This document shows, one piece after another, positions 1-64,000 of a stretch of DNA of 64,000 bases. This DNA is from Kangiella sp. Lineage in GTDB: Bacteria; Pseudomonadota; Gammaproteobacteria; Enterobacterales; Kangiellaceae. The stretch is taken from NCBI GenBank assembly GCA_036568325.1, contig DATCST010000061.1, positions 6,835-70,834 of the forward strand. The letters run 5' to 3'. The number at the start of each line of letters is the position of its first letter. Within the stretch, counting starts at the first letter, position 1. The notes under the pieces are model-generated. The model was not told the DNA's origin. It did not search any database and saw nothing but the letters and a program-made list of their open reading frames with translations. The translations under genes were made by a program, and so were the position numbers.

Positions 1-421
1 CCACATCCGGCGTACCAACCCCAAAGGTTTCGACACCAAGCTGATGGAACTGACGGTAGCGACCCTTTTGTGGTCTTTCATGACGGAACATTGGTCCCAT
101 GTACCATAGGCGCTGCTCCTGGTTATAAAGCAAGCCGTGCTCAATTCCTGCACGCACACAACTGGCTGTTCCCTCTGGACGCAAGGTCAAGCTATCGCCA
201 TTACGATCCTCAAAGGTGTACATCTCTTTTTCAACGATATCAGTCACTTCGCCGATAGAGCGCTTGAAAAGATGAGTCTTTTCAACGACCGGCATGCGAA
301 TTTCGTTGTAGCCATAACTGGCCATCAGCTGCCTGAGCACCGACTCTAATTTTTGCCAATGTGGTGTTGAGTCCGGCAAGATATCATTCATGCCACGGAC
401 TGCTTGTATTTTTTCCGCCAA
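1..421 (-). CDS. hisS: Histidyl-tRNA synthetase, 5' part (runs off the window)
   Basis: Not in the ORF track. My manual translation from TTG at 421 gives [16 protein letters not shown]...[24 protein letters not shown]...[23 protein letters not shown]; it follows ispG as usual. Confidence 0.95.
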
Positions 422-531
422 AACTAGCCTGGCTCCGTCAGTTGTAAAATTGGATTAAAGTGCGAGATTATAGCGAATTTGGAGGAAAACAGTAGCTTTT
501 TCCGCCAAACTCTTCATCAGGATATGCGTTG

Positions 532-1671
532 TTAACGAACCTGGGTGACAGGAAGCTGTTCAGCTCCTTTGGTGATTTCTTCTGCTTTCTCGCGTTTCTC
601 AGCGAGCTTACGTCGTATTTGAGCTTCGAGCTCATCTACAAGACTCTCATTAGCGACTTTATGACTCTTTTCACCGTTCTCATACAGCATGCTTTTCTTG
701 AAACCGCCAGTCAGTCCAATCGTGACTTCTTTAGCTTCGCCAGGACCATTGACCACACAACCAATCACAGCCACATCAATGTGCTCATTAACGTCTTCGA
801 GACGTTGCTCAAGTTCGTTGACGGTTTTAATCACATCAAACTGCTGACGCGAACAGGATGGACATGCAATCAGGTTAATGCCACGTTGACGCAAACCTAA
901 GCTTTTCAGGATATCGTAGCCAACTTTGACTTCTTCGACCGGATCAGCTGCTAAAGAGACCCGAATGGTATCGCCGATACCTTCTGCCAATAACATTCCT
1001 AGGCCAACCGCTGATTTCACAGCACCTGTGCGAATACTTCCAGCTTCAGTAATGCCAAGGTGTAGTGGGTTATCAATTTCTTTGGCTAAAATGCGGTAAG
1101 CTGCAACGGTCATGAAGACATCAGAAGCCTTAAGGCTGATCTTATAATCCTTAAAATTATGGCGCTCCAGCATTTCGATATGGCGATAAGCAGACTCAAC
1201 TAAAGCTTCGGGGGTCGGCTCACCATACTTTTCTTGCAAGTCTTTTTCTAAAGAACCGGCATTAACGCCGATCCGGATAGGAATATTACGTGCTCTGGCC
1301 GCTTCAACAACCGCTTTAACCCGTTCTTCGGAGCCAATGTTGCCAGGATTAATTCTCAAGCAGTCAACGCCATATTCCGCCACTTTCAGGGCAATTCGAT
1401 AGTCGAAATGAATATCAGCTACCAATGGTACTGGAGATTGCTGCTTAATGAGTTTAAAGGCCTCGGCGGCTTTCATCGTAGGCACGGATACTCGAACAAT
1501 ATCGGCCCCGGTGTCAGCCAGTGCACGAATCTGAGCAACCGTCGCCTCCACATCACAGGTTTCCGTATTGGTCATGCTTTGCACCGCAATCGGCGCATCA
1601 CCGCCAACAGGTACATTGCCCACCATAATTTGACGCGATTTGCGTCGGCTAATCCAAGATTGACCGTTCAT
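532..1671 (-). CDS. ispG: HMBPP synthase (4-hydroxy-3-methylbut-2-en-1-yl diphosphate synthase)
   Basis: [15 protein letters not shown] and RINPGN motifs; 4Fe-4S cysteines in CPSCSR and [10 protein letters not shown]. Confidence 0.98.
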
Positions 1672-1720
1672 AATATTTCGTAATATAGGTTGTTGAATCT
1701 ATTAGATAAATACCAAGGTA

Positions 1721-2650
1721 TTAATTACCAAGAGTTAGTCGAGCAGCCCGAGTATCAGGATAGCTCGACAAATCAACGGGTTCATTTTGATAGGACAATT
1801 GTACAGCAGATGGCTTGCCAAGTGTTAGCTCAATAGGGGTTGGCCCAGACAAACTGATAGATGTTCCGCCCTGCTTTATCCCTAAGGCCAACACTTTGCC
1901 GTTGGCGTCAGTAATTCTAACCCAGCAATCATCAGAAAATACCAGTACAAGATCGCCACCAGCTCCGCTCTTAGTACTATCTGAAGCTATATTACTGGTC
2001 CCTTCTGGCAGAGTTGCCACTGCTGACTCTTCAGCAGGTGCTAATTCCGATATATCATCCTCAGACACTGTTGTCTGCTCTTGTAAGTCCGCACTATCAG
2101 CTAAATCATTGGCTGAGTCAGAGGTTGCTGGTTCTGAAAGTAACAGGTCACCTTCTTCATTTTGTCCCAGCGTTAGAATGGTCTTTTGTTCAGAGATGCT
2201 TGGTGTAGAGGAAGTAAACTGTTGCCAGATTTTTTTCTCGACCAATAAATAATATAAGCCCAAGAGTACCAGCAGAATGAGCAATGTGGTCACAGTCTTA
2301 ATCATCCAGTTGCTGGAGGTAAGGGGCTTCTCCAGTTCAATGGTGGCTAATGATTGCTCATTTTGAGTGAATAGATTGTTGCGCTTACAAAAGTTATCAA
2401 AATTCTCGACAATATCATCATCGTCCAACTTCAATAACTCCGCATAGTTCCGTAAGTATCCTCGGTAAAAGGTTGCGGGAAGATCCGCGGAGTAATCATC
2501 ACTTTCGATTGAGATTACGGTTTGACGCGTCAGCTTTAACTTCTGCACCACATCTTCAATGGAAATACCAGCCCGCTCTCGAGCCTGCTTTAACAGGCTA
2601 CCGGGGCTGAATTGGACGTCTTGTTCTAGAGTTTGATCAGTTTCTGACAT
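1721..2650 (-). CDS. rodZ: Cytoskeleton protein RodZ
   Basis: N-terminal HTH (LKQARERAG...RGYLRNYA), one TM helix, C-terminal FSDDCWVRITDANG domain; lies between pilW and ispG. Confidence 0.92.
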   Translation of the reverse strand: MSETDQTLEQDVQFSPGSLLKQARERAGISIEDVVQKLKLTRQTVISIESDDYSADLPATFYRGYLRNYAELLKLDDDDIVENFDNFCKRNNLFTQNEQSLATIELEKPLTSSNWMIKTVTTLLILLVLLGLYYLLVEKKIWQQFTSSTPSISEQKTILTLGQNEEGDLLLSEPATSDSANDLADSADLQEQTTVSEDDISELAPAEESAVATLPEGTSNIASDSTKSGAGGDLVLVFSDDCWVRITDANGKVLALGIKQGGTSISLSGPTPIELTLGKPSAVQLSYQNEPVDLSSYPDTRAARLTLGN

Positions 2651-2653
2651 TAA

Positions 2654-3445
2654 TTATCTAATTCTAATATATTCTTGAGCCTCATCAGAATCCGGATAAA
2701 GCTCCAATAATTTATCTCCATACCCTCGCATATTACTACGTGCCTGTAGGCCTTTTGCTATTTTATAACCCAGCAGCAATGACTTTGGGGTTGAACTCGT
2801 TTGAGCCTCAAAGCGGAACATATAAGCTTCTGCTAAGCGATAGTTTCCTGTTGCATAACTCACTTCAGACATGCCGTACAAAGAGCGTGCTAAGCTGGGA
2901 TTAAAGGATAGCGCTTTCTCAAAATACTGCTTTGCAAGCTCATACTTCTCTGCTCTTACGGCACAGAAGCCTGCGTTTTCGTAGGCAGCTCCAACTGAGG
3001 TATAATTCGGTTGCTCAACAGCTCTTAAGAAATAGCCGATACCTTCGTCATACTTCTTGCGAGAATCACACAAAAAGACTCCATAAGCATTGAGGTAGTC
3101 CGCATTTCTCGGAGATTCTTTGATTGCTCTTTTGTAATAAGCTTCGGCTGTATCGTATTCATATACTGTTTGATAGTAGTAAGCCAACCCATATAGCACA
3201 TCAGGCATATCCGGATCATGCTCGTAAGCTTTTAAAAGATTCTGCTTAGCCCATTCCATATGACCAGCTTGTAAATATTGCAAACCCAAAGATAATCGCT
3301 TGGCAGCAGCTTCTTTTGGTTCGTACTTGGTTCTTTGGACGGCACCATCTTTTGTTGCAGCACTGGTTGACTCTGTGGTTGTGGTTTGACACCCCACCAA
3401 AGTTACCGTTAAAAATACCACTACCCACTTGGCATACTTTGTCAT
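2654..3445 (-). CDS. pilW: Type IV pilus biogenesis TPR lipoprotein PilW/PilF
   Basis: Lipobox LVGC, TPR repeats, RLSLGLQYL and NAYGVFLC motifs; rlmN-pilW-rodZ synteny. Confidence 0.9.
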   Translation of the reverse strand: MTKYAKWVVVFLTVTLVGCQTTTTESTSAATKDGAVQRTKYEPKEAAAKRLSLGLQYLQAGHMEWAKQNLLKAYEHDPDMPDVLYGLAYYYQTVYEYDTAEAYYKRAIKESPRNADYLNAYGVFLCDSRKKYDEGIGYFLRAVEQPNYTSVGAAYENAGFCAVRAEKYELAKQYFEKALSFNPSLARSLYGMSEVSYATGNYRLAEAYMFRFEAQTSSTPKSLLLGYKIAKGLQARSNMRGYGDKLLELYPDSDEAQEYIRIR

Positions 3446-3580
3446 TGTTACTTCCTATCAATTTCTACGCTCAGTTTATAGCAACTTTCTTTTGAAAATA
3501 ATGATGTCTAAATCTAATTTGTGTAATAAATCAGTTAGTTGGACAAAAATCAAGCTACATTGGTTCACCACTTTGTTGAA

Positions 3581-4705
3581 CTAGTGCGCCACATTATCAA
3601 CTAGAATTTCTTTCTTGTACTCCTGACGACGTTCTTGACGCTTAGTTTTGTCATTAATCTTGCCTGCCAACTGACCACAGGCTGCATCAATATCGTCACC
3701 TCGAGTACGTCGAGTTACCACAACATAACCTTTCTTAATCAAATAATCACTAAATAAATCAATCGCTTCCTGCGTCGAAGTCTGATAGTTCGCTTGTGGG
3801 AAAGGATTAAATGGAATCAAGTTGATTTTGCACGGCGTATTCTTCAGTAGCTCGGCCAGTTCTTTAGCGTGCTGTAAAGTATCGTTAACATCCTTGAGCA
3901 TGACATATTCAATAGTCGCTTTACGAGCAGCATTAGAACGATCCAGATAACGGTGTACGCTGGCCATTAATTCTTTAATCGGGTATTTCTTATTGATGGG
4001 CACTAGAACATCACGCAAAGCATCATTGGGAGCGTGTAGTGAAATTGCCAACGCAACGTCTACTTGGTCAATCAAGCGATCCAACTGAGGTACCATTCCC
4101 GAAGTACTTAGTGTTACACGGCGTTTGGATAAGCCATAAGCCAGATCATCCATCATCAGCTGCATCGACTTAACCACTGGCTCAAAATTAGCCAAAGGCT
4201 CGCCCATGCCCATCATCACAACATTAGTGACGACACGCTCATCGCTTTTATGCTTACCATGTAGATAGCGAGCGGCCAGCCAAACCTGACCAATGATTTC
4301 AGCCGTTGTCAGGTTACGGTTAAAGCCCTGATAACCAGTCGAACAGAAGGTGCACTCTAAAGCACAGCCAACTTGAGACGATACGCACAAAGTTCCGCGA
4401 TGCCGCTCAGGGATAAAGACCATTTCCACAGCCTGACCGCCTGGGATTTTTAAAGCCCATTTCACGGTACCGTCTTTGGATTCTTGAACGCTTAATACTT
4501 CAGGACCTTTGATCTCAGCAACGTCTTTCAGGCGCTCACGGCACACTTTGCTGATATTGGTCATTTCATCGAAGTCTTCGACACCGAATTGATGAACCCA
4601 CTTCATAACCTGCTGGGCACGGAATGGCTTTTCACCAAGTTCAACGAAGAACTCGACCATCTCATCGCGCGTCAGGTTGAGTAGGTTGGTTTTTTCATTA
4701 CTCAT
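3581..4705 (-). CDS. rlmN: 23S rRNA/tRNA m2A methyltransferase (radical SAM)
   Basis: CALECTFC radical SAM motif, [14 protein letters not shown]. Confidence 0.98.
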
Positions 4706-4823
4706 TACAGGACACCTTTACACGATTAATAGCTATTAAGGATAGCTACAATCAAATTTTGTACATTTTATGCGCAATCACAACGAATAGCAAAAGCACT
4801 CTGGTAAACAATAGTCACTTAGT

Positions 4824-4854
4824 AAAAAAGGGATGAATCAATCATCCCTTTTTT
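4824..4854. terminator. Intrinsic terminator downstream of ndk, symmetric
   Basis: AAAAAAGGGATGA-ATCAA-TCATCCCTTTTTT hairpin with A and T tracts on both sides. Confidence 0.85.
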
Positions 4855-4937
4855 ATATGTGTGTTCTTATTTCTTTGTCGTCGAACATAAATATCAACCC
4901 AGAACAAAGAAATGGTACTAAACAACCATCATCCTCT

Positions 4938-5062
4938 TAAAACGTGGAGTTTTGCTTCAAGTTCGAGGCGCCTGAAGGGTTTTCAGCGGAGGCGACCTTA
5001 ATGGTCGTTGAACATAAAAATCCTTCAGGCAACAAAAAAATTGAACCAAACAACCGTTTTTA
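4938..5062. mobile_element. 125-bp ERIC/IRU-like palindromic MITE, family A
   Basis: TA at both ends; imperfect terminal IRs (TAAAACGTGGAGTTTTGCTTCAA vs TAAAAACGGTTGTTTGGTTCAA); inner IR GCCTGAAGG/CCTTCAGGC; central CGACC-TTAAT-GGTCG hairpin; the right TA is part of the ndk stop codon. Confidence 0.7.
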
Positions 5063-5491
5063 TCGAGTGCGAGGGCAAATCTCGTCCGCACTGAAGAAAT
5101 AAGCAATCTCACGCTCAGCCGACTCTGGGCTATCAGAACCGTGTGCAGCATTTTCGTCAACAGAAACAGCGTAGTCCGCACGGATAGTACCGCGTAGTGC
5201 TTCTGCTGGGTTAGTAGCACCCATGATTTCACGATTTGCTTTGATTGCGTTTTCGCCTTCTAAAACTTGAACCATTACTGGGCCAGAAGTCATGAAGTCA
5301 ACCAATGCGCCGAAGAAAGGACGCTCTTTGTGTTCTGCGTAGAAACCTTCAGCCTTTTCGCGAGAAAGGTGGATCATTTTTGATGCTACGATGCGAAGAC
5401 CAGCACGCTCGAAACGGCTGTAGATTTCGCCAATAACATTTTTTGCAACTGCGTCAGGTTTTACGATAGAAAAAGTACGTTCGATAGCCAT
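5060..5491 (-). CDS. ndk: Nucleoside diphosphate kinase
   Basis: [12 protein letters not shown] and NAAHGSDS (catalytic His). Start placed at MAIERT (5491), behind a GGAG RBS. Confidence 0.98.
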
Positions 5492-5638
5492 TTCGGACTC
5501 CATCAATATTCGGTTAAATGCTTCCTCAGCTATAAGTCAGCATGATATTAAGAACTCAAGTATGAGAATTCAGATTAAAAGGATAAGGGGCTAGTATTCG
5601 GCCTTTTGACCTTGGACTAACCCCTTAAAATCGCGCGC

Positions 5639-5667
5639 ATTATACTGAATGTCTATTATTTGGGCAA
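5639..5667 (-). promoter_or_regulatory. Sigma70 promoter of ndk with a GC-rich discriminator
   Basis: TTGCCC-N17-TATAAT followed directly by GCGCGCG, typical of stringently controlled promoters. Confidence 0.75.
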
Positions 5668-5698
5668 TGCGCTTCGGTTGATTTAGCCGGCTTTCAGC

Positions 5699-6673
5699 TT
5701 AATAGTGGTTCATCATGCTATCCAGGCTTAGCTGCCCTTCAGCCTGAAAAGGAATCAACTGGAACAACTGGTCGGAGGCTTTGGTGGAGGTTTTGACCTC
5801 GATCTTTAACTTGTAGGTACCGATATCCAGTTTATTGCCGGACATATCCTTTAGTTCCAAGCTGTCACCAAAGCGCTTCTTCTGGCCTGGTTCAAGAGTG
5901 ATGGTCTGGAATGCTTGAGTGAACATGCGCCCGCTTGACCACTGACTGACAAGGTTATCATTACTATCGTACAGGTAAATATCGAAAAGCTGGCCACTGT
6001 TGAATGTCAGCTCAACAGGTTCGCCGGACTGATTGGTTAAGGTGATGTACGCCTCAACGCTATCAGTTTCATTGAGCATCACTGTCCCAGCCGGAAAACT
6101 CGCTGAGACTTCGATGCCTTCATATTCAGGATAATTCATGCCAGCCAGCTTAGCATACTCAAGTTCATAGTCCACCACACCGGCAATGGTTTGCTCTTTC
6201 CACTTTATAAGCCCAGCGTCATACGAGAACCAGGCTGATAAGAGGCCGGCATCATTACAATAGCCATCGAAGTTAACACGAACCACTGAATTAAAAGCAC
6301 CTGCCAAAGTAGTCATCAATTGAGCTTTTTCTGCGACGGTTGCTACTTGTGTACAAGAATCTAGATTCACACTATAGTTCGTGCCAATTGGATCATTAAA
6401 GTTAATCAACTTCACTGGGTTATTGCTTTGCGACAGGGTTGAAATTGAGCTACCTGAAGTTTTAAGCCACATTAATTCTCTACCGAGATAGTTACTGACT
6501 TGTACCCACTGCGAACCGAAACGATCCGACAGAGCAATTGTCTTACTTTGACCATATCTCGAAGTGAATTCCTTATAGTCATTAAAGCTGTCGACTTCAC
6601 CAGCTTGAACGGTACTTGCAGCCATGATTGAAGTTGCGAACAGAAGATTGATAATGTTGTTTTGTGTATTCAT
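5699..6673 (-). CDS. Secreted protein with a C-terminal BsuPI-like (proteinase inhibitor) domain
   Basis: Signal peptide ending VQA. The C-terminal TLTNQSGEPVELTFNSGQLFDIYLYD...WSSGRMFTQA...LEPGQ matches my recollection of the BsuPI pattern. Confidence 0.65.
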   Translation of the reverse strand: MNTQNNIINLLFATSIMAASTVQAGEVDSFNDYKEFTSRYGQSKTIALSDRFGSQWVQVSNYLGRELMWLKTSGSSISTLSQSNNPVKLINFNDPIGTNYSVNLDSCTQVATVAEKAQLMTTLAGAFNSVVRVNFDGYCNDAGLLSAWFSYDAGLIKWKEQTIAGVVDYELEYAKLAGMNYPEYEGIEVSASFPAGTVMLNETDSVEAYITLTNQSGEPVELTFNSGQLFDIYLYDSNDNLVSQWSSGRMFTQAFQTITLEPGQKKRFGDSLELKDMSGNKLDIGTYKLKIEVKTSTKASDQLFQLIPFQAEGQLSLDSMMNHY

Positions 6674-6959
6674 GGTATTACTCCTTTAACAATTGAATGG
6701 TGGTTAAAAACAATTCCATTGTGAGCAAAACACGAATATCGACAATTGAATTAAATTACAGTTTCGAATCAATTATTTTAATAGATATCAATAAGTTATT
6801 AAGTTTCAAAACCTTAGAATGGCTTGTCATCAGGCTGTCAAACAATGAATAATTTATGACAAATCAGATGTGACTTGCTGTGTGTAAGAGTGATGAAGTT
6901 TGCTTGAAAGATCTGTGTCAGCAAGGCGACTGTTCGATGACAGCCGCTGATAGATTTAA

Positions 6960-7634
6960 CTAAATGTATCTCGTTGGATCGACAAAACCCTGCCCTTCAA
7001 ATCCCTGCTTTCGAAGACGACAAGAGTCGCAAACACCACAGGCTTTGCCATCGTCAGTAGCCTTGTAACAGGAAACGGTTGGGCTGTAATCAACGCCTAA
7101 CTTCATACCTTCGGCAATAATTTGAGCTTTAGTAAGATCGATAAGAGGTGCTTCAATGGCCAGATTTTGCCCTTCGACACCTGCTTTAGTGGCGAGATTA
7201 GCCATCGTTTCAAATGCATTGATAAACTCAGGACGGCAATCGGGATAGCCGGAGTAATCCACTGCATTGACACCGATAAAAATATGATCAGCTTTTAGAA
7301 CTTCAGCCCAACCTAATGCGATCGACAAAAAAACGGTGTTACGAGCAGGAACGTAAGTGACTGGAATGCCCTCTTCCAGACCATCAGTAGGTACATCAAT
7401 GGAATGGTCGGTTAGAGCAGAACCACCAATTTGACTCATATCGAGATTCACAATGATATGTTCCTTGGCATCCATTAATTGAGCAACTTTCTTGGCAGCT
7501 TTGAGTTCAGCCAAACTGCGCTGGCCATAGTTAAAACTCATTGCATAACAGTCATAGCCTTGCGAGTTAGCAATCGCTAAAGCTGTTGTTGAGTCTAAAC
7601 CGCCTGAAAGTAATACTACTGCTCGTTTGTTCAT
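6960..7634 (-). CDS. queC: 7-cyano-7-deazaguanine synthase
   Basis: [22 protein letters not shown] and CGVCDSC motifs. Start placed at MNKRAVV. Confidence 0.97.
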
Positions 7635-7657
7635 AGCTACCACTTGAAATTAAAAGC

Positions 7658-7679
7658 GGTGCGTCACGACGCACCCTAC
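7658..7679 (-). repeat. GTAG-tagged REP-like palindrome
   Basis: Minus strand reads GTAG-GGTGCGTC-GT-GACGCACC: a perfect 8-bp stem preceded by GTAG. Confidence 0.75.
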
Positions 7680-7729
7680 TTAAGTCACAAAACCACTGGA
7701 AGGAGCGAAAATGCTTTTAATCCTTCTAA

Positions 7730-8371
7730 TCAGACACCAGTTTTTTCGCCCCAAATAATTTTATGCAACTGAACCTGCATTCTCACCTTGAGTCGATCTT
7801 TCAATATCCACTCTGCTAAATCGGCATACTCAACCTGCCCGTAGCTGGGTGAGAACAAAACTTCACACTTGCTGGTGATGTCGTATTGTTCTACGGTCAT
7901 TTTGCACCATTCGTAGTCTTTACGGCTACAGATGACAAACTTGACCTGGTCGGTTGGTTTTAAGAGATCAATATTTGAGTATAAATTACGAGCCATTTCT
8001 TGTGAATCTGGGGTTTTTAGATCCATGACGATCATAACGCGCGAATCAACTGGTGAGAGATCATGCGCACCGCCGGTTTCAGTGGAAACTTTATAGCCTT
8101 CATCGCAGAGTAACTTGAAGAACTCGAACACGCGCTTTTGCGCTAATGGCTCCCCACCGGTGACACAAACATGATCGCATCCATATTGCTTGATTTGCGC
8201 TAATATTTCTTCAAAGGTCATCCACTCACCACCACCAAAGGCATAATCTGTATCGCAATAGACACAACGCAATGGGCATCCGGTAAGGCGTACAAACACT
8301 GTTGGCACACCAACGGTCAGACTTTCGCCTTGCAACGAATGGAATATCTCGGTGATACGTAATTTACTCAT
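7730..8371 (-). CDS. queE: 7-carboxy-7-deazaguanine synthase
   Basis: SLQGE and FVRLTGCPLRCVYCDT motifs; adjacent to queC. Confidence 0.97.
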   Translation of the reverse strand: MSKLRITEIFHSLQGESLTVGVPTVFVRLTGCPLRCVYCDTDYAFGGGEWMTFEEILAQIKQYGCDHVCVTGGEPLAQKRVFEFFKLLCDEGYKVSTETGGAHDLSPVDSRVMIVMDLKTPDSQEMARNLYSNIDLLKPTDQVKFVICSRKDYEWCKMTVEQYDITSKCEVLFSPSYGQVEYADLAEWILKDRLKVRMQVQLHKIIWGEKTGV

Positions 8372-8431
8372 AGAGTGAGCTCAATACAGGGACTCTGGCT
8401 GGAAATGATGAAAATATGCGCGGATTGTAGC

Positions 8432-8457
8432 AAAAGCTGCCTTTAAAGACAGCTTTT
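8432..8457. terminator. Probable terminator after cpoB, overlapping a possible queE promoter (TACAAT)
   Basis: AAAAGCTG-N10-CAGCTTTT inverted repeat. Confidence 0.5.
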
Positions 8458-8475
8458 AGAGACTATTTGATGATC

Positions 8476-9207
8476 TTACAGGGTATCGAGTTTGGCTTTA
8501 GCCAATCGACCTGCGGTCGTATTGGGGAACAGTTTGCTAACTTGCTGGTAAGTGGCTTTGGCCGCAGCCTTATCACCTTTAAGCTCCTGAACCTGAGCAA
8601 GCTTCAGCATGGCTTTATCCTTGATACTGGTATCAGGGAATTGCTCATACACTGCTTTGAATTGGCTTTCTGCTTCAGCATACTCTTTATCGCTGAAATG
8701 CAACTGACCTAATAAATAATGCGCGTTAGACGCTAACGAATCTTTAGGATAGTCACTGACAAACGTTTTAAAAGCGCTTTTAGCTTGTGGATACTTTTGT
8801 TCATTGAATAGTGTGAAAGCTTGATTGTAAGCTTGTTGGGCCCGGCTGCTTGAACCATTGTTACCTTTATCGGCAGTTTCAGAGCTGAGCTCTTCAGTTT
8901 CTGAGGTAGACAATGCAGCTCCACCTTGCAATCGACGATCCAGGTCAAGATAAAGTTCACGCTGCTGTTTGGTTAGCTGCTTGATTCTGTAATCTTGCTC
9001 TTCAACCTGGCCACGAAGTTGGCGAACTTCTTGCTGGAGTTGATTCACTTGCATAATCAACTCAGCCATAATTTGATTTTGTTGGCTAGTTTGCTGTTGT
9101 TGAACAGCTGAAATATCTCTGGCGTCAACAACTGGTGCGGCGGCATTACTCACAGCCGAAACTGTGAGTAATGTTGCACCTAATAGATTAAATACAACGT
9201 TTTTCAT
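8476..9207 (-). CDS. cpoB: Tol-Pal system protein CpoB (YbgF)
   Basis: Signal peptide, coiled coil (LQQEVRQLRGQVEE) and TPR domain; directly after pal. Confidence 0.93.
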   Translation of the reverse strand: MKNVVFNLLGATLLTVSAVSNAAAPVVDARDISAVQQQQTSQQNQIMAELIMQVNQLQQEVRQLRGQVEEQDYRIKQLTKQQRELYLDLDRRLQGGAALSTSETEELSSETADKGNNGSSSRAQQAYNQAFTLFNEQKYPQAKSAFKTFVSDYPKDSLASNAHYLLGQLHFSDKEYAEAESQFKAVYEQFPDTSIKDKAMLKLAQVQELKGDKAAAKATYQQVSKLFPNTTAGRLAKAKLDTL

Positions 9208-9725
9208 TACTGATATTTAATCTCTACACGACGGTTTTCTTGCCATGCTTCTTCGTTATGAGCAGGGTTTGCTGGAGACTCTTCACCGAAGCTGATCACA
9301 TCAATGTTTGAATCAGAAACACCATAAGTTCTCATTAACTGAGCAACTGATTTTGCACGACGCTCACCCAATGCCAAGTTGTACTCTGGAGTACCGCGCT
9401 CATCAGCGTGACCTTCTAAAACAACACTTTTACCGCTGCTTTTCGCGTAACCAGCATGAGCTTCAAGAACTTCTACATATTCGCTACGAATAGAGTCATC
9501 ATCAAAATCAAAATAAATGACATTTTCATCAAGTAAAGCAGCGATACGTTGTCTTTCAGCTTCTTCAGCAGCGCGTTGACGAGCTAAGGCTTCAGCTTCA
9601 GCTTGTGCTGCTGCGTCTTCCTGAGCGGTTGTATCAACTTGCTCTTCTTCTGGCTTAGTTGTGCTACATGCAGCCAAAGATAAAGCAGCTGTAAGAGCTA
9701 GTAGTAATTGAACCGAACGTTTCAT
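9207..9725 (-). CDS. pal: Peptidoglycan-associated lipoprotein
   Basis: Lipobox LAAC; OmpA-like GHADERGTPEYNLALGERRA. Confidence 0.98.
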   Translation of the reverse strand: MKRSVQLLLALTAALSLAACSTTKPEEEQVDTTAQEDAAAQAEAEALARQRAAEEAERQRIAALLDENVIYFDFDDDSIRSEYVEVLEAHAGYAKSSGKSVVLEGHADERGTPEYNLALGERRAKSVAQLMRTYGVSDSNIDVISFGEESPANPAHNEEAWQENRRVEIKYQ

Positions 9726-9760
9726 TGTTATCCTCCGGGATTGTTGTCACTGTTATTAAC

Positions 9761-11125
9761 TTATAAAATAAAAGGCGACCAGGCGGGTGCTTTAACTTCC
9801 CCAACCGTCGCTGGTAACCTTGCTTTAAAACGTCCATCCATTGAAACCGCACTAAGAACTTTTTGCCCGCCATCAACAGTTGAATAAATGATCATACTGC
9901 CGTTGGGTGCAATCGATAGCGACTCGTCGAGTGTGGTCTTTGTTAAAACCGTTAACTGTCCTGTCGCTAAATCCTGAGCTGCGATATGGTAAGAGCCATT
10001 GGCCTGATGAACCATGACAATGCCTTTACCATCCGGTGTAAACTCCGCACCTGCATTGTGAATACCTTCAAAGGTTACCCTGTCTACCTTCTTATCTGCA
10101 AGTCTAATGCGATAAATTTGTGGTCTACCTCCTCGATCTGAGGTAAAGATCAAACTTTTTCCGTCTGGAGCCCACGATGGCTCGGTATCAATCGCATAAT
10201 GTCGGGTAAGTCTTTGTAATCGTTTGGTTGCTAGTTCTAGCAAATATAGCTCCGGATTTCCATCCTTTGACAGTACAACCACCATGTTTGAACCATCTGG
10301 CGACCACGCAGGAGCACTGTTGAAGCCTTTATAGCTGGCAACAATTTCTCTTTGTCCTGATGCAATGTCTTGAATGACAATTTCCGAACGGCCATTCTCA
10401 AATGTTACGTAACTTAATTGAGAAGAATCAGGTGACCAGGTTGGCGACATAATAGGGCTACGTGATGCAAAAATTCGCTTGGCATTAAACCCATCACTGT
10501 CTGCAACAAATAATTGATAAGGGCGCGGATCATTGCGATTAACTTCAACATAGGCGATCTGAGTCGCAAAAGCACCGCGCTCGCCAGTTAAAGCCTCATA
10601 AATTTCGTCGGCAGCAATATGTGCACCCCAACGGAAGTTGTCGTTATCAACAACCTTTGTTTTCAACACCATTAAATGCGAAGAAGTAGGAATTAAAGGG
10701 TAACTACCATCTGCAATATCGGCACTAAAAATCGCTTTGTCATTAAAAGGGTCTATCAAATCGTATGACACCATATAGTTGCCAGAAGCCGTCTGAGTCA
10801 CTGTGCCATAGACCACGCCATCAACACCTAGCTTACGCCACTGCTCAAGATTCACTTGATCAATAGAGTAAGGGTGATGTGGTAATTTTGATATTTCAGT
10901 TGGATTAAACTTACCGCTACGACGTAAGTCATCAGCAATAATTTTGGCAAAATCAAACGGGGGTTGCGCCTGTACTGCAGATTCAGACTCAAATTTAAAA
11001 GGAACCACCGCAACAGGCCTCGCATCGGAGCGGCCCTCAGTAATATAAATCTGAATCTCAGCCTTGCTGGCCAAAGCCATAAGGCTGATGCTGATAATCG
11101 CTATCGTTTTTAAAATATGTTTCAT
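9761..11125 (-). CDS. tolB: Tol-Pal beta-propeller protein TolB
   Basis: [10 protein letters not shown]-domain, repeated PxWSPDG blades, C-terminal VKAPAWSPF. Confidence 0.97.
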
Positions 11126-11163
11126 GCTTTAGCCTTAATTTATTAAACTTTACTTTTTAAGCT

Positions 11164-12054
11164 TTAATCTTTAAAGCTGGGATCAAATACAATCGTCATT
11201 TCACGTAACTCATTCATGACCTCAGGGTCATCCGAAGCAGGTAATGGTGACGAGCGTGTAATGGCTGTTTTACCGGTCTCACAATAATCGTAATCACCAC
11301 CTAAAGCCTCAGTTTGTAGTACAACACCACCCGGTCCCATTGAGATTTTGATGGAGCAGGCTCCTGCAGTTTTTGGTGGATACCAATTACGCTTAATTTT
11401 GGCAGTAATTAATGCGGTCAACTTCTCAACTTCAGACATTATTTGTCCTCGTCGAACAGTATCACGCTGCGCTTCAAAGAATTCGTTATCCATAGCTGCC
11501 ATTTCTTCTTCAAGTTTTCTGAGCTCTTCTTCTTTACGTTTTTGCTCTGCTTCAGCTTCCTTACGCTTACGTTCTGCTTCAGCTTTCTTACGTTGTTCTT
11601 CTTCAAGGCGTTTCTTTTCTTCAGCCTCTTTACGTTGTTGCTCTTCTAACTCTTTCTGTTTTTTCTCTTCTTCAAGCTTTTTTTGTTGCTCGACAGCCAA
11701 CGCCTTTTTCTTCTCTTGCTCTAACTGCTCTTGCTTTTGCTGTTCGAGCTTTTTTTGTTCCTGACGCTGTTTTTCCACCTCAAGACGCTTTTGCTCCTGT
11801 TCTTTCGCCAGCTGTTTCTTACGCTCCTCTTCCAGGCGTTTCTTCTCAGCTTCCTGCTGTTTCTTGATAGCATTCGCGTCAGGCTTTGGTAATTCTTTAG
11901 CAGTCACTATTTTGGCATTGATGGGCGCGTCCACATATTCATGCTTAACATCCACCTCATCATCCCAGGCGAAATTGAACACCAGTAATCCAATAACAAT
12001 CACATGGACTGCTATAGATAAAATGATAGGAACGATGTTCTTTTTCTCTGACAC
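11164..12054 (-). CDS. tolA: Cell envelope integrity protein TolA
   Basis: N-terminal TM helix with SxxxH, K/E/Q-rich helical stalk, TonB-C-like end. Confidence 0.92.
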   Translation of the reverse strand: MSEKKNIVPIILSIAVHVIVIGLLVFNFAWDDEVDVKHEYVDAPINAKIVTAKELPKPDANAIKKQQEAEKKRLEEERKKQLAKEQEQKRLEVEKQRQEQKKLEQQKQEQLEQEKKKALAVEQQKKLEEEKKQKELEEQQRKEAEEKKRLEEEQRKKAEAERKRKEAEAEQKRKEEELRKLEEEMAAMDNEFFEAQRDTVRRGQIMSEVEKLTALITAKIKRNWYPPKTAGACSIKISMGPGGVVLQTEALGGDYDYCETGKTAITRSSPLPASDDPEVMNELREMTIVFDPSFKD

Positions 12055-12075
12055 TAATAAATACCCAATCGATTA

Positions 12076-12504
12076 TTACAATGCGTCGGTCATTAAACCG
12101 ACATTTTCCACACCAAACTGCTGTCTTAGCTCATCCATCAGCTCAACCACTGTTCCATAAGGAACTCTGCGATCACCTTTGATCATAATCGGAGAGTTCG
12201 GAGAGTTTTCACGCTCTCTGGCAATCAAGGTCATCAATTCATCCAAGGTTAAATCACGGAATTGTCGCGAACCAATATCCATGTGAAACGACTCGTCAGC
12301 TTTAATACCGACCACAAACGGGTCATATTCATCCGGTGAAATGGGCTCAGCATGGGCACTGGGCAACTCTACATCAATACCTGCAGTAATCAGTGGTGCG
12401 GTAATCATAAAGATCACCAGCAACACTAACATCACGTCGATATAAGGTACGACGTTAATTTCAGCATTAGGTCGGCGACGCTCTCTACGAACCAGTTGAT
12501 TCAT
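12076..12504 (-). CDS. tolR: TolR
   Basis: EINVVPYIDVMLVLLVIFMITAP motif. Confidence 0.97.
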   Translation of the reverse strand: MNQLVRRERRRPNAEINVVPYIDVMLVLLVIFMITAPLITAGIDVELPSAHAEPISPDEYDPFVVGIKADESFHMDIGSRQFRDLTLDELMTLIARERENSPNSPIMIKGDRRVPYGTVVELMDELRQQFGVENVGLMTDAL

Positions 12505-12512
12505 GATGACTC

Positions 12513-13226
12513 CTAGCTATGTGCTTTACGGTGTAACACGCCGGAGAATTCTTCGAGGAAATTCTCATACTGAGTTTCGATGCGTTGCAGGCGATTGGTG
12601 AATCGGTTGTAGGCAATAACCGCTGGAATTGCCGCGAACAAACCCATCGCTGTCGCAATCAATGCTTCGGCAATACCGGGAGCAACCATTGCCAAAGTTG
12701 CCTGCTTCACTGCACCAAGTGCAATAAAGGAATTCATAATGCCCCATACAGTACCGAACAGACCAATATAAGGTGTCACAGAACCAACGGTTGCTAAAAA
12801 TGATAAGTTGCGTTCAAGTTTTTCAACTTCACGGCTATGAGCCACCCGCATCGCACGGTGAGTCCCATCCATCACCGCCTCAGGGCTGACGCCACTCTGC
12901 TGACGCAAACGCATAAATTCGCGATAACCAGCTTGAAATAAGGATTCCAAACCGGTAACCGGCTTTTGACGCTGGGATAAATCAGTGGAAAGCTTGCCTA
13001 AATCAATACCAGACCAGAATCGGTCTTCAAACTTCTTACTTTCTCTGGCGGCTCTGTTAAGGACATTTGAACGTTGGAAAATCATTGCCCAGGAAATAAC
13101 CGATATTACTAATAACAAAACCATAATGGCCTGTACCGGAATACTGGCATGTAAAAACAGGTTGGCAATCGACATCGGATCTTCAGACGTTGACAGAACT
13201 GTTGTCGTCGTTTCAGCACCAGTCAC
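12513..13226 (-). CDS. tolQ: TolQ
   Basis: LATVGSVTPYIGLFGTVWGIM and VAPGIAEALIATA motifs. Confidence 0.98.
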   Translation of the reverse strand: MTGAETTTTVLSTSEDPMSIANLFLHASIPVQAIMVLLLVISVISWAMIFQRSNVLNRAARESKKFEDRFWSGIDLGKLSTDLSQRQKPVTGLESLFQAGYREFMRLRQQSGVSPEAVMDGTHRAMRVAHSREVEKLERNLSFLATVGSVTPYIGLFGTVWGIMNSFIALGAVKQATLAMVAPGIAEALIATAMGLFAAIPAVIAYNRFTNRLQRIETQYENFLEEFSGVLHRKAHS

Positions 13227-13632
13227 GAGCTATCTCCTCTTTTAAATAGTCAGGCATGGCAGCAGGTTTCATGGTTTTCATATCAACGCAAGCCACGCGT
13301 ATTGTTGCTTTATTTACTACTAATTGTTGTTCATCATCAGTGACCACTTCCTGTTCAAAAATCACGCTGGTTCTACGAACGCTGGCAATTCGTGTTTTGA
13401 TCAGAAGCTTGTCATTAAATCGGGCCGGAAGGAGGTATTTGGCATCCACATGAGCAACAGCAAAAGCTAAGCCCTTGTCGATCAAGATATCCTGTTCCCA
13501 CCCCAAAGAACGAAGCCATTCAGTACGACCTCGCTCATAAAACTTTAAGTAATTGGCGTAAAAAACCACGCCAGCCACATCAGTGTCTTCGTAATAGACT
13601 CTAACAGGCCAAATAAATTCACGCACACTCAT
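13213..13632 (-). CDS. ybgC: Tol-Pal-associated acyl-CoA thioesterase
   Basis: RVYYEDTDVAGVVFYANYLKFYERGRTE motif. Confidence 0.96.
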   Translation of the reverse strand: MSVREFIWPVRVYYEDTDVAGVVFYANYLKFYERGRTEWLRSLGWEQDILIDKGLAFAVAHVDAKYLLPARFNDKLLIKTRIASVRRTSVIFEQEVVTDDEQQLVVNKATIRVACVDMKTMKPAAMPDYLKEEIARDWC

Positions 13633-13738
13633 CTTTTTTGCGACTCAGTATTATAACGGTTCAAATAGTAAATAGTGTTAATAGCATCTCGAAAAATCTG
13701 CAATGGCATTGGCAAATTTCCCTTATATATTGAATAAA

Positions 13739-14758
13739 TTAGTTAAACAGGTCGGGATCTTGAGGAATAATCTCGAAATGCTGATAGGCAAGTTTGGTAG
13801 CGATTCGACCGCGTGGCGTTCGTTGAATAAAGCCTTGCTGAATTAAAAAAGGTTCCAACACTTCATCAATCGTATCGCGCTCTTCGCCAATAGCTGCCGC
13901 CAACGTATCAAGCCCCACTGGGCCACCCGCAAACTTCTCAATAATGGTCAGCAATAATTTGCGGTCCATCATGTCAAAGCCTTTATGATCAACGTCGAGC
14001 ATATCCAAGGCACGGTCGGAAATATCTTGAGTAATGACGCCATCAGATTTGATTTCCGCATAATCTCGAACCCGTCGTAACAGACGATTAGCAATCCGTG
14101 GCGTGCCGCGAGAACGGCGTGCAATTTCCACAGCACCCTTCTCTTCAATCGGCAAATCCAGAATGCGCGCAGAGCGCATCACAATATGAGTTAAATCTTT
14201 TAAGTTGTAGAATTCTAGCCTTTGCACAATGCCAAAGCGATCACGCAATGGTGATGTTAATAGCCCTGCGCGAGTAGTAGCACCGACTAAAGTAAAAGGT
14301 GGCAGATCAATTTTAATCGAACGCGCCGCCGGCCCTTCACCAATCATGATATCCAACTGATAGTCTTCCATCGCAGGATAGAGCACTTCTTCGATGTGGG
14401 GACTTAAACGGTGGATTTCGTCAATGAATAGAACGTCATTAGGCTCAAGATTGGTCAGCATTGCGGCTAAATCGCCCGCTTTTTCCAGCACAGGGCCGGA
14501 AGTGTGCTTGATGCCCACGCCCATTTCATTGGCAATGATATTGGATAAGGTGGTTTTACCTAAGCCGGGAGGGCCAAAGATCAACACATGGTCTAATGCT
14601 TCCTGGCGCTTTTTAGCAGCGCCTAAGAAGATCTCCATCTGTTCACGGACTTTTTCCTGTCCAACATATTCACCTAACGTGGTCGGGCGAATAGCGCGAT
14701 CAAACTGATCTTCGTCAGCAAACTCAGATGGTGCGATGATGCGGTCATGCTCAATCAT
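13739..14758 (-). CDS. ruvB: Holliday junction helicase RuvB
   Basis: [34 protein letters not shown] motifs. Confidence 0.99.
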
Positions 14759-14800
14759 TGGATTTCGTGCAAAGGCACTACGGATAAATAACGTGAAGGT

Positions 14801-14829
14801 AGTCTACCAAGTGTCTGTAACTTATGGAA
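14801..14829 (-). promoter_or_regulatory. Candidate dedicated ruvB promoter
   Basis: TTCCAT-N17-TAGACT with an extended -10 (TGG TAGACT), about 45 bp upstream of ruvB. Confidence 0.45.
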
Positions 14830-14877
14830 CCACGCCATTCGCGATTTCCATAATTGGTCATAATTCGGCTAAATCCC

Positions 14878-16836
14878 TTATTCTAATTGCTCTTGCAGCT
14901 CGAGCCACTCTTCCTCAGCTTGATCTAACTGGTCCTTAACTTGCGAATATTCACCGCTCAACTCCACCAGTTTGGGCTTATTGCCTTCTTCATACAGCGT
15001 CGGATCAGCCATAACCTCATCAAGCTTAACCTTTCTCTGCTGTAATTCTTCTAATTTTTGCTCAAGTTTTCTCAGCTTATTTTTCAGCGGTTGCAGCTGC
15101 TTGCGTTTCTCTGCTTCAAGCTTTCTCTGTTCTTTGCGTGAAAGCTCATTATCAGCACTGCTTTTATTGGCTGTTGCCTGTTCGCCTGACTCCGAATTAC
15201 TAGCACCGCTAGCCGCATTCTTTTGTTGTAAGGTATCATCTAATGACCAACGGGCGTAATCATCAAGATCGCCTTTGAAAGGCGCAACCTTGCCATCAGC
15301 CACCAGATACAAATCATCACACACGGTTCGCAGCATATGCCGATCGTGCGACACCAGTACCATAGCGCCTTCGAAACTCTGAAAAGCAATGGTCATGGCA
15401 TGGCGCATTTCGAGGTCCAGGTGGTTAGTCGGCTCATCCAGTAACAATAGATTGGGTTTTGCATAAACCAGCATGGCTAACACCAGGCGCGCCTTTTCGC
15501 CGCCCGAAAACGGAGCAACCGGCTCAAGCGCTTTATCGCCATTAAAATCAAACCCGCCTAGAAAGTTGCGCAACTCTTGCTCGGTGGCTTTGGGATAGTC
15601 ACGTTGAAAATGCTGGATTGGCGACATTTGTGGATGCAGCTGCTCCAACTGATGCTGAGCAAAATAGCCAATGTTGAGCGTTTTAGCAGATACTTTTTCG
15701 CCCGCCAATAGTTGCAGCTCGTCAGCCAGCACCTTAATCAAGGTCGATTTACCGGCACCATTTTTACCCAGCAAGCCAATGCGGTCACCGGGCATCAATG
15801 AAAAACCAACGCCTGATAAAATCTTTTTAACACCACCATCGACTTGATAACCGGCATCCGCTTCTTTCAGTTGCAGCAAAGGGCTCGGCAAATGGCCAAG
15901 CTCTGGAAAAGCAAAATCAAATGGCGAATCAACGTGGGCTGGGGCAATCTTTTCCATGCGCTCCAAAGCCTTAAGTCGACTTTGCGCTTGCTTGGCTTTC
16001 GAAGCTTTAGCCTTAAAGCGATCGACAAAGGATTGCATGTGGGTTATTTCTTTTTGCTGACGCTCAAATTGCGCCTGTTGTTGCGCTAACTGCTCGGCTC
16101 TTTGAATTTCGAAGTCAGAATAGTTGCCGCTATACAGCGTAACCTTCTGCTGCTCGATATGGGCAATACGATTAATGGTACGGTCAAGAAAATCGCGGTC
16201 ATGAGAAATAAGAAGCACAGCACCCTGATAAGCTTTAAGCCAGTTTTCCAGCCAGATCACAGCTTCCATATCCAGGTGGTTAGTCGGCTCATCGAGTAAT
16301 AAAAGGTTAGAACGACACATCAAAGCCTGCGCCAGATTCAAGCGCATCCGCCAACCACCCGAAAAACTCGACACTGGCAACGACTCTTGCTCTGCGCTAA
16401 AACCTAAACCATGCATTAAAGCCCCAGCACGAGCACGCGCTGAGTAGCCATTAATTTCATCCAGCCGTTGATGCAGTTTAGCCACCCGTTGACCATCCGC
16501 GTCATTGTGCTCACCCGAAACCGCCCTTTCCTCTAAACGAGCCAGCTCTGCCTCGATGTCACACAACTCCTCGTCACCCTGCAACACATACTCCAATGCA
16601 GGTGCTTCAACCGACGGCGTCTCCTGACGCACGCTGGAAATGGTAATACCGCCCGCCATCGAGAAATTACCCGCATCCTCCTCCAGCTCACCACGAATCA
16701 AAGCAAATAAAGACGATTTACCGGTACCATTAGCACCCGTCACCCCGACTTTATCTCTAGGATTAATAATGAAACTCGAATCTTCGAATAAAACAGTTTT
16801 GCCACGGCGAAGCGCCGTATTCTCGAAAAATAGCAT
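14878..16836 (-). CDS. yheS: ABC-F family ATPase (YheS-like)
   Basis: Two ABC domains (GANGTGKS/FSGGWRMR and GKNGAGKS/FSGGEKAR), both with LDEPTNHLD; no TM segments; C-terminal coiled coil. Confidence 0.88.
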   Translation of the reverse strand: MLFFENTALRRGKTVLFEDSSFIINPRDKVGVTGANGTGKSSLFALIRGELEEDAGNFSMAGGITISSVRQETPSVEAPALEYVLQGDEELCDIEAELARLEERAVSGEHNDADGQRVAKLHQRLDEINGYSARARAGALMHGLGFSAEQESLPVSSFSGGWRMRLNLAQALMCRSNLLLLDEPTNHLDMEAVIWLENWLKAYQGAVLLISHDRDFLDRTINRIAHIEQQKVTLYSGNYSDFEIQRAEQLAQQQAQFERQQKEITHMQSFVDRFKAKASKAKQAQSRLKALERMEKIAPAHVDSPFDFAFPELGHLPSPLLQLKEADAGYQVDGGVKKILSGVGFSLMPGDRIGLLGKNGAGKSTLIKVLADELQLLAGEKVSAKTLNIGYFAQHQLEQLHPQMSPIQHFQRDYPKATEQELRNFLGGFDFNGDKALEPVAPFSGGEKARLVLAMLVYAKPNLLLLDEPTNHLDLEMRHAMTIAFQSFEGAMVLVSHDRHMLRTVCDDLYLVADGKVAPFKGDLDDYARWSLDDTLQQKNAASGASNSESGEQATANKSSADNELSRKEQRKLEAEKRKQLQPLKNKLRKLEQKLEELQQRKVKLDEVMADPTLYEEGNKPKLVELSGEYSQVKDQLDQAEEEWLELQEQLE

Positions 16837-16865
16837 GGAAATATCAGTTGATAGAAATTGCAGAC

Positions 16866-16893
16866 ATTATAAGGCTTAGCCAAAGCAGTACAA
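16866..16893 (-). promoter_or_regulatory. Candidate sigma70 promoter of the ABC-F gene
   Basis: TTGTAC-N16-TATAAT, about 30 bp upstream of the start. Confidence 0.55.
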
Positions 16894-17031
16894 TCAGAAT
16901 CCGTAGAGAACCCCAGATCTTGGTAACTATCTAAAAGCTTCCCCGAACACCTTGGTTTTGCTAGTATCAGTTCAATTCATAAGGATTTTGGCGTTGTCCA
17001 GTATTCTGACTTACAAACACAAGGAGGGAGA

Positions 17032-17415
17032 ATGCTACGTATTACAATTATGTCTATACTGTTATTACTAACTAATAGTTCTATAGCAGTAAATCTCAAG
17101 GAATATACTGATGCAAAACAATATTGGGAACGTACTAAAGATAAACCAGAATACCAATCATACTTAGCAGAGTTTATTCAGTTCAACAATCATTTCAAAC
17201 TTGATTCAAAAGATGGTTGTTCTGCTTTGGCTGAGGATCCAGTTGAAATGATGCTCATTATAACTCATCAGGACAATAGTAAATTTGCAGTCATAGAGCG
17301 CGTATTTACAAGTGCACAAAATGCAAAAGCACGATGCTATGAAAAATCGTATATAGGGGTTCCTACAAAGATACCACCCTACCTACCCTTCGTAATTCAA
17401 ATGAATATGCAGTAA
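17032..17415 (+). CDS. Hypothetical secreted protein with two Cys
   Basis: Strong AGGAGG RBS, signal peptide, 127 aa, AT-rich coding sequence. Confidence 0.75.
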   Translation: MLRITIMSILLLLTNSSIAVNLKEYTDAKQYWERTKDKPEYQSYLAEFIQFNNHFKLDSKDGCSALAEDPVEMMLIITHQDNSKFAVIERVFTSAQNAKARCYEKSYIGVPTKIPPYLPFVIQMNMQ

Positions 17416-17465
17416 TGATAGACTGAATCCTAACCACAAACTAAAAATATTATTAAGTCCCATAT

Positions 17466-17993
17466 ATGCTTATTATCAAAAGTCTATTGATACTTTTCCT
17501 AGCATCTTCTAGTGGCGGTTCAATGCCAGTGAATGATGAAATGAAGAGATTTTATCCTGGTTATGACGAAATCATAATTATGAGCTTCAATGATATTGTT
17601 GAGTCAGGGTTTTCTTATACAAAAAAAATGAGCTATTTTGCAGTAGCAGATCATGACGATGCTAGTAGAGAAATAAACTTTCGGCTGGAAATTGGCCATA
17701 GTCGTACAAATAAACAAGGAATATACATAATAGACAGCAGGGTTTGTATAAAAGAAAATAGAGATTATAGGGAAGTTATTATTAAGATTGGAAATCAAAA
17801 CATTAGATTTTTACAGAATTGCAGAGAAAATCTAACAGAATTCACTCCAGCCACATCCAGAGGCGAAGAATTTTTTGTTGAGCACTTAAAATCAAATAAA
17901 TTAACTGGATTTTTTATATACGATTTTTTTGTTATCTTCAAAACAGATGGCTTTGAAGAGGCATGGGAAAGTTTTGGAGGGGACGCAATATAA
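17466..17993 (+). CDS. Hypothetical exported protein
   Basis: 175-aa ORF with a hydrophobic N-terminus; very AT-rich; no family recognised. Confidence 0.65.
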   Translation: MLIIKSLLILFLASSSGGSMPVNDEMKRFYPGYDEIIIMSFNDIVESGFSYTKKMSYFAVADHDDASREINFRLEIGHSRTNKQGIYIIDSRVCIKENRDYREVIIKIGNQNIRFLQNCRENLTEFTPATSRGEEFFVEHLKSNKLTGFFIYDFFVIFKTDGFEEAWESFGGDAI

Positions 17994-17996
17994 CAG

Positions 17997-18023
17997 ATAA
18001 TTAATGGAGTCAGAATTAATTAT
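17997..18023. repeat. Hairpin with a GGAGTCAGA loop
   Basis: ATAATTAAT-GGAGTCAGA-ATTAATTAT: a perfect 9-bp stem just after the stop codon at 17993. Confidence 0.5.
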
Positions 18024-18047
18024 TAGGCTTAGGTTTGGAGCTCTACT

Positions 18048-18317
18048 ATGAATACAAACAAATTACGAACCACCTACTGGGTTATTGCAGCCCTGTTGAT
18101 GCTCAGCGCAGCGACAGCCAATCAATTCTATAATGAGTTTAACTGGGATAAATTGGATTTTCTGGTGTTCGGCATCATATTGCTTGGCGCAGGCCTGGCC
18201 ATTGAGCTGGTTCTTATAATGACCAAGAAACCACCTTATCGATTGATCTCGATAATTGTTATTGCTCTAGCGTTTTTGCTGCTCTGGGTAGAGCTGGCGG
18301 TTGGGATTTTCCATTAA
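18048..18317 (+). CDS. Small three-TM membrane protein
   Basis: 89 aa, three hydrophobic segments, ends LLWVELAVGIF. Confidence 0.75.
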   Translation: MNTNKLRTTYWVIAALLMLSAATANQFYNEFNWDKLDFLVFGIILLGAGLAIELVLIMTKKPPYRLISIIVIALAFLLLWVELAVGIFH

Positions 18318-18427
18318 TTTAGTGTGATTGGCTATGGGTTTCGCCTTGCTAATCCAAGCTATAGTTATAGTAAAACTAAGCTGTCCAATGGTATGATGCG
18401 GTATATATACACCAACCAATTCTCCCA

Positions 18428-18679
18428 ATGAAATTATTAGTTCGAAATCTCGCCCGCACCACTACCGAAGAGCAAGTCAAAGCACTATTCGAAGAGTTCG
18501 GCACGGTTCAATGGTGCAATTTAATCATGGATAAAGCTACTGGCGGCTCGAAAGGCTTCGGCTTTGTTGAAATGCCAAAAATAGGCGAAGCCAAAGCGGC
18601 AACCAAGAATCTTAATGGCCGTAACGTTGATGGCAGCATAATCCGTGTTAAAAAGGCAGAAGACAAGAAAGAAGCTTAA
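18428..18679 (+). CDS. RRM (RNP-1) RNA-binding protein
   Basis: RNP-2 LLVRNL and RNP-1 SKGFGFVEM. Confidence 0.95.
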   Translation: MKLLVRNLARTTTEEQVKALFEEFGTVQWCNLIMDKATGGSKGFGFVEMPKIGEAKAATKNLNGRNVDGSIIRVKKAEDKKEA

Positions 18680-18805
18680 TACTCTAATCCGGAGCTTATT
18701 GCCACTGCCAGTAAGCTCCAAGTTCAGCTGATTATTTCCCTATCCCCATTCCAATGCTAGACTGAGCCTTGTCATTATTCGAACAAGAATCTTATTGGGG
18801 GTAAT

Positions 18806-19315
18806 ATGGTTTTTCCTAAAAGCGCATTATTGTTAGTCGTCTTTGGCTTTCTTGCTTTATTCAGCGGCGATTCCCTCGCGGCTGACTCTAACAAAGAAAA
18901 GCTCAAGCAGATGCTGGATAATGCTAACAAGCCTCAGGCTGTGAGTAATATCCCCTCCAACTTCTTATCGGGCTTGTGGGTCGGCTATTATGATTACGAT
19001 TCAAGAACATCAAGTACTCCGCCCGCCAATACTTTTTCCATAGTGTTCGAGCAAACTCCTGAGCAAATTAACGCCATAATAATGGAACCAGCGCCGGGCA
19101 ATCCAGACGTTTACGCTCAATTTGCTGAAGCGGTTAATGCTTCGGTTCAGGGAACAACGCTATCCTTTACCAAAGTGTATCAAAGTGGCAGCATGCTTCA
19201 ATACACATTATCGGTCGATGTTCAGAATAAAGTTCTGACCGGGAAGTGGAAAATCAACGACCAAGTCTCTGGCCCAGTCAAGATGTGGCGAATGAATGCC
19301 GGTGATCTGAAGTAG
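18806..19315 (+). CDS. Hypothetical secreted beta-rich protein
   Basis: Signal peptide ending SLA, GGGGG RBS, 169 aa. Confidence 0.75.
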   Translation: MVFPKSALLLVVFGFLALFSGDSLAADSNKEKLKQMLDNANKPQAVSNIPSNFLSGLWVGYYDYDSRTSSTPPANTFSIVFEQTPEQINAIIMEPAPGNPDVYAQFAEAVNASVQGTTLSFTKVYQSGSMLQYTLSVDVQNKVLTGKWKINDQVSGPVKMWRMNAGDLK

Positions 19316-19335
19316 TCCTGAAGTAACCCCTGATT

Positions 19336-19830
19336 CTAACCTTTAAGTGCCTCTTTCAAGGAAGAGGCATTATCGGTTGTTATGACAAGAGCACGTTTCT
19401 GGTCTTTGATAGTGAGTTCAATAGCTTCCTTACCACGCCCAATGTACCCCAGTTTTTTTAGTTTCACTCTGTAGCCATAGCCAAAAAACTCGGTCGCAGG
19501 GTTGCCTTTCTTATCTTCGACAGACTCGATATCTTTAAGCGCCACTTTGGTTTTGCCAAACTTGCCCAGACTGACGAAAAGGTGTTCATCATCAACCTTG
19601 GTAATAATCGCAATTTTCGACACATACCAGGCTACCAATGCTGTGACGGCACAAATTAACAGCGCCCAATGGCTGGCTATGGCATTAGCTGGTACTGGCT
19701 TATCCATAAACTCCTGTTCATAAAACGAATACCCGAATAATGCTGATAGAAAGACCAACAGCAGAGTTACTACTACCATGAGTTTTTTGGGCATTATTGG
19801 TTGAGATTCGTAATAGTTCACTGGAGACAC
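19336..19830 (-). CDS. Two-TM membrane protein with a PH-like soluble domain
   Basis: Two TM helices, then ITKVDDEHLFV...FFGYGYR...GKEAIEL; family assignment tentative. Confidence 0.65.
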   Translation of the reverse strand: MSPVNYYESQPIMPKKLMVVVTLLLVFLSALFGYSFYEQEFMDKPVPANAIASHWALLICAVTALVAWYVSKIAIITKVDDEHLFVSLGKFGKTKVALKDIESVEDKKGNPATEFFGYGYRVKLKKLGYIGRGKEAIELTIKDQKRALVITTDNASSLKEALKG

Positions 19831-19987
19831 CTGAAATTGAGTGGATTGCCGTAAATTCTAATGACACTTGCTCAGCGATGCAATTATTGATCTCACTATG
19901 GTATTCGAGATTACACATTTGACAGGCATAATCACTTTGTACCATAGTAGTTGGTGTAGATTCTGTAATCAGATCAGGGAGCTAAGG

Positions 19988-21019
19988 ATGCAGTTCCAAT
20001 GTAACGATGCCACAATTGAAAGCACCCTGCTTTCCCATAAGAAGCTTGAAGAAATTATTCATGCTCAAACCTCTATTGCTCGCCTTGGCATCAATTTTGG
20101 AGCCATTCTCAAAGAAGCCGCTCAACAGTCTCAAATGCTAACCAACGCGGATGGTGCCGTTATTGAACTCATCGAAAATAATGAAATGGTCATCAGGGCT
20201 GCTTCTGGTATAGCCTCTCATTATTACGGAGTCAGGCGGGATAGTGCTAATAACATGTCATCTATCACTATCAAAAGCAGAAAGGCACTAATTGCCAACG
20301 ATACCGAAAATGACGACAGAGTCGATCAAGTTTCCCGAGAATCCATTGGTCACCGTTCGATGATTGTCTTCCCATTATCCCATGAAAATAAAGTCGTAGG
20401 AGTGTTGAAGGTTGTCTCTAAGAAACCCAACTTTTTTTCGATGGCAGAGCTTAAAATCATAGCTTACATGTCAGAGCTGGTCGCCAGTACCATGTTTCAT
20501 GCTCAGTACTATGCTCAGGATGAATTATTCCGTCGCGCCACTCAAGATGAACTCACAGGCCTTGCCAACCGTGCTTTATTTATGGATCACCTGCACCAGA
20601 ATATCGCACACGCTAGACGTGATGGCAGCAAAGTCGCAGTTATCGCTATTGATATGGATGGTCTGAAAGAATTGAACGATAATCATGGCCACCATATCGG
20701 CGATAAAGCATTAAAAACACTTGCTGCAAGACTCTTAGGAAAAATAAGAAGCTCCGATACAGTAGCCCGCTTCGGTGGTGATGAATTTGCCATTACCTTA
20801 TCTCCAGTCGATGACAAAAAATCGGCAGAGGCTGTTGTGACTAACTTAATTGACTCGCTGGATAAATCTATGCATGAGGATGGTAAAGAGTTCCAGCTAA
20901 GTGCCAGTTTTGGTATAGCCGTTTTTCCTGATGATACCGATGATGTCGATGAGTTACTTGAAATAGCCGATCAGAATATGTTCAATAACAAGCGTCAACG
21001 TAAAAAGTGTCGCAAATAA
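19988..21019 (+). CDS. GAF-GGDEF diguanylate cyclase
   Basis: GAF domain; intact RFGGDEF with RSSD I-site. Start moved to the ATG at 19988 behind GGGAG/AAGG. Confidence 0.93.
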   Translation: MQFQCNDATIESTLLSHKKLEEIIHAQTSIARLGINFGAILKEAAQQSQMLTNADGAVIELIENNEMVIRAASGIASHYYGVRRDSANNMSSITIKSRKALIANDTENDDRVDQVSRESIGHRSMIVFPLSHENKVVGVLKVVSKKPNFFSMAELKIIAYMSELVASTMFHAQYYAQDELFRRATQDELTGLANRALFMDHLHQNIAHARRDGSKVAVIAIDMDGLKELNDNHGHHIGDKALKTLAARLLGKIRSSDTVARFGGDEFAITLSPVDDKKSAEAVVTNLIDSLDKSMHEDGKEFQLSASFGIAVFPDDTDDVDELLEIADQNMFNNKRQRKKCRK

Positions 21020-21134
21020 ACTCTATTCACACATAATCTACTTTATTCACGCTACACTTACTTTTTCATTCTATCCATATTTTGAATTCATTTAGATTTA
21101 TGGAATCAATCCAAATTACTCTACGGAGGTTTCG

Positions 21135-21821
21135 ATGAAAGTACTAATGGTTCTCACCTCACATGACCAGCTGGGTGATACCGGCAATAAAACAGGCTTT
21201 TGGTTAGAAGAGTTTGCAGCGCCCTATTACACGCTACAAGATGCCGGTGTAGAAATTACGCTTGCCTCACCTAACGGCGGGCAACCTCCTCTCGATCCCA
21301 AAAGCGATGAACCTGATGCGCAAACTGAAGCAACTGAAAGATTTAAAAAAGACCAGCAAGCTCAGAAACAACTAGCGCATACCACAAAATTATCGGACAT
21401 TACTGCAGATGATTATGACGCTGTCTTTTACCCCGGTGGGCATGGTCCGCTTTGGGACTTATCGAATGATGAACACTCGATCAATCTTATAGAACAAATG
21501 ATTCAATCCAACAAACCCGTTGCAGCAGTTTGTCACGCACCAGGGGTTCTGTTAAAGGCCAAGGATAGCGATGGTTCGCCATTGGTTAAAGGCAAGTCTT
21601 TTACGGGCTTTAGCAATAGTGAAGAGAAAGCAGTAGGCTTGGAAACTGTTGTTCCATTTTTACTGGAATCTGTGGCTAAAGAGCAAGGCGCGAACTATAG
21701 CAAGGGTAATGACTGGGAGCCATACGTTACTCAAGATGGGTTACTCATTACCGGACAGAATCCTGCATCTTCAAAACCAGCAGCGGAAGCTTTATTGCAA
21801 ACGTTAAAAAGCATATCTTAA
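21135..21821 (+). CDS. DJ-1/PfpI family (class I GATase-like) protein
   Basis: TGFWLEE, FYPGGHGPLWDL, nucleophile AVCHAP, ITGQNPAS. Confidence 0.93.
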   Translation: MKVLMVLTSHDQLGDTGNKTGFWLEEFAAPYYTLQDAGVEITLASPNGGQPPLDPKSDEPDAQTEATERFKKDQQAQKQLAHTTKLSDITADDYDAVFYPGGHGPLWDLSNDEHSINLIEQMIQSNKPVAAVCHAPGVLLKAKDSDGSPLVKGKSFTGFSNSEEKAVGLETVVPFLLESVAKEQGANYSKGNDWEPYVTQDGLLITGQNPASSKPAAEALLQTLKSIS

Positions 21822-21832
21822 TAGACACAAAT

Positions 21833-21858
21833 TAAAGGCGTTCTTTGGGGCGCCTTTA
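21833..21858. terminator. Probable bidirectional terminator between convergent genes
   Basis: TAAAGGCG-N10-CGCCTTTA. Confidence 0.65.
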
Positions 21859-21875
21859 CTTCTCTCTATTTCGCC

Positions 21876-23309
21876 CTATTTACCACCCAAGGAAGCTTTT
21901 TGGTTTAGAGCTTGCAAGTCATCAATCGCCTTTTGATAGTTGTTGTCAGCAGCCTGCTGTAACCAATAACGGTATTGCTCGGTATTCCTTTCTGTGCCCA
22001 CTCCCTCAAAGAACATCTGGGCCACTTTATACTGTGATTCGCCATCATTCTGTTGCGCAGCTTTCAAATACCACTCAAAAGCCTTTTGTTCATTTTTAAC
22101 ACCCGGCTCACCAGTCTCGTATAAAGCTCCAAGGTTAAACTGTGCCAAGACATAGCCTTGTTCGGCAGCCTGTAGCCAAAGCTCTTGAGCCTTTTTCTTA
22201 TTTTTCCACCTGCCATTAAAATTATAATGAATCGTAGCCAGATTATTCATTGCTGCAAAACTATTATGATTTATTGCACGCTCGTACCAATAGACCGCCT
22301 TTCGGATATTTCTACTGGTACCCATGCCTTTTTCGTAATAATAACCCACGTAAAATAATGACTCCGAATCATTAGCTTTAGCGGCAACCATATAGTGTTC
22401 CAGTGCTTTTTTATAATCCTTTTCGACTCCGATGCCTTTGCTATACATTAAGCCTAAGTTGAAGTAAGCATTAATTTCATCTTGCTCTTTTGCTTTTACA
22501 AACCACTCGAACGCTTTGTGTGGATTTTTATTGACGCCAATTCCATTTAAATAGCAATATCCAACCTCGTTCATGGCGGTTGGATGTCCTAATTCTGCAG
22601 CTTTTTTGAAATGGTCGTAGGCAGCCTGCAAGTTCTTTTCAACACCATCACCATCCCGATAGGATAATCCTAGATAATATGTGGCTGCCATATGGTCTGC
22701 TCTTGCAGCCATTTTGTAGAGCTCTATCGCCTTGAAGTTGTCTTCTTCAACAACCTGTCCTATGTCATAAATATAGCCAAGTTCAAATTGAGCATCGGGA
22801 TCGCCATTAAAAGCAGCCTGGCTGAACCAATAAATAGCCTCTTCGTAATCCGCCTGGACACCCTCACCATAATAAAACAAGTAGGCCAAATTAAGCTGTG
22901 CATCAACCTCTCCATTCATTGAAGACAGTAGGTACCAGAAAACAGCTTCTTCATAATCTTGTTCAACCACTTCACCAGCGGAGTACATATAAGCAATATA
23001 AAATTGCGGTACGCTATAACCCAATTGAGCTAAACGATACATAAAGTAAAAAGCGTTTTCTTTTTCGCCAGCATCATAAAGGTCGACTGCATAATAAAAT
23101 TGGCTGTTATCATCCAGCAGTTCTTCTTGCTCAATAATGTCAAACAGTGGTTTTAATTTCGCTTTAACCCCTTCGTCCTCAAACCAGTCATTGACTTCAA
23201 ATTCCTCATAACGCTTTTCGGCATTCATGCGAACAGGATTTTCCTCTGCTCTTACAGGATTTTGCAGCAGTAATAAAGCCAATATAATTGTTAGTGGTTT
23301 AAGTAACAT
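21876..23309 (-). CDS. Secreted Sel1-like repeat protein
   Basis: Signal peptide, then roughly ten AQxxLGxxYxxGxGVxxD/N repeats. Confidence 0.93.
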   Translation of the reverse strand: MLLKPLTIILALLLLQNPVRAEENPVRMNAEKRYEEFEVNDWFEDEGVKAKLKPLFDIIEQEELLDDNSQFYYAVDLYDAGEKENAFYFMYRLAQLGYSVPQFYIAYMYSAGEVVEQDYEEAVFWYLLSSMNGEVDAQLNLAYLFYYGEGVQADYEEAIYWFSQAAFNGDPDAQFELGYIYDIGQVVEEDNFKAIELYKMAARADHMAATYYLGLSYRDGDGVEKNLQAAYDHFKKAAELGHPTAMNEVGYCYLNGIGVNKNPHKAFEWFVKAKEQDEINAYFNLGLMYSKGIGVEKDYKKALEHYMVAAKANDSESLFYVGYYYEKGMGTSRNIRKAVYWYERAINHNSFAAMNNLATIHYNFNGRWKNKKKAQELWLQAAEQGYVLAQFNLGALYETGEPGVKNEQKAFEWYLKAAQQNDGESQYKVAQMFFEGVGTERNTEQYRYWLQQAADNNYQKAIDDLQALNQKASLGGK

Positions 23310-23315
23310 GAATTC

Positions 23316-23933
23316 TTAACTCGCCAGTTGCCTCAAGGCTAATCGAATAAGCTCTTCACTCTTAACGTCATCCTGAGCGACTTGAGCCACTGCTTTGCTA
23401 GCAATCTGTGGTTTATAGCCAAGTGCAATCAATGCACTGACCGCTTCTTGTGATGCATCTGTTTTTGCTACTTGAGCAATGGAGGCATCAGAAGGCTTAC
23501 TTGATGGCAGACCGGCACTAATTGACCAATCTTTAAGACGATCTGACATCTCAACCAACAAGCGCTCCGCCGTTTTCTTGCCGACCCCGGGTAACTTAAC
23601 CAAGCGATCCACGTTGCCATCATGCACTGTCATCACAAACTCATCCGTTTCCATGCCAGATAAAATACCGAGAGCCAGTTTAGGGCCTACGCCATTCACT
23701 TTAATCAGTTCACGAAATAAAGCGCGGTCTTTAGTGCTGATAAAACCATAAAGCGCATGCAAGTTTTCTGAGATCGACATGTGAGTTGAAAGAATGGCTT
23801 GTTCACCCTCTTCTGGTAGCTGGTAAAAAGTCGTCATCGGAACCTGGATTTCGTAACCGACACCAGCGCTGGTTTCGATAATGACGAAAGGAGGGATTTT
23901 TTCGATTAATGTACCGCGTATTCTTCCAATCAA
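23316..23933 (-). CDS. ruvA: Holliday junction DNA-binding protein RuvA
   Basis: [32 protein letters not shown] motifs. Confidence 0.98.
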
Positions 23934-24460
23934 CGTAAACGTCCTCTGGTTATTGTTTTAGCACCCTTCAACTGAATTAACCCTTGCGAGGTATTGGCGT
24001 GACACAAAGCCACTGCCAAAGCATCAGCCGCGTCAGCCTGAGGGCTGGTAGGTAATTTTAACAAGGCCTTGACCATGTGCTGAACCTGGGATTTATCGGC
24101 TCCACCAGTTCCTACGACAGATTGCTTGACCTTTGTTGCAGGGTATTCTGAAACTGGCAAAGCATAATGGCTGGCCGCCACAATCGCAGCGCCGCGTGCT
24201 TGACCCAGTTTCAAAGCCGAGTCTGCATTCTTCGACAGAAACACCGACTCAATGGCAAACTCATCAGGCTTAAACTCCTGAATTAACTCACACACACTAT
24301 CAAAAATCTGCTTCAGCTTTAAATCCAAAGTTTCTTGCTTGATGCGAATACAGCCGCTGGTGATGTAGCGAGGCTTATTCGCCGGAATTTGACCGCCCAC
24401 TTCGATAATACCGAAGCCCGTCAGGCGTGAGCCAGGGTCAATTCCAAGGATGATAGGCAT
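23930..24460 (-). CDS. ruvC: Crossover junction endonuclease RuvC
   Basis: [34 protein letters not shown] motifs. Confidence 0.98.
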
Positions 24461-24503
24461 TAAAGCTCCAATCAGATAAAAAGATGCTTATATTCAATCG
24501 CCT

Positions 24504-24532
24504 ATTAGACTTTTTCTAGGAGCAATGGTCAA
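24504..24532 (-). promoter_or_regulatory. Candidate sigma70 promoter of ruvC-ruvA
   Basis: TTGACC-N17-TCTAAT. Confidence 0.6.
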
Positions 24533-24617
24533 GGCGGCAGAAAGGGGACTTGGAAGTAAGCTGGAGATACACCTGAGAGACAGAACTAATGCCATGAGCC
24601 CCAGCAATTGTAAAAGA

Positions 24618-24648
24618 AGCAGATTCTGAATCCAGTTCAGAATGACAA
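24618..24648 (-). repeat. TGTC-tagged REP-like palindrome, copy 1
   Basis: Minus strand reads TTGTC-ATTCTGAA-CTGGA-TTCAGAAT-CTGCT. Confidence 0.75.
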
Positions 24649-24695
24649 AACTTGGGGCTTAGTATAAAAGCCGCATCGAATATACCTCTAACGAT

Positions 24696-24820
24696 TAGAA
24701 GCTCTCTAAGCGAAGGCAGGACGAGGTAAAATGATTGTGAAACTCAGGAGTTTACTAATTGTAAATGACTTAGTTTCACAATCACTTTAACGAAGTATCT
24801 CCAAAGAATAGGAGCTTCTA
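24696..24820. mobile_element. 125-bp ERIC/IRU-like palindromic MITE, family B
   Basis: Perfect 9-bp terminal IR TAGAAGCTC/GAGCTTCTA; inner IR TGATTGTGAAACT/AGTTTCACAATCA; core CAGGAGTTTAC-TAATT-GTAAATGACT resembles the enterobacterial ERIC core as I recall it; the right TA is part of the yebC stop codon. Confidence 0.8.
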
Positions 24821-25561
24821 GACGAGGTCGTAAGATTCAGAGGGAATATCAGCGTTCGTATAAACATTCTGCGTATCGTCCAACTCTTCTAGACGATCAA
24901 CCAGACGAATCACTTTAGCACCATCATTAACGTCTAATTCAGCTTGGGTCGATGGCAACATGGAGACTTCTGCGTTTTCTGGCTTAAAACCTGCTTTGAC
25001 TAACGCCTCTTTAATATCAAGGAAATCTTCGGGTGCCGTTTGAAGCTCAAAGGAACCATCATCGTGGGCAACAAGATCTTCTGCACCGGCTTCTAATGCC
25101 GCTTCCATCAGTGCTTCCTCTTCGACATTATCGCCAAAAATGAACTGTCCTTTTTTCTCGAACAGATATGCCACAGAACCATTGGTGCCAAGATTACCAC
25201 CATGTTTCGTAAAAGCATGTCGAACTTCGCCAACGGTGCGATTTTTATTGTCGGTCATGCACTCGACCAATATAGCAACACCACCGGGACCGTAACCTTC
25301 GTAGGTTAGCTCTTCGTAGTTGTCGCCTTCAGCATTACCGGTACCACGATCAATAGCTTTCTCGATGGTATCTTTTTTCATGTTTGCGCCGAGCGCTTTG
25401 TCCATGGCGGCTCTAAGTCTTGGGTTATCATTGGGATCGCCACCACCTTCTTTCGCAGCAACTACTAACTCACGAATGATTTTAGTAAAGATTTTCCCGC
25501 GTTTAGCATCTTGAGCTGCTTTGCGGTGTTTGATGTTTGCCCATTTACTGTGACCAGCCAT
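24818..25561 (-). CDS. yebC: YebC/PmpR family protein
   Basis: [29 protein letters not shown] motifs. Confidence 0.98.
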
Positions 25562-25854
25562 TGCATACTCCTCCCGAACTTTTGGTCGTCACAATTTCTT
25601 TGTTATAAAGTTTGTTCAAGCTTGTCATTTAGCGAATGTAAAATCCGCTCTTTCTCAAACTTTATGCCGCGAAATTGTTTAGCCCAAAGCGTTCTCTTAT
25701 CTTCAAGCCTATACTTTTCTTTCTGTAACTTCGGAGCTAACTTTTACGCTCCGCTATAAAATTTCTTTTTGCCGCGTTAGAGTTTCGCCGGGGCTGCCCC
25801 CTTGGGTATAATCCTTCTCTTACACGTTTTTTTAATCTTTATAAATTCCAACTA

Positions 25855-25888
25855 AAAAGCCCAAAGTGCTATTTGTCTTTGGGCTTTT
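25855..25888 (-). terminator. aspS intrinsic terminator
   Basis: AAAAGCCCAAAG-N10-CTTTGGGCTTTT, just past the aspS stop codon. Confidence 0.8.
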
Positions 25889-25898
25889 AATATTGATA

Positions 25899-27671
25899 TT
25901 ACTGCTCTTTCTTCTTAACCTGAATACCAAGTTCATCCAGCTGCTTCTCTTCGACAATGCTTGGTGCTTGTGTCAAAGGACAACTGGCAGTGGTGGTTTT
26001 AGGGAAGGCGATAACATCACGGATGGAGTCTGCGCCGACCATCAGCATAACCAAGCGGTCTAAACCGAATGCCAAACCACCATGTGGCGGACAACCGAAT
26101 TTTAATGCATCCAATAAGAAGCCGAACTTTTCTTTCTGCTCGGTTTCATCAATACCTAGAATATCGAATACGGTTTCCTGCATGTCCTGATTGTGGATAC
26201 GAATCGAACCACCCCCCACTTCACTACCATTAAGAACCATGTCATAAGCTTTAGATAAAGTCTCAGTTGGGTTAGCTTTAACTGCCGCCACATCGTTTTC
26301 TTTCGGTGCAGTAAATGGATGGTGCAAGGCATGAATCTCACCATCAATTTCTTCAAACATTGGGAAGTCGACGACCCACAATGGCTTCCACTCATCACGT
26401 AGCAATTCAAGGTCCGCTGCCACTTTAAGGCGCAATGCACCCATAGCATCAGCTACTACTCGCTTGGTGTCCGAGCCGAAGAAGATAATGTCGCCTTCTT
26501 GGGCACCGACTTTCTCAACAATAGCTAGTGCTTTGTCGTCGCCAAGGAACTTCAGAATTGGACTTTGCAGGTTTTCAGCACCCTGCCCGTTGACCTTCAT
26601 CCAGGCCAAGCCTTTGGCGCCATAGATACCGACAAAGTTAGTGTATTCATCAATTTGCTTACGGCTTAATTGCGCACCACCCGGTACACGAAGCGCCGCT
26701 ACACGGCTTTGTTCATCGTTAGCAGGGCCAGAAAATACTTTAAACTCAACGCCTTTTACAATTTCATCAACCGTGAACAACTCCATATCGGTACGCAAAT
26801 CAGGTTTGTCCGAACCATAACGATCCATCGCCTCGGCATAACTCATGCGCGGGAATGTTGGTAGTTCGACACCTTTAAGTTCTTGGAACAGATGACGGAT
26901 CAAACCTTCCATCAACGCCATTACCTCTTCCTGATCGAGGAATGAGGTTTCAATATCCAGCTGGGTAAATTCCGGCTGGCGATCAGCGCGCAAGTCTTCA
27001 TCACGGAAGCACTTAACGATCTGGTAATAACGATCAAAGCCGGACATCATCAACAACTGCTTAAACAACTGAGGTGATTGCGGCAATGCGTAGAAAGAAC
27101 CTTTATGTACACGGCTCGGTACCAAGTAATCACGCGCACCTTCTGGTGTCGCTTTAGTCAAAATCGGTGTTTCAACATCAATAAAACCATGCTCATCCAT
27201 ATAGCGGCGCATGGCACTAGTCACTTTATGGCGGAAAATCATGTTTTGCGCCATGTCTGGACGACGCAAATCAAGGTAACGGTATTTCAGCCGTTGTTCT
27301 TCTGATGCTTCCAGGTTTTCATCAATAGGAATCGCTGGCGGCTGTGCTTTATTGAGGATAGTCAGCTCTTGCGCCAATACCTCGATTTCGCCGGTGGTCA
27401 TATTTTTATTGACCATCTCATCTGGGCGAGCACGCACCTGGCCTTTGACCTGAACCACAAACTCATTACGAAGCTGCTCTGCAGTAGCAAACAACTCATT
27501 AAAGTCAGGATCAACCACTACCTGTATCAAACCGCTACGGTCACGCACCTGAAGAAAAATAAGCCCTCCAAGATCACGACGACGATGAACCCAGCCTGAC
27601 AATGTAACCGATTGATTTACTTCGTTTTTTGATAGTTCGCCACAGTAGTGGCTTCGCATTTTGCTTGTCAT
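25899..27671 (-). CDS. aspS: Aspartyl-tRNA synthetase
   Basis: [46 protein letters not shown] motifs. Confidence 0.99.
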
Positions 27672-27820
27672 AGGTATTTCTGCCTGAAACCTGAATTATT
27701 TAAGAGGGAAAAACCCCGAAAAAACGCAGTATGGTACGCCACAGCTTGCCGAGTAGCAAGCTGGAAGCCCCTGAAATGCTTAATTTTACCCCAGTTGCTG
27801 GTGTTCGGTTAAGCGCTCTT

Positions 27821-27860
27821 GTGTCATAAAAGTTTCTAACGGTTGCCACGCTGTTGTCAC
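27821..27860 (+). promoter_or_regulatory. Pho-box-like 11-bp direct-repeat array upstream of the olsF-like gene
   Basis: TGTCAT (27822), TTTCTA (27833), TGCCAC (27844), TGTCAC (27855), exactly 11 bp apart; the first reads GTGTCATAAAA. Confidence 0.6.
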
Positions 27861-27944
27861 TTTGCGCTGAAAAAATAGCCAGCATGAAAAAATATTTAGA
27901 CAAGGCTGTTTTACAGCAAACAACTCATTTGGGAGTCGATGCTT

Positions 27945-29642
27945 ATGATAGATAGCAATAACCTGGTGGGGCAACTCTTACCCAAACTGGAGCAATCACC
28001 GCGCATTAAGTCAGGAGTATCGCGTCTTATCGCCAACTTGTTCCATGAGCAAGAAATCAATCGGTTTATCAAGCAGAACCAGCATTTGTCACCCTGCGAC
28101 TTTCTGGAAAAGACCAATGAACGCTTGGGGCTAAGCTATTCTGTCAGCAATTCTTCGTTAGAAAATATCCCCGTGTCAGGGCGCGTGGTGATCATTGCCA
28201 ACCACCCGTTAGGCTCACTGGATGGGCTTGCGTTACTAGCTTTAGTACATTCGGTTCGCAAGGATGTCAAAATCGTGGTTAACGAACTGTTAGGGGCAAT
28301 GGCACCACTGCGTCCGTTTTTCTTAGGCGTTAACAATATTACCGGACAAAGCAGCCGCGATAAAATTCAGCAAATCCATCAGTCTCTGGACAATGAACAA
28401 GCAGTGATCTTCTTTCCAGCTGGTGAGGTATCACGTTTATCTATCAAGGGTGTGCGTGATGGTAAATGGCACTCTGGTTTCCTGCGCACGGCTAAACAGA
28501 AGAAAGCGCCTATTTTACCCATTCATGTTGGAGGCAAAAACTCCAAGTTCTTTTATGGATTATCGCTGATTGCCAAACCAGTCAGCGCCTTGTTGTTAGT
28601 ACGTGAAATGTTTAAGCATGTCTCGCTAACACTGCCACTGAAAGTTGGTAAATTAATACCCTACGCTTCTTTTAGCGGCATGTCGCCGGCCAGCAAGGAC
28701 AGTATCGCTCGCTTCAAACAACACCTCTATGGCTTGAAGAAAAACAAGAGTGGGCTATTTGAAACCGAGCAGTCGATTGCACACCCCGAAAAAAAGCAAT
28801 TGCTCAAAGAAGAGTTAAGTCTCTGTCGCTTGATTGGTCAAACCCATGATGGCAAAAAGATTTACCTGCTTGAAAATACCTCTGACTCTGTTCTGCTTCG
28901 CGAAATAGGTCGTCTTCGAGAAGTCGCTTTTCGAATGGTAGGCGAAGGCACAGGCAACCGTCGTGATATCGACAAGTTCGATTATTATTACAAACATATC
29001 GTGTTATGGGACGAGCATGATTTAGAAATAGTCGGTAGCTACCGCATTGCCGACATTAATCGGCTGCCAACCGAGCAAGAACTGTATTCCGAAACTCTGT
29101 TCGGATACGAAGACCAGTTGCGTCAAAAATTCCCAATGGCCATGGAGCTCGGTAGAAGTTTTGTTCAACCGCGCTACTGGGGCAAACGTAGCCTCGATTA
29201 TTTATGGTTCGGCATTGGCGCCTACCTGCGAGAAAATCCGCATGTCCGCTATTTGTTTGGCCCAATTAGTCTTAGCAATGACTATCCAGAATTTGCCAAA
29301 GACCTGATTATTTACTTTTACCAGAAATTTTATGGTGCTCCCTTATTATTGGCGCGCTCGTTCAATGCCTACCGCATCAAGCCAGTACAAAAAGCCAAAC
29401 TGGAAAAGCTGTTCAATCATCTGGATGAGAAAGAAGCTTTTGCGGCGTTGAAATCAGAGCTGGGCAAACTGGGTAGTAATGTTCCGACCCTCTTTAAACA
29501 ATACAGTGATCTGTGTATTGAGGGGGGTGTTGAGTTTCATGACTTTGGGGCAGATCCAGCTTTTGGAGACTGCATTGATAGCGTGGTGTGGATCGACTTA
29601 CTGAAGTTAAAAGATAAGAAGCGCAAACGTTACATTGATTAG
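27945..29642 (+). CDS. olsF: Bifunctional PlsC-like O-acyltransferase / GNAT N-acyltransferase (OlsF-like aminolipid synthase)
   Basis: NHPLGSLD (HX4D) and FFPAGEVS acyltransferase motifs; C-terminal GRLREVAFR, DKFDYYYKHIVLWD, ELGRSFV and LWFGIG. Start placed at the second ATG (27945). Confidence 0.75.
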   Translation: MIDSNNLVGQLLPKLEQSPRIKSGVSRLIANLFHEQEINRFIKQNQHLSPCDFLEKTNERLGLSYSVSNSSLENIPVSGRVVIIANHPLGSLDGLALLALVHSVRKDVKIVVNELLGAMAPLRPFFLGVNNITGQSSRDKIQQIHQSLDNEQAVIFFPAGEVSRLSIKGVRDGKWHSGFLRTAKQKKAPILPIHVGGKNSKFFYGLSLIAKPVSALLLVREMFKHVSLTLPLKVGKLIPYASFSGMSPASKDSIARFKQHLYGLKKNKSGLFETEQSIAHPEKKQLLKEELSLCRLIGQTHDGKKIYLLENTSDSVLLREIGRLREVAFRMVGEGTGNRRDIDKFDYYYKHIVLWDEHDLEIVGSYRIADINRLPTEQELYSETLFGYEDQLRQKFPMAMELGRSFVQPRYWGKRSLDYLWFGIGAYLRENPHVRYLFGPISLSNDYPEFAKDLIIYFYQKFYGAPLLLARSFNAYRIKPVQKAKLEKLFNHLDEKEAFAALKSELGKLGSNVPTLFKQYSDLCIEGGVEFHDFGADPAFGDCIDSVVWIDLLKLKDKKRKRYID

Positions 29643-29692
29643 TCTTATATTCTTGTCGCCATTTATTGTCACCCAGTCCAAAAGACCTGTTG

Positions 29693-30892
29693 CTACTTCA
29701 GCAACAGGTCTTCTAATAATTTAAAATACAAATGTCGCAATTGATCCAATTCAGCAATGCTGACTCGTTCATTGGCCTGATGTATGGTTTTGTTGCTTGG
29801 CCCAATCTCAATCACCTGCTTGGCGATTTGCTTGATAAAACGGCCATCCGATATACCGCCACCCGTGGTTAGTTTTGGTTTTAAACCACATTCTTTCTGA
29901 ATGGTCTTTTGCAGACTTTTACGTAGTGAACCTCGTTTAGTCAGGTAAGGTTCTGCTTCATGATCCCACTCAATATCAGCCTTTAAACCATACTTAATTA
30001 TTTTTCTTTCCACGTAGGCTTTGATCTTTGAAAAACTGTTCTTGGGAGAGTAGCGAAAGTTAAAGCATAACTCCAAATCAGCCGGCGTGACATTCATGGC
30101 ACCACTTTCCGAGTGCACTTTGACCAACTGACAACTGGTCGAAGGAAAAAATCGACTTGGTATATCCCAACGTTTTGAGGCTAGCTTATGAATCAATCGC
30201 GATGACTTATGGATCGGATTAATCAGTTGCTCAGGATAACCGACATGCCCTTGCTTACCGTGCAAAGTGATTTTGCAGTTAACAGAACCACGTCGGCCAA
30301 TACGAATTGAATCACCCAGTTTGAGCTCTGTAGTTGGCTCGCCAACAATAGCACAATCGATCACCTCATTACGTGCCAGCAAGGTGTCAACAATATGCTT
30401 GGTGCCTTCGAGAGCTATGCCCTCTTCGTCACTGGTCAGCATAAAACCTATTGCGCCCTGATGTTGGGGATAAAGCGTCACGAATTGCTCTACTGCCACC
30501 ACCATCGCAGCCAGACTCCCTTTCATATCCGATGCACCACGGCCATACAGAAATCCATCTTTAATCACCGGAATAAAAGCCGGCGTATCCCACTTTGCAT
30601 TCTGCCCGGGTGGCACCACATCGGTATGCCCGGCAAAAACCACCACCGGATGCCCACCACCTCTCTTTGCCCAAAGGTTCGATACCCGATTCTTGTTCAG
30701 AAACTCGAGCTTGAAGCCGATAGACTCCAAACGCTCACCAATCAAATCACAACATCCCTGGTCAGAGGGAGTAATTGAGGGCTTTCGTATCAGATATTGA
30801 GCAAGTTCAAGCATAATCGACTGATAATTCAATTCAATCTTACTGTGCAGATTCGTTGTCTGGTCTGTAATAACTGTTGTTTGCTTTAGCAT
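29693..30892 (-). CDS. dapE: DapE-like M20 metallopeptidase, divergent and basic, with an N-terminal extension
   Basis: FAGHTDVVP, GRGASDMKG, TSDEEG, VGEPT, GRRGS and IHQANE motifs; GGGISD in place of the usual GGGTSD. Confidence 0.8.
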   Translation of the reverse strand: MLKQTTVITDQTTNLHSKIELNYQSIMLELAQYLIRKPSITPSDQGCCDLIGERLESIGFKLEFLNKNRVSNLWAKRGGGHPVVVFAGHTDVVPPGQNAKWDTPAFIPVIKDGFLYGRGASDMKGSLAAMVVAVEQFVTLYPQHQGAIGFMLTSDEEGIALEGTKHIVDTLLARNEVIDCAIVGEPTTELKLGDSIRIGRRGSVNCKITLHGKQGHVGYPEQLINPIHKSSRLIHKLASKRWDIPSRFFPSTSCQLVKVHSESGAMNVTPADLELCFNFRYSPKNSFSKIKAYVERKIIKYGLKADIEWDHEAEPYLTKRGSLRKSLQKTIQKECGLKPKLTTGGGISDGRFIKQIAKQVIEIGPSNKTIHQANERVSIAELDQLRHLYFKLLEDLLLK

Positions 30893-30917
30893 AATTCACC
30901 TCTTTTATCTCAGCATC

Positions 30918-30972
30918 GTTATATCAGTCTGCAATGACAGAGCAGCGACACAATGGTTAACTTTTTGCGACA
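30918..30972 (-). promoter_or_regulatory. Pho-box-like array plus -10 element upstream of the dapE-like gene
   Basis: Minus strand: TGTCGC-N5-GTTAAC-N5-TGTCGC-N5-TGTCAT-N10-TATAAC. Confidence 0.65.
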
Positions 30973-31062
30973 ACACCAGAGAAACCCTACTTATAGACTC
31001 TTTATCGTGCTCCAAAAATAGACTAAAGTGCTACTACCTTAATTTTCTTAAGTAATATCACA

Positions 31063-32712
31063 ATGCATATGACCAAATGGATTCTGGGCTTTACCCTGAT
31101 TATCACCTCGAGCCTTTTCACAGCGGCTCAGGCACTTCCGACTCTGATTCATAACGTTAAGGGCTATACTTTCGCTGAAGGTGAGTTAGTAGAATTCGAT
31201 AGTCTTATATTCGAAAACGACGAGATTATCGCTTTTGGTAACCATGAAGAACTTGCCAATAATGCCAAGGCCAGTATTTCAATAGATGGCAAAGGGGCAA
31301 CTTTGATACCTGGTTTAACCGATGCTCACGGCCATGTTCTCGGACTGGGCTTGAATTTAATGCGCGTTGATTTGCGTGGCATTGATTCGCTTGAAGGAAC
31401 CATGAAAAAGATTAGCGAGTACGCCAAAGCCAATTCGGAACTGCGCTGGATTCAGGGCCGAGGCTGGAATCAGGTGTTATGGGCCAAAAAAGAATTCCCA
31501 ACTAAACAAATGCTGGACACCATTATCAATGACCGCCCTGTTTGGCTTAGTCGTATTGATGGTCACGCAGGCTGGGCTAACAGCAAAGCATTAGAACTTG
31601 CAGGCATCACTAAAGATACAGCAGATCCAGCTGGCGGCAAGATCATAAAAGATGCCAGTGGCGAACCAACAGGTGTATTGATAGATGCCGCTATGGATAT
31701 TGTCGAAAGCAAAATTCCTGAGCTAAATGCAATGGAGCATCGTACGGCTTTGGAGCTGGCATTTGATCACATGCTTAAACTTGGCATCACTTCAGTCCAT
31801 GATGCGGGCGTCGATTTCGATACTTATAAATTGATGCTGGATATGGCGAAAGATCAACAAATACCGGTTCGTCTTTATGGCATGTTAAGTGGCAGCGATG
31901 AGCGTCTTAAAACCATGCTAGAAATGGGAAAAGTCGAGTTACCTTTCTTGAAATTCCGTTCAGTGAAATTATACAGCGATGGCGCATTAGGTAGTCGCGG
32001 TGCGGCTTTATTGGCCCCCTACTCTGACGATCCAGACAACAAAGGATTATTACTGACCACAGAAAAGAAGCTTTCTGAAGATTTGAGTCTGATTACCCAA
32101 TATGGTTTCCAGGCCAATGTTCACGCCATTGGCGATGCCGCTAATCGCTTGGTGCTGGATGCTTTTGCCAAGCTTCCTGAAAATCAGTCTGCCGATATAC
32201 TACGTCATCGCATTGAACATGCTCAAGTGGTTGCAGTTGAAGATATTCCGCGCTTTGCCGAGCTCAATATTATTGCTTCCATGCAACCGACTCATGCTAC
32301 CAGCGACATGAATATGGCAGGCGATCGTTTAGGCGATGAGCGTTTAAAAGGGGCTTATGCTTGGCGCAAGATGCGTGAGCATGATGTGTTGATTGCAGCA
32401 GGTTCTGACTTTCCTGTTGAGCTGGCTAATCCGTTCCTGGGCATTCATGCCGCAGTGACTCGCCAGAACAGTGACAACCAGCCGGAAGGTGGCTGGTTAC
32501 CTGCCGAAAAGCTTGACCGTGCCGAAACCTTGAAAGCTTTTACCATTGATGCCGCTTACTCTGGCTTCTGGGAAGATGAGATAGGAAGTCTTGAAATCGG
32601 TAAGAAAGCTGATTTTATTTTGATTGATAAAGATATTTTTTCAGTTAATGCAGAAGAACTTGATGATGTTCAGGTACTACAAACCTGGGTTGGTGGAAAA
32701 CGACTACTTTAG
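31063..32712 (+). CDS. Exported amidohydrolase (YtcJ-like, amidohydrolase 3 family)
   Basis: Signal peptide; IPGLTDAHGH, KLYSDGALGSRGA, HAIGDAAN, HRIEHAQ, GSDFPVE motifs. Confidence 0.9.
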   Translation: MHMTKWILGFTLIITSSLFTAAQALPTLIHNVKGYTFAEGELVEFDSLIFENDEIIAFGNHEELANNAKASISIDGKGATLIPGLTDAHGHVLGLGLNLMRVDLRGIDSLEGTMKKISEYAKANSELRWIQGRGWNQVLWAKKEFPTKQMLDTIINDRPVWLSRIDGHAGWANSKALELAGITKDTADPAGGKIIKDASGEPTGVLIDAAMDIVESKIPELNAMEHRTALELAFDHMLKLGITSVHDAGVDFDTYKLMLDMAKDQQIPVRLYGMLSGSDERLKTMLEMGKVELPFLKFRSVKLYSDGALGSRGAALLAPYSDDPDNKGLLLTTEKKLSEDLSLITQYGFQANVHAIGDAANRLVLDAFAKLPENQSADILRHRIEHAQVVAVEDIPRFAELNIIASMQPTHATSDMNMAGDRLGDERLKGAYAWRKMREHDVLIAAGSDFPVELANPFLGIHAAVTRQNSDNQPEGGWLPAEKLDRAETLKAFTIDAAYSGFWEDEIGSLEIGKKADFILIDKDIFSVNAEELDDVQVLQTWVGGKRLL

Positions 32713-32743
32713 CTTTGTTACTTTCAAACACTAAAAGCAACCT

Positions 32744-32772
32744 TGCGTGAGCGCAAAGCTCACGCAGCCTAT
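32744..32772 (-). repeat. REP-like palindrome and possible terminator between convergent genes
   Basis: Minus strand: ATAG-GC-TGCGTGAGC-TTTGC-GCTCACGCA (9-bp perfect stem). Confidence 0.55.
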
Positions 32773-32795
32773 ACTTTCATTTTAACTAGCAATTG

Positions 32796-33035
32796 TTAAT
32801 TGCTAGCTAACTCACTCTTCTTGACACGTTTTTTAGGATAATTAACCCAGACCGTATCCACGTTAGCATTGCCCTCTCGCGCAGCTTTTTCGACCAGGTA
32901 CACTTTATGCCAGTCAATAACATAAACGTACTCATCATCATCAGATGCAGCAGCGTAGCGAGAAGAGGTTGAATTGCACCCTGTCGCCAATACCGCGAAG
33001 GCGGCAACGGTCAGAGCTAAAGGTAGTGTTTTCAT
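32796..33035 (-). CDS. Small lipoprotein
   Basis: AGGAGG RBS, lipobox ATGC, 79 aa, ends VWVNYPKKR. Confidence 0.8.
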   Translation of the reverse strand: MKTLPLALTVAAFAVLATGCNSTSSRYAAASDDDEYVYVIDWHKVYLVEKAAREGNANVDTVWVNYPKKRVKKSELASN

Positions 33036-33137
33036 AAAGCCTCCTGTGTAAAAGACTCACAACCATGATAGTACATTTTTTAACCAGTTAGCAATTCACT
33101 TTATCTATCAAAGGCGCTTTTGAGCCCCATTAAAGCT

Positions 33138-33146
33138 TGCTACAAT
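33138..33146 (+). promoter_or_regulatory. Extended -10 of the proS promoter
   Basis: TGC-TACAAT, about 45 bp before the proS ATG. Confidence 0.5.
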
Positions 33147-33189
33147 AGACGCCCTCTATGATTTTGATAATGACAACAACGAGATACTG

Positions 33190-34905
33190 ATGCGTAGTAG
33201 CCAATACTTACTTTCCACACAAAGAGAAGATCCAAGCGACGCCGAGCTGATTAGCCATAAGTTAATGCTTAGAGCAGGCATGATCCGCAAGATTGCCTCA
33301 GGTATGTATACCTGGCTGCCCACTGGCTTGCGTGTTTTGCGCAAAGTAGAAGCTATTGTTCGAGAAGAAATGAACAAGGCTGGCGCAGTTGAGATATTAA
33401 TGCCGAGCGTGCAACCCTCTGAGCTATGGGAAGAGTCAGGCCGTTGGGACCAGTTTGGCCCAGAATTACTGCGTTTTAAAGATCGTCATGGCCGTGACTT
33501 CTGCTTGGGCCCAACCCACGAAGAAATCATTACTGCGGTCATTCGCGACGAGATCAACAGCTACAAACAGCTTCCAGCGAGTTTTTATCAAATTCAAACC
33601 AAGTTCCGCGATGAAGTTCGCCCTCGTTTCGGTGTTATGCGCGCTCGTGAGTTCTTGATGAAAGATGCCTACTCTTTCCACGTTGATGAAGAGTCATTAT
33701 CGGAAACCTATCAGGTAATGCACCAGGCCTACTGCAATATTTTCGAGCGTATTGGTTTAGATTATCGCCCAGTGCTGGCGGATACCGGTGCTATCGGTGG
33801 TAGTAACTCGCATGAGTTCCATGTGCTAGCAGAATCAGGCGAAGATGCGATTGCTTTCAGTAGCGAAGGTGATTACGCCGCCAATATAGAAAAGGCACAA
33901 AGTCTCGCACCACAAAAAGAAGCCGCAGCTCCGAACCAGGGCTTAACTAAGGTCGAAACACCAAACACCAAGTCCATTAAACAGGTGTGTGAGTTACTAA
34001 AAGTAACACCACAGCAAACGGTGAAAACTTTGTTGGTGGTTGGTGAAAACGAAGAAAATCCAGTGGTAGCTTTATGCTTACGTGGCGACCATGAGCTTAA
34101 TGAAATTAAAGCTGGCAAACATCCGTTAGTGGCTGAGCCAGTACAATTAATTTCTGACGAACAGATTCAATCAGTTGCTGGTTGCGATGCAGGTTCTGTT
34201 GGCCCATGTGGCTTAGATATCCCTGTCATTGTCGATCGTGATGCCGCAGTACTCAGTGACTTTGTCTGTGGCGCCAATGACACAGGCTTCCACTTCGCAG
34301 GCGCAAACTGGCAACGTGATGCGCAACTATCCGAAGTGATGGACATTCGTAATGTGGTTGCTGGCGACCCAAGTCCGGATGGTAAAGGTATTCTGGAAAT
34401 CAAACGTGGTATCGAAGTAGGTCATATTTTCCAGCTTGGTACTAAATACTCTGAAGCAATGAACTGCAAGGTACTGGATCAAAACGGCAAAGCTGTGACC
34501 TTGGCGATGGGTTGTTACGGTGTAGGCGTCTCGCGTATCGTTGCCGCTGCCATTGAGCAAAATTATGATGACAACGGTATCCTCTGGCCAGCAGCCATTG
34601 CACCGTTCCAGGTTGCCATTATCCCTATGAATATGCATCGCTCAGAACAAGTTCAACAAGTCGCTGAGAAGTTATATGACGATTTACAACAACTGGGCAT
34701 TGATGTGATATTTGATGATCGCAAAGAGCGTCCCGGCGTCATGTTCGCAGATATGGAACTGATCGGTGTTCCTCATCGCTTAGTGGTCAGCGAACGTGGT
34801 TTGGAAAACGGTACTATTGAATATAAGAACCGCCAAAACACCGCTAAGGATGACGTCAGCGTAGAAAATGTTGTAAATTATATCCAAGAACTGTTACCAC
34901 AATAA
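33190..34905 (+). CDS. proS: Prolyl-tRNA synthetase
   Basis: [36 protein letters not shown] and MGCYGVG motifs; INS editing domain present. Confidence 0.99.
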
Positions 34906-34909
34906 CACT

Positions 34910-35503
34910 ATGGCGTTGAGTAGAGTGACACTAGGTCGAATCTTAGCAATTGTTGGTCTTATAGCTGTGACGGGGTTCACTCAAACCAGTCAAGCTCAAG
35001 AGCGACCCGATCAAGCTTTCTATGATGAGCTTAAGGCTCTGATGGAAGCTGATAACCATTTCGTTGATCGCTATGATGCTGAGGTCTGGATGAAAGACAT
35101 GTCAGGCCGTCTCAAGCGTCGTGCTCCGCATATTCCCCAAGATGAACGCTTAAAGATTCTGACACTGGTCCATCGCTACTCAAATGCATCAGGGGTTGAC
35201 CCGCAACTAGTTCTCGCCATCATGGAGGTGGAAAGTAACTTTGATCGCTACGCCCTTTCGGTTGCCAATGCGCGAGGACTAATGCAAATCATGCCTTTTT
35301 GGAAGGATGAAATTGGTCATCAAGAGGACTCTCTTTTTGATATGGAAACCAACGTACGCTATGGCTGCTACATTCTCAAACTCTATCTGGATATGGAAAA
35401 AGGCAACCTGACTTACGCCCTAGGGCGCTACAATGGTTCTCGTGGAAGAGCTAAATATCCTAATAAAGTTTACGCTGCCTTGCGCAACCGTTGGGCGCTG
35501 TAA
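34910..35503 (+). CDS. Lytic transglycosylase (SLT domain)
   Basis: IMEVESNF (catalytic Glu), GLMQIMP, ALGRYNG; N-terminal signal or anchor. Confidence 0.92.
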   Translation: MALSRVTLGRILAIVGLIAVTGFTQTSQAQERPDQAFYDELKALMEADNHFVDRYDAEVWMKDMSGRLKRRAPHIPQDERLKILTLVHRYSNASGVDPQLVLAIMEVESNFDRYALSVANARGLMQIMPFWKDEIGHQEDSLFDMETNVRYGCYILKLYLDMEKGNLTYALGRYNGSRGRAKYPNKVYAALRNRWAL

Positions 35504-35508
35504 AACTA

Positions 35509-36735
35509 ATGACTGAACGCCCTTCAATTCCAGGACTGATCCTTAGTGGTGGCGGTGCACGTGCCGCTTACCAAGTTGGTGTATTAAAAGCTGTTTCAGA
35601 AATTCTGGAGCATCCTGAAAAATCTCCCTTTAGAATTGTCTCCGGCACATCAGCCGGTGCTATTAATTCCTGTGCGGTCGCTGAACACAGCCACCGTTTT
35701 GCCGAAGGGCTCAGACGCCTGGAACATCTCTGGGCCAACCTGACACCGGATCAGATTTACCACACCAAGTTACGCCAGTTGTCAGGCAATGCTTTCCGCT
35801 GGATTTGGAATATTTTACGCCCAGCCAGCCAACTCAAAAAACCATTGGCGCTTCTTGATAACTCTCCTCTTCGCGAATTGTTGACCACAGCCATTCGCTT
35901 TGATGATATCCGCGAGAACATCAAGAATGGCTTCTTGGATGCAACCTGTATCACTGCATACAACTACAATACAGGCGATTCGGTCAGCTTCTTTCAGGGC
36001 ATACCCGATTTGGTCGAATGGCAACGCTTTAGACGTTTTGGTAAAGCAGAAGACTTGACCTTGTCACACCTGATGGGCACAACTGCCATTCCCATGATTT
36101 TCCCATCGGAGCCTATTAATGATATTCACTTCGGTGACGGCTCAATGCGTTTCTTGACGCCGCTTAGCCCCACCCTGCGATTAGGCGCGAATAAATTGTT
36201 TGTGGTCACGGTAGAGCCTTTGCGTGGCGAAGTCGATCATGAAATCAAAATTCCGTCGATTGGTGATATCAGCGGCCACTTGCTGGACAGTATTTTCATC
36301 GACAGTTTAGAGAGCGATATCGAGCGCATGATGCGAGTTAATGAATTGCTGGCACACATTCCTGAGCGCGACATTGTGCGCGAACAGCTCACGCTGAAGC
36401 AGGTTGATACCTTCATTATTTCACCGAGCATTGATCCGATGGAGCTTGCCGGTCAATATTTTAAAAACCTTCCGCGCGGCCTACGTTTCTTTTTCAAACG
36501 CATTGGTGTTGATGAAGAAAATGGTGAGAGTATTTTGAGCTACCTGCTTTTTGATAAGTCTTTCACCAACCACTTAATTGAGCTTGGCTACCAAGATGCG
36601 ATAAAGCAGGAACATAATATTTTAGACTTCTTTAACTACCAGCAAACTCAGCAAGAAGAAGAATCTGAACAGGAAGATGAATCTGACTATAAGGAATCAT
36701 CTCAACAAGAAGAGCTATCTCAACAAGACCTGTAG
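35509..36735 (+). CDS. Patatin-like phospholipase
   Basis: LSGGGARAAYQVG, GTSAG nucleophile elbow, GDGS; acidic C-terminal tail. Confidence 0.92.
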   Translation: MTERPSIPGLILSGGGARAAYQVGVLKAVSEILEHPEKSPFRIVSGTSAGAINSCAVAEHSHRFAEGLRRLEHLWANLTPDQIYHTKLRQLSGNAFRWIWNILRPASQLKKPLALLDNSPLRELLTTAIRFDDIRENIKNGFLDATCITAYNYNTGDSVSFFQGIPDLVEWQRFRRFGKAEDLTLSHLMGTTAIPMIFPSEPINDIHFGDGSMRFLTPLSPTLRLGANKLFVVTVEPLRGEVDHEIKIPSIGDISGHLLDSIFIDSLESDIERMMRVNELLAHIPERDIVREQLTLKQVDTFIISPSIDPMELAGQYFKNLPRGLRFFFKRIGVDEENGESILSYLLFDKSFTNHLIELGYQDAIKQEHNILDFFNYQQTQQEEESEQEDESDYKESSQQEELSQQDL

Positions 36736-36767
36736 TTTCTAATCAGTAATTTCTAAGAGCAACCGCT

Positions 36768-37823
36768 ATGAACAGCTTTGATGATTTGTTTGCGCATTAC
36801 CCACCGGATGTTGCACCTTTTATGCATCAAATGTTGGCCGATTATCAAGCAACCAAACCCTATAAAGGATTCAAGATTGTTCATAATGTCCCGCTCACTC
36901 AAACCACTCTGCTCAAAATTGCCTGTCTCAAAACAGCCGGTGCCAATATTGTCGTGACCAATCCCAGTTTCATGAACGAAGATCGGGATGCGATACAAGT
37001 TTTAACCAATGAACAGGTGCCTTATCTACCACTGGATTCAGTCAAAGGCGAATTCGACTTTCTCCTCGATTGTGGTGCTGAGCTGGTAGATAAATGCTAT
37101 GCACACAAAGGCATCGTTGAATTGACCCGTACTGGCGCCATGCGCTATCAGCGACACAAAGAATTTCATGTACCGATTGTGTCAGTGGATGATACTCGCT
37201 TGAAATGTCTAGAAACCTGCCTCGGCACTGGCGAAGGTGTTTACCGCGCCATTAGGCAAATCGCCAATGTGGATTTAACCAATAAAAACATTTTGATTTT
37301 TGGTTTTGGTAAAGTCGGTATTGGTATCGCTTACTACTTCTCTAAAATCACAGCCAACGTCATTATTGCCGAAGCTGATAGCTCACGTTTACAACTTATC
37401 GAGCAGCGTGGCTATCAAAGTGTTGATGCCAAACAAGCTCAATTGATAGAACATGCCGCTGAAGCCAGCGACCTGATTATCACCGCCACAGGACTGAAAG
37501 ACATCATCAGTGATAACTATCACTCGGGCGCGTTTAAAGATAAGTTGCTAGCCAATGCTGGCGCTGAAGATGAGTTTGGTTATGCGTTTGATGCAACTGA
37601 AGTTCTCGCCGATAAAAAACCGGTTAACTTTATCCTCAAAGAACCGACCTTGATGGAATTTCTCGATCCGATTTTCTACGCTCATAACATCGCCATTGAT
37701 GATGCGCTGAATAATACACAGACAGGATTTAGAGCTTTGGATCAAAAAACGGATGAGGCAATTGTTAGCCAATGGGCGAAGCATCATGATTGGACGGTAG
37801 AAAAACTCAACCAGATTTTTTAA
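36768..37823 (+). CDS. Divergent S-adenosylhomocysteine hydrolase-like NAD-binding protein
   Basis: AHCY-like layout (ELTRTG, SVDDTRLK, GFGKVG, ITATG, NAG), but several catalytic positions are substituted. Confidence 0.75.
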   Translation: MNSFDDLFAHYPPDVAPFMHQMLADYQATKPYKGFKIVHNVPLTQTTLLKIACLKTAGANIVVTNPSFMNEDRDAIQVLTNEQVPYLPLDSVKGEFDFLLDCGAELVDKCYAHKGIVELTRTGAMRYQRHKEFHVPIVSVDDTRLKCLETCLGTGEGVYRAIRQIANVDLTNKNILIFGFGKVGIGIAYYFSKITANVIIAEADSSRLQLIEQRGYQSVDAKQAQLIEHAAEASDLIITATGLKDIISDNYHSGAFKDKLLANAGAEDEFGYAFDATEVLADKKPVNFILKEPTLMEFLDPIFYAHNIAIDDALNNTQTGFRALDQKTDEAIVSQWAKHHDWTVEKLNQIF

Positions 37824-37847
37824 CTATTCCTAAAACTATCTTGTAAG

Positions 37848-39119
37848 CTAATCAGGAAAATGAACAGCTCGAAATTCATTCTCAAGCTCTAACAGTAAAA
37901 CCTTATCACGTTGCCAGGGTGGGATGCCCTGCTCCTGAAAATAGTTCTTCAACGAGACACTTTTCCCACCCTGTTCAAATCGAATGCGCTCACCACCTTG
38001 GCGACCTTTAACGGTTACGTTTCTTCCAACCAGATTTGGGTAGTTCTGTTGTAACCATTCCAGCGAAATTAAAACTTGACCGTTATGCTCTAAATCATTT
38101 TTTGCAGACCATTCTAGCTCAAGACTGGAATAATCATTAACCGCCTCAGTGACCCAATAGAGCGCATCACGATAACGTCTGATTGAGCCGCAGCCCATCT
38201 CAATTACAGGGTTAGCATCTTCTTTAGCATCCAGCATTTGCGTCTTAACTTGCTGCAATACCGCCTGACTGGGCATATCTGCACCACAGGCTTCTAACCA
38301 GTAACGTAACAGGTTTCTGACTCGCTGCGGGCTTAAGTGCCTGACTCGGGCTAACATTAATGAGTCATGCTGCACCTCATAACAGTTTTCGAAGTCAATA
38401 GCCGCCAGTTCATCCAACAGCTGCTGATTTTCAGCCTGAATCTGGCTGGCGCTAGCAATGACTTTAGAAGCCTGTGGCCACTTTTGTTCAATCAATGGCA
38501 TCACTTGATGGCGCACAAAATTACGTCGAATATCGGTGTCTTGATTGGTCGGGTCTTCAATCGCTTTTAAACCATGAGAATGACAATAATCTTCTACCGC
38601 TTCTCTGGTCACTGCCAACAACGGCCGTGCCAGATAGCCCTTTGCAAACTGAGAAACTTTTGGCATTGACGCCAAGCCTTTACTGCCTGCACCACGAAAC
38701 AACTGCAGCAGGAAGGTCTCAGCCTGATCATTTAAGTGCTGACCGGTTACTAAACAGGTATGAGGATTCTGTATACATCCAGATAATGCCTGATAACGGG
38801 CTTTACGGGCGGCACCTTCAAGACTGGCTGAATCTTTATCGATCTCAACTTGGACGGACTGAAAAGGAATGTCTAAGGACTCACAAAAATGTTGGTTTTG
38901 TTTTGCCCAGTCAGCAGATGCCATTTGCAGTTGATGGTCAATATACACGGCAGACAAGGAGTAATTGGAATTAGAGGTTCTAGCTGAATGTAGCGCATGC
39001 AACAAGCTCAGCGAATCAACGCCACCACTTAATGCAACAACAATGGATTTAACAGATTTAGAAATGCAAAGAGCCAGAAACTCATCAATGGCTTGAGAAA
39101 CTGGCTCTGATTTTGTCAT
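37848..39119 (-). CDS. tilS: tRNA(Ile)-lysidine synthetase
   Basis: ALSGGVDS, AARKARY, GQHLNDQAET, RPLL, RRNFVR motifs. Confidence 0.96.
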   Translation of the reverse strand: MTKSEPVSQAIDEFLALCISKSVKSIVVALSGGVDSLSLLHALHSARTSNSNYSLSAVYIDHQLQMASADWAKQNQHFCESLDIPFQSVQVEIDKDSASLEGAARKARYQALSGCIQNPHTCLVTGQHLNDQAETFLLQLFRGAGSKGLASMPKVSQFAKGYLARPLLAVTREAVEDYCHSHGLKAIEDPTNQDTDIRRNFVRHQVMPLIEQKWPQASKVIASASQIQAENQQLLDELAAIDFENCYEVQHDSLMLARVRHLSPQRVRNLLRYWLEACGADMPSQAVLQQVKTQMLDAKEDANPVIEMGCGSIRRYRDALYWVTEAVNDYSSLELEWSAKNDLEHNGQVLISLEWLQQNYPNLVGRNVTVKGRQGGERIRFEQGGKSVSLKNYFQEQGIPPWQRDKVLLLELENEFRAVHFPD

Positions 39120-39128
39120 AAGAAAAGA

Positions 39129-40088
39129 TTATTCTTCGCTGACAGTACCGAACGACATCAGCTTGTTGTAACGCTTAGCAAGTAATTGCTCAACACTTAG
39201 AGTTTGCAATTCATCCATATCTTTAGTTAAGCGCTCTTTTAAGCTTTTGCCCATCGTAAGGTAATCACGATGCGCACCGCCTAATGGTTCAGCGACGATG
39301 TTGTCGATCAGACCCAAGCTCTTAATACGCTCGGCGGTAATACCCATTGCCTGCGCCGCTTCTTCAGCTTTTTCAGCACTCTTCCAAAGAATCGAAGCAC
39401 AACCTTCTGGCGAGATAACCGAGTAAGTGGAATATTGAAGCATGTTAACGCGGTCGCCGACACCAATCGCCAAAGCACCGCCGGAGCCACCTTCACCAAT
39501 CACGGTAGCGATAATTGGCACTTCAAGGCGCGACATGACTTTGAGGTTACGAGCAATCGCTTCACTCTGGCCACGCTCTTCCGCACCAACACCCGGGAAA
39601 GCCCCTGGCGTGTCGATGAAAGTGAACACTGGCAGCGAGAAACGCTCGGCAAGCTCCATAATGCGCTTAGCTTTACGATAGCCTTCCGGACGAGACATAC
39701 CAAAGTTATGCTTAATTTTCTCTTTAGTATCACGACCTTTTTGATGGCCAATGACCACTACAGGCTTATCATTCAATCGCGCGAGGCCACCGACAATAGA
39801 CGCATCGTCAGAATAGGCTCGGTCGCCAGCCAACTCATCAAAGTCAGTGAAAATGTGCTCGATATAGTCACGAGTGTAAGGACGCTGCGGGTGACGCGCT
39901 AGTTGCGCAACCTGCCACGGCGTAAGGTCAGAAAAGATTTGCTTGGTGAGGTCTTTCGACTTCTTTTTTAAGCGCTCAATCTCTTCGCTAATATTGATTT
40001 CAGTATCTTCGCCCATCATGCGCAATTCATCGATTTGCGCTTCTAATTCTGCGATAGGACGTTCAAAGTCTAGAAAATTCAAACTCAT
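39129..40088 (-). CDS. accA: Acetyl-CoA carboxylase carboxyltransferase alpha subunit
   Basis: [30 protein letters not shown] motifs. Confidence 0.99.
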
Positions 40089-40343
40089 GCCTTATAAAAC
40101 GGTTAGTTAGTGGCGTATAAGGGGCAATATTCTACCCTTATTTGCTTTGATAATGAATGGTAACTTGACTGGTCTAAACTGTCAGCCTTTATCGGCTTAA
40201 AACATTAATAATTCGGCATTTTTACCATCTGGTTCAATTGTACGCTATATTCAGCACCAATAACGATTCAGTTCCGAAAATGGCTATTCAGTTCACTATA
40301 TCCTGCTAAGATAGGACCAAATCGTTCTGCTACACATTGCTTT

Positions 40344-41729
40344 ATGCTCAACTCAGCGACCTTAAAAACCTATCAGCAAGCACGCATGGCACGTGATCCG
40401 CGCTTTGACGGCACTTTTTTTGTCGCGGTGAAAACAACAGGCATCTATTGTCGCCCCGTCTGTCCAGCGCCAGCACCCAAAGAGCAGAATGTTGCTTATT
40501 ACCCCAGTTCCGTGCAGGCGCAAGAAGCAGGCTTTCGCCCCTGCTTGCGCTGCCGCCCGGAAACAGCCCCGCTCTCTGCGGCCTGGCTTGGTAATCAGGC
40601 TGTGCTGAAAAAAGCAGTAGCACGTATTCAGGCAGGCGCTTTAAGTCAAACCTCATTGCAGGACTTTAGCGAATCCATGGGCATTAGCGACCGCTATCTG
40701 CGCAAACTGTTTCAGCAGTATCTTGGCGTCTCGCCGATAACCTATGCCAACCATTTGCGCCTGATGTTCGCTAAACAGCTACTGCATCAAACCCAGCTAC
40801 CTATTACTGATATCGCATTTATCGCAGGCTTCAACAGCGTACGTCGCTTTAATGACAGCTTTAAAGCCACCATGAAACTAAGCCCCAGTAATTTACGAAA
40901 AAAACTAAACAGCCAACAAAGTCCGCAAGAGTCGCAAGCCATTCAATTAAAGCTGCATTACCGTCCACCGTACAACTGGTCAATGATGCAAGAGTTTTTA
41001 AAACAGCGCGAGTTATCGGCAATCGAAACAGTATCGGACCACAGCTACAGCCGTACTTTTAGTCTGGACGGTGTTAATGGCTACTTTACTGCAGAGTTTG
41101 ATTCAACCAGCTCATCATTCAACGTCACCATTGAACTGAGTGATATGAGCAAACTATTGGAGGTCACGCACCACATTCGTCGCGTGCTGGATCTGAACAG
41201 TGATCTGGAAGTGATCGAAAAAACACTGGGACAAGATAAAAATTTACAACCTCTCCTGAAATCTGGGCTGCGACTACCCGCCACCTGGAACACCTTCGAA
41301 GCTGGAGTTAAAGCTATTCTTGGTCAACAGGTTTCGGTTAAAGCTGCTTACACCCACACCGCTAGCGTCATTGAGCAACTGGGCAGTGATTACAACGAAC
41401 AGTACAAACTATTCCCAACGGCACAGCAAATAGTCGATGGCGATTTAAGCTTTCTCAAGATGCCCAATAGCCGTAAACAAACACTACACAACTTTGCCCA
41501 ATGGTCTCTCGACACTAACGGTGAGGACTTATCATCAATACTCACTATAAAAGGCATCGGTCCCTGGACTTATGAATACATCAAATTGCGCAGCGGCTTT
41601 GATAGCGACGCTTTCCCCGAAAAAGATCTCGGCGTGACCAAAGCCATGGAAAAACACAATCTAACCAACACCGAACAATGGCACCCCTGGCGCAGCTACG
41701 CCACCCTGCAACTATGGCACAGCCTATAA
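40344..41729 (+). CDS. alkA: Ada Zn-domain/AraC-AlkA fusion (DNA-3-methyladenine glycosylase II)
   Basis: TTGIYCRPVC and FRPCLRCRP Zn cysteines, AraC HTH, AILGQQVS, HhH GIGPWT, catalytic FPEKD. Confidence 0.88.
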   Translation: MLNSATLKTYQQARMARDPRFDGTFFVAVKTTGIYCRPVCPAPAPKEQNVAYYPSSVQAQEAGFRPCLRCRPETAPLSAAWLGNQAVLKKAVARIQAGALSQTSLQDFSESMGISDRYLRKLFQQYLGVSPITYANHLRLMFAKQLLHQTQLPITDIAFIAGFNSVRRFNDSFKATMKLSPSNLRKKLNSQQSPQESQAIQLKLHYRPPYNWSMMQEFLKQRELSAIETVSDHSYSRTFSLDGVNGYFTAEFDSTSSSFNVTIELSDMSKLLEVTHHIRRVLDLNSDLEVIEKTLGQDKNLQPLLKSGLRLPATWNTFEAGVKAILGQQVSVKAAYTHTASVIEQLGSDYNEQYKLFPTAQQIVDGDLSFLKMPNSRKQTLHNFAQWSLDTNGEDLSSILTIKGIGPWTYEYIKLRSGFDSDAFPEKDLGVTKAMEKHNLTNTEQWHPWRSYATLQLWHSL

Positions 41730-41751
41730 AAGATAAGAGAAGAATTATTGT

Positions 41752-42234
41752 ATGAATACGAAACTTTATTATCAAAAAACACAATGCCCATTCGGCACAG
41801 TGCATATTTATGCCGACGACCAACACCTCAAAGCATTGTTATTTAAGCCATGGAACAAAATGCCAGCGCAAAATCTTCTAAACAAAAGCAATCCGGTTAT
41901 CGAACAAACCCAACGCCAACTCGACGAATATTTCAAAGGTCAAAGATCTGAGTTCGATCTACCCATCAAAGCAGACGGCACAGACTTCCAACAAACCGTC
42001 TGGCAAACCCTATGCAAAATTCCTTTTGGTGAAACCTGGAACTACGGCCAACTCGCCCAAGCAATCGGAAATAAGAATGCCAGCCGCGCCGTCGGCGCCG
42101 CCAACGGCAAAAACCCCATCTCCATCATCGTGCCCTGCCACCGCGTAATTGGAGCAAACGGCACCCTAACGGGCTACGCAGGAGGATTAACCATCAAAGA
42201 ATGGTTACTTAAACATGAAGGGATAATTAAATAA
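41752..42234 (+). CDS. ogt: O6-methylguanine-DNA methyltransferase
   Basis: RAVGAANGKNP and active-site PCHRV. Confidence 0.95.
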   Translation: MNTKLYYQKTQCPFGTVHIYADDQHLKALLFKPWNKMPAQNLLNKSNPVIEQTQRQLDEYFKGQRSEFDLPIKADGTDFQQTVWQTLCKIPFGETWNYGQLAQAIGNKNASRAVGAANGKNPISIIVPCHRVIGANGTLTGYAGGLTIKEWLLKHEGIIK

Positions 42235-42239
42235 CCGTA
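42223..42239 (+). repeat. 17-bp direct repeat, left copy (3' end of ogt)
   Basis: ATAATTAAATAACCGTA, identical at 43894-43910. Confidence 0.9.
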
Positions 42240-42337
42240 GCTATAACAAACAACTTCGGCAACATCATATTGAAACTTTATTAGTAAGTAATAATAGTGT
42301 ATTTTCGTCTTTGACAACCTAAAACCATAAATTATGA

Positions 42338-43897
42338 ATGCTTAATAACGCTCAAAATCAAATTTTCCATATCTTTTTGCCCTTACTTGTAAAGCTACTC
42401 GCATTCGTAGCAGGTTACACTTTATTAAACCTCTTGTTTTTTCATACTATTGATATTTTCGATATTAATGATGATATCCCTAATTTTTATATTCCATTAT
42501 TCACAGTTCCTATTTTTACATTCATCGTCACTAAACAACCATTTCTAGTCTTTGAATATGATGATAAAGGAGGTGACAAAGCCTTCGCTTCAAGGTTTAT
42601 TATCAGCGTTCCACTATTAATAACCACCTGCCTTACACAATATGTTGCCTCTGAGAAGATAGCTAAAATTTCAAACTTTCAAAACGTAGATGAACTCAGA
42701 AATAGTGAACAGGTTAAATATTACACATTTGAAGACTTCTATATCGATAAAGAATATCCCGTTGTAAACACAAACTTCAAGGTCACAGGACAGTACAATA
42801 GCAACTTCCAGATGGACATATTTGTAGCTCTCCCTTTGACAAAATCTGGCGAAGATTCATTCGGTGACAATCCTTACTGGTATGGTATTAAGTACAGCAA
42901 TACGGTTGATAATGAACTAAGCTCGGAAGACAAGAGTCGTTTATTTCGTAAATTTTACACAGAGTCTTTAGCAAAGTTTAATAAGCAAAACCTATATTAT
43001 GTTACTTACTTTGAAAGGTTAAAAGACTATAGCGAAAAAGATCTCTTTATCGAAAAGCATCCATTCTTTAATCAGGATGAAAAAGAAAAGTCCATAGTAT
43101 TCGTCCCAAAGTCAGATAGTTTTGAAGATAGGCTTTCAGGCCTCGGAACTTGGTGGTTCATATCCCTTTCACTAACCATTGTCATTGTATTTCTAACTAC
43201 TTTTATTCCAAACATGAACACATCACGATGGAGAGCCTATTACCATGGTAAAAAGCTGCATGATGAAAGTAATAGCAGGCTTATAGATATCTTGCTACCA
43301 AGAAAAGACTTATTCGTAACGCCTCTATTAGTCATCCTAAATTTAGTGGTTTTCATCATAATGGCCGTTTCTAGCCTCTCTCTAATGAACTTCGAAGGGC
43401 AGCTTTTAATTAACTGGGGAGCCAATTTCTCACCCAATATTGAGTCTGGCGAATGGTGGAGACTCATCACCAGTATTTTCCTTCATGGAGGAGCTTTTCA
43501 CCTTCTATTTAACCTTTACGCTCTCTACATGATTGGAATAATTCTCGAACCTGAAATAAAATCAATACGTTATATAATCTTATATTTACTATTTGGAATT
43601 GTTGCCAGCCTTGTCAGTTTGTCTTGGAATCATGACGCTGTCAGTGTTGGAGCATCGGGAGCAATCTTCGGAATGTTTGGGCTATATTTGGCATTGTTAT
43701 TCACTAACTCAATTTCCAAAGAGTTAAGAGCCTTTGCATCTTGGGTGACTGGAATTGCTGCGATTAGTTTATTATTAGGAGTAATGAATAGCAGCATTGA
43801 CAATGGCGCCCACATCGGTGGTTTGATAACAGGATTCATCCTAGGTTTTTTAATAAGTCCTTTTATCAAAAATCATAGCCAAGATATTCAGAAATAA
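42338..43897 (+). CDS. Rhomboid intramembrane serine protease with a long N-terminal membrane and extracytoplasmic region
   Basis: EWWRLITSIFLH, VGASGAIFG (Ser), NGAHIGG (His); visibly AT-rich. Confidence 0.92.
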   Translation: MLNNAQNQIFHIFLPLLVKLLAFVAGYTLLNLLFFHTIDIFDINDDIPNFYIPLFTVPIFTFIVTKQPFLVFEYDDKGGDKAFASRFIISVPLLITTCLTQYVASEKIAKISNFQNVDELRNSEQVKYYTFEDFYIDKEYPVVNTNFKVTGQYNSNFQMDIFVALPLTKSGEDSFGDNPYWYGIKYSNTVDNELSSEDKSRLFRKFYTESLAKFNKQNLYYVTYFERLKDYSEKDLFIEKHPFFNQDEKEKSIVFVPKSDSFEDRLSGLGTWWFISLSLTIVIVFLTTFIPNMNTSRWRAYYHGKKLHDESNSRLIDILLPRKDLFVTPLLVILNLVVFIIMAVSSLSLMNFEGQLLINWGANFSPNIESGEWWRLITSIFLHGGAFHLLFNLYALYMIGIILEPEIKSIRYIILYLLFGIVASLVSLSWNHDAVSVGASGAIFGMFGLYLALLFTNSISKELRAFASWVTGIAAISLLLGVMNSSIDNGAHIGGLITGFILGFLISPFIKNHSQDIQK

Positions 43898-43910
43898 TTA
43901 AATAACCGTA
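43894..43910 (+). repeat. 17-bp direct repeat, right copy (contains the rhomboid stop codon)
   Basis: ATAATTAAATAACCGTA. Confidence 0.9.
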
Positions 43911-43933
43911 AGAGGTTGCCTTGGCAAGCCCTT
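43907..43933 (+). repeat. REP-like imperfect hairpin
   Basis: CGT-AAGAGGTTGCC-TT-GGCAAGCCCTT. Confidence 0.5.
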
Positions 43934-43975
43934 CTAGAACCAACTGCTCATTACCAGTTATAAATACCGAAAAGA

Positions 43976-44007
43976 TTGTCATTCCGGCCTACGAGCCGGA
44001 ATCTGCT
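43976..44007 (+). repeat. TGTC-tagged REP-like palindrome, copy 2
   Basis: TTGTC-ATTCCGGC-CTACGA-GCCGGAAT-CTGCT; same flanks as copy 1. Confidence 0.75.
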
Positions 44008-44010
44008 CTT

Positions 44011-44046
44011 ATAGGTTGGGTTAGAGACCTAACCTCGTAACCCAAC
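44011..44046 (+). repeat. (G/A)TAG-tagged REP-like palindrome
   Basis: ATAG-GTTGGGTT-N16-AACCCAAC. Confidence 0.65.
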
Positions 44047-44076
44047 AAGACTAACTAAAAGGGGTAGTTACTTTCG

Positions 44077-44388
44077 CTACCCAACCCGCAGCCACAAATA
44101 CTTATGAGACATAAATAATACGTAAACAATAGCCATAAGCACTTTCGGCCCTCTTAAACTAGAACCACCCTGTAATCTAACCTCACCACCTGGCGGTACA
44201 TTAATAGTAACTTTATTGGAACGACACCAATCAATTTTTAAATAGATTTCCTTTTCACCGGAACTAGTCTCGAACTCTATAGACTCTCCATTACCAACCA
44301 TAGCAACTTCATCTCCATTACATATTACCTTGTACTTTCGGACTCTATCCGCGTAGCCGCTATCGCGGGTTATTTTTATTCTACTCAT
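44077..44388 (-). CDS. Hypothetical protein (beta-rich domain plus C-terminal hydrophobic helix)
   Basis: 103 aa, AAGGA RBS; RKYKV...LKIDWCRSN; flanked by CTTTCGCTAC direct repeats. Confidence 0.8.
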   Translation of the reverse strand: MSRIKITRDSGYADRVRKYKVICNGDEVAMVGNGESIEFETSSGEKEIYLKIDWCRSNKVTINVPPGGEVRLQGGSSLRGPKVLMAIVYVLFMSHKYLWLRVG

Positions 44389-44461
44389 TGTTGTTCCTTG
44401 TTTTTGCGCTGAATTATTTTCTTTCGCTACAGTTAATATATCTTTCCCTTCTTTTTATGGC

Positions 44462-44842
44462 TCAATCTACTACATTGACTCCCGGCGGATAATAACTAAC
44501 CTCAAATCTGATCCCATCAGGGTCTTTCATAAATAATGCTGTTACGCCGCCTAAATCCTGAATCTCTGGTGCCTCAAACCCTGCCTGTCTAATTGCGGTT
44601 TGTATAGATTCAACATGCTCTTTCGTAGGTGCAGAGAACCCCAAGTGATTCATACCAGCACCATACCTCTCATAGTCGGACGTGCCAGGCTTGGCCTGTA
44701 AAAATTGAAAAAAGAAGCCGTCACCATCAGTCCATACATGATTCCGTTTTTTGGTAAAACCTACCAATGGAAGCAAATGGTCATAATAAGGCATACTTTG
44801 TTCCAGTGATGATACAAGGATAGTAATGTGATCAAGCTTCAT
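44462..44842 (-). CDS. VOC/glyoxalase family protein
   Basis: LDHITILV, MNHLGF, FMKDPDGIRFEV. Start placed at MKLDH behind AGGA. Confidence 0.9.
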   Translation of the reverse strand: MKLDHITILVSSLEQSMPYYDHLLPLVGFTKKRNHVWTDGDGFFFQFLQAKPGTSDYERYGAGMNHLGFSAPTKEHVESIQTAIRQAGFEAPEIQDLGGVTALFMKDPDGIRFEVSYYPPGVNVVD

Positions 44843-44966
44843 GAAGTTCCTACTAATCATTCTGTATTAGGGATGTTTATTGACAGTAATTTATGGGCTT
44901 ATACCTATTAATACAAGCTTGAACTTCTCATCAATTCAGCTCTATGATTAATCATTGTGTTTACTG

Positions 44967-45650
44967 ATGGAGGTTCTTATTCGCCCTTTTCATATCGCCT
45001 GGATAGTCTGTTTAGTTCCCATCATAGCTGCGCACGGGGCGTATTTTATTGGCCTATGGCAAGGGGTAGCGAATGAGTGTGTGCCATATTTTGAAGGCTG
45101 TACCTCTATTAGTCGTGCCGCGCGCAATGGCGATGCAATCTTTCTGTTTCGTGGTCTGATGATGCCGATAGCAGCTTTCTTAGTTGTGTTCTGGTATTTG
45201 CAGAGTATCTGGCTCAAGGAACTCACACAAAAATCTCACAATACTATTTTCGTGCTGGGAACCATTGGCGCAATATTTTTAGTCTTGTATGCAGACTTTC
45301 TCGGCACGGAAGGTGACTTTTACGAATTTATGCGCCGCTATGGAATCACCTTCTATTTCGCGATGACAATTCTCGCGCAGATGCTAAGCATTCGTAGTCT
45401 GCAAAAAATAAAGGGCACGTTAAACCGAAAGATCAAACGCTACCTTTCAACTCAATTTATTTTGATTTCCATCTATTGGGGATTAGGCATCACCAACGTG
45501 GTAATAAAAGCAACCGGCGTCAGCTGGGCCGATCAGGCGGAAAATGTTATTGAATGGCACTTCGCCTTATATATGTCCTTCTATTTTGGGCTTACAGCCA
45601 TGATGTGGAAGCGCAGTGGCTTTCAATTTCAGTTCAGGATTAACAGATAA
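44967..45650 (+). CDS. Multi-pass membrane protein (Frag1/DRAM/Sfk1-like, tentative)
   Basis: About six TM helices; CVPYFEGCTSISRAAR motif. Confidence 0.65.
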   Translation: MEVLIRPFHIAWIVCLVPIIAAHGAYFIGLWQGVANECVPYFEGCTSISRAARNGDAIFLFRGLMMPIAAFLVVFWYLQSIWLKELTQKSHNTIFVLGTIGAIFLVLYADFLGTEGDFYEFMRRYGITFYFAMTILAQMLSIRSLQKIKGTLNRKIKRYLSTQFILISIYWGLGITNVVIKATGVSWADQAENVIEWHFALYMSFYFGLTAMMWKRSGFQFQFRINR

Positions 45651-45667
45651 GCTTCTAATCACCTCAA

Positions 45668-47098
45668 TCAACGCTCTCTTATTTTGCTCCACATAAACTC
45701 ATCTTTACCCATATTTTCTGAGTTTTTCTTTGCCAGATTTTCAAGCATGATATCAATCTGACTTTTATCAACCCAACGTCCATTAAAGAACACTCCTGAT
45801 ATCTTTCTTGTATTATTAATATCCAACAAAGGGTTTTCATCAAGCAAGACAAGGTCAGCAAACTTACCAACTTCAATAGTCCCGACTTTATCATCAATTC
45901 CTAACCATGTAGCTGCCAACCTTGTTGCAGCTGCCAAGGTTTCTTCTGTGGTTAAACCAGCATCCACTAACAAGGTCAGCTCGTCATGTAATGAATAACC
46001 CCAAACTATACCTGAAGTGCCTGCATCGGTACCCGCTACCATGGGAACGCCAAGCTCTTTAAATGCTTTTACGAGCTTTACATGAAAATCAACCAGCTCA
46101 TCATAGTAAGCAATTCTTTTGGGGGTTGTGCCTTGATTATATTGATTAGCAGTAATCCATTTGTCTTGCATTAATGGATGTACGTATTTAAAACTTGGAA
46201 GATCTCTTACAGCATCCAATGAACGCCCTTGAGCAGCAATACGTACTAAGTTCGATAGATTAGGAGTAACCCAGGAGCCATTCTCCTGAGCCAATCTTGC
46301 AAGCTTATAAGCTTCTTCTTGTGTAAACTCATTGGCTTGCTTTGAGAAATCCTCAGCATGAGCCACTAAACCAAAGTGAGGGACGAAAGCTTCTTCTGCT
46401 TTACCTTCAAAGGCATTGGGTATATGCCCCACCACCTTCATTCCTTGTTTGTTAGCCTCATCCACAATCGCTTTGTAGGTTTCAATATTAAGCCTTGAGT
46501 AAACCTTGATAAATTCGTAGCCATCGCCTTTTGCGATGCGAACAGCCTGGCGCCCCTCAGACGGAGTAGTTGCCACCCTACTCGCATTGCTTCCATCAAT
46601 TAACGCCGCCAACGCAATCCTGGGACCAGTGACATCGCCTTTAACGATTTCGTTTCTTTGCCCGAAATGCTCAACTCTACCGCTAAGTTCAAATGTGGTG
46701 GTAACGCCATTAGCAACGTATAACAGCATAATATCTTGGTTGTCGAAGAAGATTGATGCCCCCTTAGTTGGGTAGTTATTTCCAGGGCTACCATCTACTA
46801 GATTGTGAACGTGCATGTCTATCAGGCCAGGGATAAGCCACTTACCTTCACCATCAATAATCATGGCATCATTTGGCACTTTCCCACCAATGGCTGAGAT
46901 CTTGTTATCGACAATAACAACTGTAGTATTTTCAATGACCTTGTTTTCCACTGTCATTGGAATAACATTAACGTTGGTTAGAACAATTGTTTTATTCTCT
47001 TCATTTTCCTGTCCCAACGCAGAGTGCTGAGTGATTCCGCAACCAGATAGCAAAACCAAGGCCACGCATAAACTCGCTATAAATCGTAAGTTATTCAC
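45668..47098 (-). CDS. Lipoprotein amidohydrolase
   Basis: Lipobox LSGC; IPGLIDMHVH, IKVY, VVGH, AGTDAG, GKFADLVLLD motifs. Confidence 0.88.
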   Translation of the reverse strand: MNNLRFIASLCVALVLLSGCGITQHSALGQENEENKTIVLTNVNVIPMTVENKVIENTTVVIVDNKISAIGGKVPNDAMIIDGEGKWLIPGLIDMHVHNLVDGSPGNNYPTKGASIFFDNQDIMLLYVANGVTTTFELSGRVEHFGQRNEIVKGDVTGPRIALAALIDGSNASRVATTPSEGRQAVRIAKGDGYEFIKVYSRLNIETYKAIVDEANKQGMKVVGHIPNAFEGKAEEAFVPHFGLVAHAEDFSKQANEFTQEEAYKLARLAQENGSWVTPNLSNLVRIAAQGRSLDAVRDLPSFKYVHPLMQDKWITANQYNQGTTPKRIAYYDELVDFHVKLVKAFKELGVPMVAGTDAGTSGIVWGYSLHDELTLLVDAGLTTEETLAAATRLAATWLGIDDKVGTIEVGKFADLVLLDENPLLDINNTRKISGVFFNGRWVDKSQIDIMLENLAKKNSENMGKDEFMWSKIRER

Positions 47099-47281
47099 CG
47101 AAAACTCCTCATCGTGCTTATTCTATTTTCGTAATTATTTTAATCTACGCAAATCAATACACCATAGATACAGCCATGGGATTTCAAAATGTAAGATTTA
47201 ATTTTTATCAGCCAGCTGACTTGTTATAGATAAGGAATGAGGCTGGACTTTAATTAATAGCTTATAGATACAGTTTGGAGC

Positions 47282-47680
47282 TTATACCAAAAGAGCAACC
47301 CACATAATCAATACAGCCATGAAGTTAATGGTAAACACCAAGCCTCTTAACCGAATATTATTCGTTAATATCTGCACTGCGCTATGAATTAATCGGCCAA
47401 CCACAAATATCCAGGCCAACCACACTTGAATAGGATCTGTATTTCCTAATACGATTAACAACACACAGATGATGTGAAAAAATAATGGCCACTCAAATTG
47501 ATTCGATAGATTTGCACTGACTCTAGGTTCAACTGTCGCCCATGTTTCTCTCTTACTTTTACCAACACCCCACACTGCAGGAGCACGAACAATCGTCAGC
47601 AAAACATAAAGAAAAGCAACCCACGCGATGTGGGAAGCCATTGGATAGAGAAGCAGTTGGTGTGTCATATTCGACGTCAT
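47282..47680 (-). CDS. MAPEG family membrane protein
   Basis: NLSNQFEWPLFF and FVVGRLIHS motifs. Confidence 0.85.
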   Translation of the reverse strand: MTSNMTHQLLLYPMASHIAWVAFLYVLLTIVRAPAVWGVGKSKRETWATVEPRVSANLSNQFEWPLFFHIICVLLIVLGNTDPIQVWLAWIFVVGRLIHSAVQILTNNIRLRGLVFTINFMAVLIMWVALLV

Positions 47681-47704
47681 AGGATGATTGTCCTTGTGCA
47701 GTCT

Positions 47705-48739
47705 TTAACTTATTGGCTCATTCACTTTAACCACTAGCTTGCCAAAGTTTTTGCCTTCGAGCATTCCCATGAACGCTTGCGGTGCCTTGTCCAGTCCTTC
47801 AACCATCTGCTCACGATAATGAATTTTTCCTTCCTTCAACCACTGCCCCATGTCTTGAGCAAATTCAGGATAACGGTCCCCATAATCGTCGAAGATAATA
47901 AAGCCCTGCATCTTGATACGCTTGACTAACAAGGTACCCATCAACATACCCATTCTGTCTGGCCCACTAGGTAGTTCAGTGGCGTTATACTGGGAAACTA
48001 AACCGCACAGCGGAATTCTTGCCTTGGTGTTTAAAAGTGGCAACACTGCATCAAACACTTTTCCGCCAACGTTTTCATAATAAACATCAATACCATCAGA
48101 GCATGCCTTCGCTAATTGCTCGGCAAAATCATCGGCCTTATGATCAATACAGGCATCAAAACCTAATGTCTCAACTGCAAAACGACATTTTTCTTCACCA
48201 CCGGCAACACCAATCGCCTTACAGCCTTTAATCTTTGCAACTTGGCCAACCGTTGCGCCAACAGGCCCGGTAGCCGCAGCCACCACCACAGTTTCACCCT
48301 TCTTTGGCTGGCCAATATCTAACAGCCCCATATACCCCGTAAACCCAGGCATTCCCATAATGCCCAAGGCATAAGAGGGATTAGAAGGGTTCTTGCCCAG
48401 CGGCATAACATCTTTACCATCCGTAACGCTGTAATCCTGCCAACCATTCTGGCTCAAGACCCAATCACCCACCGCAAACTTGTTATTGTTGGAAGCTTCA
48501 ACCTGAGCCACCGTACCGCCAACCATCACCTGGTCTAACTTGACCGGATCGGCATATGACTTGGCATCATTAATGCGACCACGCATGTATGGGTCTAAGG
48601 ACAAAAAAATAGTTTTTAGCAGTATTTCGCCCTCTTTTGGCTCTGGCTTAGCCGATTCCACTAGACGGAAATCATCATCGGTAGGAGCCCCTTTCGGGCG
48701 CGAAGCTAATAAGATCTGTCTGTTGTTTGAGTTCGACAT
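47705..48739 (-). CDS. curA: NADP-dependent oxidoreductase (CurA/YncB, prostaglandin reductase-like)
   Basis: SLDPYMRGR, GMPGFTGY, AAATGPVGATVGQ, GKNFGKLVV motifs. Confidence 0.88.
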   Translation of the reverse strand: MSNSNNRQILLASRPKGAPTDDDFRLVESAKPEPKEGEILLKTIFLSLDPYMRGRINDAKSYADPVKLDQVMVGGTVAQVEASNNNKFAVGDWVLSQNGWQDYSVTDGKDVMPLGKNPSNPSYALGIMGMPGFTGYMGLLDIGQPKKGETVVVAAATGPVGATVGQVAKIKGCKAIGVAGGEEKCRFAVETLGFDACIDHKADDFAEQLAKACSDGIDVYYENVGGKVFDAVLPLLNTKARIPLCGLVSQYNATELPSGPDRMGMLMGTLLVKRIKMQGFIIFDDYGDRYPEFAQDMGQWLKEGKIHYREQMVEGLDKAPQAFMGMLEGKNFGKLVVKVNEPIS

Positions 48740-48788
48740 AGGTCATCCTCTAAATTTATTTACATAAGGCTCACATGAGCTACGTTTG

Positions 48789-49346
48789 TTATGTACTAAT
48801 TTCTGCAATGCACTCTTCTCTAATAGCCCAGATTCTTTCCAACTCAGCTTTACTATAGTTATTGCGAATAAAATTTTTATGAAAATTTAACTTTATCTCG
48901 CCAATTTCATTGGGCTTTATAGAAATTTCAGAAAAGAATTTGTTTATCGGTTCGTCGGCTTGCACACTGTATCTTGTAAAATCAAGCCGTTCATCCTGAT
49001 ACCGAAGATAACAGTGTGCTTCAGGAATATATTCAACGTTATGCTTTAGCAAAACTTTACCAACCCCTGAAGTATTCTTTCCTGTCATAGGGTAAATACC
49101 CACTACCAAATCGATATCAATCAAAAGTTCATCTGCTAGTGCTTTCAGTAAAGCATGTTTTGTACTACAAGCACCTCGACTTTCAGTTAGCACAAGTTTC
49201 CAATTAGCTCTGTCAGAAGTTCTTCCGTAAGGCAGTTTCCATACATAATCACATGCAGCGTGAAAACTAGAAATACCACGCTCAATAAATTCTTTTGATA
49301 ATTCCTCACTGTAATCGAGTTTTTTATTAGGTATCAAATTTAACAC
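48789..49346 (-). CDS. Transglutaminase-like (Cys-His-Asp) hypothetical protein
   Basis: GACSTKHALL, EAHCYL and RLDFT give a candidate triad in the expected order; non-ATG start. Confidence 0.55.
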   Translation of the reverse strand: MLNLIPNKKLDYSEELSKEFIERGISSFHAACDYVWKLPYGRTSDRANWKLVLTESRGACSTKHALLKALADELLIDIDLVVGIYPMTGKNTSGVGKVLLKHNVEYIPEAHCYLRYQDERLDFTRYSVQADEPINKFFSEISIKPNEIGEIKLNFHKNFIRNNYSKAELERIWAIREECIAEIST

Positions 49347-49494
49347 TTTACTTCCTTAAGCAAATACCGCTTTCTTATACGAATTCGTATCATAAGACTC
49401 TATTATCATTAGTCTCTTTATACAAGTATCTATTCCGCTCTGTAGCATGCATGTTCTCCAATTTGCCACCATTGGTATTAGTGAAATGTTTTAG

Positions 49495-49548
49495 AGCAGA
49501 TTCTGAATTTCTCGGGAGCTCTACCGTCGTCACAGTTCAGAATGACAA
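49495..49548 (-). repeat. TGTC-tagged REP-like palindrome, copy 3, with an expanded loop
   Basis: Minus strand: TTGTC-ATTCTGAA-(28-nt loop containing GTAG)-TTCAGAAT-CTGCT. Confidence 0.75.
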
Positions 49549-49590
49549 TAATAGAATGGTGGTCATATAAACCATTGATTATTATATCCA

Positions 49591-49648
49591 TGTCGCTTTG
49601 TTGTCACCCCAATGTCGCTCATCCTTCGCGAAGATGTCGTGTTATACT
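49591..49648 (+). promoter_or_regulatory. Five-fold 11-bp periodic operator abutting a -10 element
   Basis: TGTCGC 49591, TGTCAC 49602, TGTCGC 49613, CTTCGC 49624, TGTCGT 49635; TATACT at 49643. Confidence 0.7.
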
Positions 49649-49724
49649 TGGCTTGGAATTTACATAATTCAGGCTCACCACTGTATCAGCCAGCATTACA
49701 ACTAAACACACAAACGGATTGATT

Positions 49725-50261
49725 ATGATTGTTAGAAAATTGAGATTGAAAAGAGGTTGGTCACAAGAGCACTTAGCCGAGTTGATGGGTGTTAGCACTC
49801 GTACGATTCAGCGGATTGAGCGTGGCCAGACTAAGCCCAGTCTTGAAACTCAAAAATCATTAGCCGCTGTGTTTGAAGTTGATATAGCAACATTTGAACC
49901 GTCCATAGCTATGGACAGCACAGGAGAGCCTGATATGAACACCACCAATACCAATGAAACAACACAAAACACTGAGCGAGCCGCTAAACCGAAACCAGCC
50001 ATTGAAACAGTAAGCAATGAAGAGGCCGAAGCGATGGAATATGTAAAAGGGATTAAGGAGTTTTACTCTCATCTGCTTATTTTTATTATTTTCACCGTTA
50101 TGTTTATCTTTACCGGCAAAATCAACGATATGTTAATCGCCTGGTCGGCCTGGACTTTCGGTTTGATTATTCACGGTTTACAGGCCTTTGAAATTATCAA
50201 TCTTTTCAAAATAAACTGGGAAAAGAAGATGGTGGAAAAGCGCTTGAAGAAAAAGTTGTAA
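49725..50261 (+). CDS. XRE-family HTH regulator with a C-terminal 2TM domain
   Basis: WSQEHLAELMGVSTRTIQRIERG; C-terminal VKGIKEFYSHL...WTFGLIIHGL...WEKKMVEK. Confidence 0.88.
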   Translation: MIVRKLRLKRGWSQEHLAELMGVSTRTIQRIERGQTKPSLETQKSLAAVFEVDIATFEPSIAMDSTGEPDMNTTNTNETTQNTERAAKPKPAIETVSNEEAEAMEYVKGIKEFYSHLLIFIIFTVMFIFTGKINDMLIAWSAWTFGLIIHGLQAFEIINLFKINWEKKMVEKRLKKKL

Positions 50262-50272
50262 TTCGCCGTCAT

Positions 50273-50300
50273 ATTGAGCAGACTTTAAAGTCTGCTCAAT
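50273..50300. repeat. 28-bp perfect palindrome
   Basis: ATTGAGCAGACTTT-AAAGTCTGCTCAAT with no spacer; preceded by CGTCAT. Confidence 0.8.
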
Positions 50301-50317
50301 TCTACAAGTAATTCCAG

Positions 50318-50713
50318 ATGGATTGGTTTTTTAGCGTCATCATTCTAGTCGCAGCCTTGTTCCTGATAGGTTTCGCTTTCATTGCTTTTATCAAACCTAC
50401 AACTGCAAAACATTTCTTACACCAGTTCGCTTCATCCGCCCAAACTCATTACAGCGAACAATTGATTCGAATCGTCTTTGGCTTATCTCTAATTCTTTAT
50501 GCCCCACAGATGCAGTTTATGCACTTTCATCTAGCGTTGGGATGGCTTCTCGTTATAACCAGTTTAGCTTTATTGGGTGTTCCCTGGAGATGGCATAAAA
50601 AGTTTGCTGACAAGGTCATTCCCTGGGTAATTCTCTTGCTGCCTGTTTATGCAATTGGATGTTTAGTGCTGGGAGGTACTTTGGTTTATGGGCTTTTGGG
50701 GTATAGTAATTAG
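50318..50713 (+). CDS. Hypothetical four-TM membrane protein
   Basis: 131 aa, hydrophobic; PWRWHKKFA motif. Confidence 0.75.
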   Translation: MDWFFSVIILVAALFLIGFAFIAFIKPTTAKHFLHQFASSAQTHYSEQLIRIVFGLSLILYAPQMQFMHFHLALGWLLVITSLALLGVPWRWHKKFADKVIPWVILLLPVYAIGCLVLGGTLVYGLLGYSN

Positions 50714-50723
50714 ATATTTAGAC

Positions 50724-53700
50724 CTAATACTCTACTTTTGCATCAACACATCCAGGAATGTGTTTCAGGCTAAAAACTAATGCATCGACCGGTTGTACGC
50801 ACCAGTCTTCACTCATGATGAAGTCGCCGGCGATTTGTTTTTGTTGGTACTGGAAGTTGATAATCACTGGGCAGGCGCCATCGCGGTTTTGGCTGATTTT
50901 TTCTTCGAGCTCAACCATGGTATCTGGGCCGATGATTGAGTCAGAGATGGTGATGATGATTTTTTTGCAATATTGTTCACGCGCCTGTTCGAATGACATA
51001 ACACTGTTGGCGCTGACGCTGGTGCCACCGGAATAATCATCATGACGCGCTTCGCCATCGACCACAATGACGTTGTCGCGACTTAGAAGGTATCGATAGG
51101 TTTCAAAAGTTTCAGCATAGACTGTGACATCACAACGACCGGACTTATCATCCAATGTGAGAATCGCCATCTTATCACCACGCTTGGTATTCATGACACG
51201 CATGCCAACAATCAAACCCACTACTCTTGCCGAGTTTCCACGACCGGTTGGCTGCAGATCACGCAGTCGGGTAATGCTCATTTGTTTGATTTCTGGAATG
51301 TAACGATCGATTGGGTGACCCGTCAGATACAATCCTAATGTTTCTTTTTCACCTTGGAGAACCTGTTCATCAGTCCACGGCTTAACACGAATATATTGAT
51401 GCTGTTCGGTGGCGGTTGTCGCGACCACACTACCGAATAAATCATCCTGCCCTGCTGCCTGGCTTTTATTAAACTGCTCAGCAGCTTTTACCGCTTCATC
51501 CAACGAGGCCATCAGTGTTGCGCGGTTCGGTCCTATAAGATCCATAGCACCCGCGCGAATCAGAGCTTCTAAAGTACGACGATTAGCTTTCTTTAAATCG
51601 ACACGACTACAGAAGTCGAACAAATCTTTATAAAGACCATTGGCTTCACGTTCATTGACGATGCTCTCAATAGCCCCCTCACCCACACCTTTAATAGCGC
51701 CGATGCCATAGACAATGCGCCCTTCTTCATCGACAGAGAAGCGGTACTGCCCTTTGTTAACATCAGGCGGTGTAATGGTTAAGTTATTATTTGCGGCGTC
51801 TTCAACGTAAGTAACGACCTTATCGGTGTTATCCATATCCGAAGACATAACTGCGGCCATAAATGCCGCCGGATGATGGGTTTTGAGCCATGCCGTTTGA
51901 TAGGCCACCAGTGCATAGGCGGCTGAGTGTGATTTGTTGAAACCGTAACCGGCGAATTTCTCTACCAAGTCAAAAATCTTCATGGCGAGATCGCCATCGA
52001 CGCCATTCTTGATCGCACCGTCTTTAAAAATGCTACGCTGCTTCTCCATCTCTTCGGGCTTTTTCTTACCCATGGCACGACGCAAAATATCCGCGCCGCC
52101 GAGCGTGTAGCCAGCCAACACCTGCGCGATCTGCATCACCTGCTCCTGATAGAGAATGATGCCGTAGGTTGGCTCAAGAATTTCTTTTAAGGATTCGTGT
52201 TGATAGTTCGCATCGGGATAGGAAACAATCTCGCGACCGTGCTTACGATTAATAAAGTTATCAACCATACCCGACTGCAATGGGCCCGGACGGAACAGTG
52301 CTACCAATGCGATAATGTCTTCAAAGCGATTCGGCTTTAAGCGCTTAATCAAATCTTTCATGCCACGCGATTCGAGCTGGAACACGGCAGTGGTATCGGC
52401 ACGTTGCAACAAATCAAAAACCTGCTGATCTTCGGTGTCGATGGTAGTGATATCGATCGGTTCTTCGCCTTTCTTGGCAATGATGCCGTTGGCGGTTTCA
52501 ATTGCCCAGTCGATAATGGTTAAGGTACGCAGACCCAAGAAGTCAAACTTAACCAGACCTGCACTTTCTACATCGTCTTTATCAAATTGAGTAACGATGT
52601 TGTGGCCAGTTTCGTCGCAATACAACGGCGCAAATTCTTCCAGATCATTCGGCGCGATAACCACACCACCGGCGTGCTTACCGGCGTTTCGAGTGACACC
52701 TTCAAGCTTACGCGCCAAGTCCCACAATTCACGAACGTCTTCGTCTTCTTCGTATAAGCGAGGAAGTTCGGGCTCCTGCTCAAAGGCTTTTTCCAGCGTC
52801 ATGCCCACTTCAAAGGGAATCAACTTAGCCAGCTTATCCACAAAACCATACGGATGACTGAATACACGGCCCACATCACGAATTACCGCTTTAGCGGCCA
52901 TGGTACCGAAAGTAATAATCTGCGACACACTGTTGCGGCCATAGCGTTCGGCTACATAATCAATCACTCGATCGCGCCCTTCCATACAGAAGTCGACGTC
53001 AAAGTCAGGCATCGAAACCCGTTCAGGGTTAAGGAATCTCTCGAATAGCAGGTCATATTCCAGCGGATCAAGATCGGTAATTTTCATCGCGTATGCGACC
53101 AAAGAGCCAGCACCCGAACCACGACCTGGGCCGACCGGCACACCGTTATTCTTGGACCATTGAATAAAGTCGGCAACGATTAAGAAGTAGCCGGGGAAAC
53201 CCATGTCGTTGATTACGTCCAGCTCAATCTGTAAGCGTTCATCATAAGCTTTGCGAATATCGGCGAAATCCTCTGCGTTACGATCAAACAGTTGATCGAG
53301 TCGGTCCTCTAAACCTTCTTTAGAGACTTTCTCAAAGTATTGAGCGATAGTCATGCCTTCCGGGATTGGAAATTCCGGTAAGAAGTACTCGCCAAGTCGC
53401 ATCTCCAGATTACAGCGTTTAGCAATTTCTACACTGTTTTCCAGCGCTTCAGGAATATCCTCGAACAACTCAACCATTTCTGATTCGCTACGCAAGTATT
53501 GCTGTTCGCTGTATTCGCGCGGACGACGCGGGTCAGCTAATACTCGCCCCTGATTAATACAGACCCGAGCTTCATGCGCATCGAAGTCTTCTTTATGGAT
53601 AAAACGCACATCATTGGTTGCTACAACTGGCGTGCTGGCACCCTGCGCCAGGCCAATGACCTGATGAATGTATTCATTTTCCTGCGGGCGACCGGTGCGC

Positions 53701-54209
53701 TGTAATTCAAGGTAATAGCGATCTTTGAAATGGTGATTCCAGAAACCAAGATTTGAGGCTGCCTGATCCATGTTGCCAGCAAGCAAAGCTTTGCCCACAT
53801 CGCCCTGTCTCCCGCCGGATAAAATGATCAAGCCTTCCGCATACTCTGGTAGCCATTCTTTTTTAACTAAGGGCAGACCACGATGCTGGTTCTTAAGATA
53901 AGCGCGAGAAATGACGTACTTGAGATTGAGGTAACCGGTATTGTTCATGCACAAAGCTGTGACACGAAAATGTTCGTCCTCATCATTAGGATTCTGAATT
54001 AATAAGTCAGCGCCTGCTATCGGTTTAATGCCCGCTGAGACTGACTGAGAGTAGAACTTAACCAGGCCACACATGTTCATCTGGTCGGTCATTGCGATTG
54101 CCGGAATCTTGTGTTCCTTGCAGGTCGCAATCAGTGGCTTGATCCGCACAACACTATCCACCATAGAGTATTCGGTATGCATTTTGAGGTGAATAAAGCG
54201 TGGTGTCAT
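50724..54209 (-). CDS. dnaE: DNA polymerase III alpha subunit
   Basis: PHP domain (HLKMHTEYS), [26 protein letters not shown]; normal length, no intein. Confidence 0.99.
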
Positions 54210-54354
54210 AGTGTTCCGTCTGTTAGCTCTTGTAGTTTTAACTTGTTAGGTATCGTTATGATCTGACTTATTATAAAAGCCAGCCAAATTGTTTCCAGTC
54301 TTTTAATAGATTTGAGTTTTTTAATTTTAATATCAGTAACTTAGCTGTGAAACA

Positions 54355-54930
54355 CTAAAGGTTGAGCATTTGTTGTACAGGAGCATAAGAACGGCGATGA
54401 ATCGGGGTAATCCCCAGCTGCAGAATCGCTTCTCTATGCTGCTTGGTTGGATAACCTTTATGCTTGGCAAAGCCATACCCCGGATAAGCCTGCTCCATTT
54501 CAACCATCTCATTGTCGCGTGCCACTTTGGCCAAAATCGATGCCGCACTAATCGCCGGCTCTTTGCTGTCACCCTTGATGATAGCTTCCATACGACAATC
54601 CAACTGTGGGCAATGGTTACCATCGATCAATGCCAACTCAGGTAAATGGCTTAATGTTTCAACCGCACGCTTCATAGCCAGCAGGCTCGCTTGCAAGATG
54701 TTAATTCGATCAATTTCTTCGACTTCTGCTCGCGCTATCGACCAGGCCAGGGCTTTCTCTTTAATCTCAAGAGACAAAGCCTCACGTCGCTTTTCTGTCA
54801 GTTTTTTGGAGTCAGCCAGTCCCGCAATAGGGTTTGCGGGATCAAGTATCACCGCAGCCGCCACAACCGGCCCTGCCAATGGGCCGCGCCCTACTTCATC
54901 CACACCTGCAATTAATATCGTTTGCTCCAT
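54355..54930 (-). CDS. rnhB: Ribonuclease HII
   Basis: [34 protein letters not shown] motifs. Confidence 0.99.
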
Positions 54931-54958
54931 AGTCTGCTCTTTTTATTTTAAGAATTCA

Positions 54959-56155
54959 TTAGCGTCCGTTAGCCAGCCACCATTGCGTAATCGAATTAGC
55001 GGCATACACATCAGCATTTTTACGTAGCTTATCGTGCCATTCCTCAAATACCACTTTGATTTCCTGCCAACGCTGACCATCATCCTCCAGCCAGGCGCGA
55101 ACTTCAGCAAAAATATTATCAGGCGTGCATTCCTCCTGGATCAGCTCGGGGATTAAGGGTTTCTTAGCCAGTAAATTGGGAATAGCAAAAGTATCAATGA
55201 TCAGCAAACGTTTAAATACCTGATAACTGAAACCGCCGACTTTGTACGCAACCACGGTTGGACGCTTAATCAGCATTGCTTCTAAAGTTGCAGTACCGGA
55301 CGCCATCACCAATAAATCGCTAGCGGCCATGCAATCTCTTGATTGACCTTCAACTAATTGAATGTCAGGTGCGTCGGTTGTTTCTTGGAGTAAAGCTTCA
55401 AACTGCTGGCGACGAGCCTGATTGGCCATAGGTGCTATAAACTTGGTGTCTGGATAATAGCCCTGAATCAACTTGGCCGTTTCAATAAAGTCCTGACCGA
55501 GGAATTTCATTTCTGAACCGCGACTGCCCGGCATGATGCAGATTACACGCTTAGCATTAGCATCTGATATCCCCAGACGTTGTCTGGCTTCAGTCTTGTG
55601 CATCTCCATGGGGATCTGATCGGCCAACGGATGGCCTACACAGAAATTATCAATCGCATGGCGCTGATAGATGTCTTGCTCAAAAGGAAACAAACAAAGC
55701 ATTAAATCAGTAGCTTTGCGGATCTTAAAGATACGCTTTGGTCTCCAGGCCCAGACTGAGGGGCTGACATAATGAATAGTTTTGATGTTTTGAGCTTTTA
55801 ATTTCTTTTCCAGACCAATATTAAACTCCGGCGCATCAATGCCGATAAACATATCGGGTGGCGACTCAATCCAGCGTTTGGCCAAGTCACGACGCATTTT
55901 TAGCAGCTCAGGGAGACGTTTAAGAATTGGCACAATCCCCATAACTGCCAAGGACTCCAAGGGGTAAAGGCTTTTGCAGCCTTCGGCCTGCATCAAATCA
56001 CCGGCAATGCCCTCAAACTCAGCATTAGGAAAGTGCTTTTTAAGTTCTTTAATTAAACCGGCACCTAAAATATCGCCGGAAGACTCTCCGGCGATGATGG
56101 CAATCTTGGTCACTGATTCTGCTACGGTATTATCTGCAAAAGGCGATGTTTGCAT
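54959..56155 (-). CDS. lpxB: Lipid A disaccharide synthase
   Basis: AGESSGD, YVSPSVWAWR, PGSRGSE, SGTATLE motifs. Confidence 0.98.
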   Translation of the reverse strand: MQTSPFADNTVAESVTKIAIIAGESSGDILGAGLIKELKKHFPNAEFEGIAGDLMQAEGCKSLYPLESLAVMGIVPILKRLPELLKMRRDLAKRWIESPPDMFIGIDAPEFNIGLEKKLKAQNIKTIHYVSPSVWAWRPKRIFKIRKATDLMLCLFPFEQDIYQRHAIDNFCVGHPLADQIPMEMHKTEARQRLGISDANAKRVICIMPGSRGSEMKFLGQDFIETAKLIQGYYPDTKFIAPMANQARRQQFEALLQETTDAPDIQLVEGQSRDCMAASDLLVMASGTATLEAMLIKRPTVVAYKVGGFSYQVFKRLLIIDTFAIPNLLAKKPLIPELIQEECTPDNIFAEVRAWLEDDGQRWQEIKVVFEEWHDKLRKNADVYAANSITQWWLANGR

Positions 56156-56255
56156 TGCTACTCCCCTTATTCTTTTTTACTCAAGCTACGCTTAGGCATC
56201 TACTTAAGCAGACCAGGTATTTGCGATAACTTTTTTTGACAAGTCGCAAGCTAAC

Positions 56256-57014
56256 TTAGCGCAAAATACCTCGGTTCGCATTCTGCAAAAATTCTACCAT
56301 TTGTTGTACATGGGGATCGGAACTTTCCGACAATTCAGCAATGGCTTCATCTGTTTTCAAGGATTTACGATAAATGGTGCGGTAAGCTCGCTTTAATTCG
56401 CTAATGCTCTCTGCTGAGAAGCCGCGACGCTTTAAGCCTTCTGAGTTGAGGCCGTAGGGTGCATTTTCGGCTACTAGCACAAACGGTGGGATATCCTTGC
56501 TAATGGCGCAGTCCATACCAATAAAGGCATGGTCACCAATTTTGCAGAACTGATGGATCTTAGCAAAACCCGACAAAATAACGTGGTCACCCACATGGAC
56601 ATGCCCTGCTAACGTTGCATTATTAGACATAATGATATTGTCACCGAGCACACAATCATGCGCGATGTGGGTATAAGCCATGAACCAGCCATTATTACCT
56701 ATCCGAGTTTCTGAACCGTCTTGCACAGTACCACGATGCACCGTACAGCACTCCCGGAACACGTTACCATCACCAATGATGGTTCGAGTGGGTTCGCCCG
56801 CATACTTTTTATCCTGATTTTCTTCGCCAATCGAAGAAAACTGGAAAAAGCGGTTATTCTTGCCAATGGTGGTATAGCTTCCAATAACCACATGAGGACC
56901 AACTACAGTCCCTGAGTCAATGGAAACGTCTTCACCAACAATTGAATATGGGCCAATTTCTACTCCATCAGCAATATTTGCTGATGGGTCAATAATGGCT
57001 GTTGGATGGATCAC
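56256..57014 (-). CDS. lpxA: UDP-N-acetylglucosamine acyltransferase
   Basis: IHPTAII hexapeptide repeats, QDKKY, HIAHDC. A GTG start overlaps the fabZ stop (GTGA). Confidence 0.97.
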
Positions 57015-57484
57015 ACAATATCCTTCTTTGCACACATGAGTTCAGCGGAGCAGACTACTTTGCCGTCAACCGTGGCAACTGCAGAAAACTTCCACATATC
57101 GCGTTTACGCTTCAAGACAGTAACTTCCATTACCACTTGATCGCCTGGCTCAACAGGTTTCTTGAAACGTGCATCATCAATACCAACAAAATAGAACAGA
57201 GAGTCATCACTTGGCAATGATTCTGTCGTCTTAAATGCTAGAATGCCACTGGCCTGCGCCATAGCTTCAAGCATAAGAACTCCAGGAAATACGGGGCGGT
57301 GTGGGAAGTGTCCCGGAAAGAATGGCTCATTTACTGTCACATTCTTAATAGCTTTCAAATACTCCCCAGCTTTAAAGTCGACCACTCGGTCAACCAATAA
57401 AAAAGGATAGCGGTGAGGTAAGTGCTTCATCACCTCATAGATATCCATGGAATTCATTTCTGTTTCGTTGTTATCGCTCATCAT
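57011..57484 (-). CDS. fabZ: 3-hydroxyacyl-ACP dehydratase
   Basis: [26 protein letters not shown] motifs. Confidence 0.98.
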
Positions 57485-58520
57485 TATCGTCTCTTGAGTC
57501 TTTTAGCTGCCCTAGTTCTTTTTCCAGCTGTTTTAGTTTACGCCACATTTCATCCAATTGTCTGAAACGTACTGCACTTTTATGCCATTCCTTATTGGTC
57601 TGGAATGTCGTACCTGAAGAATAGGCTCCAGGCTCTGTAATTGATTTATTCACAAAGGTGGTTGCTGTGATATGTGCTTTATCGCATACCTTAAGGTGGC
57701 CAATTATACTCACTCTGCCGGCGATTGTGCAGTGCTTTCCGACAGTTGTGCTACCTGCGATCGCTGTGCACCCCGCAACGGCCGTGTAATCACCAATAAC
57801 CACATTGTGTGCAATATGAATGTGGTTATCGAGTTTAACGCCTGTTCCAATGATGGTGTTCTCAAGTGCGCCTCGGTCTATCGCAGTATGAGCACCGATT
57901 TCCACCGAATCACCAATAACCACACTGCCCACCTGTGGAATTTTGACCCATTCGCCCTGATCGTTGGCATAACCAAAGCCATCAGAGCCGATCACCACAT
58001 TGGCGTGAATAATGCAGTCTCTACCAATTTGTACGGCATGATAAATAACCGTATTGGGATAAATAATCGTATTTTCACCAATACTGGCATTTTCACCAAT
58101 AACAACGCCCGCACCGATGATAACGTTATCATCAATAACCGCACCATCCTTGATGACCGCATGAGCATCAATAGTTATATTGGAGCCTAATTGAGCTGTG
58201 TCAGCGATGATCGCGCTTGAAGCTATGCCTTGAAGGGGGCGTGGTGTGGTATCAAATATCTGAGCTGCCTTGGCATATCCTAAATAGGGGTCTTTCATCA
58301 CCAACAGGTTGCCACTTAGCTGTTCAGCAATTGCAGGGTTTACTATCAAAGCAGAAGCTTTGCTGCTTTCAACATGGCTCAAATATTTTTTATCGCTAAT
58401 AAAACTGAGTTCACCTTTTTGCGCTTTATTTAACGGAGAAACCGCAGTTATCACTAACTGCGGTTCTCCTTTAAGCTCAGCGCCAATGTGCTCAGCAATG
58501 TCTTGAAGTGTTTTTTGCAA
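57471..58520 (-). CDS. lpxD: UDP-3-O-acylglucosamine N-acyltransferase
   Basis: GSDGFGY, KIPQVG, IDRGAL, HIAHNV motifs. Confidence 0.98.
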
Positions 58521-58605
58521 ACCGTTGACTACCTGAATATGCCGTTTAAAGAATAATACTACTCACTTATCAACAGGTTGCAATATTTTTAGAACGTATA
58601 TTCGC

Positions 58606-59106
58606 TTATTTTGATAACTCAGCTAAAACCTGCTCAGTGACATCTGGAATAGAAGCATCTATATAAGGTGCAGCCTGACGGTCAAGCAACAGATTATAAC
58701 CACCTTTCTTAGCTACAGATTCAACAGCATTACGAATTTGAGTACCAAGCTTTTGTTGCTCTTCACGGCTACGCTTCTCAACGTCTTCTTTAAATGCCGC
58801 TTCCTTCAACTTGTAATCCGACATTTTTTGCTGAATGCTACGCTTTTTCTCAGTCGCTTGAGATTCAGTCATAGTTGCTACATTGTTTACGTAGTCAGTA
58901 CGCGCGGTTTCAATCTCTTGACCTAAACGCTTTAACTCTTCTTCACGTCCGGTAAATTCTTTTTTCAACTTTTGATTGATCGCATCTTTCTGCGGAACTT
59001 TAGCCATTACTTCGCTAAAGTTAATAATCCCAATTTTAGTTTCAGCGCTGGCCATTAATGGCATGCTTGCTGCGACAAATAAAAATATTGCTAATAGTTT
59101 TTTCAA
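58606..59106 (-). CDS. skp: Periplasmic chaperone Skp (OmpH)
   Basis: Signal peptide, coiled-coil body, ends DVTEQVL; lies between bamA and lpxD. Confidence 0.9.
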   Translation of the reverse strand: MKKLLAIFLFVAASMPLMASAETKIGIINFSEVMAKVPQKDAINQKLKKEFTGREEELKRLGQEIETARTDYVNNVATMTESQATEKKRSIQQKMSDYKLKEAAFKEDVEKRSREEQQKLGTQIRNAVESVAKKGGYNLLLDRQAAPYIDASIPDVTEQVLAELSK

Positions 59107-59140
59107 AATTAATCTCCAATAATTTATATATAATTACTAA

Positions 59141-61612
59141 TTAAAATGTTTTACCAATTGAAAAAGTGAACGTTTCTGTATCGTCATAAGGTTCACTTTT
59201 CAACGGTCTTGATAAACTGAACTGCAAAGGCCCCATGGCTGAGTACCATTGCAGCGAAATACCATACGATGCTCGATAATTCTTATAATCGCTGTAATCA
59301 GGCACAGAATTCAAAATACTGGTCGGCTCAATATCTAAATCCTCGAATCGCTTTGCGTCAAATTTTGTATCCCAAACATTGCCTACATCAATAAATAAAC
59401 TAGTTCTCACATTAGTCGTATCTTCAATGAATGGCGTTGGGAAAATCAGCTCAAATGAGTTCAGGAATCGCGCATTACCACCGACTGAGTAGCGACCAAT
59501 ATACAAGCTGTCATATTCACTAGGCAAAATAACCGTTGTAGTACCGCCCCCTGGTATTGGGCTTGGGACGTTTTGAGTAGTCCGAATTCTTTGAAGATCT
59601 CTTGGCCCAATTGTATTAGTTTCAAATCCTCTTAAGGATGAACTACCGCCGCCATAAAAGTTCTGAAAGTATGGCAAGTCTTCAGTGTCGCCATAACCAT
59701 CACCATAAGCTAAGCCACCACGTACAGAAAATATCCAACCATTCTCGGAAATAGGGAAATAATAGTCATAATCATAAGTGGCCTTATAAAACTCCAGATC
59801 ACCTATTGCCGTCCCAACCTCTAAACCATAACGGTGTCGATTACCTCTTGATGGAAAAATTGAGCGATTTAAGGAGTTGATGCTATAGCCAAGATTGACT
59901 GAAAAAATATCAAAATCAACTTCAGAGTCAACAGTTGCGTCATAGCCCAATAAATCAAAGAAATCGATAACTCGCTGTGAGTTAGTGACAGGAGAAGTCA
60001 GCTCATTTTGAGAAGCATTAAAGCCAACACTGAAGGTTGAATACTCACCAGTTGGTATGTAGACAGTAGAGCCAAAGCCTAAAGTATCCAAGCTTTGAGC
60101 AATAAGGTTTAACTTCCCGTAATCTGTTTCACTATAGACGATGTTAGATGAAAGACCAACACCATCTTGAGTAAAGTAATTATCGGTATAATTCAAACGA
60201 ACAGTCTTCACAGCTTTATTGGTATCTAAAGCTAAACCAACGGAATTACCAGAACCCATAAAATTACTATGCGACAGCTCACCATTAATCGTCATTCCGT
60301 AAAAATCGTTATATCCAAGACCACCACTAATTTGGGCTGCGCTACGCTCTTTTACTTTAAAAATAACATCAGCACGATCTGTTGTGCCTTCTTTCTTGAC
60401 TGTATCAACTTGAACATTCTCAATATAGGGTAGACGTTGTAAACGAATTTTTGAACGCTCAACTAATGACGATGAAAGACTACCGCCTTCTTGAACTCGA
60501 ACCTCACGTCTTAAAACATTTTCATTTGTGGAGGTATTACCCTCAAAACTGATACGATCAACATAGTGTCTCTCCCCAGGCTCAACCAGTACAACCAACT
60601 TCGCCTCAGGTGTGTCTTTAGATACTTCCGGAATGGTCCTAACTTCGGCGAAAGTATATCCGTAAATTCCCAGAAGTTGCTTGATTTGCTCTTCGGCAAA
60701 CGCCATTGCAGCCGCAGAATAAGTATCACCCGCCTTCAATGGAATAAAATTTCTAATGGTTTCTACATCTAATGTGAAATCACCAATGATATCGATTCCA
60801 GAAACGGTATAAATTTCACCTTCGTCCACAACGATGGTGATATAAATATCTTCTTCATTATTAGATAGAGAAATTTCAGTTGAATTGATTTTAAATTCAA
60901 GGTAACCACGATCTTTATAATAGGAGGTTAGGGTTTCAAGATCTTTCTCTAAAGTGTCACTATTATACTTATTGTCATCCGTGATAAACGTAAACAGGCC
61001 ACCAGTGGTTAATTCAAATTGAGAGAGTAGTTTCTCATCTGAAAATAAGTCATTGCCAACTATATTGAATTCTTTGATTTTTGCCGAACCACCTTCATTA
61101 ATAGTGATATGCAATTGGACACGATTACGTGACAACTCTGCTAGCTTCTTCTCTACATTGATATGATAATGGCCGTTGGAATAATACTGGTTGGCAATTT
61201 CCTGTTCGATTTTCTCAAGGACAAAACTATCGAGTACTTCTCCTTTAGAAATACCAGCACCATTCATGCCATCAAGTAACTGTTCTGTTTTAAGGACCTT
61301 GTTACCTTTTAAAATAATGTCGGTAATTACTGGTCGTTCCACTACAATTATTTTTAAGGTGTTACCTTCTTTTTCCAGTTTTACAAATTCAAAATTACCT
61401 GTTTGATGAATAGCTCGAATAATACTCGGAGCACGAGCATCATCTAGCCTCTCACCTACACGAATTGGTAACTCAGTAAAAAATGTTCCCAGTTCAACTC
61501 GTTGCAAACCTTCCACTTGAATGTCTTCTACAACAAAGGGCTCGATTGCGCCAGCTTTGGAAAAAAGTGCAGATAAGACTAAAGCCGTAACTGTTTTTGT
61601 TATCAAACGCAT
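59141..61612 (-). CDS. bamA: Outer membrane assembly factor BamA
   Basis: POTRA domains (IQVEGLQRV), LRGF motif in loop 6, terminal FSIGKTF. Confidence 0.97.
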   Translation of the reverse strand: MRLITKTVTALVLSALFSKAGAIEPFVVEDIQVEGLQRVELGTFFTELPIRVGERLDDARAPSIIRAIHQTGNFEFVKLEKEGNTLKIIVVERPVITDIILKGNKVLKTEQLLDGMNGAGISKGEVLDSFVLEKIEQEIANQYYSNGHYHINVEKKLAELSRNRVQLHITINEGGSAKIKEFNIVGNDLFSDEKLLSQFELTTGGLFTFITDDNKYNSDTLEKDLETLTSYYKDRGYLEFKINSTEISLSNNEEDIYITIVVDEGEIYTVSGIDIIGDFTLDVETIRNFIPLKAGDTYSAAAMAFAEEQIKQLLGIYGYTFAEVRTIPEVSKDTPEAKLVVLVEPGERHYVDRISFEGNTSTNENVLRREVRVQEGGSLSSSLVERSKIRLQRLPYIENVQVDTVKKEGTTDRADVIFKVKERSAAQISGGLGYNDFYGMTINGELSHSNFMGSGNSVGLALDTNKAVKTVRLNYTDNYFTQDGVGLSSNIVYSETDYGKLNLIAQSLDTLGFGSTVYIPTGEYSTFSVGFNASQNELTSPVTNSQRVIDFFDLLGYDATVDSEVDFDIFSVNLGYSINSLNRSIFPSRGNRHRYGLEVGTAIGDLEFYKATYDYDYYFPISENGWIFSVRGGLAYGDGYGDTEDLPYFQNFYGGGSSSLRGFETNTIGPRDLQRIRTTQNVPSPIPGGGTTTVILPSEYDSLYIGRYSVGGNARFLNSFELIFPTPFIEDTTNVRTSLFIDVGNVWDTKFDAKRFEDLDIEPTSILNSVPDYSDYKNYRASYGISLQWYSAMGPLQFSLSRPLKSEPYDDTETFTFSIGKTF

Positions 61613-61622
61613 TGATTGTTCT

Positions 61623-62960
61623 CTATTGGTTTATTCGGTTTATGTCGAAAAATAGCGCAATCGCCATGATTGTCAGCACTAGTATGATGCCAACTCTCAT
61701 ACCAAGTTCCATAATTTTTTCAGAGACAGGCTTGCCACGAACAAGTTCGACAAGATAGTACATTAAATGACCACCGTCTAACATTGGGATTGGCAGAAGG
61801 TTCACGAAGCCTAAATTGACGCTTATCATAGCGAGATAAAGCAAGAATGCAACCATTCCGGCCTGTGCAGTCTGGCCTGCTCCTTGGGCAATTCCAACCG
61901 GACCACCTAAGTTTTTAATTGATAATTTCCCTGTAATCAATTTCCCCAGGAAGCTACCAATCCGCTCAACCATCACCCAGGTTTGCTCTGTCCCTTTACC
62001 GATGGACTCAAAGAACCCATAATTTATGACGTTATAACCTTGAAAGGAGGGCGCAATTCCTAGATAACCTATGGCTGGATCACGCTCATTGGGCTCTGGA
62101 GTTACCACGAGTGGCTGCTGATATCCGTCGCGAGAAACGATTAACTCAAGCGGTTTGCTAGGACTGTTTTCTATAAAGGCAACAAATTCGCTCCACAGGC
62201 TTATCGACTCACCATTGACCGAAACAACCGTATCACCGACTTTAAGGCCACCGTTCTCTGCTGGGGAGTCTTCCGCGACCAGCCCTAAGGTCGGTTCACC
62301 ATCAACCCGGCCAAAATCCAGGCCAAGGCTATCAAAAATAGTACCTTCATCAGGCTCTTGCCACTGACTTACGTCTAAAACTACCGTAGTTGGCTCCTTA
62401 TTGAGCGGCTGAACTTCAACCTTAATGGTCTTGTCATCATCAATATGATCCACAAAGGCAAAGATTGCATCTTCCAGACTTTTTACTTGAACCCCGTCTA
62501 CCGAAAGGATTTCGCTGTTTTCTGGGAAATTAGCTTGAGCGGCAACCGTATTCGGCAAAACATTAGTCACAAACGGCTTCCCGACGGCAATACCCATCAT
62601 ATAAACAGCTGCATAAACCACTATTGCCAACAAAAAGTTGGCCATCGGGCCTGCCAGTACGATTAAAATTCGCTTCCAGACCGGTTGCCGATTAAAAGCA
62701 TAAGGTAAATCTTCTTCGGCAACATCGCCTTCACGCTCATCAACAAATCTGACATAACCACCTAAAGGAATGGGAGCTATAACAAATTCCGTGCCGTGCT
62801 TATTGGTACGGCCCCAAATAGGTTTACCAAAGCCCACTGAGAAACGAAGCGCTTTAACACCAAGTTTTTTAGCGACCCAATAGTGTCCCCACTCATGAAA
62901 GGTCACTAACACCCCAAGCAGGATTAACAAGCCAAAAATACTGTATAAAAATTCAGTCAT
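61623..62960 (-). CDS. rseP: Intramembrane zinc metalloprotease RseP
   Basis: HEWGH, two PDZ domains, NLLPIPMLDGGH. Confidence 0.98.
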   Translation of the reverse strand: MTEFLYSIFGLLILLGVLVTFHEWGHYWVAKKLGVKALRFSVGFGKPIWGRTNKHGTEFVIAPIPLGGYVRFVDEREGDVAEEDLPYAFNRQPVWKRILIVLAGPMANFLLAIVVYAAVYMMGIAVGKPFVTNVLPNTVAAQANFPENSEILSVDGVQVKSLEDAIFAFVDHIDDDKTIKVEVQPLNKEPTTVVLDVSQWQEPDEGTIFDSLGLDFGRVDGEPTLGLVAEDSPAENGGLKVGDTVVSVNGESISLWSEFVAFIENSPSKPLELIVSRDGYQQPLVVTPEPNERDPAIGYLGIAPSFQGYNVINYGFFESIGKGTEQTWVMVERIGSFLGKLITGKLSIKNLGGPVGIAQGAGQTAQAGMVAFLLYLAMISVNLGFVNLLPIPMLDGGHLMYYLVELVRGKPVSEKIMELGMRVGIILVLTIMAIALFFDINRINQ

Positions 62961-63018
62961 CAGATAATAGTTCTCAATCTATAATTATCTATCTCGGTTG
63001 CGTTAAGTTTTAGTATGT

Positions 63019-64000
63019 TTAATCTGGCCTTAACGCATCAACAATATGGTATGCACGCTCTCTCGCCACTTTATCGGCAAGAAGTACAGACTCTAAATCC
63101 ACCACATCAGCATACTCAGTTTCGGTTAATGTCTGCTGAATCACCGCAGCGATTTGGTCAAAATTAATTTTTTCATCCAAAAAGGCGGCCACTGCCACCT
63201 CATTAGCCGCATTAAGGCGCGCCGGAGTGTTGCCCCCCTCTTGCATCGCTTCTTTGGCCAACTTTAAGCACGGGTAACGCTCATAACTGGGCTGCTCAAA
63301 GGTTAATTCACTAATTTGCATGAAATCCAACGGCTCAACACCTGCGCTAATTCTTTCAGGGAAAGCTAGCGCATGAGCAATCGGCGTACGCATATCGGGA
63401 TTTCCCATCTGCGCGATCACGGAGCCATCCTGATAGCGCACCATAGAATGAATGATACTTTGTGGGTGTAGTACCACCTCTATCTGCTCCGGCTGCACAT
63501 CAAACAACCAGCAAGCTTCAATCAGCTCCAGACCTTTATTCATCATGGTTGCTGAGTCCACAGAAATCTTCCGTCCCATAGACCAGTTGGGATGCGCGCA
63601 AGCCTCATCAGGGCTAATCACCGGAAACTCTGCCAGTGGCTTTTTCAAGAATGGACCGCCGGATCCCGTCAACACGATATTATGGATACCGCAGGATTGG
63701 ATGCCCTGTGAAACGAAATGTTCCGGCAAACACTGAAATATCGCATTGTGCTCGCTATCAATGGGTAATAAAGTTGCCCCACTATCGTTAACGGCCTGCA
63801 TAAAAATAGCGCCAGACATCACCAACGCTTCTTTATTGGCTAGTAGCACTTTCTTTGATGCTTTGACCGCAGCCAGGGTTGGTAGCAAACCAGCAGCCCC
63901 CACAATCGCAGCCATGACCGTATCCACATCCTTATGGCTCGCGACCCAGTCCAGTTGGTCAATACCTACCAATAGCGTAGTGGATATATTCTCAGCATCC
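63019..64000 (-). CDS. dxr: 1-deoxy-D-xylulose-5-phosphate reductoisomerase, 3' part (start outside the window)
   Basis: [41 protein letters not shown] motifs. Confidence 0.98.

What the first reader, a model, noticed from the sequence alone, without database searches (positions are those of the whole stretch)
27821..30972. Candidate phosphate-starvation aminolipid module: OlsF-like synthase and an altered DapE paralog, each with a Pho-box-like array
Seen: two convergent genes 50 bp apart each have an upstream array of TGTCRY-type units at exact 11-bp spacing. The dapE-like array ends CTGTCAT-N10-TATAAC. The olsF-like array starts GTGTCATAAAA and ends TTGTCAC-N10-AAAAAT. Known: PhoB boxes are 11-bp CTGTCAT repeats placed 10 bp before the -10 (E. 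coli phoA geometry). OlsF (Serratia, Vibrio) makes phosphorus-free ornithine lipids and is induced by phosphate limitation in V. cholerae. Housekeeping dapE is not a recognised Pho-regulon gene. Inference: the M20 enzyme is co-induced to supply the ornithine or lysine head group, or to turn over N-acyl amino acids. I am not aware of this pairing being described. It is my best candidate for a new system in this window.
Basis: partly seen in the sequence, partly recalled or inferred. Interest (0 to 1): 0.8.

Follow-up and report, generated by a model that had tools for sequence, protein, structure and literature searches.

The report
Pho-box promoters on olsF and dapE
In this Kangiella genome the ornithine-lipid synthase gene olsF and the neighbouring, unusually divergent dapE gene each sit behind a textbook phosphate-starvation (PhoB) promoter; this is expected for olsF, but I found no published report of it for a DapE enzyme, which hints at an undescribed link between this enzyme and phosphorus-free membrane lipids.

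Summary
**Observation: confirmed.** Each has four 11-bp-phased units, and the last unit lies exactly 10 bp before a -10 hexamer. This is the architecture of the E. coli pstS promoter.

**Evidence that the arrays are Pho boxes**
- They are far beyond chance.
- They are footprinted across 8 Kangiella genomes.
- The dapE site recurs in all 14 Kangiellaceae-type genomes examined.
- The olsF site recurs in 18 genomes, including Oceanospirillum, Neptuniibacter and Shewanella.
- A matrix built only from the Kangiella arrays picks the known E. coli pstS and phoA boxes as the top hit of their regions. It finds nothing at E. coli dapE.

**Interpretation: partly supported**
- OlsF is a clear OlsF equivalog. 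Pho control of olsF is already known in Vibrio and Serratia.
- The DapE is catalytically intact and passes the DapE equivalog cut-offs.
- It belongs to a Kangiellaceae-specific divergent clade: an N-terminal extension of about 25 aa, S290E/D, G291A and other signature changes near the substrate site. T325I occurs in Kangiella only.
- "Paralog" is not shown. No second dapE could be looked for, and indirect evidence favours a single diverged ortholog.
- The olsF-dapE pairing holds in Kangiella and most Aliikangiella, often with a Pho-boxed PlcP-like phosphoesterase. It is absent in one Aliikangiella and outside the family.

The head-group-supply role is inference. Interest is moderate.

The parts
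27821..27860 (+). olsF Pho-box array: four 11-bp-phased units (GTGTCAT, GTTTCTA, TTGCCAC, TTGTCAC), i.e. two tandem Pho boxes
   Evidence: Conserved in 8 Kangiella genomes. The same architecture precedes olsF in 10 non-Kangiella genomes.
27868..27876 (+). olsF extended -10 (TGaAAAAAT). The hexamer AAAAAT lies exactly 10 bp after the last unit.
   Evidence: There is no sigma-70 -35/-10 promoter here by consensus scan. The TGn motif is kept in 6 of the 7 Kangiella genomes compared and is also absent in L008.
27939..29642 (+). olsF, bifunctional ornithine-lipid synthase (N-terminal O-acyltransferase, C-terminal OlsB-like GNAT N-acyltransferase). The true start is probably the ATG at 27945.
   Evidence: NCBIfam NF052615 scores 796 bits against a cut-off of 620. 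Pfam gives PF19576/PF01553 plus PF13444. Relatives lack the first ATG and are 565-566 aa.
29682..29712 (.). 13-17 bp hairpin shared by the two convergent genes (bidirectional terminator-like). It overlaps the dapE stop codon.
   Evidence: -20.6 kcal/mol (+ strand) and -24.3 kcal/mol (- strand), z about -5. It is followed by UUUU on the - strand. The simple terminator scan did not list it.
29693..30892 (-). dapE of the Kangiellaceae-specific divergent clade (399 aa). It has a ~25-aa N-terminal extension and intact metal and catalytic residues. It carries T325I, S290E, G291A and further clade signature changes.
   Evidence: TIGR01246 scores 470 bits (cut-off 362) and PRK13009 489 bits (cut-off 284). 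It aligns without gaps to H. influenzae DapE 5VO3. Canonical DapEs score 543-574 bits.
30897..30904 (-). dapE Shine-Dalgarno sequence (AAGAGGTG), 4 nt before the ATG
   Evidence: Conserved in the Kangiella loci.
30918..30926 (-). dapE extended -10 (TGaTATAAC). The hexamer TATAAC (30923-30918) lies 10 bp after the last unit and 25 nt before the ATG.
   Evidence: The unit-N10-(-10) spacing is kept in all 14 K-type genomes.
30934..30973 (-). dapE Pho-box array: four 11-bp-phased units (TTGTCGC, AGTTAAC, GTGTCGC, CTGTCAT)
   Evidence: It is the top-scoring site in the whole window with a matrix trained on other genera.

Best explanation
olsF and dapE are two separate one-gene transcription units. 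They converge on a shared hairpin. Each is driven by a PhoB-dependent promoter of the E. coli pstS type.

**Promoter mechanism**
- Two tandem Pho boxes take the place of a -35 element.
- The promoter-proximal half-site sits 10 bp upstream of the -10 hexamer.
- When phosphate is low, phosphorylated PhoB would bind the phased repeats, recruit RNA polymerase and raise transcription of both genes.

**What the genes do**
- OlsF then makes phosphorus-free ornithine (possibly also lysine) lipids, which spare phospholipid phosphorus.
- The DapE-family enzyme is a catalytically intact N-succinyl-amino-acid desuccinylase.
- It belongs to a Kangiellaceae-specific divergent clade and is most likely the family's own, single, diverged DapE.
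- This clade has been drawn into the Pho regulon and stays next to olsF. In Aliikangiella it also sits next to a Pho-boxed PlcP-like phosphoesterase.
- Its induction plausibly raises supply from the diaminopimelate/lysine branch, or releases ornithine or lysine from an N-succinylated precursor, for aminolipid head groups.

**Shown here**
- Gene identities.
- Promoter anatomy, conservation and equivalence of the motif with known PhoB sites.
- Linkage of the two genes.
- The altered pocket residues.

**Inferred**
- PhoB binding and induction.
- The single-copy status of dapE.
- The physiological reason for co-regulation.
For: **Anatomy and statistics**.

**No -35 promoter** upstream of either gene.

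**Motif identity.** Matrices were built only from marine olsF and PlcP-like promoters, or only from the Kangiella olsF and dapE arrays.
- Both put the pstS boxes top of their 20-kb E. coli K-12 region in the four-unit scan (31.5-31.8 bits).
- The first matrix ranks the phoB and phoA boxes first and second as 18-bp hits. The second ranks phoA first as an 18-bp hit and phoB first as a four-unit hit.
- They give nothing at E. coli yffB-dapE.
- The E. coli unit-N10-(-10) geometry was read directly from the sequence.

**olsF promoters**
- The same four-unit architecture is present in Oceanospirillum, Neptuniibacter, Shewanella and five Aliikangiella-type genomes (three clear units in A. coralliicola).
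- One or two units are resolved in L019 and L020.

**Published precedent**
- V. cholerae OlsF VC0489 is PhoB-dependent (PMC12186959).
- A pho box precedes olsF in S. proteamaculans (PMC12971839).

**dapE promoter.** A TGTCAY-type half-site lies N10 before a -10-like hexamer (TAnnnN) in 14 of 14 K-type genomes, in three lineages.

**Linkage.** olsF and dapE are neighbours in Kangiella, in five of six Aliikangiella-type genomes, and within 4 kb in a third lineage, despite otherwise different surroundings.

**PlcP-like neighbour.** An LpxH-like metallophosphoesterase with its own four-unit array lies divergent from dapE in Aliikangiella.

**DapE identity.** Equivalog cut-offs are passed, the alignment to 5VO3 is gapless, and all metal, catalytic and most substrate ligands are kept.

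**Single clade**
- The K-type sequences form one clade.
- It is the only DapE type seen from Kangiellaceae genomes.
- No canonical hit shares a contig with them.
- OlsF shows the same ~50% Kangiella-Aliikangiella divergence.
Against: **No experimental support**
- There are no data on PhoB binding or low-phosphate induction in Kangiella.
- No bona fide Kangiella pst or phoB promoter was available as an in-genome control.
- No pst or pho gene lies in the window.

**Regulon breadth**
- Similar arrays precede two genes with no obvious phosphate role: an exported BsuPI-domain protein and an XRE-2TM regulator.
- The regulon may therefore be broad, or some arrays may serve another purpose.

**An essential gene behind a PhoB-type promoter is odd**
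- A TGn extended -10 in six of the eight Kangiella genomes could give basal expression.
- Aliikangiella lacks this motif.

**The DapE is divergent**
- The K-type DapE scores 70-150 bits below canonical DapEs.
- It carries clade-wide changes at otherwise 85-100% conserved positions.

**One species lacks it**
- Aliikangiella sp. IMCC44359 has lost dapE from this locus.
- No K-type DapE of that species is in the protein database, although its OlsF is.
- This suggests the gene can be dispensable.
Confidence: 0.6

Rival explanations
1. The M20 gene is an accessory, neofunctionalised DapE paralog (dapE2), and a canonical dapE lies elsewhere in the genome. Under Pho control it would desuccinylate or deacylate N2-succinyl- or N-acyl-ornithine or -lysine. 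That would feed OlsF with head groups, or turn over lyso-aminolipids.
For: **Clade-wide substitutions** sit at or beside substrate-contacting elements.
- S290E/D and G291A: S290 binds the distal carboxylate of SDAP (PMC5919655).
- N236K/R, G240E/D and T241S flank N244/N245.
- A196G lies between H194 and Y197.
- T325I occurs in Kangiella only.

**Other points**
- HMM scores are lower than for canonical DapEs.
- The promoter is activator-type with no -35 element.
- Linkage to olsF and a PlcP-like gene is conserved.
- The gene is cleanly absent in Aliikangiella sp. IMCC44359, and no K-type copy of that species is in the database.
- argC-argB lie near olsF in Aliikangiella.
Against: - No second dapE was seen.
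- A vertically inherited canonical copy should be the closest canonical relative of the K-type clade and so rank first among canonical hits.
- Kangiella genomes are small, about 2.5 Mb.
- R178 (succinate carboxylate), S181, H194, Y197, N245, R258 and N345 are all kept, and the alignment to H. influenzae DapE has no gaps.
- ArgE models score far below their cut-offs.
Confidence: 0.25
2. The phased repeats are bound by another OmpR/PhoB-family regulator responding to a signal other than phosphate, or by both that regulator and PhoB.
For: - Four such arrays lie in 64 kb. Two of them precede genes with no phosphate link.
- Many units read TGTCGC rather than TGTCAT.
- No Kangiella pst or phoB promoter was available for comparison.
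Against: - Matrices trained on these arrays recover exactly the experimentally defined E. coli PhoB boxes as top hits.
- The geometry equals that of phoA, phoB and pstS.
- The orthologous olsF is PhoB-controlled in V. cholerae (PMC12186959).
- A phosphoesterase carries the same array in Aliikangiella.
Confidence: 0.08
3. The dapE-side array is a leftover of, or really serves, the divergently transcribed neighbour. That neighbour is the PlcP-like gene in Aliikangiella and the exported Amidohydro_3 gene in Kangiella. On this view dapE is not itself phosphate-regulated.
For: - The intergenic region is shared with a divergent gene in every genome.
- In Aliikangiella that gene is a typical Pho-regulon enzyme.
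Against: - The PlcP-like gene has its own separate four-unit array with N10 and GATAAT or GACAAT on the other strand.
- The dapE array is oriented toward dapE. Its exact N10 spacing to a -10 hexamer 23-46 nt before the dapE ATG is kept in 14 genomes.
- In Kangiella it has four units, although the PlcP-like gene is absent from the window and the Kangiella loci.
Confidence: 0.05

Closest known systems
E. coli pstS / phoA / phoB PhoB-dependent promoters (Pho boxes)
   Same: - 7-bp TGTCA-type direct repeats on an 11-bp period.
- Two tandem boxes, as at pstS.
- The proximal unit lies exactly 10 bp before the -10 hexamer.
- There is no -35 element.
- Matrices from the Kangiella sites find the E. coli sites.
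   Different: - Many units read TGTCGC, or are degenerate.
- A TGn extended -10 is present in six of the eight Kangiella genomes.
- One of the target genes (dapE) is absent from the text of the E. coli PhoB ChIP-seq paper searched here (PMC10294691).
- E. coli dapE has no such site.
OlsF of Serratia proteamaculans and Vibrio cholerae VC0489 (phosphate-limitation-induced ornithine lipid synthase)
   Same: - Bifunctional two-domain architecture, with an NCBIfam OlsF equivalog score above the cut-off.
- A pho box or PhoB dependence has been reported (PMC12971839, PMC12186959).
   Different: - There are no lipid or expression data for Kangiella.
- Here, and in relatives, olsF is physically paired with a dapE-family gene. 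I did not find this pairing mentioned in the OL review.
DapE, N-succinyl-L,L-diaminopimelate desuccinylase (H. influenzae 5VO3/3IC1, N. meningitidis 4PPZ)
   Same: - Gapless alignment over 371 residues (E = 1e-115).
- The metal ligands H67, D100, E135, E163 and H349 are kept.
- So are the base E134 and residues R178, S181, H194, Y197, N245, R258 and N345.
   Different: - An N-terminal extension of about 25 aa.
- T325I (Kangiella only).
- S290E/D, G291A, G223P, N224S, N236K/R, G240E/D, T241S and G249A, clade-wide against 188 canonical DapEs.
- An HMM score 70-150 bits lower.
- A Pho-box promoter.
PhoB-controlled lipid-remodelling genes of marine and soil bacteria (PlcP-type metallophosphoesterase plus phosphorus-free lipid synthases; S. 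meliloti OlsB/BtaAB). This rests on my own knowledge plus PMC12971839.
   Same: - Phosphorus-free lipid synthase genes sit behind Pho boxes.
- In Aliikangiella an LpxH-like metallophosphoesterase with a Pho-box array lies in the same neighbourhood.
   Different: - The PlcP identity of that phosphoesterase was not tested.
- It is absent from the Kangiella window and loci.
- A DapE-family gene is not, to my knowledge, part of the described remodelling sets.

Membership tests
OlsF (bifunctional ornithine lipid synthase) | Full-length match to the curated equivalog model, above its cut-off | tested here: met
   NF052615 scores 796.4 bits against a cut-off of 620, covering residues 3-566 of 567.
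OlsF (bifunctional ornithine lipid synthase) | An N-terminal PlsC-type O-acyltransferase domain fused to a C-terminal OlsB-like GNAT N-acyltransferase domain | tested here: met
   PF19576/PF01553 cover residues 29-245 and PF13444 covers 326-423.
OlsF (bifunctional ornithine lipid synthase) | Makes ornithine lipid from ornithine and acyl-ACP | not testable with these tools
   This needs heterologous expression and lipid analysis. Head-group specificity (ornithine versus lysine) is unknown. F. johnsoniae OlsF makes both (PMC12971839).
DapE (proteobacterial succinyl-diaminopimelate desuccinylase) | Equivalog HMM scores above the cut-offs | tested here: met
   TIGR01246 scores 469.7 bits (cut-off 361.8) and PRK13009 489.5 bits (cut-off 284). 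Canonical DapEs score 543-574 bits.
DapE (proteobacterial succinyl-diaminopimelate desuccinylase) | Dinuclear metal ligands (H67, D100, E135, E163, H349), general base E134, and H194 from the partner subunit | tested here: met
   All are conserved in the window protein and in all K-type sequences.
DapE (proteobacterial succinyl-diaminopimelate desuccinylase) | The full set of substrate-contacting side chains (R178, S181, Y197, N245, R258, S290, T325, N345) | tested here: not met
   T325 is I. T is found in 187 of 188 canonical DapEs. S290 is E. The other residues are kept. The roles of T325 and S290 are taken from PMC5919655.
DapE (proteobacterial succinyl-diaminopimelate desuccinylase) | It is the genome's DAP-pathway desuccinylase (single copy, essential) | not testable with these tools
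   - No whole Kangiella genome could be scanned.
- Indirect evidence: searches show only K-type DapEs from Kangiellaceae genomes.
- Against this, Aliikangiella sp. IMCC44359 lacks a K-type DapE.
PhoB regulon promoter (Pho box) | Direct repeats of a 7-bp TGTCA-type unit with a 4-bp spacer (11-bp period), at least two units | tested here: met
   Four phased units are present at each gene. A score of 20 or more is expected 0.2 times per window. The site is top-ranked by an independent matrix.
PhoB regulon promoter (Pho box) | The box replaces the -35 element, with the proximal unit 10 bp upstream of the -10 hexamer | tested here: met
   - N10 is exact at both genes.
- For dapE it is exact in all 14 K-type genomes.
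- For olsF it is seen in every promoter read.
- The spacing is identical to E. coli phoA, phoB and pstS read from sequence.
- No -35/-10 promoter was found.
PhoB regulon promoter (Pho box) | The same motif as experimentally defined PhoB sites | tested here: met
   - The matrix trained only on Kangiella arrays ranks the pstS boxes first among about 40,000 positions of their region (31.8 bits).
- It ranks the phoA box first in its region in the 18-bp scan, and the phoB box first in the four-unit scan.
- It finds no site at E. coli dapE.
PhoB regulon promoter (Pho box) | PhoB~P binds the site, and transcription rises at low phosphate in a phoB-dependent way | not testable with these tools
   Only low-depth metatranscriptome contigs show that both genes are transcribed. 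There are no phosphate-shift data.

The most novel reading that the evidence does not exclude
The Kangiellaceae-type 'DapE' may be a Pho-induced desuccinylase whose distal substrate pocket has been rebuilt. The changes are an acidic residue at 290, A291, a basic residue at 236, and I325 in Kangiella.

On this reading it releases ornithine or lysine from an N2-succinylated precursor, for example the arginine-succinyltransferase intermediate N2-succinylornithine. It would be a dedicated head-group supply step for OlsF during phosphate starvation, either instead of or in addition to its DAP-pathway role.
Probability: 0.2. Interest if true: 0.7.

Novelty: new variant of a known kind. Interest (0 to 1): 0.5.

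Why it matters
**What is already known.** Replacing phospholipids with phosphorus-free aminolipids is a major way marine bacteria cope with phosphate scarcity. The synthases (OlsBA, OlsF) and their PhoB control are known.

**What is open.** How cells supply membrane-scale amounts of ornithine or lysine head groups has not been addressed.

**What this finding offers.** A DapE-family enzyme clade shows three features together:
- conserved Pho boxes;
- altered substrate-pocket residues;
- conserved linkage to olsF, and to a PlcP-like phosphoesterase.

This gives a concrete, testable candidate for that supply step. If it turns out to be only the housekeeping DapE, it would still be the first case I know of where the diaminopimelate/lysine pathway is wired into the Pho regulon. 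It also bears on DapE as an antibiotic target, because natural variants at T325 and S290 exist.

**A secondary result.** The olsF result extends Pho-box control of OlsF, with pstS-like four-unit architecture, to several marine gammaproteobacterial orders.

Tried and rejected
1. **A small matrix from E. coli Pho boxes recalled from memory.** It did not rank the two arrays, because half of the units are degenerate. I replaced it with phased-unit scoring and with matrices built from fetched sequences.
2. **The exact pattern TGTCAY-N10-TANNNT.** It misses both sites, because their -10 hexamers are TATAAC and AAAAAT. Its five hits look like chance or coding sequence.
3. **An in-window positive control.** I looked for pst, phoBR or phoU genes. 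None is present.
4. **A second dapE.**
   - There is no other M20 gene in the window.
   - The three protein searches return only the best 120 hits and cannot be filtered by taxon.
   - The question therefore stays open.
5. **Essentiality data for K. aquimarina DSM 16071.** This strain is locus L005, and a transposon library exists (10.1101/072470). No supplementary tables are held, and the journal version is not held.
6. **Transcription start evidence from public RNA runs.** Only low-depth metatranscriptome contigs were found, without ends or strand.
7. **A second M20 next to dapE in L020.** It is a glutamate-carboxypeptidase-like hydrolase, not a canonical DapE.
8. **ArgE identity for the M20.** Rejected: 97 and 117 bits against cut-offs of 460 and 298.
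9. **Rfam.** There is no known RNA family in 27400-31200.
10. **Literature.** No paper in the library links dapE or its product with the Pho regulon.

Full report
**What is there.** The window comes from a Kangiella species: the DapE-like protein is 99% identical to a protein named from 'Kangiella sp.'. The local gene order is as follows.

| Gene | Coordinates | Strand |
|---|---|---|
| aspS | 25899-27671 | - |
| olsF | 27939-29642 | + |
| dapE | 29693-30892 | - |
| exported Amidohydro_3 protein | 31063-32712 | + |
| proS | 33190-34905 | + |

- olsF and dapE converge, with 50 bp between their stop codons.
- They share a strong hairpin at 29682-29712 (-20.6 and -24.3 kcal/mol, z about -5).
- Each gene is therefore its own transcription unit.

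- Upstream of olsF the sequence reads GTGTCAT aaaa GTTTCTA acgg TTGCCAC gctg TTGTCAC, then N10, then AAAAAT (27821-27876).
- Upstream of dapE, on the minus strand, it reads TTGTCGC aaaa AGTTAAC catt GTGTCGC tgct CTGTCAT, then N10, then TATAAC (30973-30918). A Shine-Dalgarno sequence and the ATG follow 25 nt later.
- Both -10 hexamers are preceded by TGn (an extended -10).
- A consensus scan finds no -35/-10 sigma-70 promoter upstream of either gene.

**It is more than chance.** I scored four 11-bp-phased units against CTGTCAY.
- A score of 20 or more is expected 0.2 times per window.
- It occurs at only four places, all intergenic, and these two are among them.

**It is conserved.** One genome scan and several contig look-ups gave further genomes:

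| Group | Loci |
|---|---|
| Seven further Kangiella genomes | L001-L006, L008 |
| Five Aliikangiella-type genomes carrying dapE | L007, L013-L015, L019 |
| A third K-type lineage | L020 |

- Among the eight Kangiella genomes, the unit cores are 0.81 (dapE) and 0.90 (olsF) identical on average. The spacers are only 0.5-0.6 identical. This is a classic binding-site footprint.
- In all 14 genomes with this type of dapE, a TGTCAY-type half-site lies exactly 10 bp before a -10-like hexamer (TAnnnN) upstream of dapE (TTCAC in L008, GTTCAT in L020).
- Kangiella has four units there, the others one or two.
- olsF has the four-unit, N10, -10 architecture in five Aliikangiella-type genomes (three clear units in A. 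coralliicola) and in Oceanospirillum linum, a Neptuniibacter and Shewanella avicenniae.
- One or two units could be read in L019 and L020.

**The arrays are Pho boxes.** I built position matrices from fetched sequences only and tested them on sequences they had not seen.
- A matrix from eleven non-Kangiella promoters (eight olsF, three PlcP-like) ranks the dapE array first of about 128,000 positions in the window (16.7 bits; background mean -42.5, sd 11.5).
- With N10 and the -10 included, the same matrix ranks olsF first and dapE third.
- That matrix, and a second one built only from Kangiella olsF and dapE arrays, were run on three E. coli K-12 regions.
  - The first ranks the phoB and phoA boxes first and second as 18-bp hits.
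  - The second ranks phoA first as an 18-bp hit and phoB first as a four-unit hit.
  - Both put the pstS boxes top in the four-unit scan (31.5-31.8 bits).
  - Nothing stands out near E. coli yffB-dapE.
- Reading the E. coli promoters directly gives the same geometry:
  - phoA: TTGTCAC-N10-TATAGT
  - phoB: CTGTCAT-N10-CATAAT
  - pstS: four units-N10-TATTTT
- PhoB binds such direct repeats, and the spacing to the core promoter is strict (PMC10294691).
- I therefore take both arrays as PhoB sites of the activating, pstS-like kind. Binding and induction remain untested.

**olsF.**
- The protein matches the NCBIfam OlsF equivalog (796 bits, cut-off 620). It has the two expected acyltransferase domains.
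- Relatives lack the first ATG, so the true start is probably 27945.
- Pho control of olsF is published. VC0489 of V. cholerae depends on PhoB and is needed for growth at low phosphate (PMC12186959). A pho box precedes olsF in S. proteamaculans (PMC12971839).
- This half of the finding is a new member of a known kind.

**dapE.** The protein passes both DapE equivalog cut-offs (470 against 362; 489 against 284).
- It aligns without a single gap to H. influenzae DapE.
- All metal ligands are kept, as are the general base and residues R178, S181, H194, Y197, N245, R258 and N345.
- It is still not ordinary.
  - Canonical DapEs, including E. coli's, score 543-574 bits on the same model.
  - Kangiella, Aliikangiella and the third lineage score 417-483 bits.
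- Searching with the Aliikangiella protein shows that these ~400-aa proteins form one clade, set apart from canonical 375-380-aa DapEs.
- Against 188 canonical sequences, the clade carries S290E/D, G291A, G223P, N224S, N236K/R, G240E/D, T241S and G249A in all three lineages, and A196G in two of them.
- Kangiella alone has T325I, where T is found in 187 of 188 canonical sequences.
- In H. influenzae DapE, the T325 side chain binds the proximal carboxylate and S290 binds the distal carboxylate of the substrate (PMC5919655).
- 'Altered' is therefore right: the changes cluster at the end of the pocket that reads the diaminopimelate moiety.
- ArgE models score far below their cut-offs.

Evidence for a single, diverged ortholog:
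- Only K-type DapEs appear from Kangiellaceae genomes in two searches.
- A vertically inherited canonical copy should be the nearest canonical relative of the clade and so rank first among canonical hits. None of those hits carries a Kangiellaceae name or contig length.
- OlsF shows the same ~50% Kangiella-Aliikangiella divergence, so the family is simply deep.
- K. sediminilitoris, the one complete Kangiella genome seen here, is only 2.5 Mb.

Evidence pointing the other way:
- Aliikangiella sp. IMCC44359 is syntenic with A. maris but lacks dapE between olsF and the GST gene.
- No K-type DapE of that species is in the database, although its OlsF is.
- The promoter is an activator-type promoter.

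I put roughly 0.65-0.7 on a single diverged ortholog.

**Linkage.** dapE and olsF stay convergent neighbours in every Kangiella genome.
- The 3' gap is variable: 50 bp here, a TonB-dependent receptor in L003, and glyoxalase or Sel1 genes in L006 and L008.
- The pairing also holds in five of six Aliikangiella-type genomes, where all other neighbours differ from Kangiella.
- In the third lineage the two genes lie 4 kb apart. There olsF ends an operon with an M14 peptidase and an alpha/beta hydrolase.
- In four of the Aliikangiella-type genomes an LpxH-like metallophosphoesterase sits divergent from dapE (LpxH model 60 bits, below its 134-bit cut-off). It carries its own four-unit array with N10 and GATAAT or GACAAT.
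- By family and context it resembles the PlcP phospholipase C of lipid remodelling. That is my own knowledge and was not tested.
- Outside the family, olsF has no dapE nearby.

**Most likely mechanism.**
- At low phosphate, PhoB~P binds both arrays and switches on olsF and this dapE.
- OlsF builds phosphorus-free aminolipid.
- The desuccinylase either raises flux through the diaminopimelate/lysine branch, or frees ornithine or lysine from a succinylated precursor.
- An OlsF can also make lysine lipid (F. johnsoniae; PMC12971839).
- The first two steps rest on strong sequence evidence and on precedent. The last is inference.

**Caveats.**
- There are no expression or binding data.
- No Kangiella pst promoter was available as a control.
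- Two further arrays in the window precede genes with no phosphate link.
- Public metatranscriptome contigs only show that both genes are transcribed.

**Verdict.**
- Pho control of olsF is known.
- A conserved Pho-boxed, olsF-linked, pocket-altered DapE clade is, as far as my literature searches show, not described.
- I rate it a new variant of a known kind, of moderate interest.

Noticed in passing
window 6882-6943 (-): - A six- to seven-unit phased array: CTGTCAT, CAGTCGC, CTGACAC, CTTTCAA, ACTTCAT, CTTACAC.
- It is the highest-scoring array of the simple phased scan (23 of 28).
- It lies 200-270 bp upstream of an exported 324-aa protein with a BsuPI proteinase-inhibitor domain (5699-6673, -).
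- No -10 hexamer sits at N10, so its role is unclear.
   Followed up: partly
window 49527-49640 (+): Two successive phased arrays lie upstream of an XRE-HTH plus 2TM-domain protein (49719-50261, +).
- The first reads TCGTCAC..TGGTCAT-N10-GATTAT.
- The second reads ATGTCGC, TTGTCAC, ATGTCGC, CCTTCGC, ATGTCGT, then TATACT.

This may be a further Pho-regulon member, a small membrane-anchored regulator.
   Followed up: partly
window 27672-27790: - A block of about 110 bp directly upstream of aspS (- strand) is almost invariant among L001-L005 and partly kept in L006 and L008.
- It includes the hairpin CAGCTTGC-n6-GCAAGCTG followed by a T-rich run.
- It could be an aspS leader or attenuator.
- It has no Rfam match.
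   Followed up: partly
L007 8985-9800 (-), L013 12574-13389 (+), L015 1359-2171 (-), L019 13651-14478 (+): - A 271-275-aa LpxH-like metallophosphoesterase (below the LpxH cut-off) lies divergent from dapE in Aliikangiella-type genomes.
- It has its own four-unit Pho array with N10 and GATAAT or GACAAT.
- It is likely a PlcP-type lipid-remodelling phospholipase.
- It has no homolog in the Kangiella window or loci.
   Followed up: partly
L012 (Aliikangiella sp. IMCC44359) 7708-7865: - This genome is syntenic with A. maris, but dapE is cleanly missing between olsF and the GST gene.
- No K-type DapE of this species appears in the protein database, although its OlsF does.
- What serves as its DapE is unknown.
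   Followed up: partly
L003 11314-13419; L006 11249-12989; L008 11303-12076: The short gap between the 3' ends of dapE and olsF is an insertion hot spot in Kangiella. It holds a 701-aa TonB-dependent receptor in L003, and glyoxalase-family and Sel1-repeat genes in L006 and L008.
   Followed up: partly
L007 17588-19498; L012 1002-2906; L014 2446-4381; L019 2696-4677: argC and argB, the N-acetylated ornithine-pathway genes (NCBIfam equivalogs), lie 4-6 kb from olsF in Aliikangiella-type genomes. Ornithine-pathway genes therefore sit close to the ornithine-lipid synthase gene.
   Followed up: no
L020 2871-11120: In a third K-type lineage (a MAG), olsF is the last gene of an apparent operon: M14 peptidase, alpha/beta hydrolase, olsF. 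The operon has a Pho box (GCTTCAT aaaa TCGTCAT-N10-CACAAT). Here dapE is followed by a second, glutamate-carboxypeptidase-like M20 gene.
   Followed up: partly
L013 9958-11124 (+); L015 3652-4815 (-): A 387-388-aa protein lies between olsF and dapE in two Aliikangiella-type genomes. It has a zinc-ribbon-like CxxC...CxxC segment and C-terminal membrane helices. It has no family match apart from a faint PHO4 hit on record.
   Followed up: no
window 27939-27947: The annotated olsF ORF starts at ATG 27939. Relatives lack this codon and start at the equivalent of ATG 27945, behind GGGAG, so the real protein is probably 565 aa.
   Followed up: partly
window 35491-36735 (+): A patatin-like phospholipase gene lies three genes downstream of proS. 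The family call is Pfam Patatin, on the ortholog in L008. It also gives weak hits to CBASS and anti-phage phospholipase models, far below their cut-offs. I did not examine it for Pho boxes.
   Followed up: no

Follow-up and report, generated by a model that had tools for sequence, protein, structure and literature searches.

What does a second, divergent homolog of S-adenosylhomocysteine (SAH) hydrolase (SAHH) do in a Kangiella genome that already handles SAH through a canonical metK–ahcY pair? The by-products of SAM (SAH, methylthioadenosine or MTA, and 5′-deoxyadenosine) inhibit the enzymes that make them and must be removed by the cell, and to our knowledge few removal routes are known. The gene occupies positions 36768..37823 on the forward strand of the window, the whole 64,000-nucleotide stretch analyzed here, and encodes a 351-residue protein between an ATG start and a TAA stop; the strand opposite the open reading frame carries stops throughout. 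An initial annotation, made from the sequence by manual alignment, had described the product as an SAHH homolog that had lost much of its catalytic set, and had suggested an NAD-dependent enzyme or ligand sensor for a different nucleoside or sugar, not a true AhcY. Our analysis shows that the protein is a stand-alone member of an uncharacterized ~350-residue family derived from SAHH. It is probably an NAD-containing protein for another SAM-derived nucleoside, possibly MTA.

Homology to SAHH and predicted fold

The protein scored 40.9 bits, above the cut-off of 27, with the Pfam NAD-domain model of SAHH (PF00670, AdoHcyase_NAD) and 13.5 bits, below the cut-off of 25, with the catalytic-domain model (PF05221, AdoHcyase); of the two NCBIfam ahcY models, NF004005 (cut-off 275) gave 97.9 bits and TIGR00936 (cut-off 497.6) gave 81.8 bits. 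A phmmer search of the PDB returned 52 sequences at E ≤ 1, the best 47 of which are SAHH or SAHH-like chains, led by 5tov_A (E 1.1e-17); dipicolinate synthase A accounts for three of the other five, and the last two are a weak SAHH chain and a leucine dehydrogenase. Aligned profile to profile by hhalign, the family and SAHH matched over 320 columns with a probability of 99.86% (E 3.5e-31). These searches indicate that the homology to SAHH is real yet distant.

The AF2 model of the protein (pLDDT 95.4, pTM 0.90) is predicted to contain the whole two-domain SAHH fold, with substrate and NAD domains. All 40 of the top 40 Foldseek matches listed for it are SAHH-family chains. VIA superimposed the model on human SAHH (4yvf_A) with Z 34.5 and rmsd 2.8 over 337 residues, gave Z 34.6 for the best SAHH, and aligned 336–338 residues over the SAHH structures. 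HMM, phmmer, hhalign and fold searches thus all confirm that the open reading frame encodes an SAH-hydrolase homolog, and the comparison with AHCY that the initial annotation had proposed, by HMM and AF2 structure, yielded the SAHH fold together with scores short of the ahcY cut-offs. SAHH itself (AhcY, EC 3.13.2.1; Thermotoga maritima 3x2e and 5tov, human 4yvf and 1li4) shares this fold at Z 34.5–34.6 and 23–25% identity. The Rossmann NAD motifs are common to SAHH and the Kangiella protein, as are three residues of 3′-OH oxidation, namely the Lys, the Thr and the first Glu. In contrast to SAHH, the protein is ~80–110 residues shorter, scores under the curated ahcY cut-offs, has seven active-site residues replaced and lacks the C-terminal tail: model residues 1–345 align to human residues 15–407 of 432, and the chain ends at 351. 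We take that tail to be the part of SAHH that reaches the NAD site of the neighboring subunit. The scores below both curated ahcY cut-offs, the seven replacements, the absent tail and the canonical ahcY elsewhere in the genome all agree with the view that this is not a true AhcY.

A rebuilt active site conserved across the family

Active-site residues were mapped by profile–profile alignment (hhalign) of the family against SAHH and compared with the AhcY of this same genome; the human SAHH numbering used is presumably correct, being consistent with the phmmer ranges (query 113–266 corresponding to 1li4_A 150–301), and the phmmer alignment to 5tov agrees with the map up to residue 265. SAHH residues His55, Asp131, Glu156, Asp190, Asn191, His301 and His353 correspond to Pro42, Cys102, Leu119, Glu149, Thr150, Ala266 and Thr294, respectively. 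Four of these replacements had been named in the initial annotation (GCLHMT to HNVPLT with loss of His55, LDDGG to LDCGA with Asp131 to Cys, SEETTTG to VELTRTG with Glu156 to Leu, and NIGHFD to NAGAED with loss of His301) and were reproduced here; those at Asp190, Asn191 and His353 are additional. The residues that it had listed as kept are likewise present: Lys146 and Thr120 (SAHH Lys186 and Thr157) and the Rossmann motif, here GFGKVG. Glu118 (SAHH Glu155) and the NAD motifs as a whole are also retained.

The replacements fall in short motifs, all on the forward strand, whose conservation was followed in 147 representatives of the relatives, clustered at 50% identity. HNVPLT (residues 39–44, 36882..36899) aligns with GSLHMT of the genome's own AhcY, with Pro42 at the catalytic His of LHMT; this position is Pro in 115 of the 147 and His in 22, including 11 of the 12 kinase-fused forms. 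LDCGA (residues 100–104, 37065..37079) keeps the first Asp of SAHH LDDGG as Asp101 (147/147) and has Cys102 (132/147) for the second. In VELTRTG (residues 117–123, 37116..37136), ELTRTG (118–123) corresponds to SAHH EETTTG; Glu118 (147/147) and Thr120 (146/147) are kept and Leu119 stands for the second Glu. LKCLET (residues 145–150, 37200..37217) contains Lys146, the counterpart of the catalytic Lys in SAHH TKSKFDN, and Glu149-Thr150 for Asp-Asn, with a one-residue deletion relative to SAHH ahead of Glu149; Lys146 and Glu149 each occur in 147/147. The Rossmann dinucleotide-binding motif GFGKVGIG (residues 179–186, 37302..37325; GxGxxG being GFGKVG, 179–184) has Gly179, Gly181 and Gly186 in every representative. 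At position 202, where the next strand ends, 138 of the 147 carry an acidic residue (Asp or Glu), which is Glu in the Kangiella protein. This acidic residue favors NAD over NADP; the protein would be expected to bind NAD. NAGAEDE (residues 263–269, 37554..37574) aligns through NAGAED (263–268) with SAHH NIGHFD and has Ala266 for His; Asn263, Asp268 and Glu269 are found in 142, 135 and 144 representatives, respectively. Finally, VNFILKEPT (residues 286–294, 37623..37649) keeps Asn287 (SAHH VNL; 144/147) and has Thr294 (143/147) for the His of GHPSF.

The conservation pattern of the 147 representatives matches that of a set of 78 sequences from several phyla, in which D97, D101, E118, T120, D141, K146, E149, N263, D268, N287, T294 and H306 are present in 78/78 and C102 in 77/78. 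The Kangiella protein carries all of the family-invariant residues (D97, D101-C102, E118, T120, D141, K146, E149, N263, D268-E269, N287-F288, T294, D300 and H306). Members come from Kangiella, the Legionellaceae, the Flavobacteriia and further phyla. A search of representatives clustered at 50% identity gave 311 matches at E ≤ 1e-30, and 472 stretches in the species-genome collection contain relatives; identity to the Kangiella protein is 81–99% within Kangiella and 34–52% for members from Kordiimonas, Legionella and BD1-7. Since the residues that replace those of SAHH hardly vary across the family, the gene is not a decayed one. Rather, the conservation argues that the active site is rebuilt and that the new site is under purifying selection, and the description of the catalytic set as lost is misleading, given the strict conservation of Asp101, Glu118, Lys146 and Glu149 and the near conservation of Cys102. 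Judged from the alignments, the protein keeps the SAHH residues for oxidation of the ribose 3′-OH (Lys146, Thr120, Glu118), and the SAHH residues that hold and activate water and the 5′ leaving group are swapped for a different, family-invariant set. Our literature search found no paper describing the family (bioRxiv supplements, subscription journals and author manuscripts lay outside the search, and prior work may exist), and none on an SAHH paralog in Legionella or on pen-cluster SAHH homologues.

Genomic setting in Kangiellaceae

Directly upstream of the gene, across a 32-bp gap, lies a patatin-like phospholipase gene (35491..36735; PF01734, 89 bits), preceded by proS and a gene for an SLT lytic transglycosylase (33190..35503), all in the same orientation on the forward strand. 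Downstream, tilS (37848..39119, reverse strand) is convergent with the gene and bounds its indel. The proS, SLT, patatin and SAHH-like genes possibly form one transcription unit; no convincing promoter or terminator was found from proS to the SAHH-like gene, and a scan around the latter gave 8 promoter-like sites, with 8.7 expected from shuffles. The GC content of the gene (43.5%) compared with that of the window (43.8%) gives no sign of foreign origin in base composition.

The patatin gene is directly upstream of the SAHH-like gene in the window and in 12 of 12 Kangiellaceae loci. In both of the two Kangiella genomes lacking the SAHH-like gene that were examined at this locus, the order proS-slt-patatin followed by tilS-accA is intact with this gene alone absent; 16 and 28 bases separate the patatin alignment from that of tilS. 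The patatin is thus probably a neighbor rather than a partner; an obligate partnership was rejected, since these two genomes keep the patatin.

Enzymes for SAM by-products alongside the family

A search for a canonical ahcY elsewhere in the genome, as the initial annotation had proposed, located one beside metK and away from the SAHH-like gene (615.5 bits; TIGR00936 cut-off 497.6). The same genome yielded no PNP/MTN-family protein (PF01048), one being present in 14 of 14 control genomes, and searches of it for MTA phosphorylase, methylthioinosine (MTI) phosphorylase and adenosine deaminase (PF00962) found none. It does encode a TRZ/ATZ (MtaD-like) deaminase, beside ubiG (NF006549, 651.6 bits; cut-off 540). 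In Pseudomonas aeruginosa (PMC6302742), MTA is deaminated to MTI, which then undergoes phosphorolysis.

Across Kangiella, 17 of the 18 genomes with the SAHH-like gene lack a PF01048 protein, the exception being G054, an 86%-complete MAG. Among the six genomes without the gene, four have a full-length PF01048 protein, one (G069) has a fragment only and one (G055) has no MTA nucleosidase. The PF01048 protein of G064, the one checked, is closest to the Arabidopsis MTA nucleosidase 2h8g (E 3.3e-47). The cases of G055 and G069 imply that the SAHH-like protein is not strictly needed once the nucleosidase is gone. In addition, the six genomes form one clade (single-gene ProS tree, SH-aLRT 99), and therefore few events lie behind the complementarity.

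Outside Kangiella no clear pattern was seen, as 40 of 49 genomes bearing the gene have some PF01048 protein. In Legionellaceae such a protein is found in 69 of 71 genomes, with or without the SAHH-like gene; MtnN-like matches occur in 1 of 17 genomes with it versus 9 of 54 without, and matches over the cut-off in 0 of 17 versus 6 of 54, an unconvincing difference. A general replacement of PNP/MTN-family enzymes by this family was rejected on the 40/49 and 69/71 counts.

Gene contexts and fusions

Gene contexts were compared in 80 fetched loci and fusions in the 150 best representatives. At 14 of the 80 loci, the SAHH-like gene lies beside a 285-aa gene (here c2) and a DUF3293 gene; three loci have c2 and DUF3293 as a single fusion, and protein P0120 joins all three modules. 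The DUF3293 partner resembles SAM lyases in its predicted structure, a likeness that is structural only: VIA ranked the phage SAM lyases 7ock_L (Z 8.3, a value within the common range) and 6zm9_A (Z 5.7) first and second, the four best Foldseek rows are SAM lyases (PDB E-values 0.019–0.068), and in BFVD the part matched named phage SAM hydrolases (E 1.7e-3). By sequence, the DUF3293 profile gave only chance-level integrase matches in the PDB (E 0.34), and a single DUF3293 sequence, c2 and c47 each gave no PDB match. Phage polyvalent-protein domains are the only fold matches of the c2 part, the PDB list being filled by the DUF3293 part. Queries with PF11697 and one c2 protein found neither DUF3293 nor c2 in the genome studied here. 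PADLOC returned no match for the SAHH-like protein, c2, DUF3293 or the triple fusion, and we found no paper on DUF3293, PF11697 or IPR021710.

Other fusions link the family to a deaminase and to signaling modules. In protein P0205 the SAHH-like module is fused with an adenosine deaminase domain (203.6 bits with PF00962). Of the 150 representatives, 17 are long proteins, and in 12 of these the module is N terminal to PAS modules; ten of the 12 run on into HisKA/HATPase(-REC-Hpt) kinase domains and two contain PAS only. At 4 of the 80 loci the gene is directly upstream of a PAS-histidine kinase gene, three with a gene for a FeeM-like N-acyl amino acid synthase in front. The kinase-fused forms retain every invariant residue, a pattern equally compatible with sensing and with catalysis. 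No paper was found pairing AdoHcyase_NAD with a histidine kinase or describing an SAHH sensor domain. The remaining contexts include GT4 and flippase genes (Kordiimonas), UPF0261, EamA and, in the Legionella anisa group, genes for an ornithine-decarboxylase-like protein, an MFS protein and a GDSL lipase. The links to DUF3293, to adenosine deaminase and to PAS-histidine kinases point to SAM-derived nucleosides.

Function of the family

Our preferred reading, held tentatively and at somewhat less than even confidence, is that the Kangiella protein is an NAD-dependent enzyme acting on MTA or MTI. It would still bind NAD and an adenosine-type nucleoside, oxidize the 3′-OH of the latter transiently and then carry out chemistry at C4′/C5′ other than SAH hydrolysis, with Cys102 as a candidate new base or nucleophile. 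The substrate may be MTA, or the MTI made from MTA by the TRZ/ATZ deaminase of the same genome, and elimination of the thioether would release methanethiol. Such an activity would provide the MTA disposal that Kangiella lacking the protein obtain from MTA nucleosidase. In other bacteria, the module is wired to a SAM-lyase-like enzyme, which would be the producer of MTA, or provides PAS-histidine kinases with their input domain. Because the residues that SAHH needs for adding water are missing, the product cannot be predicted. A fuller version, which we think unlikely to hold as a whole, would make the family a cysteine-assisted, NAD-dependent enzyme stripping the methylthio group from MTA/MTI, a cytoplasmic sensor of SAM-derived nucleosides for histidine kinases, and a processing partner of chromosomal DUF3293/polyvalent-protein-domain cassettes.

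Known systems provide partial parallels. The archaeal S-inosyl-L-homocysteine hydrolase (7r3a, 7r37), among the best matches (E 8.8e-14, Z 33.0), is an SAHH-fold enzyme for a deaminated SAM by-product and thus parallels a protein acting after a deaminase. It is of the full-length SAHH type, with the SAHH catalytic set presumably retained, whereas the Kangiella protein lacks that set. AHCYL1/IRBIT and AHCYL2 do not hydrolyze SAH and instead work by binding. They share the fold (3mtg, 3gvp; Z 32.3 for 3gvp) but are eukaryotic and full-length with N-terminal extensions, whereas the Kangiella protein has its own invariant residues and is no closer to them (E 2.9e-4 and 1.2e-3) than to true SAHH (1e-17). 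The plant-type MTA nucleosidase (2h8g), complementary in its Kangiella distribution, may be a functional counterpart, though of unrelated fold (PNP_UDP_1), without NAD and cleaving the glycosidic bond. The phage T3/Svi3-3 SAM lyases (7ock, 8bb1, 6zm9) resemble in fold the DUF3293 partner, not the SAHH-like protein, and no likeness to DUF3293 is detectable in the profile search of the PDB.

The same rebuilt site could serve other functions. An NAD-dependent enzyme for oxidation, epimerization or elimination at the sugar of another nucleoside, nucleotide or polyol, unrelated to MTA, would account for a retained alcohol-oxidizing core with replaced 5′-specific residues and for the highly diverse contexts (Kordiimonas, the L. 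anisa group, UPF0261, EamA), the Kangiella pattern then being coincidental. The SAM-lyase-like partner, the deaminase fusion and the MTA nucleosidase complementarity nevertheless all point to adenosyl-sulfur compounds, and no sugar- or polyol-specific neighbor recurs across clades in the loci compared, so that we regard this alternative as unlikely while giving it serious weight. Of the substrates in the initial annotation, another nucleoside would fit all the findings and a sugar gains no specific support. Its ligand sensor gains from the histidine-kinase fusions: a noncatalytic regulator that, with NAD and a nucleoside bound, closes in the manner of SAHH and signals to a partner, as in AHCYL/IRBIT, agrees with the 12 PAS fusions (10 with kinase domains), the four upstream placements and the absence of the hydrolytic residues. 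Yet the oxidation residues and Rossmann glycines are present in 146–147 of 147 representatives, all 12 fused forms included, a conservation that mere binding would not require; the Kangiella protein has neither an output domain nor a conserved partner, the patatin staying where it is absent, and the deaminase fusion, like the operons with enzyme-like partners, speaks for a step in a pathway. A purely regulatory role therefore seems improbable to us.

Two further readings carry much less weight. A lipid-metabolism or defense pair with the adjacent phospholipase would draw on the constant adjacency and short gap in Kangiellaceae, on the weak resemblance of the patatin protein to defense phospholipases (39.5 bits to the CapV model, cut-off 200; 37 bits in PADLOC) and on lipases or esterases near the gene in some Legionella. 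It is very unlikely, given the two intact neighborhoods without the SAHH-like gene, the absence of the pairing from every other clade among the loci compared and the lack of a PADLOC match for the protein. That the protein still hydrolyzes S-adenosyl- or S-inosyl-homocysteine with catalytic residues from shifted positions is in our view extremely unlikely. The complete fold, the retained Asp101, Glu118 and Lys146 and a His three residues before the lost one (His39) would allow it, and some database records name relatives "adenosylhomocysteinase," which the present result corrects. Against it stand scores 3 to 6 times under the curated ahcY cut-offs, the seven replaced columns in a profile–profile alignment of E 3.5e-31, a His39 that is not invariant (65/78), the canonical ahcY in the genome and the absent tail.

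If demethylthiolation of MTA or MTI by this family is borne out, it would stand beside the nucleosidase and the phosphorylase as a third way of disposing of MTA, and it could explain how Kangiella without a PNP/MTN-family protein handle MTA. One of the best-studied enzymes to use NAD as a cofactor would gain new chemistry from a widespread SAHH paralog whose active site is rebuilt and strictly conserved. The histidine-kinase fusions suggest that bacteria may monitor SAM-derived nucleosides directly, and the SAM-lyase-like link would tie the family to phage–host conflict over SAM.

X Is a Distant SAH Hydrolase Homologue with a Rebuilt Active Site

The gene for X (36768-37823, + strand) is an intact ORF of 351 codons with an ATG start and a TAA stop; the opposite strand is closed by stops, and the GC content is 43.5%, versus 43.8% for the window. 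X is certainly a distant homologue of SAH hydrolase (SAHH). The Pfam NAD-domain model (PF00670) scores 40.9 bits (cut-off 27), the Pfam catalytic-domain model falls below threshold (13.5 bits versus a cut-off of 25), and the NCBIfam ahcY models reach 81.8 bits (cut-off 497.6) and 97.9 bits (cut-off 275). In a phmmer comparison with the PDB, SAHH or SAHH-like chains were the top 47 of the 52 sequences matched (best, 1.1e-17), the other five being three dipicolinate synthase A chains, one weak SAHH, and one leucine dehydrogenase. Profile-to-profile alignment of the X family (A1, 38 sequences) with SAHH (A2, the own-genome AhcY and two further SAHHs) gave a probability of 99.86% and an E value of 3.5e-31 over 320 columns. 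The AlphaFold2 model of X, built with A1, has a pLDDT of 95.4 and a pTM of 0.90, and SAHH-family chains occupied all 40 of the Foldseek matches listed (E 2e-19 to 3e-16). VIA-align superimposed the model on 3x2e_A with a Z of 34.6 and on human SAHH (4yvf_A) with a Z of 34.5 (rmsd 2.8, 337 residues aligned), model residues 1-345 covering human residues 15-407. Since the model ends at human residue 407, about 25 C-terminal SAHH residues are missing from X. In SAHH, this C-terminal tail covers the NAD of the neighboring subunit.

All four motif substitutions listed in the initial annotation were recovered in the profile alignment: the His of LHMT is replaced by Pro42 (X numbering), the second Asp of LDDGG by Cys102, the second Glu of EETTTG by Leu119, and the His of NIGHFD by Ala266. 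Three more emerged: the His of GHPSF corresponds to Thr294 and, after a deletion of one residue, the Asp and Asn of KFDN correspond to Glu149 and Thr150. Lys146, Glu118, Thr120, Asp101, Asn287, Asp268, and the Rossmann motif GFGKVG are retained. The human SAHH numbering used here agrees with the phmmer range (X 113-266 to 1li4 150-301).

A word-seeded search with X recovered 91 proteins, variously named 'NAD-binding protein', 'Rossmann-fold protein', or 'adenosylhomocysteinase', with 81-99% identity to X in Kangiella and 34-52% in Kordiimonas, Legionella, Legionellales, and the BD1-7 clade. An exhaustive HMMER search over 1.84 billion representatives gave 2927 matches at E<=1e-3, the weaker of which surely contain true SAHH, 1039 at <=1e-10, and 311 at <=1e-30. 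When one genome per species was scanned, 472 stretches proved to encode an X relative; the 80 best loci, examined here, belong to Kangiella, many Legionella, Aquimarina, Tenacibaculum, Chryseobacterium, Pelagibius, Ruegeria, Bacteriovoracaceae, Elusimicrobiota, and others. In 77 of these loci plus X itself, D97, D101, E118, T120, D141, K146, E149, N263, D268, N287, T294, and H306 are the same in all 78 sequences and C102 is kept in 77. Across 147 representative domains, D101, E118, K146, E149, and the three Rossmann glycines are kept in all and C102 in 132. Thus, what had been described as a largely lost catalytic set is a site rebuilt and conserved (C102 in 77/78, E149 and T294 in 78/78) and no wreck; the near-invariance of the replacement residues indicates that the positions of the 'lost' SAHH residues are under strong selection for another role.

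X is not the cell's SAH hydrolase. The check for a canonical ahcY elsewhere, proposed in the initial annotation, found one on another contig of the 99.98% complete assembly; it scores 615 bits (cut-off 497.6) and lies immediately downstream of metK (638.5 bits).

Gene Context and Domain Fusions of X

In the window, X follows proS, an SLT transglycosylase gene, and a patatin-like phospholipase gene on the same strand, with tilS and accA convergent from the other side. The patatin gene (35491-36735, +, 414 aa) ends 32 bp upstream of X. Scanning for consensus sites revealed no convincing promoter or terminator separating proS, slt, patatin, and X; cotranscription of X with the upstream same-strand genes is possible. 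The patatin protein, whose gene has no cyclase gene nearby, matches CBASS CapV weakly (39.5 bits versus a cut-off of 200) and shows weak likeness to the phospholipase effectors of PADLOC (37 bits). Farther downstream lie a 461-aa fusion of an Ada zinc domain, AraC HTH, AlkA_N, and HhH-GPD glycosylase, followed by a separate ogt-type methyltransferase (40344-42234, +), and a 519-aa protein (42338-43897, +) with a rhomboid protease domain confined to residues 371-508, whose long N-terminal part matches no Pfam family at E<=0.001.

Among the 80 best loci, analyzed with our own ORF calls and blastp clusters, the context of X is clade-specific on a quick tree. The order proS-slt-patatin-X|tilS-accA occurs in 12 of 12 Kangiellaceae loci. 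The Legionella anisa group has an ornithine/DAP-decarboxylase-like gene, a 1480-aa protein, X, an MFS transporter, and a GDSL lipase; the ~1480-aa protein, which lacks a Pfam family, lies between the decarboxylase-like gene and X in seven loci (L032:3358-7806 and relatives). Further scattered contexts include UPF0261, AraC-EamA, and GT4-flippase-DUF1330. A PAS hybrid histidine kinase follows X in four loci, in three of which (L048:7085-7756; also L053 and L077) a small acyltransferase gene lies directly upstream of X. This acyltransferase is similar to N-acyl amino acid synthases of the FeeM type (atlas score 0.96) and, only weakly, to OlsB (27.9 bits). The arrangement looks like a triad of signal synthase, X, and sensor.

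Seventeen of the 150 best X representatives are long proteins. In 12 of them (P0111, P0118, P0127, P0131, P0132, P0137, P0139, P0147, P0173, P0178, P0182, and P0221) X is N-terminal and followed by PAS, and 10 of these run on into HisKA/HATPase, some also with REC and Hpt. All 12 keep every invariant residue, and 11 carry His at the SAHH His55 position, versus 22 of 147 in the whole set; in most stand-alone members this position is Pro. Other long proteins are an adenosine deaminase fused to X (P0205; PF00962, 203.6 bits), a Dabb-X-OTU protein (P0126; OTU, a cysteine protease domain, 26.3 bits versus a cut-off of 23.3), X with a 400-aa tail of no named family (P0093), and a chain in which DUF218 weakly matches before X (P0094; 19.9 bits, below its cut-off).

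Partner Proteins c2 and DUF3293

The partner gene c2 (285 aa, no Pfam family) adjoins X on the same strand in 14 of the 80 loci, one of them (L070) from G044, a genome flagged as unpublished. The hosts are Flavobacteriia, Pelagibius, Ruegeria, one BD1-7 isolate (two contigs), and one Stackebrandtia MAG. DUF3293 is a separate gene in nine of these loci and is fused to c2 in three (L056, L057, and the G044 locus L070); this chromosomal cassette, two-gene or fused, always lies beside X (L022:9104-10374, L056:9024-10316, and 12 other loci). In a Myxococcota MAG, c2, DUF3293, and X form a single chain (P0120).

We modeled the natural BD1-7 c2-DUF3293 fusion with a 22-row alignment (A3; row 2 from G044), giving a pLDDT of 87.8 and a pTM of 0.67. 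Foldseek of the DUF3293 part against the PDB returned nothing at E<=0.001; its top four rows were all phage SAM lyases (8bb1_E, E 0.019; 6zm9; 6znb; 7ock_K). In an independent VIA all-against-all comparison, T3 SAM lyase 7ock_L ranked first (Z 8.3, rmsd 2.8, 98 residues, model 324-430), a Z of about 8 being one that, by the tool's caution, can reflect a common arrangement. Svi3-3 (6zm9_A) shared second place with an unrelated chain (Z 5.7), and a SAM-AMP lyase came nineteenth (Z 4.5). In BFVD, the matches comprised a DUF3293 protein of a phage (TMt 0.89) together with phage proteins named as SAM hydrolases (E 1.7e-3 and 4.6e-3). Sequence profiles did not identify DUF3293 as a SAM lyase; judged by the model, it would fold like the phage SAM lyases. 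The c2 part, in which an HDxFGHA motif is conserved, matches phage 'large polyvalent protein' domains (E 9e-20 to 1e-12, 18-38% identity) and phrog_3170, an entry of unknown function.

MTA Disposal as a Possible Function of X

The own genome contains no PF01048 (PNP_UDP_1) protein, a family present in 14 of 14 control genomes, and neither MtnN nor MTAP was found there, which also answers whether mtnN lies elsewhere in the genome, a point raised at first annotation. It does encode a TRZ/ATZ hydrolase (G000:C14:13476-16211; L083:1429-4164) that scores 651.6 bits with NF006549 (cut-off 540) and 332.8 bits with the 5'-deoxyadenosine deaminase model. The gene lies beside ubiG and a MupP-like phosphatase gene, the order also known around the P. 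aeruginosa gene for the deaminase of 5'-methylthioadenosine (MTA). This neighborhood suggests that MTA is deaminated in the own genome, without a known enzyme for the next step. For P. aeruginosa, a published review (PMC6302742) describes conversion of MTA to methylthioinosine and then phosphorolysis.

X occurs in 18 of 24 Kangiella species genomes and is absent from six, each 99-100% complete. A PF01048 match is absent from 17 of the 18 X-bearing genomes, which thus have no MtnN, MTAP, DeoD-type PNP, or Udp; the one genome that does have such a match, G054, is a MAG of 86% completeness. Lack of this family is unusual for free-living Gammaproteobacteria. Of the six X-lacking genomes, four have a full-length PF01048 protein (81-86 bits), one a 76-aa fragment, and one none, so that an intact MTA nucleosidase (MTN) is missing in two. 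Three of the four proteins (G064, G066, and G070) score 39-52 bits with the MtnN model, below cut-off, and the one examined, from G064, has the Arabidopsis MTA nucleosidase 2h8g as its closest match (E 3.3e-47). X is likewise missing from the sister-genus genome, which encodes a PF01048 protein. Two of the X-lacking genomes carry the order proS-slt-patatin|tilS-accA; their patatin and tilS alignments stop 16 and 28 bases from each other, so X is a clean single-gene indel and patatin is independent of it. The six X-lacking species form one clade on the ProS tree (SH-aLRT 99), to which a single X-bearing species is sister (support 92), and the complementarity of X and PF01048 in Kangiella may reflect one or two events only.

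Complementarity of X and MTN was not confirmed beyond Kangiella. Some PF01048 protein is present in 40 of 49 X-bearing genomes (G044 among the 40), and in 41 genomes tested MTAP exceeded its cut-off in three and MtnN in two. A 280-aa PNP-like protein occurs in 69 of 71 Legionellaceae sampled, with or without X. MtnN-like matches in these 71 number 1 of 17 with X versus 9 of 54 without, a difference in the direction expected by the MTA idea and not convincing in weight.

Proposed Function of X

X probably binds NAD, its motifs being kept and Asp/Glu202 favoring NAD. It probably also binds an adenosine-type nucleoside, as suggested by its homology, by its fusion to adenosine deaminase, and by a partner that resembles SAM lyases. 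X would oxidize the 3'-OH via Lys146, and the next step would be other than the addition of water at C5', Cys102 occupying the place of SAHH Asp131. As the most economical substrate we tentatively put forward MTA or its deaminated form: MTA is the product of SAM lyase, its small thioether leaving group would make a homocysteine channel unneeded, and X-bearing Kangiella lack the usual MTA enzymes. We regard an enzyme acting on another nucleoside and a noncatalytic sensor as serious alternatives, each less probable than the MTA reading and the sensor slightly the less probable of the two. Within the literature searched, which left out subscription journals, author manuscripts, and preprint supplements, we found nothing on DUF3293 (PF11697, IPR021710), on SAHH-domain histidine kinases, or on an SAHH paralog in Legionella, and nothing relevant on a related MTA enzyme. 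For the family, the fusions to kinases show the X module in use as a signal input, in some lineages at least.

Follow-up and report, generated by a model that had tools for sequence, protein, structure and literature searches.

Introduction

Deletions in lacI, described by Albertini et al. in 1982, are reportedly the classic examples of DNA loss between short direct repeats. Among small variable segments of bacterial genomes, 10 to 18% are flanked by direct repeats, mostly shorter than 30 bp, and these segments have been ascribed to slippage deletions (PMC2884548). The H47 island of Escherichia coli, which spans 13 kb and carries no recombinase of its own, is bounded by long imperfect direct repeats with four homology blocks and is lost independently of RecA; its circular form and its re-integration have both been detected by PCR (PMC5426353). 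Transformable bacteria are also reported to undergo homology-facilitated illegitimate recombination (de Vries and Wackernagel 2002; Prudhomme et al. 2002; cited in PMC2884548 and PMC3240628). Kangiella genomes are marked by lineage-specific gene loss and contain few mobile-element genes (PMC6000758).

Here we analyze a rhomboid gene that lies between two copies of a 17-bp direct repeat in a 64-kb stretch of DNA of a marine Kangiella bacterium, the whole of which we call the window. The locus resembles known short-homology deletions in that the repeat is shorter than 30 bp, one copy is left in the empty allele, no element-encoded enzyme is involved, and presence or absence varies at the level of strains. 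It differs from typical cases in that the repeat, a perfect one of 17 bp, is at the upper end of the length range and encloses an entire functional gene together with its promoter. Both copies overlap stop codons, so that loss is clean for the neighboring gene; unlike the classic deletions, this one is read from sequences alone. Like H47, the segment has no recombinase of its own, is bounded by direct repeats and would be lost without RecA. In contrast to H47, it consists of a single gene with a 17-bp repeat and a vertical history, and it gives no sign of a circle or of re-integration. Our reading, which we hold with good but not complete confidence, is that the rhomboid gene is an old resident of the site behind ogt, and that the lineage of a conspecific strain lost it by a short-homology deletion between the two repeats.

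Results

The ogt gene (41752 to 42234, + strand) encodes an O6-methylguanine-DNA methyltransferase of 160 residues (Pfam DNA_binding_1, 7e-37; Methyltransf_1N, 7e-13). Its last codons and its stop codon (TAA, 42232 to 42234) sit inside the left copy of a perfect direct repeat, ATAATTAAATAACCGTA (42223 to 42239, + strand). The right copy (43894 to 43910, + strand) contains the stop codon of the rhomboid gene (TAA, 43895 to 43897). The copies start 1,671 bp apart, as the initial annotation had described, with 1,654 bp between them. No third match was found at up to two mismatches, and two matches turned up in none of 100 shuffles. Chance alone would give about 0.025 exact direct repeats of 17 bp or more, with copies no farther apart than 3 kb, in a 64-kb window, which amounts to roughly one such repeat per Kangiella-sized genome; taken by itself, the repeat is rare rather than extraordinary. 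It gains meaning because its ends coincide exactly with the endpoints of an indel: flank alignments define a 1,671-bp segment (42240 to 43910, equivalently 42223 to 43893) that is present here and missing from the conspecific strain L001. The insert is AT-rich, as had been stated, with 35.6% GC in the rhomboid gene against 47% in ada and ogt together. A search for an inverted repeat joining the two segment ends found none, and an Rfam search of 41500 to 45000 gave no match.

Between the left repeat and the rhomboid gene lies a 98-bp spacer (42240 to 42337, + strand) with a promoter-like TTGAAA-17-AATAGT element at 42270 to 42298. This element is kept in the spacers of two other Kangiella loci, L082 and L090, while the remaining spacer is only ∼58% identical to that of L082. 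The L082 spacer contains an ACCGTA that we considered as a fragment of the left repeat moved out of place; the alignment gave no support for it.

The rhomboid gene (42338 to 43897, + strand) encodes a protein of 519 residues, of which residues 371 to 508 match the Pfam Rhomboid profile (PF01694; 4.3e-35; 121.4 bits against a cutoff of 22.6), covering profile positions 2 to 142 of 143. Three N-terminal transmembrane (TM) helices are followed by a beta-rich domain (about residues 110 to 260) that is probably periplasmic, a fourth TM helix and a GlpG-like 6-TM core (residues 327 to 518). The WR and HxxxN motifs and the catalytic serine and histidine are invariant in 34 homologues (W374-R375, H388, N392, G438-x-S440-G441 and H492). 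A PDB sequence search matched GlpG and iRhom. The AlphaFold model (pLDDT 79; loop 346 to 383 of low confidence) superposes on GlpG, and Foldseek comparison with GlpG chains gave a probability of 1.0 and a target TM-score of ∼0.6 to 0.66. By domain, motifs and predicted fold, the protein is a member of the rhomboid family of intramembrane serine proteases (PF01694/S54), and it is probably an active one. It has the features common to the GlpG and GluP (YqgP) types (PF01694, MEROPS S54), namely the 6-TM core, WR, HxxxN, GxSG and the TM6 histidine; it adds to them an N-terminal extension of ∼325 residues with four extra TM helices and the beta-rich domain, and it is missing the cytosolic N-domain and the C-terminal TPR of YqgP. 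The N-terminal beta domain had no Pfam or PDB match, and the LptE-like and coat-protein-like matches that Foldseek returned for it were nonsignificant (E > 0.1).

Named database entries show this architecture elsewhere only in Bacteroidota. All named full-length homologues outside Kangiella belong to that phylum, at 33 to 37% identity, which bears out the resemblance to Bacteroidota rhomboids that the initial annotation had noted for the N-terminal half of the protein. A search for a donor taxon, which it had suggested, led to no close donor: for both allele types found at this site, the closest non-Kangiella homologue is less than 40% identical.

An empty site with one repeat copy, which had been predicted for a close relative, is present in L001 (NCBI GCA_048265365.1). 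Positions 1 to 8488 of L001 align with 33748 to 42239 of the window at 99.3% identity, and positions 8472 to 12233 align with 43894 to 47671 at 97.1%. The two alignments overlap by exactly 17 bp, the empty allele is otherwise unchanged, and the Ogt protein is identical. The direct repeat flanks the segment in the filled allele and exactly one copy stands in the empty allele, which is the pattern of a repeat-mediated deletion polymorphism. The right flank of L001 is 97.8% identical to that of the window, whereas those of two other empty loci, L002 and L003, are 65 to 80% identical to everything; the loss in L001 therefore arose in the window's own lineage, independently of the other empty sites. 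Window and L001 differ at three positions on each side of the junction within ∼140 bp, and this low density of single-nucleotide polymorphisms (SNPs) speaks against the import of a block of divergent DNA.

Counting copies that directly follow ogt, at least four other Kangiella lineages have the gene; counting synteny more broadly, at least five do, and six other assemblies show this gene order. It stands directly 3' of ogt in L082 (85% amino acid identity), in L090 (58%) and, as a second allele type, in L004 and L092 to L094, while the copy in L088 (47%) occupies the same accA-dnaE interval. All copies in relatives fall within the ogt-dnaE interval; in the core clade they follow ogt directly. 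The type-2 allele, which is only 38 to 42% identical to type 1, is thus carried at this site by a different lineage of Kangiella. A tree of the flanks resolved as ((((W+,L001-),L004+),((L082+,L003-),L002-)),L090+), where W is the window, + is filled and - is empty, with 99 to 100% bootstrap support at key nodes. In this tree the basal state is filled; empty sites are nested within it, scattered as sisters of filled ones. The rhomboid tree is congruent with it, and the groups of the window with L082, of these two with L090 and of all Kangiella alleles each have a bootstrap of 100. Nucleotide identities between the window and L082 are 86.0% for accA, 85.9% for ada, 84.9% for ogt, 87.7% for the rhomboid gene and 90.0% for the right flank; by this comparison, the rhomboid gene has diverged as its flanks have. 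All alleles are of low GC content (33 to 37%; GC3, 0.29 to 0.36), and since this is common to every allele, it is no sign of recent import. Synteny, supported trees and co-divergence together indicate, from the distribution of the gene, that the filled state would be ancestral.

The repeat copies can be followed separately in relatives. The right copy is found at 17/17 positions in the same place in L082 and is near-identical in L004. The left copy is found at 16/17 in filled strains of metagenome runs X2 and X3, which lack the right copy and have a different 3' flank. By these matches, both copies predate the genome. The basal filled locus, L090, has no repeat, and L090, L004/L092 and X5-type strains are all occupied without a matching repeat pair. 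That the right copy is 17/17 identical to its counterpart in L082, where the spacer is at ∼58%, was somewhat surprising. The perfect identity hints at constraint or homogenization.

The search for mobile-element functions agreed with the earlier statement that the window holds no integrase or transposase: no open reading frame of at least 110 codons in the 64 kb matched integrase, transposase or RAYT families. No second copy of the exact rhomboid protein was found, and no plasmid or phage record covered at least 80% of it. PADLOC, run on the rhomboid gene and its neighbors, returned only generic HTH matches, for an HTH-2TM gene. We considered several classes of element and rejected them. A transposon, insertion sequence or MITE with target-site duplication has neither a transposase nor terminal inverted repeats nor other insertion sites here. 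For an integrative element with attL and attR there is no integrase, and the occupied L090, L004/L092 and X5-type loci have no matching pair. An integron cassette fails on the missing integrase and array, the misfit of the right repeat's surroundings to the core sites RYYYAAC/GTTRRRY and the differing ends of occupied sites. The 17-mer with its adjoining stem-loop is not a dispersed element either, as neither the window nor a set of 113 loci contains further copies. A scan of metagenomes with the ogt-tail pattern GAAGGGATAATWAAATAAC returned 19 loci, none of them Kangiella-related.

Discussion

We propose that the tails of ogt and the rhomboid gene supplied identical 17-bp direct repeats, and that the L001 lineage lost the DNA between them together with one copy. 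Such a loss would leave ogt intact and join it to the stem-loop that formerly stood behind the rhomboid gene. Replication slippage, template switching or another RecA-independent exchange could have produced it, and no element-encoded enzyme would be needed. Short-homology-dependent illegitimate recombination is the most likely mechanism, by whichever of these putative pathways. As to polarity, the phylogenetic distribution makes a deletion in the relative most likely rather than an insertion here, because the gene is syntenic, its tree is congruent, it co-diverges with its flanks and both repeat copies are older than the genome. A gene regained from a conspecific by homologous recombination would be expected to give an identical picture.

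The repeat pair itself probably stems from an older rearrangement in the common ancestor of the window, L082 and L004, one by which the rhomboid gene would have gained, on its 3' side, a second ogt tail with the stem-loop. It is plausible that the ogt tail was duplicated long ago. Homology-facilitated illegitimate recombination is a possible route, and it could have used ada/ogt as the homologous anchor and the ogt tail as the place of the illegitimate joint; we invoke it here just as a proposed ancestral origin of the repeat. Further back, an ancient transfer between phyla, from Bacteroidota to an ancestor of Kangiella, is plausible and even likely because the protein type is otherwise seen in Bacteroidota.

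If the deletion is as we describe, it offers a clean natural case in which an entire gene was lost between repeats of 17 bp, in a genus already known as genome-reducing; such a loss is an ordinary route by which bacteria shed genes. The locus also carries a caution: a perfect repeat, an AT-rich gene and a clean empty site mimic a fresh capture, and the direction of the event can be read only from relatives, where it most likely proves to be the opposite of capture. The gene also documents a rhomboid of the Bacteroidota type that carries a large additional domain, long resident in a gammaproteobacterial genus and still of low GC content. That a single site holds two alleles so far apart may be a case of selection on a membrane protease. 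A broader and rather doubtful view is that the site behind ogt is a long-lived polymorphic hotspot at which type-1, type-2 and null states are shuffled between lineages, with breakpoints that may lie at the stop codon of ogt and within the final 100 nt of the rhomboid gene. If this were true, balancing or diversifying selection would act on the domain that varies and is probably periplasmic, for instance through phages or competitors' toxins that target it, and the 17-bp repeat would serve as a switch to the null state.

An exchange of alleles is the alternative that survives best, and we consider it unlikely: filled and empty alleles would coexist in the population, and the window strain or L001 would have received its version by homologous recombination in the flanks. 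Several observations are in keeping with this. Recombination-like SNP clusters separate the window from L001 at 38654 to 38895, 41684 to 41760 and 47062 to 47653, and a block at 47671 to 49568 is replaced. The six differences in ∼230 bp around the junction are somewhat above the background of ∼0.4%, and this slight excess, within ∼140 bp on either side, makes a short recombination tract carrying one allele possible. Metagenome run X3 holds filled and empty contigs together; L003 is empty, yet its flanks are 96.4% identical to those of the filled L082, with a right flank only ∼74% identical to L082's; and the type-2 allele sits in flanks that are 87 to 91% identical to those of the window. However, with L001 flanks 97.8 to 99.3% identical to the window, the donor would have to be nearly identical. 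An exchange also would not replace the deletion mechanism but only move its place, as a deletion mediated by the repeats, or else an older duplication, would still be the founding event somewhere in the lineage.

The initial annotation had favored a single-gene capture in this genome, in which an L001-like empty site is ancestral and the 1.65-kb segment was inserted by 17-bp target duplication or microhomology. The perfect repeat with its clean empty site, the AT-rich insert, the Bacteroidota-like architecture and the resemblance of the right copy and stem-loop to a displaced ogt tail would all suit such an event. We nevertheless judge it quite improbable and largely refuted by synteny, since the gene is ancestral and syntenic in the genus, with congruent trees and flank-like divergence. 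Each repeat copy is found separately in relatives, the low GC content extends to all alleles, and there is no transposase, integrase, terminal inverted repeat or other copy, nor, with the nearest outside homologue below 40% identity, any donor. An ancestral gene, syntenic across the genus, is also what the annotation had itself named as speaking against its proposal.

We consider it highly improbable that the segment is a mobile islet without a recombinase, whose repeats serve as attachment sites at which a function of the host excises it as a circle and re-integrates it. Its position at a gene's 3' end with a repeat that restores the stop codon, as att sites do, fits this idea, as do the three empty sites whose junctions fall within a common ATAAT(T/A)AAATAAC block and a precedent in which short direct repeats recombined to excise an island, independently of RecA and with no recombinase encoded by the island (PMC5426353). 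Against it stand the filled L090, L004/L092 and X5-type loci that have no matching repeat pair, the vertical gene tree and the finding of the gene at no other site, plasmid or phage. No joint or circle was seen in the assembled contigs of the metagenome runs examined for them, nor did any contig of the window's own run show the 42239/43894 joint; such contigs cannot show rare forms. Finally, a false join marked by the repeat can practically be discounted, even for a metagenome-derived window, as an independent Logan contig of run X1 (a metagenome holding 97% of the window's words) spans 42097 to 44600 with zero differences, X2 and X3 contigs cross the left junction, the repeat is shorter than the assembler word length and the six other assemblies agree in gene order.

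The DNA behind the right repeat holds three palindromic structures. The first, a decayed stem-loop directly after the repeat (43910 to 43933, + strand), folds at only -6 kcal/mol (z = 0.4); its counterparts in L004 (-18.6 kcal/mol) and L082 (-15 kcal/mol) are strong and GC rich. In the empty sites it follows ogt immediately; it lacks a T-run, and we take its role to be probably that of a shared transcription terminator. The hairpin that had been placed at 43907 therefore exists and does follow ogt where the site is empty, but it lies at 43910 to 43933 and is weak here. Two REP-like palindromes farther on are stronger. One, CATTCCGGCC..GGCCGGAATC (43980 to 44003, + strand; -13.9 kcal/mol, z = -2.5), is kept throughout the core-clade loci, and in L003 its changes are paired so as to preserve the stem. 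The other, GGTTGGGTTAGAG..CTCGTAACCCAAC (44014 to 44046, + strand; -15.9 kcal/mol, z = -3.5), is likewise conserved across these loci. Each is present as a single copy in the 64-kb window, and at 43976 to 44010 the depth of metagenome contigs is raised 4 to 8 times, with several different flanks.

Gene content and the empty site

The window comes from the core chromosome of a Kangiella species. Its rhomboid gene (a 519-aa ORF on the plus strand, 42338-43897) has in its neighborhood tilS and accA on the minus strand, ada-alkA and ogt (41752-42234) on the plus strand, two minus-strand genes (a 103-aa ORF and one of the glyoxalase family) and a plus-strand gene for a 231-aa membrane protein. The initial annotation had described a perfect 17-bp direct repeat around the rhomboid gene, and we confirmed it: ATAATTAAATAACCGTA occurs exactly at 42223-42239 (the left copy, with the ogt stop codon inside) and at 43894-43910 (the right copy, with the rhomboid stop codon inside), and the window contains no third match at two or fewer mismatches. 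Chance alone should place two exact direct copies of 17 bp or more within 3 kb of each other ∼0.025 times per 64-kb window, or about once per genome; the repeat by itself is therefore uncommon, not extraordinary.

An empty site with one repeat copy had been predicted in relatives. By looking up the exact Ogt protein we found L001, the corresponding locus of a conspecific genome (NCBI GCA_048265365.1), in which the 103-aa gene comes immediately after ogt. BLAST aligned L001 1-8488 with window 33748-42239 at 99.3% identity and L001 8472-12233 with window 43894-47671 at 97.1%. Because these two alignments overlap by exactly 17 bp and the L001 junction (...GAAGGGATAATTAAATAACCGTAAGAGGTTGCC...) holds a single repeat copy, the predicted empty site is real, and the two genomes differ there by a precise 1,671-bp indel. 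Single-nucleotide differences between them stay at a background of ∼0.4%, except for three per side within ∼140 bp of the junction; there may be a short recombination tract around it, and no divergent block was imported together with the rhomboid gene.

Polarity of the event

The initial annotation had proposed a recent capture of this single gene. The closest homologues of the rhomboid protein are all encoded between ogt and dnaE in loci of Kangiella type, and those of the core clade are positioned directly 3' of ogt. They comprise P0002 (85% amino acid identity to the window protein; loci L082 to L087), P0003 (58%; L090), the 521-aa protein of L004 with its 95% relative P0121 (L092 to L094), and P0005 (47%; L088), which is placed somewhat further along the accA-dnaE interval. 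A neighbor-joining tree of the flank from accA through ogt, in which W is the window's locus and plus and minus signs mark presence and absence of the gene, gave ((((W+,L001-),L004+),((L082+,L003-),L002-)),L090+), with L005-, L088+ and L006- outside and bootstrap values of 99 to 100% at each key node. The rhomboid protein tree was congruent with it, at 100% support for (W,L082), for (W,L082,L090) and for all Kangiella alleles together. Nucleotide identities between the window and L082 are alike for the rhomboid gene (87.7%) and its neighbors (accA, 86.0%; ada, 85.9%; ogt, 84.9%; right flank, 90.0%), indicating that the gene diverged along with its flanks.

If absence were ancestral, related genes would have had to enter this one site about four times, from donors whose relationships mirror those of the recipients; if presence were ancestral, two or three losses suffice. 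In the right flank L001 is 97.8% identical to the window, and L002 and L003 are 65 to 80% identical to all other loci; the L001 empty site thus had an origin of its own, within the lineage of the window and separate from that of the other empty sites. In all three empty sites the joint between ogt and the downstream stem-loop falls in one shared ATAAT(T/A)AAATAAC block, with an additional 9-nt tandem copy in L003. The synteny in relatives, the congruent trees and the codivergence make it most likely that the polarity of the event is the reverse of a capture.

The AT-richness to which the capture proposal had appealed is genuine, with 28 to 39% GC between the repeat copies versus ∼45 to 48% in ada and ogt. 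Low GC (33 to 37%, with GC3 of 0.29 to 0.36) is nevertheless common to every allele in every lineage, and we therefore regard it as a stable property of the gene, not as a mark of recent arrival.

Probable gene loss and its proposed mechanism

The mechanism with the best support is a deletion that depended on the short homology of the two 17-bp repeats, whether through replication slippage, template switching or some other exchange without RecA. Such a deletion would have taken out the spacer, the rhomboid gene and one repeat copy, and would have kept ogt intact and now adjoining the stem-loop. Repeat-mediated deletion is a known process that commonly generates variation between strains: in Escherichia coli, Staphylococcus aureus and Streptococcus pyogenes, 10 to 18% of small variable segments bear flanking direct repeats, mostly of <30 bp, with which deletions are often associated (PMC2884548). 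It also fits the lineage-specific gene loss through which Kangiella has become genome-reduced, with very few mobile-element genes (PMC6000758).

The capture proposal had invoked target duplication or microhomology; the distribution of the repeat contradicts a fresh target duplication. At the 3' end of its rhomboid gene L082 matches the right copy 17/17, and L004 has a near-identical copy. The left copy, running on into GCTATAAC, occurs with a single mismatch in each case in the strains of metagenome runs X2 and X3, whose rhomboid gene is ∼96% identical to the window's and whose contigs diverge from the window at 43889, so that the right copy is absent. Since copies occur in relatives and are older than the window genome, and since the repeat is lacking altogether in the basal filled locus, L090, the 17-bp identity is not a recent target duplication, nor does it mark how the gene first arrived. 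Within the left copy the first 12 nt are under ogt coding constraint, and the right copy is mostly noncoding; the right copy with its stem-loop looks like a displaced ogt tail, from which we infer that this tail may have been duplicated by an earlier rearrangement, in the ancestor shared by the window, L082 and L004, possibly through homology-facilitated illegitimate recombination.

Among alternatives, the H47 island offers the nearest precedent: it likewise has flanking repeats and no recombinase, and it undergoes RecA-independent excision between those repeats (PMC5426353). The claim that no recombinase gene lies nearby was upheld by Pfam scans of all ORFs of at least 110 aa in the 64-kb window and by the L001 gene table, which returned housekeeping genes only and no integrase, transposase or RAYT family. 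Reversible mobility like that of H47 is improbable for the rhomboid segment, because several occupied sites lack a pair of repeats and the gene has descended vertically. We found no inverted repeats linking the segment ends, no second copy of the gene, no plasmid or phage record with a full-length relative, and no other copies of the 17-mer plus stem-loop as a dispersed element in the window or the 113 loci compared. That the filled form is an assembly artifact was ruled out by an independent contig from metagenome run X1, which covers 42097-44600 with zero differences from the window, and by X2 and X3 contigs crossing the left junction. We consider the locus a new example of repeat-mediated gene loss, a known phenomenon; the protein family is known as well, and the N-terminal extension is unusual.

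Allelic states and the 3' junction

The most interesting by-product of the analysis is that the site exists in three states within the genus: the window-like type 1 allele, the empty form and a divergent type 2 allele. The type 2 allele occupies L004 3549-5114 and L092-L094 7001-8569, corresponding to window 42232-43796. Flanks in these loci are 87 to 91% identical to the window and the rhomboid gene is 38 to 42% identical in amino acids and 52% in nucleotides, homology stopping at the ogt stop codon and restarting ∼100 nt before the rhomboid stop. Type 2 groups with the Kangiella alleles (bootstrap, 100%), and no close relative of it was found outside Kangiella.

Contigs of the X3, X5, X6 and X7 metagenome strains (rhomboid gene ∼96% identical) leave the window exactly at 43889, with the loose end TGGAGTGATTAATTGACACC..., and in X5 positions 43890-43997 are replaced by 303 nt. 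Breaks thus recur at the rhomboid 3' junction, which is followed by at least three different flanks.

The rhomboid protein and its expression

The rhomboid domain is complete (aa 371-508; 121 bits in Pfam), and 34 homologues all retain the WR, HxxxN and GxSG (S440) motifs and H492. Profile matches to GlpG and iRhom chains are confined to aa 327-511. An AlphaFold model (pLDDT, 79) predicts transmembrane helices at 4-37, 46-69 and 80-108, a beta-rich domain at 111-258, a transmembrane helix at 269-289 and then a GlpG-like core. In GlpG the N terminus of the core is cytoplasmic, and for this reason the beta domain should be periplasmic. This domain is the most variable region between alleles and has no match in Pfam, PDB or the defense library. 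The initial annotation had likened the N-terminal half to Bacteroidota rhomboids, and a Bacteroidota-like architecture was borne out: all named homologues outside Kangiella are from Bacteroidota, at 33 to 37% identity over nearly the full length, which makes an ancient transfer into the Kangiella ancestor plausible.

The 98-bp spacer contains a promoter-like TTGAAA-17-AATAGT, conserved in L082 and L090. In the oligo-dT metatranscriptome X15, two 151-nt contigs match the rhomboid gene exactly (42593-42743 and 42790-42940) and none match ogt or the flanks; these weakly suggest transcription, DNA carry-over being possible.

Palindromes, other repeats and variable segments

Relatives have a strong stem-loop 3' of the right repeat; in the window it has decayed. 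Two adjacent REP-like palindromes, stronger than the window's stem-loop, lie 3' of it (43976-44048; L003 6570-6634). The pair is conserved across the core Kangiella clade, and in L003 the first stem has changed from CCGGCC..GGCCGG to CCGTAC..GTACGG, paired changes that keep the stem. The window holds one copy; metagenome contig depth at 43976-44010 is 4 to 8 times that of neighboring sequence, with several different flanks, pointing to a dispersed repeat family. A perfect 28-bp palindrome (ATTGAGCAGACTTT / AAAGTCTGCTCAAT, 50273-50300) between an HTH-2TM gene (49719-50261) and a 131-aa ORF (50318-50713) could be a terminator or operator.

Two other exact direct repeats lie within genes. A 23-bp repeat, TCCAGGTGGTTAGTCGGCTCATC (15416-15438 and 16271-16293), in a 652-aa ABC-F-type gene (14878-16836, minus strand) probably reflects a conserved motif of its two ATPase domains, and a 17-bp repeat, AATCACCAATAACCACA (57788-57804 and 57908-57924, 120 bp apart), in an lpxD-like hexapeptide-repeat gene (57471-58520) probably reflects that gene's internal repeat structure.

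Gene content of the ogt-dnaE interval (window 42235-50723) varies by Kangiella species (L082, L090, L092, L088, L005 and L006). Lineage-dependent genes encode a hexapeptide acetyltransferase, DJ-1/PfpI, two MopE-like copper-binding proteins, Imm32, NERD, glyoxalase, amidohydrolase and HTH-2TM proteins; no recognizable mobility genes were found in these loci or the window, and the L006 interval is almost empty. At the ada stop/ogt start junction (41684-41760), 14 differences from L001 cluster within 99%-identical surroundings, a pattern resembling a short patch of recombination or indels. These 99%-identical relatives also differ in a second variable block, at window 47062-49568 and L001 11620-14060. 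It opens with a dense cluster of differences in and around a MAPEG gene (47062-47653), followed by a nonalignable stretch. Here the window carries a zinc-dehydrogenase-family gene (47705-48739) and a 185-aa ORF, with very low GC3 (0.26), and L001 carries ORFs of 230 and 289 aa without Pfam hits.
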